From: Octopus sinensis | Lineage: Eukaryota | Reading direction: 5' to 3' | Assembly: GCF_006345805.1 (NCBI RefSeq) | Contig: NC_042999.1 | Span: 44,392,001-44,456,000, forward strand | Length of the DNA: 64,000 nucleotides | Shown here: positions 1 through 64,000 of the stretch, one piece after another | How the letters are laid out: each line of letters begins with the position of its first letter | Numbering within the stretch: position 1 is the first letter of the stretch | Translations under genes and position numbers: made by a program | Notes under the pieces: generated by a model | What the model saw: the letters and a program-made list of their open reading frames with translations, nothing else | The model's database searches: none | What the model was told of the DNA's origin: nothing

Positions 1-1261
1 CCATGTGGTTGGTAAGCAAGCTACTTACCACACAGCCACTCCTGTACCAGTTTCTCTATTTTTATTGCATATCACACTCTTCTAATTGACAATTTACCTT
101 AATAAAGAGTTACATCAGTTTTCATGATAGCGTGGTGGCAAAATTGTTAGAGTATCAGAATAAATACATTTTGGTATTTCTTCTAACTCATTATGGTCTG
201 AGTTCAAATTTTACCAAGGTCAAGAAAATAAATATTGGTCCAGTACTGGGATTGATGTAATCAACTTGCCTGCTTCCTTCACAATTGCTGGCCTTGTACC
301 AAAATTAGAAAGAATTATTATTATTATTACCTCCATCTTAGAGGAGGCAGAAATATTGTTTTCAGTCACGTTTGTTTGTTTGTTTGTCTGTGGACAAGAT
401 ATCTCAAGAACTGCTGGATGGATTCAGATAAAACTTTCAGGGATGCTTGGCCTCATGACTGGCACAAGCTGATAGATTCTGAGATCGATCTGGCACCGAT
501 AAAGGATTCTGGATTATTTTTCTGGTTCTTTTACTTAATTTTTGAGAGCGGTTGGGTTCATTTTTAGTATTCTCGTTTGTGAGAGCAGTCAAGTTTATTT
601 CAGATATTCTCATTTTAAAAATCATCTCTGGCTAATTGTTGAGAGGACATTAGTGTTGATTTGGTGGAGGTTTGTACTCGCTGAGTGCTCTTGTTATTAT
701 TATCATCATCATATTTTCTTTGCTTACCTTTTAACACTGGAGATGTGTAACAGTATCAGCAGTCCATTACCAGGCTGAGGTAACACTTTATCGACATCGT
801 CGTCATCATTATTATTATCATTTTTATTAAGGCGGTGATCTGGCAGAATCATTAGAACACTGGGTGAAATGCTTAGCATTATTTCGTCCACCTGAGTTCA
901 AATTCAGCGGAGGTCAACTTTGCCTTTCATCCTTTCGGGATTAAGTACCAGTGAAACACTGGGGTTGATGTAATCAACTAGTCCCTTCCCCAAAATTTCA
1001 GGCCTTGGGCCTATAGTAGAAAAGATTTTATTATTATTAATACAGCAAACTGATAGAATCACTAGCATGCCTGGTGAAATGCTTAGCGGCATTTCATCCA
1101 ACCTTATTTTATGAGTTCAAATTCCGCCAAGGTTGACTTTGTCTTTCATCCTTTCAAGATCAATAAATTAAGTATCAGCGAAACACTGGGATCGATGTAA
1201 TTGACTACTCCTCACCACCCAAATTTCAGGCTTTGTGCCTATAGTGGAAACAATTATTAAT

Positions 1262-1575
1262 GTTCCGGTGGCACGTAAAAAGCACCTTCCGATCGTGGCC
1301 GTTGCCAGCCTCGCCTGGCCCCTGTGCCGGTGGCATGTAAAAAGCACCATCTGATCGTGACCGTTTGCCAGCCTTGTCTGCACCTGTGCCGGTGGCACGT
1401 AAAAAGCACCCACTACACTCATGGAGTGGTTGGTGTTAGGAAGGGCATCCAGCTGTTGAAACACTGCCAGATCAGACTGGGCCTGGTGCAGCCTTCTGGC
1501 TTTCCAGACCCCAGTTGAACCGTCCAACCCATGCTAGCATGGAAAGCGGATGTTAAACGATGATGATGATGATGA
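1262..1575 (+). mobile_element. RTE 3' UTR-derived short copy with about 62-bp internal tandem units (others 35505-35855 +, 38428-38680 -, 44975-45149 +, 47147-47325 -, about 62640-62835)
   Basis: Same sequence as the 3' end of the RTE at 25227-25560; ends gttaaacgatgatgatg. Confidence 0.85.
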
Positions 1576-1799
1576 TTAAGGTGCTGAGCTGGCAGAATTG
1601 TTACCATGCCAACAAAATGCTTAGTGGCATTTCGTAAATCTGTATGTTCTGAGTTCAAATTCCCGTGAGGTCATCTTTGTCTTTTACCCTTTCAGAATTG
1701 ATAAAATAAATACCAGTTGAAGTCTGGGGTTGATATAATCAGTTTACCCCCTCCCCCAAATTACTGGCCTTGTGCTAAAACTTGAAACCATTATTATTA

Positions 1800-2310
1800 T
1801 TTTCTCTTTATCACAGGTTTTGTTCGAGCTCCTAGAGTCTTGCATGCATAGCAGGCTTACTACCTGCAGCCTATGGTACCATGTCATTTGTTCTTTTCAG
1901 TTAATACTTTCCTGATTATTCTGGCCATGCCAAGGAGGCAAACCTTTTGTAACAGTTCTACTGGGCACTCTATTCTAATTTCCTTTATATTCATCTTGAT
2001 GCCTTCTCATACTGTTCCCAAGGACCCAGCAATAATTGGCACTATTTTCACCTTCTTCATTTTCCATAGCCAGGCTTTTTTGTACTTAAGAGGGTATCTA
2101 TCTATCTATCTTTTCATCTTCTTTCTTGACTTTTGGGGATCAAAGGGGCATGCAACACTAGCTATATAGCACATGTGGTGCACCTTGTCCACCACTACTA
2201 GGTCCAGTCTGTTATGCTCTAGCACCTGATCTATTTGGATTGGGAAATCCCAGAGGATTTTGCTACTCTCCAACTCTACCACTCTGCAGTCTGTTCTCAT
2301 ACCACATCTT
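1800..2310 (-). mobile_element. 3' fragment of a second R4/Dong-type element (RLE domain + 3' UTR)
   Basis: ILWDFPIQIDQVLEHNRLDLVVVDK...VACPFD and LQKVCLLGMARIIRKVL; ends in a TAA-type tail at about 1790-1800. Confidence 0.8.
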
Positions 2311-2763
2311 GTCTCTTTCTAGCCCCCCCCCATCATCATCATCATCACCATGACCACCACCACCACCATCATCATCAAGGTTGTGAGCAGCAGAATTCTA
2401 ACCATGCCAGACAAAATGCTGCTAAGCATTTTGTCTATCTCTTAACATTTTGAGTTCAAATGCTGCCAAAGTCAACTTTACAGTCACCTTTTCAGAGTCG
2501 ATAAAATAAGTACCTGTTTAGGTCTAGTGTTGATGTAAATGACTTCCCCTCCCCTCAAAATCACTGGCCAAGTGTTAGCATGCTGCGCAAAATGCTTAGC
2601 AGCACTTTGTTCCTCTTTATTTTCCGAGTTCAACTTCTGCCAAGGTTAACTTTGCCTTTCATCTTTTGGGGGTTGACAAAATAAAAATCAGTTGAACACA
2701 AGGGTTGATGTAATGACAAGCTTCTCCACACAAATTCCAGGCTCAATGCCTATAGTAGAAAGA

Positions 2764-2795
<32 letters not shown>

Positions 2796-2811
2796 CATTA
2801 TTATTATTGAG

Positions 2812-3132
2812 AGAGAGAGCAGTGCATGCCATCAAAGTGACAAATATACGAAGCCCAGTATACCCATCAGGACTACCTGTCTGATAAGAGTACACCAGGC
2901 ACATGCATCACAACCATATGTGCATGAAATGATGATCTCATATCAAGGTAAACAGTGCATGACCTTGCAGGTGGAGCCTGGTGAGAATTTTCTTCAGTTC
3001 GGGTAGCCCATTCCACTCAAAAGGTCCCTGAATAAGGGCTGTTAAAAGATGTATAAAAATACCCATGTTTCCAAAGGTGAATTATTCAAACCCCAAAGAA
3101 TTCCTCTCGACACATGGCTATGATGCTCCCCA
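2812..3132 (-). mobile_element. Short non-coding interspersed element embedded in (ATT)n; possible R4/Dong-dependent element or 3' UTR
   Basis: About 320 bp of non-simple sequence with ATT/ATC microsatellite on both sides and an (AAT)n tail in the same polarity as the R4 copies; no ORF recognised. Confidence 0.4.
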
Positions 3133-3153
3133 TGATTATCATCATTATCATCA

Positions 3154-3187
<34 letters not shown>

Positions 3188-3519
3188 CATCATCATTATT
3201 TTAAGGTGGGGAGCCAGCAGAATTGTTAGCACGCTGGGCAAAATACTTGGTAGTATTTTGTCCATCTTTACATTCTGAGTTCAAATTCTGCCAAGGTTGA
3301 CATTGCCTTTCATCATTTCAGGGTTGATAAATTAAGTACCAGTAAAACACTGGGTTGATGCACTCGACTAGTCCCCTCCATGCAAATTTCAGGCCTTGTG
3401 CCTTTAGTAGAAAGGATTGTTGTTGTTGTTATTATTATTTCTATATAAAGTATATTTGAATGTCACAAATTTGAATAGAGTACATAAAATACTTCTCTTT
3501 TCTTGATTTGTATATTTAC

Positions 3520-3567
3520 CTCTAAGTCATCAATTGGACAGCCAGCTTGTAGGAATTTCAAAACCCT
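3520..3567 (-). CDS. TRPA1: TRPA1-like exon 7 (48 bp; RVLKFLQAGCPIDDLE)
   Basis: Acceptor tatctttctttcatttcag, donor GTAAAT; second ankyrin helix plus G-x-x-I-D turn; phase 0 to 0. Confidence 0.8.
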
Positions 3568-3830
3568 CTGAAATGAAAGAAAGATAACAAAAATTATTCT
3601 TTTTTAGTTTCAGTAATTGGACCCTAATCTTGTTGGTGCATCTTATCTAACAGTTTCTAGCTGATTATATTAATTTCACTACTGTGTCAACCTCATTGTT
3701 ATTGGCCCAAGAAGGAGGCAAGTGATTTGAGTTCATCTGGGCAGGATTTAAACTGAATTACCATAAAGTGTATTGTTTACTGTTCTACTAGTTCTGTCCT
3801 TTACACCCTGTCCACACAAATATGTGCACG

Positions 3831-3867
<37 letters not shown>

Positions 3868-4549
3868 TTTCTCTATACTTTTGATGTGTGGAAAAAGAGG
3901 TTGGGTCTCCTGATGGACCTTTGCATGGTTTGTTGTCCACTCCTTAGAGTAGACACACTTGGTTTCCTTCCCCATTTAATATCTCAGAATATTATTTTGT
4001 CATATAAAGTAGTCATAAATTAAGCTATCGCCATGATGGCTAACTTAATTTGATTGCTTGTCATATCCTAGGATCAAAAGGCATTAAAAATATGTTAAAA
4101 AGATGTTGAGTAATGAACAAACCTGTTTGTGATAAAACTCTACCATTTTAGTAACATCAAAAGCATATTTTAAAAATCTGTAAACATGTGCCCTTACCTT
4201 TATCTGAGAGAGAAAATGAAAGAAAATGGTATTACTGAGTATTCAATCTACTCTCTACTCACCCCAATTTTAATTTTCGTCTGAATATATAAAAGAGATA
4301 AGTACTGAACTGTCTTTGCAAGGTTAAAAGATGCTTCAAACAGATGAATACTGAGCATTCTTCTCAAGGTTAAAAGATACCATCCTTAAAAAATTAACAA
4401 CTTTCAACAAAGCCCAGTTGAGAGCCATAATGAAGATTACTGTAACATATGTGATGGTGCTGCATGAAGACTGCATTCAGAAAAGAATCATCTGATTGAC
4501 TGACATAAAGACAAGTACAAATGCACTCCAGCATCTGGTTCACAGGTGT

Positions 4550-4583
<34 letters not shown>

Positions 4584-7188
4584 GTCTGCCTTCTCTACTA
4601 CTACTATAATGGGTGCTGCTCCTCAGAGCTAGGTGGGCTCATATCACCCCTACTCAACCTTTCATCACCTTTGTTGAGCACTGCTCTAATCACTACACCC
4701 ATTCTTTCTGACCTAGAATGTCAGTCCTTTGGTATTCCCTCTGTGCTCCTTTATTTTCCTGAAGATGCTGATCTACCAAGTTAAGAACATTAATGGCATT
4801 AATCTCAGTGATCTTGGAGGGCCTACAAAAACCATGGACACTATCCCTTCCGCCAAAAACCATCAAATAAAAACACAAACATACACAAAAGTTTGAGTGC
4901 TAACAGGAGCTTTTTTTCTTCATTCTCAGGTAAGTGGTGACTAATCTATCTTTGACAGTCAATATATTACTGTATCAGATAAAGCATTTTATTGTGATGG
5001 TTTCACATCCATGCCGTTTAAATGACATTGATAGAAAAACATTGTAATTCCTGTCTCATATAAATTAGTGTTTTTCTATATTATTGTCATCATCATCATC
5101 ATTTAATGCTTATCTTCCAGACTAACAGTGAACAATAATCCCTTGCCATATAGCGGTTCACCTATCGTGGTTTATTATTTAAGCTTATCTCGAATGTTCC
5201 ATGATGTTGTTTTGCATTTATAATTAAAAAATATATATACAAATTATAAAAGTAATAAAAAAATATACAGTAGTGTTCCTACTTCGCAGATTTTCACCTA
5301 TTGTGGAGGAGGGGTGTTGGAACGTAACACCCATGATAGTTGAGGGATTACTGTATATGCATGCATGTATGTGTGCATATGTGTGTGTGTGTGTATATAT
5401 ATTTGTATGTGTGTGTATATATATATGTGTGTATGTATAAGTATGCATAGGTATTATAGATAAGTACATATACACAGACGTGAAGGAAGTAAATAGACAA
5501 CTTTAATTTTCAAAATTTCTAATCTAAGTGTCTTAATATGTTTTCAGCAGTGTAGAATTTACAATGTAATTATTATTTTTCATTCCAGGTGCCATTATAT
5601 TAAACATTTGCAAAGAGTAACCATGCCATACACAAAAAATTCAGCAGAACTGTCAGATTTTCAAAGAGATCATATTGTTGGGCAATCTGAAGCTGGTCTT
5701 AGCCAGTGAAAAATTGCCGAAAATCTTCAAATTCCTCTTGCTACTGTTAATAGAATTATAATACAATTCAAAAGCCCAGGAAAAAATCAAAGATTCTCAT
5801 CCCGGCCGACCTGGGTCCTCGGAAAGGAAGCTTTGCTGTTTGAAGAGAATTGTGGAAAATAAACCCCGTTCAAAGGCTTCTGACATTGCAAAACAGCTAG
5901 AAGTTAGTCCAAGAATGTGTGTTACATATCAGCATAAGCTTGGGTATTATGGATGAGCAGCTTGAAGAAAACCTCTCCTTCAACCAATTAATATCATGAA
6001 AAGAAAGAAATGGGCTAAGGAGATGTCAGAAAAATCCAGTTCATTTTGGGTTAGAGTGATTTTCTGAGATGAATCCAGATTTGCATTATTTTCAGACAGT
6101 GGACGTGTTTGGGTCTGGAGGTTTCTCAATCAAGAATTTGATTTGAAATGACTCCAACTAACTGTGAAACATGGCGGTATCTCTGTAATGGTATGGGGAG
6201 CTGTCACCAGCAATGGTCGTTCTGAGCTGATAAAATGTGTTGGAACCATAAACTCTGAAAAATACATCGAAATACTTAAGCAAGGACTACTTCCGATGTA
6301 TTCACACGATAACATAATGAAAAAAGAGTTTTTATTCATGGAAGATGGGGCTCCATGCCACACAGTGAAAAGTAATCAACAATGGCTGACTGAAAATGGA
6401 TCAAAAAGCTTCCTTGGCTGAGCCAATCTCCTGACATGAACCCAAATGAAAATCTTTGGAGCATACTTGATAGAGCTATACAAAAAACTTGACAGAAACC
6501 TAAATCTAAAGATGAATTGTTTCGATTGTTGTGTGAAAAGTGGGTAGAAATTCCACAAGAGACAATCATAAAGCTCATCAGTCCAATGCCAAAAAGAGTT
6601 TCTGAATTAAAAACTGCAAAGGGAATGTCAACTAAATACTAAAGTATGTAGTCCTACCTGCCTATTACATTTCAATTGTTCGCTTTTACTCTTTTTTTTC
6701 TCTTTTACTCTTTTACTTGTTTCAGTCATTTGACTGCGGCCATGCTGGAGCACCACCTTTAGTACTTATTCTATCGGTCTCTTTTTGACGAACTGCTAAG
6801 TGATGGGGACATAAACACACCAGCATCGGTTGTCAAGCAATGCTAGGGGGACAAACACAGACACACAAACACACACACATATACATATATATACATATAT
6901 ACGACGGGCTTCTTTCAGTTTCCGTCTACCAAATCCACTCACAAGGCATTGGTCGGCCCGGGGCTATAGCAGAAGACACTTGCCCAAGATGCCACGCAGT
7001 GGGACTGAACCCGCAACTGTGTGGTTGGTTAGCAAGCTACTTACCACACAGCCACTCCTGCGCCTGTCTGCAATTTTATTTCAACAAGATAAGTTGAAAA
7101 TTAAAGGTGTCTATTTACTTCCTGCATGTCTGTGTATATATGTATAAGTATATATTTAAATATATCTACTATCTATCTATCACTATAT

Positions 7189-7221
<33 letters not shown>

Positions 7222-9309
7222 TGTGCACAAAACTCTCAGCCCTTGATTCCCTCTGTATCTTCTGCCAATTATTAAAAATGCATATGCATGTGTGTCTGTA
7301 CATATGTCTGTCTATCTGTATGTATGTATGCATGTATGTATGCATGTATGTATGTATGTATGCATGCATTTACGTGTGCATACATGTAGCTGCGTATGTA
7401 TTGTTGTTGTAGCTTTGTTTACAGTTTTATAAACTTCACATCCTACTGCAAATGCTGGCCTTTGTCACAAACATTCGGTCATAAATATTTTATTCTTTGC
7501 GTTGTTTGTTTAGACTTTGTAATTTGTTGTAATTTTGTAGCCAAAATAAATGAATTGAAAAAAAAATAAAACAAAATTTAATTAAATTGTCACTGTGGTT
7601 TTGTGCAAGTAGAAAAAAAACCCAAAAAATTCCCCCAAAAATCAGCACATGTGTAATCTGAAGCTCGAAGCATAAACTAAGTCGTTTACTTACCACATCT
7701 TTATAATTAATCAAACCTAATTAATGAACTCTCATTACTTACCTTTCGGTCACTGTTACAGATTGCAACACGTAGATTTACATTAGTCTCGCTATCCACA
7801 ATGTTTTTGATGTCACAAGCTGTGTATAATCCAATTGGAGCTGCAAAAAAGATAAAACAACTGTGTAAGTGTCATTAAGTGTAATTATTCAAATCTATGT
7901 AACTTTAAACTAAAACAGCATCTGAAGGCCAGTGGTTAGCTGAAAGTTTGGCGGTTTATTTGTACTTTGTCCATGGCATTGTCTTGTATCCATGACCAAA
8001 GTAATTAACTGTCAAATGATCCAGTTCACTATGTTGAAAATAGGTACAGCTGGCTAGAAACTATTTGTTGCTTTGAGAAATAGCAATAAATTAACAAAGT
8101 CTAAAATTGCTAAATAGTACATTAGCTTACAGAGTTAAGTTTTATTCTTCTAGCAGACAATGCTTTGAGAAGGATAGCTTGAAATTCTTTAAATGAAAGT
8201 AAAGTTTGTAATATACTCCAACTACCCTATGGATTATAGTGGACGTTCCACTTTATGCTGTACTAATATACACATGAAAGATTGTTCTAAAAGCATACAA
8301 AATATTAATTAAGCAAGCCAAGAGGAATTATGCATTTAAGTGATATTCCACCAGCTCTCTGCCCTCTCTAATCATTATTCAGCACCACCACCACTGCCAT
8401 CACCACAGCCACCACCACCACCGTCACCATCATCACCAATATTATCATTTAACATGTTTTCTATGCTGGCATGGGTTGTACAGTTTGACAGGATTCGGTG
8501 AGCGACAGAGCCGTGTCAAGTTCCAATGTTAGCCGAAGCTGACATTGGTATGGTTTCTACAATTGGATGCCCTTAATGGTGCCAAATATATAAAATAGAA
8601 TTAAAGACCGAATGTTAACGGGAGCTTCTTGTCTTGAGTATCAAATAAGTGATAATGAGATGATTTCCAAGAGAGTACAGAAATCATCAGGTTTGATATA
8701 ATACTGTAATGAGTAAAGCACTTTATTGTCTTGATGAATTCCTGTCAATGTTCAATCTTGTCATTATCTTTTATCTTTTACATGTTTCAGTCATTGGAAT
8801 GCGGCCATGCTGGGGCACTACCTTCAAGAGTTTAGTTGAACAAATCAACCCCTGTGCTTATTATTTTTGTAAGTCTGGCACTTATTCTATCGGTCTCTTT
8901 TGCCAAACTGTTATGGGGATGTAAACAAACCAGCATTAGTAGTGGAGCAGTGGTGGGACAAGCACACACACATGATGAGCTACCGCAGAGTTTCTGTCTA
9001 TCAAATTCACTCATAAGCCATTGGTTAACCCAAGGCTATAGTAGAAGACACTTACCCATGGTTCCATGCTGTGGGACTGAAGCCAAAACCTTATGATTGC
9101 AAAATGAGCTTCATAACCACACAGCCATGCCTGCATCTTATTATTATTGTCATCATCACCAATATCATTATTGTTGTTGTTATTCAAATTCTGCTGAGGT
9201 CAACTTTACCTTTTATCCTTTCGGGGTTGATCAAGTAAGTACTGGCTGAACACTGAGGTTGATGTAATTGGATTATTCCCTCCCCTGTAATTGCTGGCCT
9301 TATGCCAAA

Positions 9310-9354
<45 letters not shown>

Positions 9355-11741
9355 TAGTTTTATTTTTATAGCGTGCTTTCACTTCACTACCGAGCGCAGC
9401 TCTGTGTGCCTTGGGTATGTGCTGTGATTTGTTGTGATGCTCTGATGGTTATTGTATGGAAAGTGTTCTGCGTAGGATGTGTGCAGTGCCTAGTAGTGCA
9501 ATTTTCTGTATGTTATATGTGTTTGTAAGTCCTGGTGTTTTTGTTATGTATTTGTCTGAATATTTTTTTATCATGCCTAATGCACCTACTATGATAGGAA
9601 TTGTTTCTGTTTTCAGGTTCCACATTCTAGTTATCTCTATTTCCAGGTCTTTGTATTTTGAGAGTTTCTCCATTTCTTTTAGAGACACGTTGTCATCTGC
9701 CGGTATTGATACATCAATTAGAAAGCATTTTTTTTTCTTCATGATCTCTGACAACTATATCTGGTCTGTTGGCCTTAATTTCTCTATCTGTGTGTATCGG
9801 CATATCCCAGAGTATGGTTGCTTTCTCGTTTTCTGTGACCTTTTCTGGCGTGTGCCTATACCATCTTTTTTCTGTTGTTATTTCATAATGTTGGCATAGC
9901 TTCCAATGTATGTAGGTTCCAACTCTGTCATGTCTGTGAATATATTCCTTCTTAGCCAGGACTGGGCAGCTAGAGATAATATGATTTATTGTTTCTTGTC
10001 CATCTCCACATATTCTGCAGTTACTTGTAATATTTCTTTTCATTACATGTTTTTGGTAATTTCTGGTGGGGAGGCTTTGGTCTTGTGCTGCAATTAAAAA
10101 TCCCTCTGTTTCTGCTTTGAGTCCTGAGCTTCTCAACCATTGCTGGGATTTTTCTTTGTCTATTTCTTTTGCGTTTAGTTTAGTGCAGTATTTACCATGA
10201 AGGGGCTTTTCTTGCCATCGTTTTATCATGGTTCGTTGCTGTTCTATTTTTAGTTTGGATTTCATTTGTTTTATAGCCTTTGTTGTTTCTTCTTCTTCTT
10301 CTTCTTCTTCTTCTTCATGTTTATTAGGTGGTATGATTTCTTGTTTGTATTTGTCAGCTTCCTTAAATACTGAGAACAGTTTTTTGTTTTGCTCGTGTTT
10401 TGCTGCTATCTGGATCAGTTTTCCTTCCTTCTGAAGTAGGTATTTTTGCAGTCCTATGGTGGTTATTTTATAGTAGTTTTCCAGCTGTATAAGGCCTCTA
10501 CCACCTTCTATACGTTGTATATATAGTCTTTCTATGTCAGATTTTGGGTGATGCATCCTAGATCCTGTCAGTATTTTTCTTGTTTTCCTATCTATTTTGG
10601 ACAGTTCATTTCGTGTCCAGTTAAGGATATTGTAGCTGTAACTTATAACTGGGACAGCTAAAGTGTTGATACCTATTATCTTGTTTTTAGCATTGAGCTC
10701 TGTTTTTAGTATTGATCTAACTATCTATAATCTTCTTTTTTTATTTTCTCTTTCATTTGTGTGTGTTGTGTCTTATCTAGTTCATGGATTCCTAAGTATT
10801 TGTAAGTTTGGCTTTGGTCTAATTCTTTTATTTCATTGGTTTTATCTAGTGTGATGTTGTTACTCTTAACTAGTTTTCCTCTTTTCATGGTTACTTTGGC
10901 GCATTTTTCTAATCCAAATTTCATATCTATTTCTTTGGTAAATCCATGAACTGTCTTTAATAGTGTTTCCAGCTGTTTGTCATTTGCAGCGTATAGTTTT
11001 AGGTCATCCATATATAAAAGGTGGCTGATCGTTTTGCCGTAACATTTATATCCGCATCCAGTTCTATTTAGCATATCAGATAGAGGTGACAGTGCCAAGC
11101 AGAAAAGGAGTGGAGAGAGCGTGTCTCCCTGGAATATTCCTCTTCTAATGGGGATGTCTTTGGTTTTCATGAGTCCCTCTTTTGTTTGGATGTGTAGGAC
11201 TGTTTGCCATTTATTCATAGAGTGCTCTATGAATTTTATGATTGTTGGTGCTACTTTGTTAATGGCTAGTGTTTCGAGGATCCATGTGTGGGGGATGCTA
11301 TCAAACGCCTTTTTGTAGTCAATCCGGGCCATACTGAGGCCTTTCTTCTTTCTGTGGCTGTCTTCAGTTACGGCTTTATTAATCATTAGTTGATCTTTAC
11401 AGCCATATGAGCCCTTGCGGCATCCTTTCTGCTCTTCTGGGAACAGTTTGTTTTCGTCCAGGTGCTTGTTCAGCCTTTGCGATATCACTGCAGTAAATGC
11501 CTTGAACATAGTAGGGAGGCAGGTTATTGGTCTGTAGTTTTCTGGTTTTGTTGTTTCATTTGATTTGGGAATTAAGATGGTTTTCCCCTTCGTGAGCCAT
11601 TCAGGCATTGTCTCTGGCTCTGCTAGTATGCTGTTAAAGTTTTCAGCCAGCTTTTTGTGCATTCCTGTTAGATATTTCAACCAGAAGTTGGGGATCTTGT
11701 CATGCCCAGGTGCCTTCCAGTTGCTTAGTTTTTGCAGTGCC

Positions 11742-11773
<32 letters not shown>

Positions 11774-11785
11774 TATTATTATTAT

Positions 11786-11816
<31 letters not shown>

Positions 11817-12864
11817 GGTGGTGGTGGTGTTATTTGCTATTTTTTCTATGGTTTATTTGGAGGAAGAAGAGCTATGCAGGGCTTTTGCAGGGCTTCAGAG
11901 ACTGGTGATGAAGAGGGAAGAAGGAGTCATAACTCATTAGTTATTCTTACACTGATGACTTGATCGAAATGCTTGCAGCATAATAGACTCCTCTGGAGTT
12001 GTTCCCAAAACAGGTAGTCACTTATGAACTGAATGATGAGAGTAAGTTAGACAACGGAATAAGTCATCCACCCAAGTAGAGTTACATTTCATCTGACAGG
12101 CTCCAGTACAGCTTCCGTTGATTCAATTTCACTCACAAAGTTGAGTTTTAATCTAAGACTATAATAGAAAACACTTTCACAAACTGGACGAGTGTGATTG
12201 TAAAGTGTTGTGAGATTGTATTATTGTTGTGTGCTGGGAGAAATATATAAGTGAGCTGTTAAGAGTGTTGTTCAAATGAACAAGAAATTCCACAAGAGAG
12301 AGACATTTATTCCAACGAACAAGAAATTCTACAAGAGAGATATTTAACCATAAATTTAATCAAGTAAGGCTAAACGTGGAATTATCTACAGGATAAAAGT
12401 GGAATAAGCTACATGAATTATCAAATCCTTACTGGTAATGAGACTAGGATGTATGGATTGACTTAACTGTATTTGCTCAGCTGTTATCTGGAAAGGGAGA
12501 GACAAAAAGACATGAGTTCTGCCAAAATTTGTAAGATTTTTTTCTTGATTTGCATAGTGAGAGCTGAGATCTGTCCTGCTTGAAATGCTAACAGCGCTCT
12601 GCAATTGCCCTGACTTGTTAGGTAAGAAGTGAGATGTCTGTTCTCTGTGGTGGTCTCAAACTTCTGTGAAGATCCTTTAGAGCTAACTGTTTAACTGGTG
12701 AAAATGGGCACACATTTAAGAACATTCAAGATGAGGTCCACATCATGGCTTCAAGCAGACTGGTTGAAACATATAAGCAGCAGTCTATGAAGGCAGTGGC
12801 TGCCAGTGAGGACTGGCTCATAAAGTGATGATTTTTCCAGCATGGAAAACAGATGTGAAACTAC

Positions 12865-12895
<31 letters not shown>

Positions 12896-15800
12896 AAAAA
12901 GGTAATTAATTATAAAAAGAAAAAGAACTAGCAAAACTCTTTTACCATTCTTTTTCAAGTACTCTAAAGTATTATTGGCTGATTGTTGTGCGGCAAGTTG
13001 CATTGGAGTAACATCGTTATCATTGGCAATAGAGAAATCTCCTCCACTCTGAAACTGAGAAAGAAAATAAATAAATAAGTAAAAATAACATTCTATTTTT
13101 TAATGGGTGTTAAGAAAAAGGATTGCAAATATTTCATTTTTTAAAAGCTTCTTATATCAATTTTCCTAAGTCAGCACAGTGAAATGCTTTATGTACAGTT
13201 TAAAGAGATTCTAAGTCAATATGACATTTTTGGTATTGTTCAGCCCCAGGTCAGCCACGAAGAGGCAGACCTATGACTGAATATGCTCTAGCTGTGATCA
13301 GGCTGTGGTTTGTGTTTTTATTGTTTTTTTTTTAAATATTTGTTAACTAAATTTCAAACTACATCATCCAGCATGTCCTCCTTCTAAAGGTGTGATGGTG
13401 TAATTTCAGGAGATTTAACTGCTATGTCTAGACAGTAGATTGACCACCTCATTGAATCAATGTCATTCATGTTTAACTCCAAGTCAGCTCTGATTGAGTA
13501 AACCTATAATAAAAATAAGCATTCAAGGTATGATCCCCAATCATTTAATCTAATATTTTTTCAGGTGCAGTGTATCTAGAACTACATTATCTAATATTTT
13601 TTCCTTCTTTTTTTAAATACGGTATGGCAATATTTGAGAGTGGTTTAAGGTAGTGAGCTGGTAGAATTGTTAGCATGCCAGGCAAAATACTAAGTGGCAT
13701 TTTGTTCTGTTGAGGTCGACTTTACTTTTCATCCTTTCAGGGTTGACAAAATAAGTACAATTGAGCACTGGGGTTGATGTAATTTCAGGCCTTGCGCCAA
13801 AATTTGAAATCAATATGTGAGTGTGATTTAACTGTTATATCTAGCAGGAGAATGAACAACCACATTGAAGCTTCTTTGATCTGTTGGCTGAGGCTTGTCA
13901 GTTCATTTCATAGCTATAGCTAACAGTATCTATAGCTTTACCATAGTAACACTGTAAACATAGCTAAGAGGACATTTCTTGACCTAATTACCTTAGCTTC
14001 GTATATCAAATATTATTAAAGCAATTAATTACATTCACAGTTGGATGCTCTTCCTACTTTTTCTACTAAATGACTCAACCGTGATGTATCATAAATATTG
14101 ACTGCTGTTTCCTCAACAAACCAAGATAAACATACTTTGTGTTATTTTGTGGTGTTTTTTTTTATCTCTTAACCTTTTTGTTGCCAATTTTTTTTTTAAA
14201 TACATCGAATTTGTTTAAATTAGTTTTGAAAATAATGAAAAATTTATTAAAACAACTTTGTCATTATTAAGCTGGTGTTTGGAACATAACAAAATTTTGA
14301 TGGAAGGTTTAAATGTAGATCACTTTAAGACAGAAAGTTTTTATCATAGAACCAGGGGTGATCTTAGATAGGTTGGTACCAAAACGGTTAACCAAGAGGG
14401 AAGGGTAGTGCTGTGACCCATTTCAGGTCCTCTATGACTGGAGGGAGGAAGGAAAGTATCCTCATTCGATAAACTTGACCCAAATGTTTGTAACAGAATA
14501 GACTCCATTAAAGAAATCCAAGGACAAGGTTTTGGTGTTAAAACTGGTGATGGATTAAATCTACCACCCAGATAAGGCAAACAGCAGTGGTATTTGAATT
14601 CAGAAAGAGCTAGAACAAATACTGCAAGACATCTCATTTAATGTTCTAGTGTTTCCATTAGTTTACTGTCTTATACTGGTATTATACTTATTAACTCAGA
14701 AGGATGAAAGACAAAGTTAATCTCAGCTGGTTTTGAACTCAGGATGTAAAGTATTGGAATAAATGCCACAAGGCATTTCCTCTGATGCTCTACTGATTCA
14801 GCTAATTTTCCCATAAACAGCATATAGCAAATTGCTTCCAAGATTCAAAGCCTAAGCCTACATTTTATAATGTTGTGAATGTGTGACCGTGTGCTCCTCT
14901 TTGCTGTCACATCTCAGGAATGAACCTGTTTTGGACTGATTTTATAATGGGTTCCTTTCTATTGTTCTTAGAAAATTATGAATGTCAATTGTCATACTTA
15001 GTTTAAGTTCTGTTGTTTAAGCAAACATTCTTGGGTTAAATACAGTTCAAGAAAGATAAGCCCATCTACTTTCCATTGTTCTCTGACTTACATCCAACTT
15101 TCCACCCAAACTCAGTTGTACCTCTTTCGTTTGGCTCCTGGCTAAAAGGAGTACTTCACATATGGCTTGTCATAGCAGGACTACATGACTTTCACCCGCT
15201 CTACTTGTCAACTCAGAGAGATAGAATCTCACTCTCTTATTCTTTCCTTCTTCCATCTATCTTCTAACAGTCACTCGCAGATGAACTTAACTACCTACAA
15301 ACTGGATAACTACAAATAATCTGTGGGCAACAACAGCAGCTTGAAGAAGATGTACCTTACACTGTAATGATAAAATAAAGGCCATATCAACTATATCTTC
15401 CTATCATTTATATGATACATATCTTTGTTACAATAGTTATATGCTTTGCCCATTTGTATATAGGTATGGGACGGCCCAATCTTCCTCCATCTAACACAAA
15501 GAAGGGCACAAACTGTTTTGCTTACAAGCATAGCATGGAGGTTGTTAAACTCAGACCGGATTCTTGATTGTGGGTTGTGCATAGGGTCCCCAGCCAAGTG
15601 ATGTTGAAAAGATTTTTCACTGAGAATATGTCAACAGAAAGAAAAACAATCTCTGTCTGCATTGAGCCAAAGATACTGTTTGTCTCAACAACTTATGATG
15701 TCCTTCAACTCTAATCACTTCTTGGGGAAGCTAGAGAGCCAATGCATAAGGGATAAATTGAAGGAAGGACTGGATAATAAACAAAGGACTGGATAATAAA

Positions 15801-17938
15801 CAAAGGACTGGACAATAAATTGAATAAGGACTTGGAAAGCATGTGTTGATAGCCCCTATTCAACAGGGACATGTAGAAGAAGAAGAAGAAGAAGAAGAAG
15901 TGGTGTCTTTGTTGTTGTTGTTGTTAGTGATGATGATGATGATACTGATGCTGTTGATGACAGCAATAATATTGATGGTAACAATGAAGGCTGTGACAAT
16001 GACACTGATGACGGTGATGAGGATTACAATGACAATAAGGAGGAACAGGAGAAGGATGATGATGATGGTGATGATGATGAGGAGAAGAAGGAGGAGGAGA
16101 ATGATGATGATGAGGATGATGACAACAATGACAACAACAACAGCGATGAATATGACAACAATGATGATGATAATGCTGACTGATGATGGTGATGATTTAA
16201 GAAATGAAAGTAAAAAAAACATTTCTTACCAGACAGATTACAGCAGCTAAATGATCTTTGTTTACTGAATAATGTAAAGGAGTCCAGCTTCGATGACCTT
16301 TTAAATTGGGGTCAACATCATATTCCAGTAATGTCTGAAGAAAGAGAAAACAATTGATTTCAGAGAATTATTTGCTTTGATAACCAATTGTCTCATATTT
16401 TAAAATCTGTAACAAGGCACAGGAGTGGCTGTGTGGTAAGTAGCTTGCTTACCAACCACATGGTTCCGGGTTCAGTCCCACTGCATGGCACCTTGGGCAA
16501 GTGTCTTTTACTATAGCCTCGGGCTGACCAAAGCCTTGTGAGTGGATTTGGTAGACGGAAACTGAAAGAAGCCCATCGTATATATGTATATATGTATGTG
16601 TGTGTATATGTTTGTGTGTCTGTGTTTGTCTCCCCAATGGCTTGACAACCGATGCTGGCATGTTTACGTCCCCGTAACTTAGCGGTTCAGCAAAAACAGA
16701 TCCGATAGAATAAGTACTAGGCTTACAAAGAATAAGTCCTGGGGTCGATTTGCTCGACTAAAGGCGGTGCTCCAGCATGGCCGCAGTCAAATGACTGAAA
16801 CAAGTAAAAGAGTAATAGAGTAAGTATTGCATTATTATTACTAGTTTGTTAGTATAAGTCACTAGCAACTGTGTCTGGTCTTGCCCAGGCTTGGTCTTGC
16901 ATTATAAGAAGCTTGTTTCCCAGCCACATGGTTCAGGGATTAGTTCTAGAAGAATAGTTAGTGGACTGTTAGGTAGATAAATGTATATATGTGTGTGAGT
17001 GTGTGTGTATGCACCTTTTTTTGTTTCTGTATGTAAGCATATAGATATGAAAATAAACAGATCAACATACAGATGGATAGGTACATAGATTACAAGAACA
17101 GACACATATGGAGACACGGATTCACGCATATAAAGATGCACATCCATTCATACAAACATGGCACATAGTTGCATAACACACACACACAGACAAGCACACA
17201 CAAGGAGACAGAGGTGCATACATATACAAACACATGCTCACACACACATATACATAGAAAATACACAAACACAGACATGCAAGCACATAAATATGCAGGA
17301 TATGTACATACAGATGTACACAAATACATACATATATACATATGCATACGCATATATACATACATACACACGCAAACACACACATACATACGTACATGCA
17401 TTATGTATAGGCACACACACACACACACTGATCCACACACATGCGCACAAACAAACAAAAGGGAACGCAGTGTAAATAATGGACAGAGTCAAGACTATTG
17501 AAAAGTTGCAAGACGCAACGAAAATTTTAGGAAAATAAAAATAAGAAATAAGTGGAAATTTTACTGGTGAGTGTGTTACATTATAAGGCACAAAAAGAAA
17601 ATGACTCTCCCCAGACACAATAGAATAATTATAATTAAGGTTCAGCTAATTGCTTCACCACATACCGAATTTAGAAATAGGAGTTAAAATTCCTTTTCTA
17701 CTACTATAAGAATCTCCATGACGAGAAAAGGAATTTTAACTCCTATTTCTAAATTCGGTATGTGGTGAAGCAATTAGCTAAACCCTAATTATAATTATGT
17801 TTATAATTATAAAATATTTGTATAATTTTACCTATAAAGGTTATTTTAACGTACTGATCTACTTGGTGAAATTATTAATTAATTGATTGATTAATTAATT
17901 AATTAATTTAATTGATAAATTTTACCCTTTTATTATTG

Positions 17939-17976
<38 letters not shown>

Positions 17977-20900
17977 CATATTTATATGTGTATATATATA
18001 TGTACGTATGTATGTGTATATATATATATATGCATCTGTATATATCTTTGAATTTGTGTTTGTCTCCCAACACTACATGACAATGAGTGTTGGTTTGTTT
18101 ACATCCTGTAACTTAGCAGTCCAGGAAAAGAGACCAACAGAATAAATACTAGACTTAAATTAAGTGTTGGGGTTCATTTAGTTTGACTGAATCCTTCAAA
18201 ATGGTACCCTAGCATGGATAAAGATAAAGATAAAAGATATTTCACATCACATAAGAAAATTGTTAAATAAAATGTCTTTTATTGTTCTTTTATTTTAAGT
18301 AATTTTACTTTATAACAATATATAGTAAATATTTTTACCATTTCACAACCAAATTTCCATATATGGTTTTAATGCACGTTGAATCCAACTACACATTTTC
18401 TGGTATACTTTAATAAGTATAGTCAGAATACTGAAAGCATAAGATGTATTTGATAAAATACAACTTTGAAGTTTACCATTCACCTTGCCATGTTTCAATG
18501 CTTGCAGTGCACCCCTAGTGATTTCACATATTGCATTGCAACTTAAGTTAAGCTGCTTTCTCTAACTGTCTCAGAAAATTTTCTCATCTGTTTGGGAATT
18601 TAACTAATGTCTTTTGCAGAGATGGTTTTGTCAAAGATTTGAGAAAAAGGCATCAGTATCCCTGTGACCTATTTAAACTTTAGAGAAAATTGAAGGAAAA
18701 CTGAGAAAGGGGTTCAGAAAGTTAGGAGTTTTTTTTTTGCTCTGTGACCATAAATCTATTGAATTACACTGTCTATATGTTTTTGTTAATTATGAAGAAA
18801 AATAAAACATCAAGAATTTTAAAGGATTTAATAAGATATCTTTTATACATTGTTAAGTTGATGCTTATAGTATGACTTGACAAAAGTGCTTACATAAAAC
18901 TATGATGTAAGATTTTAATTAAAATATAAGTATTTTTAAAACAAGTAGATCTGTAACGCAAAACCAGAGGTGGTTCCAATTGACTTGGTACCAAAAGAAT
19001 TGAATAACATTAATTCTGAAACACATTTTGTAATTTGAATTTTGCTTATTTATTTAAACTTCTTATGTTATTTCATTAGCAAATATGGTGATAAGCTGGC
19101 TTAATCATTAGCATGCCTGAGAAAATGCCTAGTAGCATTTCGTCTGCCTTCATGTTCTGAGTTCAAATGCCACTGGGGCTGGCTTTGCCTTTCATTCTTT
19201 TGGGTTGATAAAATAAGTACCAGTTAAACACTGGGGTCAATGTAGTTGACTCAATCCCTCCCCCAAAATTGCTGGCCTTGTGCCCAAATTTGAAAACATT
19301 TATTTCACTAGCAAATAATTCATGAATCAAAAATTTGAAAAGTGACTCCAATTATAATTGGTAGAACTGTATACATGTTCAATCTCATGATGGTGCCTCA
19401 TGTATAGTTTTGCAAACTATAGTTGCTAAGATGATCACACTGACAAGCTGCAGACAATTACGTAATTGATTATCTAAGCATTAACAATGAAACTATGGTT
19501 TGCGATTAATCTATATTTTGTATCTTTTCATTTATCTTGCTCGCTTACATTCTGGCGTTTGCTCAATTTTTCTTGAGAACATTCCTTTCTTAGTGGTAAG
19601 GCCATAGCGGATCTTCTTCTAGCATAATGGATGTCCACTTACAGGTCATCCCTTTTATATATGTATGTAATATATATATATGTATATATATATATATATG
19701 TATGTATATAAGTTTATATATTTATATATATGTAGATGTGTGGATGTCTCCTTATCTTGTCATTGGATGAAAATTGTAAATGAATGTCATTGTCAGACAA
19801 GCAGAACCATTCTTTCCCAATATTTCTTGAAAACTTATATGGTATTGGGGGGAAATATTATCTAGCTTAGAAACAGGTGAGGGCTGGCAACGGGAAAGGC
19901 ATCCAGCTGTAGGAAAATCTACTTCATGTTGAACCCATGTAAGCATGGAAAAATGGGCATTAAGACAATAATGATTATCAAAAATTAGATACTGAAATTG
20001 CAAAGCTTACCTGCAAGATATTAATGGCTTTCATATCAGCAGCTATATGAAGTGGTGCCATATGACAATTGTTTAAGATTGTTGTATCAGCACTGTGACA
20101 AAGCAAGAAGTCAACACTGAGATTTTGTCTCATCTTCACTGCAATGTGAAGTGCTGTATCGCCATTATTTTCTTGTTTATTGATATCTGTATAAAGAGAA
20201 GATAGTCTTGCAATCATTAGTGTTGTTGTGTTGATGATAATAAAGATTGTAGTAATAACAAATATGAATTTACCTATGAAATAAAATATAAATTTGACAG
20301 ACTTATAAACTTTGACAGACGTATAAACTTAAACTAATACACATAAAAACTAAAGTGAAGATAAAATATATAGTGCATTTGTTTAACTGGTGAAACCTCA
20401 AAAATATGACCATCCCCCAAGTATAGAAATATAAATTCTTTTTCAAAAACATTTATTCATTACCAAGCACACACATTAGTAATTAATCCAGTAACAATAT
20501 TGGATATAATTTCTAGATACAGGATAAGTTAGTCAAACAGTAATTAGAGGAGATTTGTAAAGGTTTTTTTTTATACATGGTTCCAGGTTCCAGGTTCAGT
20601 CCCACTGTGTGGAAACTTGGGCAAGTGTATTCTACTATAGCCTCAAGCTGATCAAAGCCTTGTGTATAGACAGTGTAGATGGAAACTGATAGAAGCCTGT
20701 CATACATATATATATATATATATATATATAGTGGAGGCTCAATGGCCCAGTGGTTAGGGTAGCGGACTCATGGTTGTAGGATCGCGGTTTCGATTTCCAG
20801 ACTGGGCGTTGTGAGTGTTTATTGAGCGAAAACACCTAAAGCTCCACGAGGCTCTGGCAGGGGATGGTGCCGATCTCTGCTGTACTCTTTCGCCACAACT

Positions 20901-21041
20901 TTCTCTCACTCTTTCTTCTGTTGGCCTGCTTGCTTAGCCAGCTGGGTGGCATCATTTGAAGGCTAAAACAATGCGAAGTGCATTGTGACCAGCGATGTGT
21001 AGCAACATCTGATAGCCTGGTCAGTCATGGAGATCACGGTG

Positions 21042-21077
<36 letters not shown>

Positions 21078-24000
21078 ATGTGAGTGTATGTGCATGTGTG
21101 TTTGTGTGTGTGTGTATATTAATGCTTGTGTTTGTCCCCCATCTGGTGTTGGTGTTGGTTGCTTGACAACTGGTGTTAGTGAGTTTACGTTCCTGTAACT
21201 TAGTGGTTCAGCAAAAGAAACCAATAGAATAAATACTAAGCTTTAAAAAAAATAAATAAATAAGTACTGAGGTCAAGTCATTTGGCTAAAAATTCTTCAA
21301 GATGGTGCCCCAGCATGGCCAAAGTCTCACAACTGAAACAAGTTCAAGTTAAAAGATAGTACACTAAATCTCTGCTAGGATTTTTCTTTATTTCTGGGGA
21401 ACCTTAGTCCAGTGATGTAGTGTAGGTTTTGGTCATTCTGCTTCGTAGCCAATCAGCTGCCCTCTTCTATAAATGTATCATAGTTTCAACACGTGTACAA
21501 AATAGCCGCCCTGTGCAGTCTACACACCTTGTATGCCCCCAACAATGCCACTGCAATATCATCTTGAGGCACTGCAGTTACCCAGGGTTCAATTTGGATT
21601 TTTGTATGATTAGCCTTGTTGTTTTAGCAGAGTGGTCTAAAGTCTCCTTTGGTTTACTACAGAATCTTGCATACCATTATACTAGACATGTTGTGTGTTC
21701 ACTCGTCGAAATAATACAAGGAATGAACTTTAAAAATAACAAGAAAGGAAACATCACGAATTCTGGTGGTTGTAGAGTTTAACCATTGTTTGAATAATTC
21801 AGCTTGGGTCATCGTTGGTTAGATGTGTTCTGTTATATTAATTTTACTCTGGTGAATAATGGCAGGAAAACCACACGACTTACCTTCATGAAAATCACTT
21901 ACCCCTCTGGTCACAGATGATTTGTTACATCAATTTAGTGAAAAAAGGTAGGTTCCGGAGCACATACAGATTAGTTGTTTGAGAATCTATTATGTGCCAC
22001 ATGATTGGGTCTTCAATCCAAATCCCATGTGATACTCAACCAATCAAAGTACATGACTCAACCAACATTCCAAACTCATATGCTAGGTGAGACAACCAAT
22101 TGTTATAGATTAATGCACTGAGTCTATCAGTTTAGTGTATTCAATATACCAGAATGGAAAATAGTCTCATTGTGCTGTCAATAAATACTGTAGGGGTTAG
22201 TACATTGATGTTACCCAGGAGAAACAATAATGCTAAGATGGCCCTGTGTCACTGCGTTAGCCAACAGATTGCATGCATTATGAGCGATACTCCATTGCTT
22301 CAATGAGCATTCTGTTATTTTGTCAAAGGAACATCTAACTCTTTACATTAACAAGTAGGTGGTTGTAGTATTCCACAGACATGTGTACCTTTAACATAAT
22401 TCTCAAACCAAATCAGTATGACAACAATATGTGACACAATTGAACCTTTGTATTACATGTACAAACCATCTGATAAGTTTCCAAGGCTATGGTAAAGACA
22501 TTTGACCAAAATATTATGCAGGTGCAGGAGTGGCTGTGTGGTAAGTAGCTTGCTTACCAACCACATGGTTCTGGGTTCAGTCCCATTGCGTGGCACCTTG
22601 GGCAAGTGTCTTTTACTATAGCCTCGGGCCAACCAAAGCCTTGTGAGTGGATTTGGCAGATGGAAACTGAAAGAAGCCCGTCGTATATATGTATATATAT
22701 ATGTGTATGTGTGTGTATATGTTTGTGTGTCTGTGTTTGTCCCCCCCAACATCGCTTGACAACTGATGCTTGTGTGTTTACGTCCCCGTAACTTAGCAGT
22801 TTGGCAAAAGAGACTGATAGAATAAGTACTAGGCTTACAAAGAATAAGTCCTGGGGTCGATTTGCTCAACAAAAGGCGGTGCTCCAGCATAGCCGCTGTC
22901 AAATGGCTGAAACAAGTAAAAGAGTAAAGAGTGGGATTGCAAACACAAACTCACACATGTAGACAGCAGAAGTCATCAACATCAATAAAGTAGCAACTAT
23001 TTTACTGGTCATATTAGTTACTTACCACCACCAAGTCCAAGGATATATGCCATTATGGAGATATGAGAATGTGCTGCAGCCAAGTGGAGAGTAGTCTGGC
23101 CAACTGAATCATGAGCATCTAAGATATTCGGCTGACACAGGTAAAGTCTATCAAACTCTTGACTATTACCATTCTGGGCTGCCTGTATTAAACAGAAATA
23201 GTAAGTGTTTAAACTTTATTGAATTTATATGGATGTGAAATGACTTGATAGATAAGGTTTGTTTTTGAAGTGGATAGAAAAATACATCTTAGGACTGTAA
23301 TTGAAGATATGTAAGACACTCTTTTTTCTGAAAAATGTCTCAAAAATCACCTTGTAGCCTATATGTGAAGTTGGGCCTCCAATAAGTTTTATTGCACTAA
23401 AGTTTTTTTTTCTTGAATATGTGCTGCTGAAATTGGGTGCATCTAATATGCCCATGTGTCTTTTATGCTATCATCTACAGTAGTTACTCAGGTATTTGAG
23501 TTTCGTGTGTAACATTTCACACGTTTACATTTACTATTCCTGAAGCTGTACAAAAAGCATAAGATACTTTCGTGTAAATTCTATCTTAGAAGTTCTATTT
23601 TTAATATAACTTTGATAGGTCAAACAGGGAAGTGCCCATGAGCTTTCTCAGGACTGATGTCAGGAAGGGAGGATATTGTTTTTTAGACTGAACATGCTCT
23701 GAAGGTTAACAACAGTATAGAGTGGAGGCGCAATGGCCCAGTGGTTAGGGCAGCGGACTCGTGGTCGTAAGAACGCGGTTTTGATTCCCAGACTGGGCAT
23801 TGCGAGTGTTTATTGAGCAAAAACACCAAAGCTCCATGAGGCTCTGGAGGGGTGGGGTGGTGAACCCCTGCTGTACTCTTTCACCACAACTTTCTGTCAC
23901 TCTTTCTTCCTACTTCTGCCACAAAGCAGAGGAACCATGGTGTAGCCCACTATGGTGTGGTAAACTTTCAGACCCTAGTCTAGATTGCAAATCCTCTGTA

Positions 24001-25049
24001 CCCCAGGATGGTTCAGCTCTCCACCCGTTAAAAGCCACTGTATACTGAATGAGGATAACAACGTAGCTTTTGCACCCTTGCAGCTGCCAGTCTATCGCAT
24101 GTGGTGGGTGGATCTTCAAGTTGCCACATGCATTCTTAGTAGCTTAGAGTAGGCTCGAATTAGAGATTATTCTTTGTGGCTAATGGCGTGAGTTCTGATT
24201 GGAAGAAGAAGAAGAAGACAACAGTATAGATTCTGCTGAAGGTCTCCAAAATCCATTTGGTCGTGTTAAACTGGCTGACACAAAGAACATTATTCAAAAA
24301 CAGAAATGGTTTCTTCAACAAAGTTACACAGTGCTTCTTTCATTTGCTAATTTAACACCTATTTTTCTTGATGCTTTACTTGTTGGAAAAACAAAAAAAA
24401 AAGTGGGGGTCCAGTATACTCTGTAAAGTGGTTGATGTTAGGAAGAGCATACAGCTCTAAAAGCCATGCCAAAAATGAGACATTGCAGCAAGAAATGATC
24501 CTGTAATGTGCTGAATCCTGTTGAACTATTCTATTCATATCAGCATGGAAAATGGATGGAAAATAATGATGAAAATGTTGATGATATATGGCAGGCCTCC
24601 TGTAGTTTCTGTCAATCAAATTTCACTCACAAGGTGTTGGTCTATCCGAGGTTACAGAGACATGCAATGGAATAGAACCTGGGATTACATACTTGCAAAG
24701 TGAATTTCTTAACCAATGTAGCCATGCCTATGTCCAGATATGACAAAAACAAAACAAAAGTACTCTGAACACTTACAGTGAATATTCGATTCATTCTTAT
24801 TTCTTGTTGGCTCAGTTAACCACCATCAGCTTAATCGTTAGTAAAATAAATATTTCAAACTGAATATATGATCAGAAAAGGATGTAAAAGAATAATTATT
24901 TATATTATACTGTGTCCTTGATTACTGTTGACTTATAACAGACCAGATGACACATTCAGAGAAATTATATTTCCTAATCCCTCCCAGGCATTTATTTAAA
25001 TTCAGTCTTTCTATAGCTAAATTGCTCAGCTGTGCATGTCTGAAATCAC

Positions 25050-25143
<94 letters not shown>

Positions 25144-28100
25144 CGTATATAGATATTCATTCATCATATATATATGTATATACATATATTTAATTATGTA
25201 TATGTGTGTGCGTGTATATATATATCTCATCATCATCAACGTTTAACGTCCATTTTCCATGCTAGCATGGGTTGGACGGTTCGACCAAGGTCTGGGAAGC
25301 CAGGAAGCTGCACCAGGCACCAGTCTAATCCGGCAGTGTTTCTACAGCTGGATGCTCTTCTTAACGCCAACCACTCCATGAGTGTAGTGGGTGCTTTTCT
25401 CGTGCCACCGACACAGGGGCCAGAGGAAGCTGGCAACATCCACGACTGGTTGGTGCTTTTTAAGTGCCACCGGCACGGACGCCAGTCAAGGCGGCGCTGG
25501 CATCGGTCACGTTCAGATGGTGCTTTTTACGTGTCACCAGCACAGGTATCACAACTATAATTTCCATTTGGTTTTTACTTTGATGTTGATGTACTTGACT
25601 CAATAGATCTCCTCAAGCATAGCAGGTCGCCCTACAATCCATGGTAAGCACAGCAGGCCATGAAATCACTCCATTTGTTGGGTCTTCACAGTCACAGCAT
25701 ATCTCCAGAGGTCTTGGTCTTTCGTCATTGCCTCTGTGAGGCCCAACGTTCGAAGGTCATGCTTGACCACCTCATCCTATGTCTTCCTGGGTCTACCGCT
25801 GCCCCGGATTCCTTCAACTGTTTGGGAGTGGCACTTCTTCACACATCTCTCCTCATCCATCCGTAGTACATGACCATACCAATGCAAATGTCTCTCCTGC
25901 ATGCCACATCCATCCCCACTACTGACTTGGTTATCTAAGTAGTGGAAGATGTCAACTACATCTAGTTTCTCCCCTTGGAGTGTGATGGAATCTGTTTTCT
26001 GAGTATCTGTGGTGTCTATTGCCACTGTGCATCTGCTGCACCCCTGATGGGGTGTGTGATGTGTTTTCCTTCCTACTTACTAGAACTTTGGTCTTTGCAA
26101 AATTGATTCTAAGGCCCTTCGATTTTAAACCTTGCTTCCACACTTGAAATTTCTTCTCTAGTTCTGGTAGTGATTCTGCTATGAGGGCCAAGTCATTAGC
26201 ATAGAGGAGCTCCCAGGGGCAACCGGTCTTGAACTCCTATGTTATTGCCGGGAGGACTATGATGAATAAGAAGGAGCTGAAGGCTGATCCTTGGTGGACC
26301 CCTACTTCTACCTGGAATTCTTCACTATAATTATTGCCAACCCAAACTTTACTAATGGCATCTCTGTATAGGGCCTGTACAGCCCTTATGAACCATTTGT
26401 CAATCCCCAGTTTCCACATCACCCACCAGATGAGGGATCAGGGGAGCCAGTCAAAGGCTTTCTCTAAATCCACAAAAGCCAAATATAAGCGTTTATCTTT
26501 AACTAGGTATTTCTCTTGCAGTTGCCATACCAGGAATATAGCATCAGAGGTGCTTCTACCTGGCACAAAACTCGACTGCATCTCATCTAAGCAGACTCTC
26601 TCCCTAATTAGTTGGGCTATGACCCTCTCCATGACCTTCATCCCCTGATCCAGCAGTTTGTTACCCCTGTAGTTATTTCTATCTAAACCTTTGTAGCAGT
26701 TGACTATGGGGATGCTACACCAGTCATTGGGTATGACTCCACCATGAACTAACTGGTTTACAATACAAGTGGCTAGGCCATAGCCCACACCACCAGATGT
26801 TTTAAGCATCTCAGAAGTGATTCCAGATGAGCCAGAGGCTTTTTCTGGCTTCATACCCTTAATTGCTTTATCTACCAGGCTGCTGTCTATTCGGATAGCT
26901 GGTCCCTCCACTGGATCAACATTTGGCAGGCTCTCCTGCTCCCATTCATACTCCATGTTCAGCAGTCTTTCATAATAGCTTCTCCAAGCCTCTTTCTTTT
27001 CCAAATCATTAAAAGCAAGTGCATCATCATCATGCGCACACATTTCTTTCCTGTGACATCACAATTTTCTCTCACACACTGTCTTGCAATCCGAAATACT
27101 TCAGTTCTTTGGTCCTCACGTCACTGAACATTGGCAAACTTCTTTTCTGCTTCGCCCTTGGCTATGTATACCTGTCGCCCAGCCTCTCTTTTGGCTATCT
27201 GGTATGGTTCCCTGCTACCCCCACCCTTCCAGGCCTGTTTCTTTGCCCTGATGGCTTTGTCTACCATATTATTCCACCACCATGTTACTCTAGGACTGGA
27301 AGGGACTTTGCACCATCCGTAGACTTGGTCTGTAGCATTCAGTAAGCTATCCCTTAGGAATTCCCAGCTACCTTCTATGTCCAAGGACTGTAGCTCCTCC
27401 TCTCCCTCATCAAATTTCTTGATGAGGATGTCCCTAAATCTCTGACCATGTGAAGGGTTCTTTAGCTTCTAAATCCTTCTCTTCTGGGTTGGTCTGCTTC
27501 TTGGCATCCTTCTGGTTTCAAGTCAAAAGTCACTAATGACTAGTTTATGCTGGAGGGTGCATTCCTTGCCTGAGAGGGTCTTTGTATTTATATATGTATA
27601 TTATATATGTGTGTGTGTGTATGTACACATATACCGTAAATCCTCGAGTATAGTCCACCCTTGAGTATAATACGCAGGGGATTTTTAGGGGGCTGTACTT
27701 CTGAAAAACCTAAACCTTGTGTATAATACACATCCCTTCTCTAACTTGAGTTGTGTGTAATCAAGCCAGCAGCACCTAGTCGAACAAACACTTCCGCACA
27801 TGCGTATGGGAATGTAAGTATGTTTGCAAATTGTTTTTGTTACATGTTATTCTGTGTTCTGAATACTTTTCTTGTAATAAATGTTGCTTACTGCAAGTTA
27901 TGGATGATCCTTTTATGACTTCATTGCTTTCAGGCTTAGCTTAAGGTATTTTCGCGCCTGACATCACAAATGCATCTGAATAAACATTGCTGGACAGCAA
28001 ATAGAGACTCGGACACTGCTTAGGAAATATTTTTCATTTTTAATCTCGTATATAGTACGCACTAGGGATTTTGATCTTTAAATTTTGGGGAAAAAATGCG

Positions 28101-28471
28101 GATTATACTCTAGGATTTACGGTATATATGTATGTATATATATATATGTATGTATATATATATTAGTATCTATGTATGTATTTAAGTATGTATATATGTG
28201 AGGGTACATGGCCTACTGGTGTTGCATTCATGATCACTAGATCATGATTTCAATTCCTATACCAGGTAGTGCATCGAGTTCTTGAGCAAAACACTTCATC
28301 CCATGTTGCTCTGCTATCTCTTTGACACAGGGTACCTGTTCAATGTTGATTTGTTGAGTGAAAGTGAGCTAATGTGTGGCATGAACATTTGATCACTATA
28401 AACGTATCATTTGTGCAGGTTGTTCAAGAAAAGTTGAATAATCATATGTCATCTTCAATGGGAGAGTCCAT

Positions 28472-28548
<77 letters not shown>

Positions 28549-31500
28549 ACCATATATATAACCACATAGATTGCAAAGCATGTTTGTCATGCAAAGTGTG
28601 AAATCAATTGTTATTGAAATACGTATTTCTTATCTATGTATTCAAAGCAAAGGTAAGCCTATTTTTGAAATGTTATTGTATTGCTTGTGTGTCTCTTTAT
28701 CGTAATTTTTATGGTGGTTTTTGGAGCAACAGCTCTGATTTTAGCAAGTGGTATTATATACCCTACCTAATCATATATATATATATAGGCGCAGGAGTGG
28801 CTGTGTGGTAAGTAGCTATAGGTGCAGGAGTGGCTGTGTGGTAAGTAGCTTGTTTACCAACCACATGGTTCCAGGTTCAGTCCCACTGTGTGGCACCTTG
28901 GGCAAGTGTCTTCTACTATAGTCTCGGGCTGACCAAAGCCTTGTGAGTGGATTTGGTAGACGGAAACTGAAAGAAGCCCGTCGTATATATGTATATATGT
29001 ATATATATATATATATGCGTGTGTGTGTTTGTGAATCTGTGTTTGTTCCCCTAGCATTGCTTGACAACTGATGCTGGTGTGTTTATGTCCCCGTAACTTA
29101 GCGGTTCGGCAAAAGAGACCGATAGAATAAGTACTGGCTTACAAAAGAATAAGTCCCGGGGTCGAGTTGCTCGATTAAAGGCGGTGCTCCAGCATGGCCG
29201 CAGTCAAATGACTGAAACAAGTAAAAGAGTATATATATATGTAAATAATTAAGAGACAAAACCTCTATTAAGTAATTTAATTAATAGCAAAAGATATCTA
29301 TAATAAATCATATAGAAAGATTTTAAATATATTATAATAAATATTATTCTAAAAATCACTAAATTAAATAAACATTAATTGATTACACGCGTTTCGTGAC
29401 TATATATTTAAATCATAGTCAATTTAATGTTTATTTAATTAAGAGATTTTTAGAATAATATTTATCATAATACATTTAAAATCTTTCTATATGATTTATT
29501 ATAGATAATATCTTTCACTATTAATTGAATCAATAGCGGTTTTGTCTCTTAATTATTTACATATATTATATATTGTGAAATTTGATTTAGTATTGCTAAA
29601 TTGAATTTTTCCATGTAAGTTTGGAATTTTATATTCCCTACTATTAATTATAATTATATATATAGGCGGTGATCCAGCATGGTCGCAGTCAAATGACTGA
29701 AACAAGTAAAAGAGTAAAAGAGAATATATATATATATATATATAATATGATGGATTCTCTTGTTGATGATGACATGTGAGCATTCAGCTTCTGCTGAATG
29801 ACCTACACAAATGATTTGTTTATAGTGATCTAATGTTTGTCCTGCACATTAGCTCACTTTTTCCATCAAATCAACACTGTCTGCACAGGTGCATGGGGTG
29901 TACCCTGTGTCGGGTGTTGAAGTGATCACAGAGCAACACAAAATGAAGTGTTTTTCTCAAGAACACAACACATCACCCAGTCTAGGAACTGAACTTATGA
30001 TCACTAGGTCGTAAGTAAAACACCCTAACCACTAAGCCATGTGCCTTCACAAACAAAAACAAAACAATCTAATATTTAAAAAAATGAGTGTTAATTATAT
30101 TAGCATAATGACTCTCCCTAGACACAACAAAACACACACACACACAAACATATTTATTCAACATATACATTATTATAATGAATAATTTGATTGTTCATAA
30201 TTTCTTGAACAAGGGTAACCAACCATCAACGAGTGATCAAACTTGTAGACTATGAGGTATAAGGAATTGTACGTTGTCATATAACATCTTTTTGCCAAGG
30301 ATATTTGCAGATTAAGTAAATACAAGCAGGTGTAAAACCTAAATTATTGGTTTAGGTTACAAGGAGGTTACCAGCAACATCTCTCTCTATATAAACGGTT
30401 TGTCTGTGTGTGTTTCTGTGTGTCTGTTTGCTTGTACCCTCACCCTGACCACGGCTTTCAACCGATTCTGATGAAACTTGACACACACATAGCCCAATGT
30501 CATAATTCAAAACTAACGCAGCGAAAATTTTGAAAAGTTCCCCCAGTTCTGAAAAAATCAATAAATTCGACATGGGGTCGAAAATCAGAAACACAAACCG
30601 CAAACTGTCTAGGGGACGCAACTCCACCTTTTTTTAACTAAAAAAAAATTTACCATCATTTTTTTCCATTTTTTTGCTATTTTTTGGCTATAACTCTCTA
30701 AAAATGCTTTATAGTTATTTCCCTTACAAACCTGAGCAACGCCGGGCGATACTGCTAGTTATGCCATAAACCATTAAAATTGAAATTTGGTTACAGGCTC
30801 AATTTTCAGGGGCTTTATCACTTGTGTTTCTGAAATTGTCACTGCTGAAGCCATACAGTATTTGTTGAGGTTTAGAACTGATTTTAAAGCTGATAGATTT
30901 GGTTTGTTGAGAGGGATTTGACGACAGCATTGGGAGAGATTTGAGGAACTAAGGAGAGGATGTGAAATGAACATACATGCTTAAATATGTACATATGTAT
31001 AAAATATATACACACACTTAAACATACATAACCGGCATTTTGTTGGTTACGATGATGAGGGTTCCGGTCAATCCACTCAATGGAACAGCCTGTTCATGAA
31101 ATTAATGTGCAAGTGGTTGAGCACTCCACAGACATGCGTACCCTTAACATAGTTCTGAGAGAGATTAGCATGACACAGAATGTGACAAGGCCGGCCTTTT
31201 GAATTACAGATACAATTCATTTTTCTCAGCTTAGTGGACTGGAGCAACATGAAATAAAGTGTCTTGCTTAAAGATACAGTGTGCCACTGGGAATCCAACA
31301 CATGACCATACAATTGTGAGCCGAATACTGTAGCCACTAAGCCATGGGGTCTCACTCTCTCGCACACACACATTTATACATACATACAACCTACATTTAT
31401 GTAGGTGCAGGAGTGGCTGTGTGGTAAGTAGCTTGCTTACCAACCACATGGTTCTGGGTTCATTTCCACTGTATGGCACCTTGGGCAAGTGTCTTCTACT

Positions 31501-32021
31501 ATAGCCCTAGACTGACCAAAGCCTTGTAAGTGGATTTGGTAGATGGAAACTGAAAGAAGCCCATCGTATATATGTATATATATATATGTGCATGTAAATG
31601 TTTGTGTGTCTGTGTTTGTCCCCCCAACATCGCTTAACAACTGATGCTGGTGTGTTTACGTCCCCCGTAACTTAGTGGCAATAAAACCAATAGAATAAGT
31701 ACTTGGCTTACAAAGAATAAGTCCTGGGGTCGATTTGCTTGACTAAAGGCGGTGCTCCAGCATGGCCCACAGTCAAATGACTGAAACAAGTAAAAGAGTA
31801 AAGTGTATGTATATTCAGTTATAGTCAAACATAAAATTAGCCAAACTTACCAAAAGAGCCTTAGTCATATTATCAACCTGGCAATCAAACTGCTGATCAC
31901 TTTCCAGCACCTGGTTTTGCTGTTTGACATCTAAACCAGTATATTGTTCATTGTATTTCATAGCATTGAAAGTTAGAGTTTTCACAGAAGGTACAATTTG
32001 AGGTAGATTATTTAGATCCAT
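3520..32021 (-). CDS. TRPA1: TRPA1-like ankyrin-repeat TRP channel gene, N-terminal part (join of exons 32021-31851, 23182-23026, 20186-20011, 16334-16230, 13054-12946, 7840-7743, 3567-3520); continues beyond window start
   Basis: Seven GT-AG exons with matching phases (0,1,0,0,1,0,0) splice into one open frame: MDLNN...TKALL|AAQNGNSQEFDRLYLCQPNILDAHDSVGQTTLHLAAAHSHISIMAYILGLGG|DINKQENNGDTALHIAVKMRQNLSVDFLLCHSADTTILNNCHMAPLHIAADMKAINILQ|TLLEYDVDPNLKGHRSWTPLHYSVNKDHLAAVICL|FQSGGDFSIANDNDVTPMQLAAQQSANNTLEYLKKN|APIGLYTACDIKNIVDSETNVNLRVAICNSDRK|RVLKFLQAGCPIDDLE. The repeat order is colinear with TRPA1 N-terminal ankyrin repeats as I recall them (AAxxGNxxxFxRL; MAPLHIA; DSExNVxL). The channel domain is not in the window, so the TRPA1 label is homology inference. 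Confidence 0.75.
4198..4203 (-). CDS. Candidate 6-nt microexon (ATAAAG, Ile-Lys) of the TRPA1-like gene
   Basis: Minus strand reads ttttctttcattttctctctcag|ATAAAG|gtaagg. It is frame-preserving and lies between phase-0 exons 6 and 7. Confidence 0.4.
5133..5353. mobile_element. pogo/Tigger-like MITE
   Basis: Ends caataatccct... and ...agggattactg|TA are imperfect TIRs. Confidence 0.55.
5473..7134 (+). mobile_element. Tc1-like DNA transposon with degraded transposase (5623-6642), interrupted by a SINE
   Basis: About 41-bp TIRs cacagacgtgaaggaagtaaatagacaactttaattttcaa (5473-5513; inverted at 7094-7134) with TA on both sides. HTH start MPYTKNSAELSDFQRDHIVG, KHGGISVMVWGAV, FMEDGAPCH, SPDMNPNENLW; several stops and frameshifts. 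Confidence 0.93.
6683..7064 (-). mobile_element. tRNA-derived SINE family A nested in the Tc1 element
   Basis: Head ggcgcaggagtggctgtgtggtaag...gggttcagtccc, internal (TA)/(TG) tract, tail ...gactgaaacaagtaaaagag. Confidence 0.9.
7743..7840 (-). CDS. TRPA1: TRPA1-like exon 6 (98 bp; degenerate ankyrin repeat)
   Basis: Acceptor ttttatcttttttgcag, donor GTAAGT; APIGLYTACDIKNIVDSETNVNLRVAICNSDRK; phase 1 to 0. Confidence 0.82.
9352..11741 (-). mobile_element. 5'-truncated R4/Dong-clade non-LTR retrotransposon (RT + CCHC + restriction-like endonuclease), frameshifted
   Basis: RT motifs (NYRPITCL, DYKKAFDS, GIFQGDTLSP, LLYMDDLKLY), CRIC...HIISSC knuckle, RHD, NRPDIVV...IDVSIP...EKLSKY RLE motif, LGTAHILRR end. 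(ATT)n flanks both ends (9310-9351 and from 11742). Confidence 0.93.
12946..13054 (-). CDS. TRPA1: TRPA1-like exon 5 (109 bp; ankyrin repeat)
   Basis: Acceptor tattttctttctcag, donor GTAAAA; FQSGGDFSIANDNDVTPMQLAAQQSANNTLEYLKKN; phase 0 to 1. Confidence 0.85.
14173..14387. mobile_element. TTAA-flanked MITE, third family
   Basis: TTAA|cctttttgttgcc...ggtaccaaaacgg|TTAA. Confidence 0.65.
15765..15821 (+). repeat. 19-bp tandem repeat x3 (aaggactggataataaaca)
   Basis: Units start at 15765, 15784 and 15803. Confidence 0.85.
15878..16200. repeat. Compound trinucleotide microsatellite (GAA/GTT/GAT/GAG/AAC)
   Basis: Directly visible; explains low-complexity ORFs 15843-16250 and 15860-16222. Confidence 0.9.
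16230..16334 (-). CDS. TRPA1: TRPA1-like exon 4 (105 bp; ankyrin repeat)
   Basis: Acceptor ttttctctttcttcag, donor GTAAGA; TLLEYDVDPNLKGHRSWTPLHYSVNKDHLAAVICL; phase 0 to 0. Confidence 0.92.
16416..16822 (+). mobile_element. SINE family A (other copies: 1-48 -, 8768-9135 -, 20575-21345 +, 22521-22931 +, 28788-29230 +, 31404-31802 +, 34292-34694 +, 49405-49555 +, 54220-54582 -, about 59965-60330 -)
   Basis: Near-identical head, body and (AAAAGAGT)n tail recur more than 10 times in the window. Confidence 0.9.
17080..17450. repeat. Degenerate (CA)/(TA) dinucleotide tract
   Basis: Directly visible; explains the overlapping ORFs 17090-17618. Confidence 0.9.
17626..17797. repeat. Foldback: 74-bp inverted arms (2 mismatches), 24-nt loop; probable MITE
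   Basis: 17626-17699 versus reverse complement of 17724-17797. Confidence 0.9.
20011..20186 (-). CDS. TRPA1: TRPA1-like exon 3 (176 bp; ankyrin repeats)
   Basis: Acceptor ttctctttatacag, donor GTAAGC; DINKQENNGDTALHIAV...MAPLHIAAD; phase 1 to 0; lies inside ORF 19978-20217. Confidence 0.92.
23026..23182 (-). CDS. TRPA1: TRPA1-like exon 2 (157 bp; ankyrin repeats)
   Basis: Acceptor tttctgtttaatacag, donor GTAAGT; encodes AAQNGNSQEFDRLY...GQTTLHLAAAHSH...GLGG; phase 0 to 1. Confidence 0.9.
25227..27580 (-). mobile_element. 5'-truncated, degraded RTE-clade LINE including its 3' UTR and (GAT)n tail
   Basis: ORF2 pieces NYRGNKLL, FVPGRSTSDAIF, AFVDLEKAFD, GVHQGSAFS, WYGHVLRMDE...GRPRKT, running directly into the 3' UTR ending ggacgttaaacgttgatgatg. 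Confidence 0.93.
27634..28122. mobile_element. TA-flanked pogo/Tc-type MITE (489 bp)
   Basis: TIRs ccgtaaatcctcgagtatagtcc / ggattatactctaggatttacgg with TA on both sides. Confidence 0.85.
29234..29565. repeat. AT-rich foldback, about 145-bp imperfect arms, about 45-nt spacer
   Basis: tatatgtaaataattaagagacaaaacc... versus ...ggttttgtctcttaattatttacatata. Confidence 0.85.
30380..30758 (+). mobile_element. Non-autonomous Helitron
   Basis: A|TC start, 3' end gagcaacgccgggcgatactgCTAG|T, inserted between A and T with no TSD. Confidence 0.75.
31034..31352 (-). mobile_element. tRNA-derived SINE family D (other copies about 28201-28475 +, 29760-30047 -, 46600-46833 -, 60920-61130 -)
   Basis: Head ggcttagtgg..., body aagacactttatttcatgttgctccagtccac, tail ...cgtaacc. 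Confidence 0.75.
31851..32021 (-). CDS. TRPA1: TRPA1-like gene, probable first coding exon (57 codons, MDLNNLPQ...NMTKALL)
   Basis: ATG at 32021, stop-free to a GTAAGT donor at 31850 in phase 0. Joins exon 2 to give ALL-AAQNG, completing an ankyrin motif. Confidence 0.7.
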
Positions 32022-34444
32022 TATTAAGGCATTGAATGAAAGATAGAAGAGAACAAGACAGAAACAGAAAGAGAAACTAGAAAGAGTGAGTTGTTTGAAA
32101 CCAATCCAGTGTCCAAGTGTAAATGGTCAAAGCTAACAACTGGCAAACATCTGAAGACATTTCCAGCCTAGATATAAAAGCTACTGCACCTCAGCATCAC
32201 AAAATAAACAGTGATGACACGTAGTTAAGGAAATTGTTGATTATTTGCTGAAGAGATTAATGAGGAAATTAAAGAAAAAATTAGATTAAGAATTTGTAAT
32301 GTCTGTGTGAATGTGTATGTGTGAAAGAGTACATTTCGTCACTGTCTCTGTTGCTCAACAATAAATGAATCTCTGTCATGTTAACAAACAGTTGCACATT
32401 TACTAGACTAGATAAGGAAGTTAAATACAATATTGACTAATATTTATCCATAATTGAAATGAAATAAAATAAATATTGAAAATGATGAGATAATGTGAAA
32501 TAATGATCTACAGCCATCACTTGCACTTGAGGATGAGTTGGCAGTATGTACCCTATTTTCACAGATTTAGGTACTTCTGTAGTCATGAACAGAAATAAGC
32601 ATTCTGAAGCACTTAAATCCTTGATTCTCAACTAGGAATTGAAACCTCAGCCTGAATGTTTCTGCAAGCTTCTTTCCTTTGTTCACTTGGAGGTTCATGA
32701 AAGTCAGCTGCCAACTGTCTGACTTTCTTGGGTCAAGTTCAGTTCAAGTTCAACCTAGATAATCCATGAAATATCCTTTGTTTCACTATGACTTAGCAAG
32801 AGAATGGCTATAAATACAGAACAGTAAACAGAATTCTGGCTTTCTTTTTTGGCTTGGCCCATGGCACAGATAACATGCCTGTTTTCCTTCTTCAGTGTTG
32901 TTAGATTTAAGATGTGTTTCTCTCTTTACTTGGCAGATGTCACTAAAGTAACATACCTCTCTGTAACTTTCAAAGAAGTAAATTCTCTAAACCAGCGCTT
33001 CTCAATCATTTTTTGCTTATGGAATCGTTTGATTCCTGGTATATTTCAGTAGACTCTTATAGCCATTCAACATTTTAAAAAATCCTATTTTATTTTCATA
33101 CTTAAATATAAGAAGTTATATTAAAAAATTGTTAAAATATTTTGTGTATTGTATAACCAATTTACTGCACATAAAATTTAACAAAATCTTGTATGGACCT
33201 CCAAAGATCATATGGATGTCCATTGAGAACCACTGTTTAAGATTTTCTCTCTCTCTTTTGTTTAATGAACAGAGATATATATACGAGGGACAATAGAACT
33301 AAATTCATGTATTAACATATTTGTTTTCTCATGGTAAATAAAAGTTATATTAACTATGATATTTCTTCTGTTATCTATTTCCATGGATTCCAAATTTACC
33401 AACAAGCAGCTATCCCAACTTCATCAACATATTGACCATAATATCCAGACAATATAAAACACATTTATAGCTACAATCCATCTGTTACATCCAGATGTTA
33501 CAATCATCTTAGTCCTTCTAATCTTAATCTAAAGGAATAACCAGGCTGTGATAGGTAAAGTGAGAGATGACAGGATTACTACTGTACTGGTACTTTATTT
33601 ATAGACTCCAAAACGATGAAAGGTAAGGTTGACATTGGCAGGATTTGAACTCAGGGAACCAGAACAAATACCACAACACAAGCTATCCAATGCTCTAATG
33701 ACTCAGCCAATTAGACCATCTTAAAAGAAATTAATGTAATAAAGTAATAATAATATTGAGGGTTTCTTACAAAGACACAAGGCAACATATTTTACAAAAG
33801 GTTTATGATTGATTGAAGTCAAACTCAGTATTTGATTTGAGTTTATGCTATTTATGGACTCTGAAATAAAGAAAAGCAAAGTTGATTCTGGTAGGATTTG
33901 AATTCAAAACCTAAAGGGTTATAATTTAAGTCTGCAAGCAATTAATCCATCATTTTACTGTTTCTGCTATCCTTTCCTTCGTTAACTTCCAATTTCATGC
34001 TAGCAACATGAATATTTTAATACTTTTTCCATGCTGCAGGACAGTGAGTTGGTGGAAATAATAAAGCATTTGTGTCTAACAATATTTACTTCCATCTTTT
34101 TAACACTTAATGTCCAATTCCTAGCAGGGATTATGTTGTCCCTTAGCATTTAAACCAGCCATATCAGACACAAGTATTCAACCTATTTTATGTTCAGATC
34201 TAAAATCTCACACCTAATCCTAAAATGTCATTGTAAAAATAAACAATCACATCATCAAAATCTCAAAGTTATGAAATAACGCACGATTAATTGGCTGTGT
34301 GGTAAGTAGCTTGCTAACAAACCACATGGCTCTGGGTTCAGTCCCACTGCATGGCAACTTGGGCAAGTGTCTCCTTCTATAGCCTCGGGCCGACCAAAGC
34401 CTTGTGAGTGGATTTCGTAGACAGAAACTGAAAGAAGCCCATCA

Positions 34445-34481
<37 letters not shown>

Positions 34482-35169
34482 ATATGTTTGTGTGTCTGTG
34501 TTTGTTCCCCTAACATCGCTTGACAACCGATGCTGGTGTGTTTACATCCCCGTAACTTAGCAGTTTGGCAAAAAGACACCGATAGAATAAGTACTAGGCT
34601 TACAAAGAATAAGTCCTGGGGTCGATTTGGTCAACTAAAGGTGGTGCTCCAGCATGGCCACAGTCAAATGACTGAAACAAGTAAAAGAGTAAGAGTATAT
34701 GAGTGTTATATTTGATAGAGCAATCTCAGTGCTAAAGGGATAAAAATACATAGCAATAATATGATGGAATTGATTTGATTTCTTGACTTTGTTGTATGTC
34801 TGAGGAAATTGATACAGGTGTAACACAGAATTTATGGCTTTTGATGGTCTAGTGTCTCCTTTAGTTTGGATAAAATTATGAGTAAGAATTTGAAACACAG
34901 CTACCAAACTTGTTTACTGGGCAACCTGCAGATGGTGTTGAGTGAAGCTGAGCTTTCTTTCTTGGTTCATATTGCAGCAGTAAGTGGTAATACTTCAATT
35001 TTGTGAGATTCTTAACTTATTTGGCTTAAATTTAAACCAAACTTTGACTTCTAAGAGAGTGTTACTGATAGTGTCACATGTAATCCCCAGTCCATACCGA
35101 TTCTAGGAAACATTTTAAAAAACTGGATCATGATGTTTTAGTGTGGAAGCTTGTGAAATATGTGGTATT

Positions 35170-36230
35170 GGTTTACCAAATATTAATGATATACCAAAGT
35201 AGAGAGAAAAGGTATAGAAATTTTATACAGGTAGTGATTCCAAGAACCAAATGACCATTTGGAAAAATACTGAGCATGATTGAGTGAAGATGGAATGGTT
35301 TAGACAATGAAGTGGAATTGTCAGGCAGCTTGATAATGGAGCAGGTTTGATTGTTCCATAAAGAACTTGAATTAGAAATGAATGTGATTATAGTGCAGGG
35401 AGGCTTCAAAAATTCTAGATGCATCATGGAATTTTCTTTCAAATAAAGTATGGAGTAAAGCAATCTGTGAACTATGAAGGAGGTACCAAGTATGTGGTTG
35501 AATTTTCCAGCCAGCACCGCATCGACTGGCCTCCGTGCTGGTGGCACGTAACAAACACCATCCGATCATGGCCGTTGCCAGCCTCGCCTGGCCTCCGTGC
35601 CGGTGGCACGTAAAAAGCACCATCCGAGCATGGCCGTTCACCAGCCTCGTCTGGCACCTGTGTCGGTGGCACTTAAAAAGCACCCACTACACTCACGGAG
35701 TGGTTGGCGTTAGGAAGGGCATCCAGCTGTAGAAACACTACCAGATCTGACTGGCATGGTGCAGCCTTTGGGCTTCCCAGACTCCAGTTGAACCGTCCAA
35801 CCCATGCTAGCATGGAAAGCGGACGTTAAACGATGATGATGATGATGATGATGATGTATATTATGCAGATGAATGGCATTAAACTGGTGGTGCATACCTT
35901 AAAAAGCATTAACAATAGATGAAGACGCATCCACAGGATTCAAACTACCTAAGGACAGATTTACCATCTTGGGGTGCTCAAATGCAGCAGGCAGGCACAG
36001 ATGTAAATTGTTAGTAATAGAAAAAAGTAAATGCCTCAGAGTCTTGAAAGCTGTTGAAATTTACTTCCTAACATACTGATCAGATAAAAATGGTTGGATT
36101 ACAATTGAAATTACGGCAGAATGGTTTAAAAAGAACTTTTATTAATGTCAGATGGCAGAGGGCACTGCACATCAGTATGCCTCCAACAAAGCTATAAAAT
36201 TATTCTTCTTTAGGTCAATTTTCCACTTCT
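35170..36230 (+). mobile_element. pogo/Tigger-like transposase fossil interrupted by an RTE 3' UTR copy (35505-35855)
   Basis: CENP-B-type HTH remnants (FHKELELE..CDYS.G.LQKF..HGI) before the insertion; after it, YADE, GFKLPKDRFTILGCSNAAGRHRCKLLVI, GWIT. Confidence 0.65.
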
Positions 36231-37213
36231 ACTATTCCTCATGCTGAGGTGAGAATAACAGTAGGCCCAGAGACGGTGAGGGCAGTATAGATTGATGGAT
36301 GTGATGGTAATGGGGTGATAGTAATAGTATGAGCTGTAGTTGTGATAGAGGCGGAAGTGATGGTGATGACAGTGGTGGTGGTAGCCAAGATGGTCAGGGA
36401 TGACGGTGACAGTAAAATATGTGAAAGACAGTGCTGATGGTGGTGGAGGGGAAGGCAGTGTAGTCAAAGGTATTGATGGTGGAGGCGTCAGAAGTCTGAA
36501 TGATGGTGATGGTGGTGGTACTGGTGATGGTAATGGCTGAAAACAATCAACAGAAAGAAAGAGGGAGAAAGGAAGAGGTTAGACAGAAAAAAAAAAAAAA
36601 ACTGTACTGACTCCCGAATGGGAAAACAAAAAATGTTTATCATGCAGCTTTGCAGTAAGTTACAAGTCAACAAATTATATCATTGTTTTGATGAAAATAG
36701 CTTGAAAAATATTGGCCAAGTTTAATAAAATTTAATATGTACTCAATGCATAAAGTGTCATTGTTGAGCCAAAGGCCCAATGAAGAGCCCTCCACAGGAG
36801 CTCACTTAAAAGCCACCTGATAAAGTGGCTTTTAAGCTGGTTTATCAAATAATTTTATATGAAGAATATTTTTTTGTTTATTGCTAGATGATGACAGAAG
36901 GTGAAAGGATTTATACTTAAAGAAATCCTTTTTTAAGCTGTGACCTGCCTTGATATTTAAAGCATCTAGTGAAAATGTCAGCAAGAGTAGATGAATATTG
37001 ATGAAGAAATGCAATTTGTGTGTGTGTGTAATATATATATATGACAGAATAGGAAAGTGGAAATTTTGGGGTATTAGTAAATCTGCATAATTTATATTAA
37101 TGTACAGGTAACTGCATTTCATTTAATTATTTAGGCAATTTCGATATTTGATTGAAGGTTCAAGTAATTCATGATAACTTACATGTATAATTAGTAAGTT
37201 TGATTATGTTGAT

Positions 37214-37378
37214 CAGGGCAGTCTTAGCAGCTGCATTGTAGGCCTTTGGGCAAATCAATGTACTGCGCTCTAGAGTATTTGACTGCAAGGCAAATCATAC
37301 ATAGATTTAATTTTGGCCCCTAAACCCAAGAAGTCCCTGGGAAATTGCTCAGTGTGCCCATACCTTAAGACAGCACTG
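37214..37378. mobile_element. hAT-like MITE
   Basis: cagggcagtctta...taagacagcactg TIRs; flanks atgttgat / atattgaa (6/8). Confidence 0.5.
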
Positions 37379-39559
37379 ATATTGAACATGGGTGACAACC
37401 TCTACTTTCATAAGGCTTTCAAAGCAGTAGCTCTGGATATTGGCCATTACACCTGTTTATTTCATCATTCACAAGCAGTGAAAAAGTCTAAGCTAGCCGA
37501 GTTCTTGATATGATGTTTTGCTGTAACATAGTGCGTACATCGCTTATCCAAAGAGGATTGACATTTTATATTCTTGGAATCATTAAAATAAGTCCTAGTA
37601 ACAATTAAGGGTTAGTTTAATTCAACTGGCTATACCAAGTTTCAAAACAAGAAATATATCAATGTTTCACTGTGCTGTTTCTGTAGCCATAACATAGTTG
37701 ATTTCCTAATTCAGTTAAAACCATTTTTACTTATTTTACTAACAGCAATAGGAAAGGCATGAACATGACAATGATTTATAGGTTTGTTCTGTTTAATAGG
37801 TCTGAAGCCAAATTCTACAAAAAAAAAAAAAAAAAAAACGTTTTGTCACGCTATCATTGTTGCATGATAAAGCTTAGTTGTCACTTGTAATCAAGTATGG
37901 CCTGGTGGCATGTTTGTACTTTCAATTAATTGTTTGCAGTACCTATGAAATTGCAAGGAGTTATAGACATCCTCTCAATCATACCACATCCTCTAACCTC
38001 TGGAACATCTAGATTGCGGCAGCTGGACAGAGGGTAGGGGGAGCTACACTAGTACTTGGCTGGTATCCATTTTCAACCGAGTAGAGCAGAGCAACACAGT
38101 ACATCATTTAATCCAAAAATCAAACTCCAGACCTTCGGATCTTGAGCCAGGCATGCTAACCACTAGGTCATGTAACTTTATTATTGTATAGTCCTTTTTA
38201 CCAGGGCGTATATTCCGGGTATGCTAGTTGTGCATTGCACATGCATCAAAAATGGAAAATTCATTATAAATATTAACCTTACTCATTAATTTAATCACAA
38301 ATCTTAATGGAAAACTTTTGTTATACTCTTGCTTGAAATTTGGTGGCACTGGGTGTGATAGCACACCCAATACAACAACCACCACCACCGCTTTTTACTG
38401 TTTTCTATTGACTATATAACAAATATTCATCATCATCATCGTTTAACGTCCACTTTCCATGCTAGCATGGGTTGGACGATTTGACTGAGATCTGGCAAAA
38501 CCAGATGGCTGCACCAGGCTCCAAGAGTTTCTAAAGCTGGATGCCCTTCCTAATGCCAACCACTCCAAGAGTGTAGTGGGTGCTTTTACGGGCCACCGGC
38601 ACAAGGGCCAGTCAGGCGGTACTGGCAACGCCCATGCTCAAATGGTGCTTTCTATGTGCTACCTGCACAGGAGCCAGTAACAAATAACAATAAAAAAAAA
38701 CAGAAAGACAAAGCAGAGTGTGTGAAACTGAGGGGATCTGCATTGGCTACAGCTGTTTAGTGAAGTCTGTATGCTGTAGCATACACCAGTCAAATGCCTA
38801 AAAAGTTTGCTTCACAAGGTCTGAGGTTCAATGCCACTACATGGCGTGTTAAGTACCATATTTGCCAGAATATAAAACATGCTTTTTCTATATTTGAATA
38901 TCTAATGTGGTTGTATTATGACACAAGTAACTCCAAACATGTTTGAGATAAAATTCAGAATGGAGATCATGGCTAGAATGACATTGGCCATAGGTTTACT
39001 TGAAGAGGACCATCTGGGATTAAACAACAATAGTTTATTTGCATTTCAAATATAATTGTGTAAAAACTGAAATGTAGCGAAGGTGGGGTGGATTAAAACA
39101 AGAGTTACAAATCTGCTAATATTTACTTATTATACTGCAACACATATTTTCCTTCTATTAATTCCTGGAAGTAGGAATTAAAAGATTCAGGCATTAGGTA
39201 CATCAGACCATGACATTGTTTTCAAGACTTCCACTATACTGAAAAAATCACAAGGTGATATATTATCTCTACAGTGTAAATATATATTCATACACAAGGC
39301 TCTTACACTGTTGTGGACATTGGCCACATATATAGTATAACTAGAATCATCCAAACTGAATCTATTATCAAATTTAAATCACCAATTGGAAAGGTATGAC
39401 CATGGCAACTTTCCATTACATTATTTCATAATTTTGAGGATTCATTCTTAGGAAGGGAAGGAATGTGTGTGTAAAACAGAAGCTGGCTTGAATAAAGAGA
39501 AGAATTATCAATTCAAATCCAATCAGAAATTTTTTGCACAGATATTGTGCATGTATGGT

Positions 39560-39593
<34 letters not shown>

Positions 39594-40975
39594 CCAAGTT
39601 TTGATTGCTGGGTTAGTGCCCAATTTTCCATTTCCCTTTGCTAAAATTGAACCTAATATTGTGAACTAATAAAATTCTCAATAATTTTAGTGCTCCCACT
39701 GCTTACAACAGCAGAATATACCATTCAGTGCAACCATTCATTGCAAAAGCTTTCACAGATAAGTTGAGAATAAGTATGTCTCAATATAATTAAATAATTT
39801 GCACACATCTTAGACTGCAAATGACCTGTTATGTCATAACCAACAATGAGTTTTGCTTCCTCATTTTCAAAAAGCAGCATCTTAGACCAGACTTTTGGGA
39901 TTTTCAAAAAAGACATGGTTTGATGCCTTTTCCTAATCATTTCTTCTAAATTGCATACTAGCTCACCATCTATTCTTTCAACTACAAATTGTCATATCCA
40001 AGAGATTCTACTCCAATAATTCTCTTCAGAGAGACTCACCACTAGTTGCTGTAGGCTTTCTGCACTGGAATATGCCATTCACCTTCCAGTAACTGTGTCC
40101 TTGTGCATGAGTCATAATTATTTTGACTCATGCATATCATAAACTTAAGGTCTATGTAGTTGACCAACTATTTTTATCCACACGTCAAAAAATTACTCTA
40201 CAATTCTAGATGACAATGTGATCTTTTCCAAATTCATAATAATGACACATCTTGAGAAAGTTTCAGCACTTGTCACACAGAACTGTCTCAGCAACTATGC
40301 GAGGTTTTCATACCTTTCTTATTCAGGTGGCCAGTCTATACAAGCATGTGCACAAGATGGAATTCCAGTCTTGACTAACAAGCAAGAGGTTCTGAAGAAT
40401 GTTTCCAGGTACCTGAAGAAATCTGATTTGTCTGCCTCAGTCAGAGAACAAACAGTTACTAATATAAAGGCACAACCTTCATGGACATTCAAGACCAAGA
40501 CCACTGATTTATCTGGATAATGTAAGATGAGCCTCACCTTGATATCCAGACCATCTCAAAACAACACTGCCTCCCTGTTCAATCCAAGATGACCAAAAGA
40601 CGAGTACATCTACTTGTCCTTGACAAGAAGCATATGTGTGCATCCCAGGAATTCTGGTCTAATATTTATATCTGATGACTTGAGGTTTTAAAGCAAGTAA
40701 TATTGTTTCAAAGCTAACCCTAAGTTATTGTTATTGCATAAATTTGTTGAGCAAAGAACAATGATTTGGTTGATCCCGCATTTGGGTCAACTGTGCATGC
40801 AGGTTTTCAGGGTTCCCCAAAAGGTCATATCAGATGTATACAAGTGCTTTCTGTTGATAACCCCACATCATGTGGAATTATTAACAGCAAGTATTTGTAC
40901 ACTTTTAGAATGCCACTTAGAAAACAAGTTGGTCCATGCTCCCCACTCCCATTATTTTATTTCTGCATTGTTTTA

Positions 40976-42168
40976 CGAGCAAGGCACCCAAAAGTAACAG
41001 GAAACACTTTCTGTGGGACAAGCACATTGTAGTTCAGGCTTCTGCTACTAGAAGCCACTTGATGTGACCTTCAGGCATCAGTCTGCCAACCAGCGTCGTT
41101 GAGTACAGTCATACTGCCATGTAGTGTGTCTGTTTTACAGTACTTCTCTCCTGTTCGATTTTTGCGATGGCTGAAATGAAGGAACAGTGTGCTTCCATCG
41201 AATTCTGTTTTCTGCTGGGGAAAACAGCAGCCGAAACTGTTGTCATGCTTCAAACAGCTTACATGAGCAAAACAAGTTTACAAGTGGTTTTCACACTTTA
41301 GGAATGGTCACTTGTTGCTTTAAAACCAACCTCATTCAGGGCAACCGTCGACCTACCAAACGAATGAAAACATCACCGAGCAATTGACGAACTTTCCTAT
41401 GTAACTGGTGTATCCTGGAGCTCCAGCCAACGAATTTTGAAAGAGGAATTAAGAATGAAAAGAGTTGCAGTAAAATTTGTGCCTCGCTTGCTCACAGAAG
41501 ATCAAAAGCAGTCACAACTGAATGAGTGTCATGAACTGAAAGAACAGCTGGAAGTTGTTCCAGATCTTTTTTCCAAGGTCATTACTGGTGACAAAAGTTG
41601 GTGCTACAGCTATGACCTGGAAACGTCAAGCAAAATGAAACATTCAATGTCACCACACCCCAAAAAGGTGCATCAAGTGAAATCCAATATCAACACAATG
41701 CTGATTTGGTTCATTGATGTGAAAGGAATTGTCCACATAGAATTTGCTCCTCCTGGTCAAACTGTTAATCAGACATCTTAGTTGGCAGTTCTGAAGTGTT
41801 TGCAAGATGAAAATGTCCCGACCTGTGACAAAGTGGTGATTTCATCAGGACAATGCATCTGCATACACCACCTTGAGTGTGAGAGTTTTTCCTTATTCAC
41901 TTGATCTTGCTCCCAGAGACTTTTTTTTCCCTTTCCCTAAATATAAAAGTCCTGAAAGGAAAATGTTTTGCAGATGTGGAAGAGGAGAAGGAAAAAAAAA
42001 ACCTGTCAGAGGTTTTGAAAGGTACCACTTCGCAAGAGTTCCAGGAGTGCTTCGAACAGTGGAAAATGCATTGCTTCAAATAGAAGTTACTTTGAAGATG
42101 GTAAAAGTGTAAACATGTAAACCTAAATGAATAAAATAGTATTGCAAAATTCCGGTTTCTTTTGGGTG
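40976..42168 (+). mobile_element. mariner-like (DD34D-type) transposon fossil
   Basis: TA|cgagcaaggcacccaaaagtaacaggaa on the left and ttccggtttcttttgggtg on the right (TIR remnants). MAEMKEQCASIEFCFLLGKTAAETV, KFVPRLLT, ITGDKSWCY, QDNA, PYSLDLAPRDF. Confidence 0.88.
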
Positions 42169-42760
42169 GGTGGCTGGCTGGCTGGTCTAGGCATTCTTTG
42201 AAAGTCTACCAACCTTTCTACTTAAGTGCATGTGTTGGTCTTATTTGGGGAAGGACATTCCTCTCCAGTGTCTTTGTAGTGGTTTGGATGTTTCACACTA
42301 TGATAAAATAAGGTAGAGTACGTCAAATTTATTAAAAATCAGGCTGAAATTTTAAGACGCCTTCCTTGTGTAGCTTCTATATTGGTATTTATATGGAGTT
42401 TTAGGCAGAACCACAGCTGATAAAATTGCTTCTTAACTGGCTTAGTTCCATTGCCTGGCCTTGTGAGGGAATTTAGTAAATGGAAACAGAAAAAAGCCAG
42501 TTGTGTGTGTGTGTGTGCACGTATTTATATGCATATGTGCAGGCGAGTGTGTGTGTATGCGTGCAGGTGAGTGTGTGTGTCTCCTTGCCTAAACATTAAG
42601 TCAGAGATTATCAATGTGGAGAGAACCACTCCCACCTCTCCCTGCCAGGGGTTGCTGGGCATGTCGAAAGGAGCGTTAGGCTTTAGGCGGTGGTGAGGTA
42701 ACATACCGTGACTAAATCTTACCTATAGTAATTATATTATACATGATAAAACTAGTAATG

Positions 42761-43063
42761 TACATTTATTTACATTTGATGGATATTTGTCCTCATCTTG
42801 TTTGTTAACACAATGGTTTGGCTGATGTACTCTCCAGCCTTCTTCAGGTATCTTGGGGGAAATTTTGAACCTGGGTTCTCATTCATAAAGTATTTTTCGA
42901 TGTTATTAACATTATTCAGGTCACTGCCTGGAATCGAACTCAGAATCTTGGAGTTAGTAGGCTACACTCTTAACCACTACGCCATATGCCCATGGGCATA
43001 TGGTATAGTGGTTAAGAGTGCAGGCTGTTAACCCCAAGATTCCGAATTCGATTCCAAGCAGTG

Positions 43064-43096
<33 letters not shown>

Positions 43097-43283
43097 GTAG
43101 TAACATCAAAAAATACCTTAGGAATGAGAACCCAGGTTCAAAATTTCCCCATGACACCTGATGAAGGGTGGAGGGTGTATCAGCTAAAACGTGTTAACAA
43201 CAAACAAGATGAGGACAAATATCCGTCAAATGTAAATGATGTAAATAATGTACATAATTCCTCATCTCTTAAATATAGAACTG
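42761..43283. mobile_element. Head-to-head inverted dimer of a tRNA-headed SINE with a Penelope-like, hammerhead-remnant tail
   Basis: Axis at gcccat/atgggc (42992/42993); arms are reverse complements; direct repeat taaaactagtaatg at 42747-42760 and 43284-43297. Confidence 0.85.
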
Positions 43284-43664
43284 TAAAACTAGTAATGGTT
43301 ATTAAAATAAACTGAGATCTCATCAGGCACAGGGAATTCATTAACTGGCAATGCATCAAGTAAATTAACAATTTTTGTCTTTATCAATTTTTATCATTCC
43401 ATTGTTAAAAGCTTATACAAACCATTTTTTCAGAATAAAATCTTCAAATTATCATCCATATTTAGTTAGTTTGATATCTCACTCACCACTTAAGTGGGCG
43501 CTAGATATAACAAAAGCTTAAAAAATGGGGTGGGGTGCACAACAAAACAAAAAAATAGGTTATGAACCATTGCATTACACAATAATCATGAGTGCTACTA
43601 TCATTCAAGCTTCATCCCTCGTTTCCAGTATTCCATGAAATGTGTTCAACCATTGCGGGAAATA

Positions 43665-45174
43665 CAGGGGGGGGGGGGCAGAGAGGACAGATGTTTTTGA
43701 AATAGCTATTACTCATTCCCAGAGTAAGGGACATATGTCCGACAGGTATTATTCAGTCCGTGGTGCCTTAGCATTTTTTTTCTTTTCAGGTGAAGCCATG
43801 GCACTGTGGACAATAGAACATCGTGTGTTTGCCTATGACAGTTATATGAAGAATAACAAGTCTGACACAGCAGTTCAGCAAGAGTTTCGGTGCCACTTCA
43901 ACAATCACCAAAATCAGGTGGTTCCCACCTGTAAGACAATCTTACGCTGGGTGAATGCACTTCGTATATGAGGTACACTAATGAACAGGAGACCAGAGGG
44001 GGCACCATGAATGATATAGACCCCAGATAATGTAGATTGCATCAAACAAGCTTTGATATGGAGTCCGAATTGCTCTGATCGGAAGCATTCTACTGAACTT
44101 GGCATTGGTAATCGATCAGTAAGGCGTATTTTGCATGGAGACCTGCATTTCCACCTGTACAAATTGATCATTGGGCAACAGTTGAGATCATGGGACTATG
44201 CACAGCAGCTTAACTTTGCACCTCGGATGGAAGCAATTTTTTAGGCAAATGATAACATTTTGTTAATGAGTGATGAAGCTAATTTTCATCTCAATGGCAT
44301 GGTGAATCAACAGAACTGTAGTTATTGGGTTCTTGAAAATCCAAGAGAATTGCACGGAAGACCACTGCACAGCCCAAAAGTGATGGTCTGGTGTGCTGTT
44401 GGAAAAGCTGTCGTCATTGGTCCTTACTTTTCTGAAGACAATAATGCAAATGCTGTTTACTGTGAGCATTACATCAAGATGATAAACAACTTTGTGCTTG
44501 AATTATGATGAAATCGTATGCCTGTTTGACGTGTGTTGTTTCAGCAGGATGGGGTGACAGCCCACACAGCCAGAGCATCAATGGATGTTCTTCGCCCTCT
44601 CTTTAGTGATCACTTCATTTCCAGGTTTGCTGACATTCCTTGGCCTCCTTGGTTCCCTGATTTGTCCAGGTGTGATTATTTCTTGTGAGGAAACCTCAAG
44701 GCATGTGTGTATATGCATAAGCACTGTACATTGAACGATTTGAAAGAAGCTATTCACATGGAAGTCACCCAAATTGACAGAGCAATACTGGAGAGAGTGA
44801 AGGCTAACTTCCAAGAACATCTTCAGAAATGCATCATTGAAAACGGTCACCACATGATGGATGTTGTCTTCCACACTTGATTTTGATAAATGCTAATCTA
44901 ATATGAACACATTGATGTCAATAAAATTTGTTTGCACCCAAAATTAATGATTTTGTGAATTTTTCAAAAACGCCTACACTTACTACACTCACGGAGTGGT
45001 TGGCGTTAGGAAGGGCATCCAGCTGTAGAAACACTGCCAGATCAGACTGGAGCCTGGTGCAGCCTCCTGGCTTCCCAGAACCCGGTTGAACCATCCAACC
45101 CATGCTAGCAAGGAAAATGGACGTTAAACAATGGTGATGATGATGATGAAGTCTGTCCTCTCTGCTCCACCCTG
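43665..45174 (+). mobile_element. DD41D (rosa/Visitor-type) Tc1/mariner transposon fossil; transposase 43798-44880
   Basis: TA-flanked TIRs cagg...gcagagaggacag; MALWTIEHRVF, MSDEANFHLNG, FQQDG...PDLSRCDYFL with 41 residues between the last two Asp. The right TIR is split by an RTE-3' insertion at about 44975-45149. Confidence 0.9.
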
Positions 45175-47899
45175 TAGCATCTCGCTTAGAAACAAGTAAG
45201 GGTTGGCAACAGAAAAGGCATCCAGCCATAGAAAAAGTCTCAATGAACTCCAACTCCATCTGATCAATGCAAGCATGGTAAAGTGGACATAAAATTTTCC
45301 AAGTGCTATGATTGCTATATTAATGTAGGAAGTGTTTAAAAAAATACACAATAGAAATAAAGGAAGTTTAATAATAAATTGATATAATCCTTAAATTACA
45401 CAGAGAATTAAAATTGAAGAGGTAATATAAATATATAAACAGATACGTCATTAATACACAACAATTAATAAAACTTATGAAGATTTTTATTTGAAATCAG
45501 TATGGCTAATGTAAATCAAGAACATCACAACACAAGAATCTTGAAAAGTTCGCACAAAAATGAGATTTAAAAATGAAAAATTAAAAATATTCACATTCAT
45601 TATTGTAAAGATTACGACAGTCAAAAATAGTTTTAAATGACCATGTTATGATAAAATCTTTGTTTTTGTTAAAACATTGCGATTTGTTAATGGATGAGGT
45701 AAAAGACTATTTGTAAGGACAAAAAAAAAAAAAAGATGTTAATTTCTAACACAAATTCACAGAATATATTATGACTGCTAGTTCAGTATGTCTTTTATCT
45801 TCAAAACCGAGATAACTAGAACATAAAACATCAGTGCCACGAAAATAACAAAACTATCACTTCAATCCAATCACACTAAACGATGGAAGATGATGATGAG
45901 TGTGGAAGTACAAGAATCGTCTGCCATCTGAAATAAAAGCAAACCAAAACTTTAAAATGCTTTAGAAAAAAAAAATGTTATAAATATAATTTATATCAGT
46001 AGTTCCCAAAAACCCCTTAATCTTTTAGCATTCACTATACTCTATCAAATGTGATGCTTATTTATTCACCTTTTCAATTAACCCTTTAGAATTCAGGTTA
46101 CTGTGAAATGATATGCTTATTGTGCCCCGCAATTTGTTTTGAATTAATCATGCATTATCTCGTAGTTTTAAGGTTTTGATGATGTGATTGTTTATTTTTA
46201 GAATGACATTTTAAGGTAAGTGTAAGAGGCCAGATCTAGTAGGTTTGGATATAGAATAGGTAGACTATTTCTGTCAGATATTTATTATTATTTATGTGCC
46301 CATTTCAAGCCTAGCCAGGCTCATGGGCCCGGTTTCCATAGTGTATGTGTTCCCCCCAGCTGGATGGGATGCCAGTCCATCACAGCGTTACTCAAGAAAC
46401 AGGAAGAAAGAGTGAGAGAAAGTTGGGGTGAAAGATTACAACAGGGGTCACCCCACCCCTGCCGGAGCCACGTGGAACTTTAGGTGTTTTCGCTCAATAA
46501 ACACACACAACGCCCGGCCTGGGAATCGAAACCACAATCCTCCGACCACGAGTCTGCTGCCCTAACCACTGGGCCATTGGGCCCCCACTGCACCCTTTTA
46601 AAGTCTAGCCAGGCTCATGGGCCCAGTTTCCCGGTTTCAATGATGTATATGTTCCCTAGCTGGATGGGACGCCAGTCCATCACATCATTACTAATTTTTG
46701 CCAGCTGAGTGAACTGGAGCAACGTGAAATGAAGTGGTTTGCTCAAGAACACAACGCGTTGCCCAGTTCAGGAATCGAAATCACAATCTTACGATCATGA
46801 TGCTGACACCCTAACCCCTGAGCCACGCGCCTCCACATTTTCTGTCAGATATGGCAAGTTTAAATGCTAAAGGGCTAATCAAACATTGCCTTAGTAACAT
46901 CAAGATTTAGATGATGTGACTTTATTTTTTGAATGGCATAAGATAGGTGCGAGAGGCTGGATCTGGCTAGTTTTAACATAAAACAGGTAGAATTTTTGGG
47001 CTAGATGTAGCTATTTTAAATGTTAAAGGGTGAGATTAAAATGAAATTTTCTCACAGACCCCAGTATCTTGAAAGATCTTACTAAAGCTGATTTCATTTA
47101 CTGACAATATACACATTCTCCCAGTTTCATCTGTCAAAAGATATCATCATCATCATCGTTTAACGTCCGTTCTCCATGCTAGCATGGGTTGGACGGTTCG
47201 ACCGGGGATCTGGGAAGCCAGAAGGCTGCACCAGGCTCCAGTCTTATCTGGCAATGTTTCTACAGCTGGATGCCCTTCCTAACGCCAACCACTCCGTGAG
47301 TGTAGTGGGTGCTTTTTACGTGCCAATAATCATATGCTAAGGAATTAAACATTTTACACAGCAGCCTTTTCAAATTTTGAACACAGATCATAGACCCCTG
47401 TACTACATTTGAGAATCCTTAGAAATCTACAAAGTCCAAGTTAGGAAATGCTGCTTTATTATAATTATTATAATGACAGGTGAAAAATTTGATTAGCTCA
47501 TATGTCTGCTGCCCACTAGCATACTTAATAACAAGGTAATTTTATACATTTATGTTTATTTAGCTGAATGAAATAGCACATCAGGAAAATGATACAGACA
47601 AGCGTTTTATATTGGTGAAAAAAAAAATTCATCTCTACTCTGTAATCCCCAACTAAACACTATGATTCTTGGAGATGTCCACACTTCATTAAAAGGTGAC
47701 AAATTCAGCTTCATGATTCTAGGATTAAAAAATTCTTTGCACAAGATGAAAAGGTATCATAACAGTCAAATAATATTGGTCTAGTTATGTTCAAAATTAC
47801 AATATGCATATGGATTTTTGTTTTGTCACTTTTTCATCTTGTAGTTATTATTCTAGCAATATTTTTAACATTACACATACACTAAAAGTAGCTGTTTTT

Positions 47900-48140
47900 T
47901 TTTCTTCTACTTGCTACACTGGAAGGATCAGTGTCTATGGCTTTTGTAAGCCTCTTAAAACTAGAGATAACAATGTTAATGTTCCTCTTGAATCTTTGTA
48001 CAATAACACCTGCAGGAAAGATACAAGGAAGGAGGGAATTCCTGAGGGACAACATTCTGAGAAGGATTAATGTGGAATCTGGGGATGGGGAAGGAGGGTT
48101 AAGCATCAAAGAATTTTTCAAAGTCTTTTCTAATCATTAA
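47900..48140 (-). mobile_element. Old LINE 3'-end fragment (CR1/Jockey-like); similar piece at about 4620-4860 +
   Basis: LLPCIFPAG...QRFKRNIN resembles the LINE ORF2 C-terminal WNxLP..FP...FK..IN motif; heavily degraded. Confidence 0.35.
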
Positions 48141-48349
48141 ATCAGAAATGATATGAAAGCAAAATTTCAATAAACTAATGCACTATAAAACAACATTACA
48201 GCTGAATACAAAAGAGTAAGAATGGTTACAGCACTAATAATTAATACAAACAAAATACATTTTTTTTTTCTTTTTCTGTTTCAAAATTAAAATAAATATG
48301 AAATAAAATAAACATCAACTTACAATGAGAAGTATGAATTTTCGGCAGG

Positions 48350-48670
48350 TTATTTTACGAGGAATTTCCCAAGTAAGAAACTAATTGCAACAATTATTAA
48401 GCCAACTATGCAAACAACAATGGGCCAGGTCTTTTCAGGGTGATTTCCAATACATGTCACTGTCTCAGAAGCAATGCTTTCTTCCTTTTTCTCAACAGGT
48501 TCCACAGAATCAACTGAATCAACAGCTTTCTCTTCCTGTTCCTCATCATTTACATTGGTTTTCTCTTCTTCCTCTATTTCAGCAGCCTTTGCTGCTGCTC
48601 TCATTTTGATCCTTCGAGTTAATACTGTGGTTACACTTTCTGATATCGGTGTGTATACTTCTGTTTTTTC
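48350..48670 (-). CDS. Terminal exon: acidic segment + C-terminal TM helix (WPIVVCIVGLIIVAISFLLG-KFLVK*)
   Basis: Acceptor tttattttcag; open to TAA; 20-residue hydrophobic stretch encoded at 48368-48427, followed by only 5 residues. Confidence 0.85.
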   Translation of the reverse strand, partial: EKTEVYTPISESVTTVLTRRIKMRAAAKAAEIEEEEKTNVNDEEQEEKAVDSVDSVEPVEKKEESIASETVTCIGNHPEKTWPIVVCIVGLIIVAISFLLGKFLVK

Positions 48671-51402
48671 CTGAAAATAAAGATTTTAAAAAATACATTT
48701 TAAAAATGATTTATTTTCTGTATGATGCAACTTCCTTAACCCTTTCGTTACCAACACGGCTGAAACCGGCTCTGGCTCTGTGTACGAATGTCTTGTTTCC
48801 ATAAGTTTTAAATTAAAATCTTCCACCAAACCTTTGTCACAATTTATGTTCCTAACACTAGCTGAATGATAACTAAGTTATTTTACTAAATTCTTTGTTA
48901 TGTTTAAAATTAATTGAAAGAAACACAGAGCATCTCAAAATAAATACAGTAACGAAAGGGTTAAACGGCTGTTTGAAAACATATCCAAAACAATTAAAAC
49001 AAACAAGTAATGAAACTTTAGTTTATAGATTGCCTCAGTCTAAAACTGGAATGAGCAGGAGCCAAAGGGGAGCCTCTACTTAATTGATCTGCTAGAAATC
49101 TTCCTCAAATTGTATTACCATTTTAAATAAAAGATACTGACAAATGTAATCTCTAATATACAAGAAGATAGGATGGAACACTTGCTTGATAAGGGTTTTT
49201 CTGGGACTAAACTAGGATATGCCACCTCTTTAGAATTGCTCAATAATCAAATATATAATATTGAGCAATTCTAAAGAGGTGGCATATCCTAGTTTAGTCC
49301 CAGAACAACTCTTATCAAGCAAGTGTTCCATCCTTGATTTAAACCTTTCATTACTGTATTTATATTGAGAGGCTCTATGTTTCTTTTAATTACTTTAAAT
49401 ATAATGGGCATGGCTGTGTGGTTAGGGAGCTTGCTTCCTAACTACATGGTTTCGGGTTCAGTCCCACTGCGTGGCAGTTTGAGCAGGTGTCTTCTACTAT
49501 AGCTCCGAGCTGACCGGAGCTTTGTGATTGAATTCGGTAGGCAGAAGTTACTGCCGTGTGTGTATGTGTGCGTATGAGGCTCAGTGCCTCTCCGAAAGAG
49601 AGAGAGAGAGAGGGATAACCAAGAATTTAGTAAAATAACTTAGTTATCATTAATCTAATGTTAGGAACATAAATTGTGACTAAAGTTTGCTGTAAGATTT
49701 TAATTCAAAACTTATGGAAACAAGACATTTGTACTCAGAGTCAGAGCCGGCTTCAGCTGGGTTGGTAACAAAAGGGTTAATGATTATGAGTAAACTACTT
49801 CATCATATGCCTCTTATAATAAGAGTTTATCACATCAGAACAAAGAAATTTGCCATGACTTACTGTAGTTATCCTGGTTGATGTAAAGGAAGTAACAGGA
49901 GTCTGTTCAACGCCTTCATTAGAAAGCTCTGTGACAACTGATGGGCTGTCAACGACCTCTTCCAGTTGAGTTGTACTGTCTTCTGTAATTTCTTTTGTAA
50001 CATCTTCACTTGGTGGTACGGTTTCCAAATCTTCAGCTGGAGTTACAGTTTTTTCTTCAGGTGGAGCTATTATTGGTGTGCTTTCTCGAGACGGTTTCTC
50101 TGGGGTGCCTATGTCTTTCTTTACAGGAAGCTTTGTTCGGGTGCGAGATCGAGAACGGGAACGTGATTTTGAGCGACGTCTCTGATAGCAAAACGAAAAA
50201 TTAAACATTTTAAATTTACCTTAAAATTCAAATATTTTAGCACTTTAAAAGAACTTGGATGAGTCAGAATTTAATCCTTTTGTGATATTTCAAATGAAAA
50301 ACACAACTATGTGTTTCAAAGATAAAAAATTTACAGGGTTCAGTAGCAGAATAACTTTCTCATTAAACTATGTTTGGAACTAGTAAATATAAATTTTTCA
50401 TTTAAATTTACGAGGGTAGATTTTTATTCAAATATGAACCTTTTAAAAATGGACAGTTTGTATAATCAAATTTGGTACCAAAAGGATTAAACAACATATA
50501 GGCTTGGATATAATTTCACTATAATAAAATGAATCAAAACAGCTGTCAAAGATGTTGTCATATTTTATAATTAATAAATAACACTTTATTAATTACCTCT
50601 CCATTTTCTCCTTATTCTTTATGATAAATACAAATATCAGTGGCAACTCCGCCACTCGGGCTGTTCAGGCTTAGCCTGAGTATAAATTTAGTGAAGTGAA
50701 TGTGTATTTGCAAGCTGATTTAATTTCTCTCAACACTGACTTCAAGTATGTAATTGCAGCCAATAACTCAGGCCCCTTTGATTGAGCCTGGCCACAGTTC
50801 ATTTATTTTTGTTCAGCATCTGGCGATCGTTTTAGAGGTGCCCTGTGTCAAAAACATCATTCGTAGCAGACACTCTTTCAACATCATTCACATGTACCTG
50901 ACTCAAAAGTTACAGCCTGAGTTGTTATCTATAATCGTAAAACTTAAAAGTAATTCAAATTCAATGTTTTCTTGAAACAACATATTTCTATAGAGATTAG
51001 GGTTTAAATTCCAATCTATGAAAAGTTTCCATTCTTAAAGGAACTAAAACTTATCCAGCAGCTGCAGGTAATACGAACAAGCCTAGTAGGTGTAAAAGAC
51101 TAACTGGTATCTCTTGTCAAGAGTACAGGCGATAGTCAGATCGCTGATGTTTGTTGTGTACCCTGCTGATTTTATTTGATTGGTGTTATTCTGTGCATTT
51201 GTGTATAAAGATCAGTTGTATTTTGCAGGGTTGCTTTATTTTTACCATTAACTTAGAAATGGAGAAAGACAATGCTTGATATAAAAAATAAGCCACTTGG
51301 GGCTAGAAATAAAGCAGAAAAACATGAAATTCTACAAGCAGGTATGTGTTTTATGAGAAATCTGTGATAAGCCTGAGTGACACTGATCACCTGGAATTGC
51401 TT

Positions 51403-51452
<50 letters not shown>

Positions 51453-52178
51453 TACATATATATAAAGGTGTCTTTTCACAATTAACATCCAAAAGGCACA
51501 AATATAGTTGTGACTAAGGGTGCTAATCAGTATCAGTGTTGCTAGAAGCAAGAGTCAAAACAAATCTTAGCCATGGGTAAGCACTTATCTAATGACTGAC
51601 AAGGGAGACAAGCTCTCAACAGCAAGCGAGACAGAGCCAGATCCATGATGATTTCGGATTTTAGTCCTCATCAGTGACCTTTAACTGGTTGCCGAGGGTT
51701 AAAACTTAACATATTCATATTTTGAGTTCTATTTTATCCCCGTTTGCATCAACATACATACATTACATATAAATAGGGGGAGAGAATGTGTGCATATTTG
51801 TGCTTCCTTGTCTTAACATTGCGTGATTGTTATAAATGAATGTCATTCATTTCCAAAATGCCGTGGAACAAGTTTAGTCAAAGAGAAATATTACTTTGCT
51901 TGGAAACAGATAAAGGTTGGCAACAGGAAGGGTATCAAGCTATAGAAAATCTGGCTCAAACCCTGTCTGATTCATGCAAGCATAGAAAAGTGGACGTTAT
52001 GATGATGATGAACACTTACTCTAGTAGATTTATTTCTCTTGTACTCTTCCAGAAGTGGTGTTGCACTTGTAAGATTTGATGCTGGTTCCCATGAGTCTTC
52101 TTCTGCACCAAAATTTTTCCATCGAATAAGGTATTCTATTTGCCCTCTTTTCTTCCTGTCTTTGAGCACAGCTCCAAT
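48350..52178 (-). CDS. Chromodomain + RS-rich + acidic linker + single C-terminal transmembrane protein (3' three coding exons: 52178-52020, 50181-49864, 48670-48350; N-terminal exon not found)
   Basis: Three GT-AG, all phase-0 exons (159, 318, 321 bp) join into a 265-aa open frame ending in TAA at 48350-48352. Confidence 0.85.
48740..48960 (+). mobile_element. piggyBac-like TTAA MITE
   Basis: TTAA|ccctttcgttac...gtaacgaaaggg|TTAA. Confidence 0.88.
49170..49334. repeat. Foldback: 76-bp inverted arms (2 mismatches), 13-nt loop
   Basis: 49170-49245 versus reverse complement of 49259-49334. Confidence 0.92.
49619..49776 (-). mobile_element. Partial inverted copy of the same TTAA MITE
   Basis: Reverse complement of about 48740-48897; ends gtaacaaaaggg|TTAA. 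Confidence 0.8.
49864..50181 (-). CDS. RS-rich and S/T-P/acidic exon (RRRSKSRSRSRSRTRTKLPVKKDIGTPEKPSRESTP...TRITT)
   Basis: Acceptor ttttcgttttgctatcag, donor GTAAGT; open 106 codons within ORF 49795-50208. Confidence 0.85.
51635..51679 (-). ncRNA. Minimal type I hammerhead ribozyme motif
   Basis: GGUCA-CUGAUGA-GGA(CUAAAA)UCC-GAAA-UC(AUCAUG)GA-UC-UGGCU: both conserved core boxes, three stems and an AUC cleavage triplet. Confidence 0.55.
52020..52178 (-). CDS. Chromodomain exon (IGAVLKDRKKRGQIEYLIRWKNFGAEEDSWEPASNLTSATPLLEEYKRNKSTR)
   Basis: Classic chromodomain signature YLxxWKxF...D-SWEP; acceptor tttatttctgtaattgaag, donor GTAAGT. Confidence 0.92.
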
Positions 52179-52242
52179 CTTCAATTACAGAAATAAAAAC
52201 AAATTTTTTTTACAAACACAATTTATTTTAAAATGTTTAAAG

Positions 52243-52443
52243 CAGTAGTTCTCAAGCATGGTCCAGTTAAGATTTTGTTAAAATTTATCTTTTATAAATT
52301 TGTTATACTAAATAATTTGTTATATTCACAAAATATTTTAATACAATTCCAAATAATTAATTATAAAAATATGTTTATCTAAGTCCATCTAAGTAAAATA
52401 TGAATCAAAGGGTTCACAGCCATGAAATGGTTGAGAAACACTG
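52243..52443. mobile_element. hAT-like MITE (related copy 32993-33235)
   Basis: cagtagttctcaa...ttgagaaacactg TIRs; 8-bp flanks gtttaaag / ctttaaag (7/8 identical). Confidence 0.7.
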
Positions 52444-55400
52444 CTTTAAAGATAAGATTACTAGAAAGGATTTTTTCCTTTTTTAATTGTAAAAAAGTTA
52501 ATTGTAACTCATTAACTAGAATGCCAGAAAGAATGTGAGCTGAATCTCTGGCTGCATGTATTCTTTCTCTTCACCCACCAATGTTTTGCCAGCATTAGGT
52601 TTGAGAAGCAGCAATGACTATTGAGAAGTAGACAAGTCAACAAAAGAGCCTCTAATGCTTACTGGACTGCTAAAAAGAGCAGTCAAATATTTCTTTAAAA
52701 AATCTATCTTAAAAACGAGGAAAGATTGGACGATCATGACTGGAATATTGTGATCATAGATCAGCTGGATCAGAGACGACCTGAGGTTAAACAGAAACAC
52801 TAGCAAGATAGGAATTAATGATCTTCAAACAAAATCAAAAGTAAAAAGGAGCTATCATTGACCACTATTTACTACCTGTATTTCCACATTACAGAGGAGT
52901 CCAGAGCCAAATGCATGACACTAGTTTTCCAACAAAGATGATATATCATTGTTTATATTTTCTTAAAGCTAGCCTAGAGTCTTGTATTGTTAACTTCTGA
53001 CATGGACTTTCTCTACAAAACACTGATGTTCTAAACTTAAAGGATTTACCAACAAAACCATTTCAACCATAAGCTGTTAATTTTTCAGTCAAGATGTACA
53101 GGCCCAATAGTTAATTAGGTGAAATTGTATTCAGATATTTGGTAAAAGAGAAAATATATTGGTTGATGACCAATACTTTTTTTAACTGGTGAGGACTTAA
53201 GTAGTTTTTACTTTATTTATTATTTTTGTTTTTGCTTGTCTGCATTTCCAAGAGCAATTCCACAGCCTTACATTATCATCCCAAATTAAATGAGCAGCTA
53301 CACTCACACACACAAATGCCTATTAACCAAGATATTGTATATATGTTCGTGGAGGTGCAATGGCTCAGTGGTTACGGCAGCGGACTCATGGTCTTATGAC
53401 CGCGGTTTCGATTCCCAGACCGGGCATTGTGAATGTTTATTGAGTGAAAACACCTAAAGCTCTACGAGGCTCCGGCAGCAGGTGGTGGTGAACTCTGCTG
53501 TACTCTTTCACCATGTCTGTGGAGTGCTCAGCCACTTGCACGCTCATTTCATGAGTAGGTTGTTTCGTTGATCGGATCAGCTGAAACCCTCGTCGTCGTA
53601 ACCGATGGAGTGCCAACCACATTGTATATGTTTATATACCCGTCAGCATTCACCCAGAATGAGTTGAGATGGCTCCACCTAGTGATTTCAAAGCATTGTG
53701 AACAGAAGACCACCATGCTTAACAAAGATGTTTGATGCAGAAGTTGTTAACAAGCCTTTAGGTTGGATAGCAGTGGTACTGGACATCTAAGATGAAACTC
53801 CCATTGGCTTAAAAAGCTGGCTATACCATATGGCATAACCAAATAGATACCTTCTACTGAAGTAATACTCCCCCATGCAACATAACACTGGCACCACTAA
53901 ATAAGGATGAGTATGAAAGCAAGAGTTTGGCATTACATCCATTCAAATTGCTTGCCTTAAGACCAGCATGTGCTGCACTGCAACCCAGTGTGTACATGAA
54001 GCATTGATCTCTGCAGTTGCATATATTGATGGTAAGGCTCCATCTTCAAAATCTAGAGTATGCCTATCTCAATATTAGGGGCGATTCTTTGCTATAACCA
54101 CTGTGACTGCTAATGTTCACTGGCTGGACGTGATAGTATTGATGATACTATTACTGAGTGTGTATGCTTGTGTGTAGAGACTACATGTGAAACATTGAAT
54201 ATGTACGATATTCTGTTATTACTATACTCTTTTACTCTTTCTCTTTTATTTGTTTCAGTCACTTGACTGTGGCCATGCTGGAGCACCACCTTTAGTCGAG
54301 CAAATTCTATCAGTCTCTTTTGCCGAACCGCTAAGTTATGGGGACACAAACACACCAGCATCGGTTGTCAAGCAATGTTGGGGGTGACAAACACACACAC
54401 ACATATATGTATGTATGTACAACAGGCTTCTTTCAGTTTCCGTCTATCAAATCCACTCACAAGGCTTTGGTTGGCCCGAGGCTATAGTAGACAACACTTG
54501 CTCAAGGTGCCACACAGTGGGACTGAACCCAAAACCATGTGGTTGGTAAGCAAGTTACTTACCACACAGCCACTCCTATGCCTATACTCTAAATAATATT
54601 TATTAAGTGTTGTTACTATTGTAATTGCAACTTGAAACAATCCATTTTACACTTACATACATAAAATAAGAAAATTTCATCAAACAACATCTATTTGTAA
54701 TAGTACAATATTTTCTGGTATGACTCAGTGAATAACTTCAATAATTTATACAAGCTTCACACCCAACAAGATTCTTTATTCAATAATATTTTGTGGAAAT
54801 GCTTAAAACTAAGCATTCCTTGTATAATCTACTACTTATCTGTTGACATACCCGTTTCACACAAGTGGTAGAAGATAACTTTCAAGTAAATGAGAAAAGC
54901 ATGTCATCAAATTTAAATATTAATCTGCTTACTTAACCGTTTTGCATTCAGATTACTCTGTCAAATGTAATATTTATTCATAAAGTTCTGAATAACTCCT
55001 GCATTATCTCATAGCTTCAAGATTTTAATGACGAGAGTGTTTCTTTTTAGAATGACACTGTATAGTAGGTGTGAGAGACTAGATAGGTCTGGCCAGTTTG
55101 AACTTAAAACAGGTAGACTATTTAGGCCAGATACGGCCAGTTTAAATGCTAAAGGGCTAAGCTCACAAATTGAACCAATAATAATTCCCTATACTCACTA
55201 CATGAATAATATCAATGAGGTAGTATAACTTTTAGCCAATTAAGATTTGCTATTTTTCTACTACATTCATATCAACTGTTTACAAGTATTAAGCAGTATC
55301 TCTTACAACCAGCTGTCAACATTGCAACAGTTTTTGTTTCTCTAGACTTTTTTGCAGTCCTTATTTGCAATCCTTCTATTAACAAATTCAGCAGGCATGA

Positions 55401-56848
55401 TTTTCTTAATCTGCTTCCTTTCAATCCTACAGTGTCTTATTCTCCCAACACATCCTGTATTTATCAACAGCGTCCAGTGAATTGAAGTTTAAAGCATTTC
55501 TAAGTTAGTAACACAAGTTTGACATTTAATATTCAACTTCTGTCACCAAAATCTCAAATATTGGTCTAAGGGAAAGAACTTATTTAAATAGTTATTTAAA
55601 TAGTTAAATGAAGGCAGTATGTGAAAGAAGTGTTTAACCCTTTAGTATTCAGATTTTTCAGTCATATGTAATACTTATTCATTCACATTGTTTTAAATTG
55701 ATTATGCATTATCTAGTACTTAAATAATAACACTGCAATTTTCTCCTACTGTCTGCATTGAGAAACTAAAGAGAATTAATAGTTAACACCAAAAAAAAAG
55801 ATCACATACTCATTTTATAACTACATATTACATAATCTGCTACTGGACTACACAACAACCAAAATACTTAATTCAGACATCATTTATCACAGAAGGTTGG
55901 AATGACTAAGGCATTCATGGACCTGAAGTCCATATCTGTTGAGCATGTTTTGGCAAAATATCTGCTCAGACAATTCTATAATTAACTAGCTAGCTAGATA
56001 ATGGGTAATGTACTGAACTGTGAGAGATTAATATTCTAGCTAAAGGAAAATAGGTTTTTGGCATGTTTCACAACAAATATTGGCTTTAAAGGTTTGGCCT
56101 CATGACCTGGGTTCTTAATTCAACTCAAAGGAGTTGATTTGCCAGTGTGTGTACTAAAGAATGTGAATCTTTTGGGGTTGATACATTGGTTCTGATGTTA
56201 AAGAAAATGTTTACGCAGATCTAATTTTTCAAACCAATTAAGAATTTTTTTTTGTTTGGAAAGCTAGAATTTTGTAGTTTTAGTCAGTCACTCATCTGGT
56301 ATCTACATAATGAAAAGCATAATTGTTTTTCAGATGACATTAATTTTTGAGAAATTAATGATAGCTGGAGTTGAAAAACTTGGAAGAACACAATGGTAGT
56401 TCTTGTGTGAATAGAAAAGGTGGAGGTAAAAGTGCAAGTTGGTATTTTGATAGTGAACAGAACTGAAAATGTAAGGACTGATGGTGACAGAAATAGAGAA
56501 AAGTAATAGGAGTATTGGAGATGGTAGAGGTTAACTTTTCAAGATGGGTAAATGTTCATAAAAGAGATGAAAACAAGGGATTCCTCTTAAGAGAGTACAA
56601 TAGCACCGATACACTCATTGATAAAATTACCATGGAATTATGCTGAACTGGACAAAAATCTGGGCCCTTAATGTGGTTCATGAAAAAGTTAGCATCTTTA
56701 GTCCTCATTTTAGGACTAATGGTCATCTCCGCTTATTTTTAAAACTCAGTGGTGAAGGGGAAACAGTTGAGGGTAAAGAGGAGTCTAATTAGCTGAAGAA
56801 GAGTGGTAGCACTGGGTTCAAATGAAGGCAGCACATCAAAGTTCTTAA

Positions 56849-57063
56849 CCCTTTAGGATTCAGATTTTTCTGTCAAATGTAATACTTATTCATTCACATT
56901 GTTTTAAATTAATTATGCATTATCTTGTAGCTTCAAGATAATGATGATGTGATTATTTTTTTAGAATGATATTATAGGGTAGGTGTGAGAAGCTAGATCT
57001 GGCTGGTTTAAGCATGAAACAAGAATATTTGGGCCAGATATGGCCAGGTTAAATGCTAAAGGG
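56849..57063 (+). mobile_element. piggyBac-like TTAA MITE, second family (related pieces near 34140, 46015, 46860, 54935, 55636)
   Basis: TTAA|ccctttaggattc...aaatgctaaaggg|TTAA. Confidence 0.8.
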
Positions 57064-57071
57064 TTAAAGGC

Positions 57072-57410
57072 TCAGAGCCTGTTGTTGTAGACTATGACAG
57101 TGTAAAAGGATTTTACATCCATGATGAAAAGAAGTTGTGAAGGTTCAGGAGAGAAGGAAATGGAGTCGAGAAGGTTAAGTTCATGGTTGGTACCCTTAAT
57201 GACAGCAGAACAGTGATTAATGAGTGGTAGGAGTTTATTAAGGTAGCAGGAGAGAAGTTGAACAAGACAACTACAGAGAAAGATGATGAAGCAACCAGGA
57301 TAGCTGGGTCCACACACCTTTGGAAGAAAATAGATCTTAGAAGTACAAAGTTTGTTGATGAGATTCGTAGCTGTGGGAGGAATTTCAGAAGAGATTAGCA
57401 AGTTAATAGT
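57072..57410 (-). mobile_element. Penelope-like element RT fragment
   Basis: YFLPKV..P..PG..I...CSC...IK.TNH.L...LFIMDVKSFYTVI matches the PLE RT pattern YFLPKIHKP-PGRPIVS-CSC...LFTMDV-SLYT-IP. Confidence 0.7.
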
Positions 57411-58839
57411 ATAGGGATAATATTGAGTAATCAGCAAAGCTGAAATTTATAGATAAGATGACTTACAGAATATTTTATAATTTTGACAATACGATCTTCA
57501 AGCAGGTACAAAGTACAAGATGGTTAAGACTATATTGAAATTTAGAGGAGAGAACAAAAGCACATTCAAGAAAGAAATTTAGGCAAGTTTCTTTCTTTAT
57601 AAATAACATTGTGTATCTACCCTATTTACAAATGAAAAGATAGATGGGAAAAAAACTTTGATAACTGAAATAGTTTGTAGTTTACGATAAAGGATTTACT
57701 GTTATCAGGACAATAAATATTTGTGAAGAAGAGGAAGTCAACTACAGGAAACATTTTTCAATTAACATTTGAATAAAGTATTAGATATAGAACTTGTCTC
57801 CATTTTTTTTTTTTTTTGTATAAGTAACAAGGGATCGCTTTTATACTCAACCTAGTGACAAAAATTGAGATGAATGTACAAAATTATATTAATTAAACAG
57901 TTAAGATAATCAGACTTTTTTCAATAGATAATCAAACTATTGAAATCATTTTCACACCCGTAAATGGCTTGAAAATATCTATGTCATGGTATATAACCAC
58001 ACCTGTCAATCTTGTATTAGCTCATCTATCAGAAGTATAACATTTAAAAATTCAAGCACATTTTCTTTCACTCATAATGTAGAATTCATTCATATATCGC
58101 ATCTGTATGAAAACCAGCGACTTCTTGTATACATTATTAGGTGATGCTTTTAAATGGTCACATTTAATGCATTTTATTCCAGACATATTGTTACTGATTT
58201 TGCTTTTCATCCTTTAGGGCTCGATAAAATAACTACCAGTTGAGCACTCTAGTTAATGTAATCCTCAGAAATTGCTGACCTTGCACTATAATTTGAAAAT
58301 ATTATTATTATTTGGTCAGCTGTCAGAATTGTTAGCACACTGGACAAAATGCTTAGCAGTATTTCACCTGTCACTACGTTCTGAGTTCAAATTCTGTCAT
58401 GGTCAACTTTGCCTTTCATCCTTTCAGGGGTTGATAAATTAAGCATCAGTGAAACACTGGGGTCGATATAATCAACTAGCTTTTCAGGCCTTGTGCATTC
58501 TTGTTGCTATATTTCTCTCCTCAATGATAGTAAACTCGGCATTGCTTGTCCGATCTTTAGTATATGCTTTCTTAGACTTTCACGCCACTTGTCCCTGTTC
58601 CATAATGTTTCTGCCATTGTTTTCTAAAATTTTTGTTTTACTTATGTCTCTCACTGTTGCCATGTTTCTCCCCAACAATAGCAAACTGGCCATTGCTTGT
58701 CTTCTGTCTTTAGCATATGTTTTCTTAGACTCATGCTGCCCGATTCATTGTTTTGTGATATGCATAGCTAAGAATTTTTCTCCTTTTTTAATCGCCTCAT
58801 TCATTCACTCATCTAACCTGTAATACTAAGGTGATACAT

Positions 58840-59405
58840 TAAATAGAAATAATTACAGAGGTATCAAATTGTTGGATCAGGTGGTGAAAGTTATGGAGTC
58901 ATAGCCCAACTAATTAGGGAGAGAGTTAGCCTAGATGAGATGCAGTTTGATTTTGTGCCAGAGTAGCACCACTGATGTTATATTTCTGGTAAGAGAGCTG
59001 CAGGAGAAATACATAGCCAAAGATAAACCCTTATAATTGGCTTTTGTGGACTTGGAGAAAACCTTTGACAGGGTTCCCCAATCCCTTATCTGGTGGTCAA
59101 TGCAGAAGCTAGGGATAGATAAGTGGTTGGTAAGAGCTGTACAAGCTATGCACAGGGATACTACCAGTAAGGTAAGCAATGAGTACAGTGTAGAATTTGG
59201 GGTACAAGGAGGGGTTCACCAAGGATCAGGGCTCAGCTCCTTCTTGTTCATCATAGTCTTCCAGGCAATAACAGAGGAATTGCTCCTAGGAGCTCCTCTA
59301 CACTGATGACCTTGCTCTTGTAGCTGAATCACTACCAGAACTAGCGAAGTTCCAGAATAGAAGGACCTCAGAGTTAACCTAGTAAAACCAAAGTCTTAGC
59401 AAGTA
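58840..59405 (+). mobile_element. RTE LINE reverse-transcriptase fragment
   Basis: NNYRGIKLLDQ, AFVDLEKTFDRVP, GVHQGSGLSSFLF; same family as 25227-27580. Confidence 0.88.
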
Positions 59406-61873
59406 GGGAGGCGGACATTCTAAGTTCAAATTCCGCTGAGGTTGACTTTGCCTTTCAGGGTTGATGAAATAAGTACCAGTCATGCACCAGGGTCAATAAT
59501 GTACTTGACTAGTTCCCTCCCTCCAAATTTCAGGCCTTGTGCCTGCAGTAGTAAAGATTATTATTATTATTATTATCATTTTTATTATAGGGAAACCAGC
59601 TGCATCAGTGATCATTATAGGTCCTCCCAGGTGAGATGACAGCAATTAATATAGTTTAAACTTTTGTAAGAAAAGCATGGATAGGCAGAAGTAAAAGAGT
59701 TTATTAGGTAGAGATGGTATGCAGCAGGATGCTAGCCATAAGGGCAAAAGACATTATAGTAGCAGAAGACAGAGTGACTAAACAATATATCAGTGGGCCA
59801 TTGTTGGAGCATAGTGTAAAATATTTGTCAATCAGCCATTTGGCTTTTTCCCACCATTGTCCAGAACGCTTGCATGCGTAGCAGGTCTGTTAGAGATAAA
59901 CGAGCAGTATTCTAGGGTGGATGGTGATTGACCTTTGTAAAGCAATCAGACGTTGCTCAAGGTTTATCTGTTACTTTCTATCATTCGACTGTGGTCATAT
60001 TGGTGCACTGCCTTGAAGGGTTGAGTCAAACAAATCAACCCATGAACTTAATTTTTTTTTTAATTTTAAAGTCTTTGGTGCTTATTCTATCACTCTCTTG
60101 CTAAATTGCTAAGTTACAAGGTATAAACAAACTGACACTGGTTGTCAAGGTGGTGTGTATATGTGTAAACAAATGTGATGTGCTTCCACAGTTTCTATCT
60201 GCCAAATTCACTCACAAAGCATTGGTCAGCCTGGGGTTATAGAAGAACACATTTGTGTAAGGTGTTGCACAGTGGGACTGAACCTGAAAGCACATGGTTG
60301 CAAAATTAACCTCTTAACCAACCAGCTAGACCTGCACCTTAAAGTACTTCTACCACCCACTGAACAGGAATGGTACTCTTCAAAATGTGATGTTGGAAAA
60401 ATTACAAGTGCAATATCAACAATGGGTCTTCAGAGTTTGCAAAGTAAGAAATCAGCATCTGTGGTATTTTTGAGAGCTTTAGATGTATTTTGTACATGAG
60501 TAAAGGAGATAAATTGAAAGTTCTTTATATGTGAGACGTTTAAAAACGAGGATGCATTTAACAGCAGTCCAAACAGTTTATGAAAACTGAAAGAAAAACC
60601 TACTGCAGGTCCTGTACATTCATGCAGAACTACATTGCATGCCAAACAGAAGCTTCCTATCAACTGACATATATAAAAGGATAGAGGAGCTTTTGTTAAG
60701 GTTTAAGCTCTATATCAAACCTGTTTGACCAGATCTGTTATAAAAATTTTTCCAAGCATGCTCATCTTTTTTAAGTGTATGATGAATTACATTATATAAT
60801 GCACCCATCTTCAGTTTACAGTGGTAAAAAAAAAAGTGTTTATGCACAAGCAAATATGATTTGCCAGCATGTAGATTACTTTTGATAATTGTTTTAGGCA
60901 TTGTATGAAGTTGCAAGCAGATAAACACATCTGTCTTCCGAGACCATATAAAATGTGACAGCTGGAAGAAACAAGGCTATACTACCATTTGGCTGGTACT
61001 CATTTCATCTGAGCTGACTGGAGCACTGTGAAATTAAGTATCTGGTTCAAGGGCACAATTTGCCACTTGATACAGGGATTGAATCCACAACCTTCTGACT
61101 GTGAGCCCAACACTAACACTATACTATGTACCTTTACTAAAATGGCAGGGTGTGATAAAAAGGGTATTTAGCTGTTATTTCTAGCAAGAGGATTGATTGC
61201 ATTGAGACTATCTCATTGCCATGACTAATTCACCATCAAAACCACTGCCAAAGTTAATTAGGCAACTAAGCTAAGAGAATTACCTTTTTACATCTAGTAA
61301 GTTACCTTGGCATCTGAGACCTCATTTCATAAGTGGTGGACTTACTGTTAACTATTCCTACATGGGTCACATTTGAAAATGTGGTTTACTGTTAATCTGC
61401 TACAAGTCCCACATGATTATGTACCCATTACTTGTGGTAAAAACCACAATCTAAGACATCGTGATAAAAACCTTTGAATTAATGAAAGTATTATTGTATC
61501 TTATAACAGAGTTAACTAAGTTCCAGAAAACTACTATGGCTATTTATATCAATATGAAAGAGGCCATCAGTTTCTACACTATGTAATCAAAATATTCTAC
61601 TTCAGGGAGATTTGGCTACAAGTTTCAGCAGACTAAATGGCCATGCCAAAGCTCCCTTGGTTCATTGTAGTCTACTGTAATTATTATTACTGTTTTGACT
61701 CCAGCCTGTTATACCAAATATTTGTCACCAGCTGTGACTTTTTTTTTTAAACAAAAAATAACGAAACATCAGAATAATTGCCCCTTTTACTTTTGTTTTC
61801 TTTCAGCTGCTGCAAAATTAATTTTTGATTCTTTGTTTAGACATGCTATCTCTACGTTGTTCAATTTATTTGT

Positions 61874-61904
<31 letters not shown>

Positions 61905-61930
61905 TGATGTATGTATGTATGTACGTATAT

Positions 61931-62236
61931 GGAGGCGCAATGGCCCAGTGGTTAGGGCAGCGGATTCGCAGTCGTAGGATCGCTGTTTCGATCCCCAGAC
62001 TGGGCGCTGTGGGTGTTTATTTTGCGAAAACACCTAATTCTCCACGAGGCTCCGGCAGGGGGTGGTGGCGATCCCTGCTGTACTCTTTCGCCACAACTTT
62101 CTCTCACTCTTTCTTCTGTTGGCCTGCTCGCTTAGCCAGCGGGGTGGCATCATTTGAAGGCTAAAACAATGCGAAGCGCATTGTGACCAGCGATGTGTAA
62201 CAACATCTGATAGCCGGGTCGGTCACGGTGATCACG

Positions 62237-62239
<3 letters not shown>
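61931..62239 (+). mobile_element. tRNA-derived SINE family C (other copies 20733-21041 +, 23724-23915 +, 46345-46585 -, 53351-53510 +)
   Basis: A box tggcccagtgg, B box gtttcgatccc, shared body, (atcacggtg)n tail. Confidence 0.9.
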
Positions 62240-62272
<33 letters not shown>

Positions 62273-62282
62273 CATCATTTAA

Positions 62283-62504
62283 CCCTTTCGTTACAAACCC
62301 GGCTGAAACCAGCTCTGGCTCTGTAGTACAGATGTCTAGTTTTCATAAGTTTTGAATTAAAATCTTCCACCAAACCTTTGTCACAATTAATGCTCCTAAT
62401 ACTAGCTTAATGATAACTAAGTTATTTTACTAAATCCTTTGTTAGATTTAAAATTAATTGAAGGAAACATGGAGCATCTCAAAATAAATACAGTAATGAA
62501 AGGG
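62283..62504 (+). mobile_element. piggyBac-like TTAA MITE (same family as 48740-48960)
   Basis: TTAA|ccctttcgttac...gtaatgaaaggg|TTAA. Confidence 0.88.
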
Positions 62505-63099
62505 TTAATGTTCATCTTTCATGCTGGCATGGATTAGATAGTCTAACAGGAACTGGCAAGGCAGGGGACACTGTGTTTTGGTATGGTTTTTTATAGCTGG
62601 ATGCCCTTCCTAACACCAACCACTTGTGGATTTGAAAGATAAATTACTGGTTGTTGCCAGCCCCATCTGGCACCTGTGCAAGTGGCACGTAAAAAGCACT
62701 CACTACACTCACGGAGTGGTTGGCGTTAGGAAGGGCATCCAGCTGTAGAAACACTGCCAGATCAGACTGGGCCTGGTGCAGCCTTCTGGCTTCCCAGACC
62801 TCAGTCCAACCCACGGACGTTAAACGATGATGATGATAATTAGCAACTACAGAAAGAATGGTACCAATGCTTAAATAAGCAAAGTCCACACTGTTGGCAA
62901 ATCAACAGTGTATAAAAAAAATACTATTAAGGACATGAAGCTTTATAAAGAACTGGAACAAACAGCTTGCTTCATCACTGGATTACTAAACAAGAAACTG
63001 AGCCATTCTAATGACTGAAATGAAATCAATATAGGTTTCAATTGAAGATTGCAGTTAGCCATGCATTTTAGGTTAAATGTCCATCAAAATGAAGGCCAT

Positions 63100-63800
63100 T
63101 TATCTGCAACATTGCATTGAAACTCAAGGGAAAAACTAATGAAATATATTCTGAAAGTTTGGAGTCATTCAACATGGTTAGAAAATAGATCTGGAATTCT
63201 TAATAGTGTTGTAAGGGTAAGCGTGTAGATAAGATTATAACAGCCTAGTAGCAAGATATCCATTCAAATTTTAAGATTATTGAAACTGGTGGTTATGTTC
63301 AAGAACAAATTATAAAAAAAAAAAAATCGATGAAACAGGATCATTTTGGAAATGAATACCTAGTAAAACAATGAAAATATAAAAAAGAAAAGCAACTGAA
63401 TTTCAAAGAAGGAAATAATTATCTAATATTCTTGATGGGTGAAAGTATTGAAGATTTAAAATGATCTGTCATTCAGAAAATCCATGTGCCTTTAAAGGGT
63501 TCAGCAAGTATCTTCTACCAGTTTATTAGAAATTCAATAGAAAAGATTACAAAATCTTCCTTTGGAAATTTGTTTAAGAGTTGTTTCTGTTCTGAGGTTA
63601 AAAGATAATGGCATCTCAAGCCAAAATGTTATGATTGCAATTTTACTACTTAACATCAGGGTTACAGCCAACAGACTAAGAGCAATAATATTCAAGGTCT
63701 ATAAAGCAAAACACTTTTGTACAGGTTTTTGAGAAAACAAGAGAAGATTAATAATAACACAAACTTTTGGAAGAATTTTAACAAAGAATGCATAAGAAAA
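63100..63800 (+). mobile_element. pogo/Tigger-like transposase fossil
   Basis: DETGSFWK.IPSKT and HSENPCAFKG...LLPVY remnants with many stops. Confidence 0.55.
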
Positions 63801-64000
63801 TATTAAATGTAGCTACTCTACAGCAAGAAATGTTTTTTTTCTGGCCCTTTTATCTCATACTTCACCTCTGTCTATTCGTTATTTAGCATAAAGTTTCCCA
63901 CTTTGGGGTTTCTAGTTATGCAAACTGCATGGCGACCTCATCAATGCTAGTGGCATGAAAAGGAAAAGGCATCCAGTACATGCTATAATGTGGTTTGCAT

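What the first reader, a model, noticed from the sequence alone, without database searches (positions are those of the whole stretch)
48350..52178. Chromodomain-RS-tail-anchor protein: candidate nuclear-envelope heterochromatin tether
Seen in sequence: three phase-0 exons encode a chromodomain with two of the three methyl-lysine cage positions visible (W and F in IRWKNF, plus DSWEP; the first aromatic would be in the missing upstream exon). Immediately after come a basic RS tract (RRRSKSRSRSRSRTRTK), several S/T-P sites including a full CDK consensus (TPEK), a long acidic linker, and one 20-residue hydrophobic helix 5 residues from the stop. Established: chromodomain readers (HP1, Polycomb, CDY) are normally soluble. 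Vertebrate lamin B receptor combines a Royal-family Tudor domain, an SRPK/CDK1-regulated RS region and membrane anchoring, and C. elegans CEC-4 anchors H3K9me chromatin at the periphery through a chromodomain. Inference: this is a single-pass, tail-anchored inner-nuclear-membrane protein that could read H3K9me/H3K27me directly and be released by mitotic phosphorylation. I do not recognise it as a named family.
Basis: partly seen in the sequence, partly recalled or inferred. Interest (0 to 1): 0.85.

Follow-up and report, generated by a model that had tools for sequence, protein, structure and literature searches.

The report
Membrane-anchored chromodomain protein gene in octopus
These three exons belong to a real, conserved Octopus sinensis gene for a methyl-histone-reader domain joined to a membrane anchor, an uncharacterised design that could pin silent chromatin directly to the nuclear envelope.

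Summary
Minus-strand exons 52178-52020, 50181-49864 and 48670-48350 splice in phase 0 into 265 aa. With a 9-codon first exon lying outside the window, this equals RefSeq XP_029634319.1 of Octopus sinensis.

The protein has four parts:
- a canonical chromodomain with a Y/W/F aromatic cage;
- an RS tract;
- a disordered acidic linker;
- one very hydrophobic helix 5 residues from the stop.

Synonymous changes far outnumber non-synonymous ones in all three exons. Uninterrupted transcript contigs from other cephalopods join the chromodomain to the transmembrane (TM) helix.

It is not LBR (no Tudor, no sterol reductase), HP1 (no chromoshadow) or CDYL (no crotonase domain). The same chromo-RS-TM layout occurs in gastropods. 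A chromo-TM layout with the same exon plan occurs in the acorn worm Ptychodera. Outside the chromodomain, however, sequence similarity between these groups is no better than chance.

Inner-nuclear-membrane residence, methyl-histone binding and mitotic release remain untested inferences. No paper describing such a protein was found. Alternative first exons give isoforms that lack the first cage residue.

Verdict: a real, unnamed membrane-anchored chromodomain family, best read as a new variant of the LBR/CEC-4 kind of tether. Interest is moderate to high.

The parts
52020..52178 (-). Exon 2 of the gene (first exon inside the window). It encodes the chromodomain core IGAVLK...YLIRWKNFGAEEDSWEP...KSTR, with cage residues W and F.
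   Evidence: Translation and splice sites. Pfam Chromo E=4.5e-11. 81% nucleotide identity to Argonauta; 19 synonymous versus 4 non-synonymous codon differences. AlphaFold pLDDT 96-98 for residues 10-60. Foldseek matches to MPP8, CDYL2, CBX1/5 and Chp1 chromodomains, target TM-score 0.8-0.94.
50182..52019 (-). Intron between the chromodomain exon and the RS exon (gt...ag, phase 0). It contains a TA/CA microsatellite near 51410-51470.
   Evidence: Sequence. No conservation with Argonauta.
49864..50181 (-). Exon 3. It encodes the RS tract, S/T-P sites and an acidic, disordered linker.
   Evidence: 72% nucleotide identity to Argonauta. pLDDT mostly below 60.
50131..50181 (-). RS tract RRRSKSRSRSRSRTRTK, directly after the chromodomain.
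   Evidence: An RS/SR run at this position is present in all molluscan members, with 9-26 RS/SR dipeptides per protein.
50095..50106 (-). TPEK, a full CDK-type [ST]Px[KR] consensus.
   Evidence: Conserved in O. bimaculoides and Argonauta. Decapods carry TPLK, TPLK and TPIK instead.
48671..49863 (-). Intron between the RS exon and the TM exon. It is filled by nested inverted repeats that look like a transposon insertion.
48350..48670 (-). Exon 4 (terminal coding exon). It encodes the conserved EKTEVYTPISESVTTVLTRRIKMRAAAKAAE segment, an acidic stretch, the TM helix, KFLVK and the stop codon (48350-48352).
   Evidence: The same exon with the same stop is found in Argonauta and in the RefSeq models.
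48368..48424 (-). Transmembrane segment PIVVCIVGLIIVAISFLLG, 5 residues from the C-terminus.
   Evidence: Kyte-Doolittle 19-mer mean 2.87. AlphaFold helix 240-264 with pLDDT 92-93. 10 synonymous versus 6 mostly conservative non-synonymous differences from Argonauta. Conserved in cuttlefish/decapod transcripts.
45814..45934 (-). Conserved non-repeat block 2.4 kb downstream of the stop codon. It is possibly part of the 3'UTR; its role is unknown.
   Evidence: 80% identity to Argonauta L004:43400-43532, which lies 0.5 kb downstream of the stop there. The O. vulgaris ab initio model uses it as a terminal coding exon.

Best explanation
Window 48350-52178 (minus strand) holds exons 2-4 of a four-exon Octopus sinensis gene encoding a 274-aa tail-anchored chromodomain protein.

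Shown:
- An N-terminal CDYL/HP1-type chromodomain with an intact Y8/W29/F32 aromatic cage.
- An RS tract directly after it.
- About 170 residues of acidic, S/T-P-rich disordered linker containing one conserved helix.
- A single very hydrophobic C-terminal helix followed by 5 residues.
- No signal peptide.

Inferred mechanism:
- The helix is inserted post-translationally into the ER membrane, with the whole ~28 kDa N-terminal part facing the cytosol/nucleoplasm.
- The protein diffuses through the pore membrane and is retained at the inner nuclear membrane, because its chromodomain binds methylated ARKS-type histone tails (H3K9me2/3 and/or H3K27me3) and its basic RS tract binds chromatin.
- It would thus tether heterochromatin directly to the membrane.
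- Phosphorylation of the RS tract (SRPK type) and of S/T-P sites (CDK type), together with the H3S10ph switch, would loosen the tether in mitosis.
- Alternative first exons produce anchored isoforms lacking strand beta-1 and the cage tyrosine. These would be reader-incompetent and could modulate tethering.
For: Gene model:
- Splice sites and phases.
- Identity to RefSeq XP_029634319.1 and a 100% DNA match to O. sinensis.
- Uninterrupted ORFs on 1.3-1.7 kb Logan contigs (probably transcripts) from a cuttlefish-like and another decapod cephalopod, joining chromo, RS and TM, with the stop right after the TM.

Selection:
- Synonymous changes greatly outnumber non-synonymous ones in all three exons.
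- Within window 40000-53000, the exons plus one 130-nt downstream block are the only unique conserved sequence versus Argonauta.

Chromodomain:
- Pfam E=4.5e-11.
- Best solved-structure matches are CDYL (8e-11), CBX5 and CDYL2, with the cage Y, W and F aligned.
- AlphaFold pLDDT 96-98 with three strands plus a helix.
- Foldseek hits are all methyl-lysine-reading chromodomains, rmsd 0.6-1.7 A.

Anchor:
- Kyte-Doolittle 2.87, 5 residues from the end, pLDDT 92-93.
- Among the fetched proteins outside the chromo-TM group, none has a 19-mer above Kyte-Doolittle 2.1.

Recurrence of the layout:
- Six gastropod proteins have chromo + RS + TM.
- Ptychodera has chromo + TM, with the same four-exon plan and the first intron at the same place and phase.

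Precedents:
- LBR's Tudor + RS region, SRPK1/CDK1 phosphorylation and mitotic mobility (PMC5617974).
- CEC-4 is a chromodomain H3K9me reader at the inner nuclear membrane, displaced in mitosis, independent of lamin, and found at the nuclear rim even in yeast (PMC4783997).
- That emerin and LAP2beta are tail-anchored inner-nuclear-membrane proteins retained by nucleoplasmic binding is established knowledge, not tested here.
Against: - There is no localisation, binding or phosphorylation data. Everything after 'membrane-anchored chromodomain protein' is analogy.
- A tail anchor by itself targets the ER, not specifically the nuclear envelope.
- Conserved isoforms lack the first cage residue. Ptychodera has Cys at that position and Pomacea has Leu at the third cage position. 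Methyl-lysine reading may therefore not be the universal function.
- Outside cephalopods the CDK-type sites are not positionally conserved and are sometimes absent.
- In a non-circular HMM test, the post-RS regions of cephalopods, gastropods and Ptychodera are no more alike than shuffled sequences. An exhaustive search with the C-terminal profile found only cephalopod proteins. A single ancient family is therefore not demonstrated.
- Gastropod members have 55-77 residues after the TM, so they are not tail-anchored in the strict sense.
Confidence: 0.55

Rival explanations
1. It is a tail-anchored protein of the general ER or another organelle. Its chromodomain serves as a protein-protein module for a non-histone partner (methylated or not), as in cpSRP43 or in MPP8 binding to methylated DNMT3A/ATF7IP. 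It is not a chromatin tether.
For: Tail anchors insert into ER or organelle membranes by default. Chromodomains that bind non-histone ligands appear among the matches: cpSRP43 and MPP8-DNMT3AK47me2 as the top Foldseek hit. Isoforms and some orthologue-like proteins lack a full cage.
Against: The cage is complete in the MSSEEDIYE isoform and in most members. The closest sequences and structures are H3K9me3/H3K27me3 readers. The RS tract and basic clusters are typical of nuclear proteins. The nucleoplasmic part is small enough (~28 kDa) to reach the inner membrane (established size limit of about 60 kDa, own knowledge).
Confidence: 0.2
2. The functional product is a soluble nuclear chromodomain/RS protein. 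On this view the hydrophobic end is either removed by splicing, as in the O. vulgaris model CAI9719236.1, or is not membrane-spanning.
For: The O. vulgaris annotation splices out the TM-coding stretch and continues to a conserved block at window 45814-45934.
Against: That model needs a roughly 80-nt intron inside exon 4 and a frameshifted read-through. RefSeq models of O. sinensis, O. bimaculoides and Argonauta, and the Logan (probably transcript) contigs of other cephalopods, all keep the TM and stop right after it. The TM codons are under purifying selection. The helix has Kyte-Doolittle 2.87 and pLDDT 92-93.
Confidence: 0.07
3. The chromodomain is a domesticated or decaying piece of a chromovirus-type retrotransposon integrase, and the rest is a fortuitous ORF.
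For: Integrase-linked chromodomains score about as well against the octopus chromodomain (~65 bits) as gastropod family members do (~62 bits). The window is rich in transposon remnants.
Against: - No integrase or reverse-transcriptase domains adjoin it.
- The gene has a multi-exon structure with conserved introns.
- It is conserved across octopods, decapods and beyond, with synonymous changes greatly outnumbering non-synonymous ones.
- The N-terminal placement and the best solved-structure matches are CDYL/HP1-like.
Confidence: 0.03
4. It is the N-terminal part of an ordinary lamin B receptor, whose sterol-reductase exons lie further downstream.
Against: - There is an in-frame stop 5 codons after the first and only TM in every species and transcript.
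- The reader domain is Chromo, not LBR-Tudor, and no ERG4/ERG24 hit appears in nine members.
- No conserved coding islands lie downstream except one 130-nt block.
Confidence: 0.01

Closest known systems
Lamin B receptor (LBR), N-terminal Tudor + RS region
   Same: The order of parts is the same: a Royal-family methyl-lysine reader at the N-terminus, an RS tract immediately after it, CDK-type sites beside the RS tract, then a membrane anchor. The expected logic of chromatin tethering with phosphorylation control also matches (PMC5617974).
   Different: There is one C-terminal helix instead of eight TM segments, and no sterol-reductase domain. No sequence similarity was detected.
C. elegans CEC-4
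   Same: It is a small chromodomain protein placed at the inner nuclear membrane, where the chromodomain itself reads H3K9me. Its non-chromodomain part is disordered and is responsible for envelope association (PMC4783997, PMC7111258).
   Different: The CEC-4 chromodomain is internal (constructs cover aa 25-141). The papers read mention no transmembrane helix. The octopus protein has an explicit tail anchor and an RS tract. I could not obtain the CEC-4 sequence, so homology beyond the chromodomain is untested.
CDY/CDYL/CDYL2 chromodomains
   Same: These are the best sequence matches (CDYL 8e-11; about 40% identity to CDYL2). The chromodomain sits at the extreme N-terminus with the same ...EE(L/I)YE... 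start, and the Y/W/aromatic cage aligns.
   Different: CDYL proteins carry a C-terminal crotonase/enoyl-CoA-hydratase-like domain and are soluble. Here that domain is absent, and an RS tract plus a TM helix are present instead.
HP1/CBX1,3,5
   Same: It has the same chromodomain fold and cage, an acidic N-terminal flank and a basic hinge-like region after the chromodomain. RefSeq calls the O. bimaculoides protein 'heterochromatin protein 1'.
   Different: It has no chromoshadow domain (PF01393 is not found), so it lacks HP1-type dimerisation and PxVxL binding. It is membrane-anchored.
Emerin / LAP2beta (tail-anchored inner-nuclear-membrane proteins)
   Same: The overall design matches: a small N-terminal chromatin-binding module, a long disordered linker and a single C-terminal TM with a few luminal residues. 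Size is similar at 250-450 aa (own knowledge of these proteins).
   Different: Those proteins use a LEM domain that binds BAF, an indirect DNA link. This protein would read histone methylation directly. No LEM domain was detected.

Membership tests
Chromodomain (Pfam PF00385) methyl-lysine readers | Significant match to the Chromo profile and the three-strand + helix fold | tested here: met
   Pfam E=4.5e-11, 42.9 bits against a 25.1-bit cut-off. pLDDT 96-98, strands 10-19, 22-29 and 38-41 plus a helix from residue 46. Foldseek target TM-score 0.8-0.94.
Chromodomain (Pfam PF00385) methyl-lysine readers | Three-residue aromatic cage (HP1 Y24/W45/F48 equivalents) | tested here: met
   Y8 (exon 1, outside the window), W29 and F32 align with the CDYL/CBX5 cage residues. 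This is not met in the isoform that uses the alternative first exon. Actual binding is untested.
HP1 family | C-terminal chromoshadow domain (PF01393) | tested here: not met
   No PF01393 hit at E<=1 in the window protein or in nine relatives.
CDY/CDYL family | C-terminal enoyl-CoA hydratase/crotonase-like domain (PF00378) | tested here: not met
   No PF00378 hit. A fish CDYL2 found in the same search does carry it (P0052).
Lamin B receptor | N-terminal LBR Tudor domain | tested here: not met
   The reader domain is Chromo. No member has a hit to the LBR Tudor family. One gastropod protein (P0013) just passes the cut-off of Pfam Tudor-knot (PF11717, a chromodomain-type family; 21.2 vs 20.8 bits); all other Tudor-knot hits are sub-threshold.
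Lamin B receptor | Multi-pass ERG4/ERG24 sterol C14-reductase domain | tested here: not met
   There is one TM only and a stop 5 codons later. No ERG4/ERG24 hit.
Lamin B receptor | RS tract next to the reader domain | tested here: met
   RRRSKSRSRSRSRTRTK starts one residue after the chromodomain exon.
Tail-anchored membrane proteins | A single TM helix within about 30 residues of the C-terminus, no N-terminal signal peptide, and the bulk of the protein N-terminal to the helix | tested here: met
   Kyte-Doolittle 2.87 for a 19-mer ending 5 residues from the C-terminus; the N-terminus MSSEEDIYE is hydrophilic; there is no second hydrophobic segment. This is also met in Argonauta, decapods and Ptychodera (5-9 residues after the TM) but not in gastropods (55-77 residues). 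Membrane insertion itself is not testable here.
C. elegans CEC-4-type perinuclear anchor | Sequence homology to CEC-4 outside the chromodomain; inner-nuclear-membrane localisation; H3K9me1/2/3 binding | not testable with these tools
Localisation and binding need experiments. The literature describes its C-terminal domain as disordered and required for inner-nuclear-membrane localisation.
SR splicing proteins | RRM domain(s) plus an RS domain | tested here: not met
   No RRM hit. Only the short RS tract is present.
One bilaterian 'chromo-RS-TM' family (cephalopods + gastropods + hemichordate) | Detectable homology outside the chromodomain | tested here: not met
   HMMs built from the post-RS region of cephalopods or of gastropods score the other groups no better than shuffled sequences. 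The exhaustive C-terminal profile search found cephalopods only. By chromodomain alone, Ptychodera is as close to CDYL2 as to the molluscs.
One bilaterian 'chromo-RS-TM' family (cephalopods + gastropods + hemichordate) | Shared architecture and gene structure | tested here: inconclusive
   All groups share the order of parts and the MSS-EE-(Y/F)E start. Ptychodera has four exons, with the first intron at the same residue and phase (EVCE|VQKIL versus DIYE|IGAVL). Whether this intron is also shared with CDYL/HP1 genes was not tested.

The most novel reading that the evidence does not exclude
Chromodomain proteins anchored in the membrane by a single C-terminal helix may be an old bilaterian solution for tethering methylated chromatin directly to the inner nuclear membrane. 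On this reading they are present in molluscs and hemichordates, lost or replaced in vertebrates and insects, and functionally (perhaps evolutionarily) equivalent to nematode CEC-4. Promoter choice (the first exon with or without the cage tyrosine) would switch the anchor between reading and non-reading forms.
Probability: 0.3. Interest if true: 0.8.

Novelty: new variant of a known kind. Interest (0 to 1): 0.6.

Why it matters
How heterochromatin is held at the nuclear periphery is still only partly understood. The one clear case of an envelope protein that itself reads H3K9 methylation is CEC-4 in C. elegans, which authors describe as having 'no obvious homolog' in mammals (PMC4783997). LBR reads a different mark through a Tudor domain.

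A protein that fuses an HP1/CDYL-type chromodomain to an integral membrane anchor would be the simplest conceivable methyl-histone-to-membrane tether. Its presence in cephalopods, snails and an acorn worm would show that direct tethering is not a nematode oddity.

It also offers a compact, testable module of 274 aa, and a natural on/off design through alternative first exons. If the protein instead sits in the bulk ER or binds a non-histone ligand, it would still be an unusual use of a chromodomain outside the soluble nuclear pool.

Tried and rejected
1. I searched for the first exon inside the window (patterns for MSSEEDIYE-like and SRLPV-like peptides). It is absent. It was later located outside the window through the O. 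vulgaris and O. sinensis loci.

2. A word-indexed search and an exhaustive HMM search with a C-terminal-only profile found nothing beyond cephalopods, apart from Batillaria P0005 (itself a row of the query profile), a 115-aa gastropod-type fragment at E=5 (P0008) and one low-complexity hit (P0010).

3. The apparent 59-bit link of the gastropod P0005 to that profile was circular, because P0005 was part of the profile. The non-circular test gave chance-level scores. I therefore dropped the claim of sequence homology in the linker and TM region between mollusc classes.

4. The first AlphaFold run used the exon-1-less protein and a 12-row alignment. It modelled the chromodomain as helices at low confidence and was rejected as uninformative for that domain. 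A second run with the full N-terminus and 55 rows gave a confident chromodomain.

5. The KASH idea for the gastropod luminal tails (proline-rich ends such as PPPQSA) was rejected. The tails are 55-77 aa, the PPP is not at the extreme C-terminus, there is no KASH Pfam hit, and an outer-membrane location makes no sense for a chromodomain.

6. The LBR, HP1, CDYL and SR-protein readings were rejected on missing defining domains.

7. The CEC-4 primary paper (PubMed 26607792) is not held. The CEC-4 sequence was not obtainable, so no direct comparison was made.

8. The look-up of the Pomacea protein's locus failed.

9. ARAGORN found no tRNA genes in 44-56 kb, although tRNA-like SINE sequences are visible there.

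Full report
**1. What is in the sequence**

The region is AT-rich, repeat-laden animal DNA. On the minus strand there are three open stretches with consensus splice sites:
- 52178-52020 (ttgaag| ... |gtaagt)
- 50181-49864 (ctatcag| ... |gtaagt)
- 48670-48350 (ttttcag| ... TAA)

Their lengths are 159, 318 and 321 nt, all in phase 0.

- IRWKNF and DSWEP;
- RRRSKSRSRSRSRTRTK (50181-50131);
- TPEK (50106-50095), six S/T-P sites after the chromodomain and a net charge of -23 in the linker;
- PIVVCIVGLIIVAISFLLG (48424-48368), followed by KFLVK and the stop.

**2. Source and gene model**

The window is 100% identical over 18.6 kb to Octopus sinensis chromosome CM016861.1, and 99.2% identical to O. 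vulgaris.

The 265 aa, preceded by MSSEEDIYE, is exactly RefSeq XP_029634319.1, named 'chromo domain-containing protein cec-1 isoform X2' (274 aa). O. bimaculoides has the same protein under the name 'heterochromatin protein 1 isoform X1'.

The gene spans 37.5 kb and has four coding exons. Two alternative first exons both lie beyond the window's end:
- MSSEEDIYE, about 10.7 kb past position 64000;
- MMSTPSRLPVACSRTQK, about 21.9 kb past position 64000.

**3. Is it a real, expressed, selected gene?**

- Contigs of 1.7 and 1.3 kb carry uninterrupted ORFs of 300 and 320 aa with chromodomain, RS tract, linker, TM helix and a stop right after the helix. One comes from a cuttlefish-like species whose 90% cluster contains Acanthosepion pharaonis; the other comes from another decapod. 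They must be spliced transcripts, because the octopus gene has kilobase introns at these points.
- Argonauta hians has the same exons, the same stop and both alternative first exons.
- Between Octopus and Argonauta, in the 13 kb around the gene (window 40000-53000), the only unique conserved DNA is the three exons plus one 130-nt block downstream.
- Codon comparison gives 19 synonymous against 4 non-synonymous differences in the chromodomain exon. The start of exon 4 gives 15:3. The last 33 codons, which include the TM helix, give 10:6, and the replacements there are mostly I/V and F/Y.
- The O. vulgaris ab initio model removes the TM-coding stretch through an ~80-nt 'intron' inside exon 4 and reads on out of frame. 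This model stands alone and is most likely an annotation artefact.

**4. The parts**

*Chromodomain.*
- Pfam E=4.5e-11.
- The nearest solved structures by sequence are CDYL, CBX5 and CDYL2. Y8, W29 and F32 align with their cage residues.
- With the complete N-terminus and a 55-row alignment, AlphaFold gives pLDDT 96-98 for residues 10-60, as three strands and a helix.
- All 50 listed Foldseek matches are chromodomains, nearly all solved as methyl-lysine readers or in complex with methyl-lysine peptides: MPP8, Chp1, CDY1, CDYL2, CBX1/2/5/7, Rhino and Oxpecker. Target TM-scores are 0.8-0.94 and rmsd is 0.6-1.7 A.

*RS tract.* It begins directly after the chromodomain exon and is present in every molluscan relative.

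*Linker.* It is predicted disordered, except for a helix over TVLTRRIKMRAAAKAAEIEEEE (pLDDT 84-88). This helix lies in the best-conserved non-chromodomain segment among cephalopods.

*Anchor.*
- The Kyte-Doolittle mean is 2.87 over 19 residues, against 0.21 for the next best segment.
- It is modelled as a helix with pLDDT 92-93.
- As an internal control, among the fetched proteins that are not chromo-TM members or their fragments, none has a segment above Kyte-Doolittle 2.1.

*Other domains.* None is detected in the window protein or in nine relatives. There is no chromoshadow, crotonase, LBR-type Tudor, ERG4/ERG24, LEM, KASH or RRM domain. The only extra hit above a cut-off is a borderline Tudor-knot match (a chromodomain-type Pfam family) over the chromodomain of one gastropod protein.

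**5. Relatives**

A masked full-length profile search, followed by a hydropathy filter, found the same layout in two further groups.

*Gastropods.* Batillaria, Nucella, Pomacea, two paralogues in Babylonia and one transcriptome contig have:
- the N-terminal start MSSGEEFE;
- a chromodomain and a long RS tract;
- a conserved RSRLAVRQVQNDQK...WWWFADH motif;
- a TM helix followed by a 55-77-residue luminal tail carrying LVPDxGVLRQRLGESY.

*Hemichordate.* Ptychodera flava has a chromodomain, an S/T-rich linker and a TM helix 9 residues from the end, in two isoforms.

The Ptychodera gene has four exons arranged as in octopus. Its first intron sits at the identical residue and phase.

Caution is needed on common ancestry:
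- In a non-circular test, HMMs of the post-RS region from one group score the other groups no better than shuffled sequences.
- An exhaustive search of 1.8 billion representatives with the cephalopod-weighted C-terminal profile found only cephalopod proteins.
- By chromodomain alone, Ptychodera is as near to fish CDYL2 as to the molluscs.

Common ancestry of all these chromo-TM proteins is therefore plausible from architecture, N-terminus and gene structure, but it is not demonstrated. Convergence is possible. A bivalve hit (Solemya) has no TM helix.

**6. How it most likely works**

*Shown.* The protein has a cage-complete chromodomain and an RS tract on the N-terminal side of a single C-terminal hydrophobic helix, with no signal peptide. 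That is the definition of a tail-anchored protein whose bulk faces the cytosol or nucleoplasm.

*Inferred from established knowledge of tail-anchored nuclear-envelope proteins (emerin, LAP2beta) and the diffusion-retention model.*
- The helix is inserted into the ER membrane.
- The ~28 kDa extraluminal part passes the pore membrane.
- The protein accumulates at the inner nuclear membrane, because it binds chromatin through the chromodomain (ARKS-type methyl-lysine, H3K9me2/3 and/or H3K27me3, as for its closest relatives CDYL/CDYL2/HP1) and through the basic RS tract.

*By analogy with LBR and CEC-4.* LBR's RS tract is phosphorylated by SRPK1, and a neighbouring site by CDK1, making LBR mobile at mitosis (PMC5617974). 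CEC-4 is displaced in mitosis (PMC4783997). By analogy, the RS tract and S/T-P sites could release the tether. This part is weakly supported:
- TPEK is conserved in octopods;
- decapods have three TPxK sites at other positions;
- some gastropods and Ptychodera have none.

*Isoforms.* Alternative first exons that omit strand beta-1 and the cage tyrosine are annotated or present in O. sinensis, O. bimaculoides, Argonauta, a cuttlefish-like transcript, Pomacea and a further gastropod contig. These isoforms should be anchored but unable to bind methyl-lysine in the canonical way, which points to regulation by promoter choice.

**7. Comparison with what is known**

The protein works like LBR's N-terminus or CEC-4 but is a member of neither family. 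It also fails the defining features of HP1, CDYL and SR proteins (see the membership table).

The reviews and later papers read here call CEC-4 an inner-nuclear-membrane or INM-associated protein, with a disordered C-terminal domain needed for localisation. None mentions a transmembrane helix. I could not obtain its sequence or the primary paper.

Full-text searches combining chromodomain with tail-anchored, transmembrane and inner nuclear membrane terms returned no paper describing such a protein. The database names are automatic.

**8. Verdict**

The architectural interpretation is supported, while the cell-biological function is an attractive but untested inference. The gene is already annotated, so the novelty lies in recognising a conserved membrane-anchored chromodomain design rather than in finding a gene. 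I rate it a new variant of a known kind (direct chromatin-to-envelope tethers), with interest 0.6.

Noticed in passing
outside the window: L006:3001 and L006:14177 (O. sinensis); L004:10001 and L004:31716 (Argonauta): There are two alternative first exons. One (MSSEEDIYE) supplies strand beta-1 and the cage tyrosine. The other (M(M)(S/T)TPSRLPVACSRT(Q/R)K, with a conserved SRLPV motif and a TPSR site) does not. Cage-less N-termini also occur in O. bimaculoides X2 (MVELQ), Pomacea X1 and a gastropod contig.
   Followed up: partly
window 45814-45934 (minus strand): A 121-nt non-repeat block is 80% identical to Argonauta. It lies 2.4 kb downstream of the stop in octopus and 0.5 kb downstream in Argonauta. 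It may be a conserved 3'UTR element. The O. vulgaris model translates it as a terminal exon (MADDSCTSTLIIIFHRLV).
   Followed up: partly
window 48368-48450 and O. vulgaris protein CAI9719236.1 (P0001): The O. vulgaris annotation removes the TM-coding stretch with a very short internal 'intron' and reads on out of frame (FLTWEIPRKITCRKFILLI...). This disagrees with the RefSeq models of three other species and with the transcript contigs. It is probably an annotation error.
   Followed up: partly
window 48733-49783 (intron 3): There are nested inverted repeats: 169-nt arms (90% complementary) enclosing 62-nt arms and a near-perfect 76-nt hairpin (97%, 13-nt loop). They look like nested MITE-type insertions.
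   Followed up: partly
window 47143-47296 and 44992-45150: A ~150-nt element is present in inverted copies here and hits many places in the Argonauta locus. It is a SINE-like repeat shared across octopods. Similar tRNA-like sequences are visible at about 49400-49530 and 53350-53480, but ARAGORN calls no tRNA gene.
   Followed up: partly
window 9714-11680 (minus), 26438-27043 (minus), 41437-41781 (plus): ORFs carry reverse-transcriptase motifs (YMDD-containing, 319 aa plus an adjoining 280 aa), with a second reverse-transcriptase fragment elsewhere. A further ORF resembles a mariner-type transposase fragment. These are transposon remnants, and no other host gene was recognised in the window.
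   Followed up: no
P0013, P0017, P0026, P0005, P0015, P0037 (gastropod proteins): Gastropod chromo-RS-TM proteins carry a conserved pre-TM motif (RSRLAVRQVQNDQK...W-WWFADH) and a 55-77-residue post-TM tail with LVPDxGVLRQRLGESY. Cephalopods lack both. Babylonia has two paralogues. No Pfam family covers the tail.
   Followed up: partly
L004:52696-52855 (Argonauta): The next called gene downstream in Argonauta encodes an ankyrin-repeat ion-channel protein (TRPA-like by Pfam domains). Whether the same neighbour follows in octopus was not examined.
   Followed up: no
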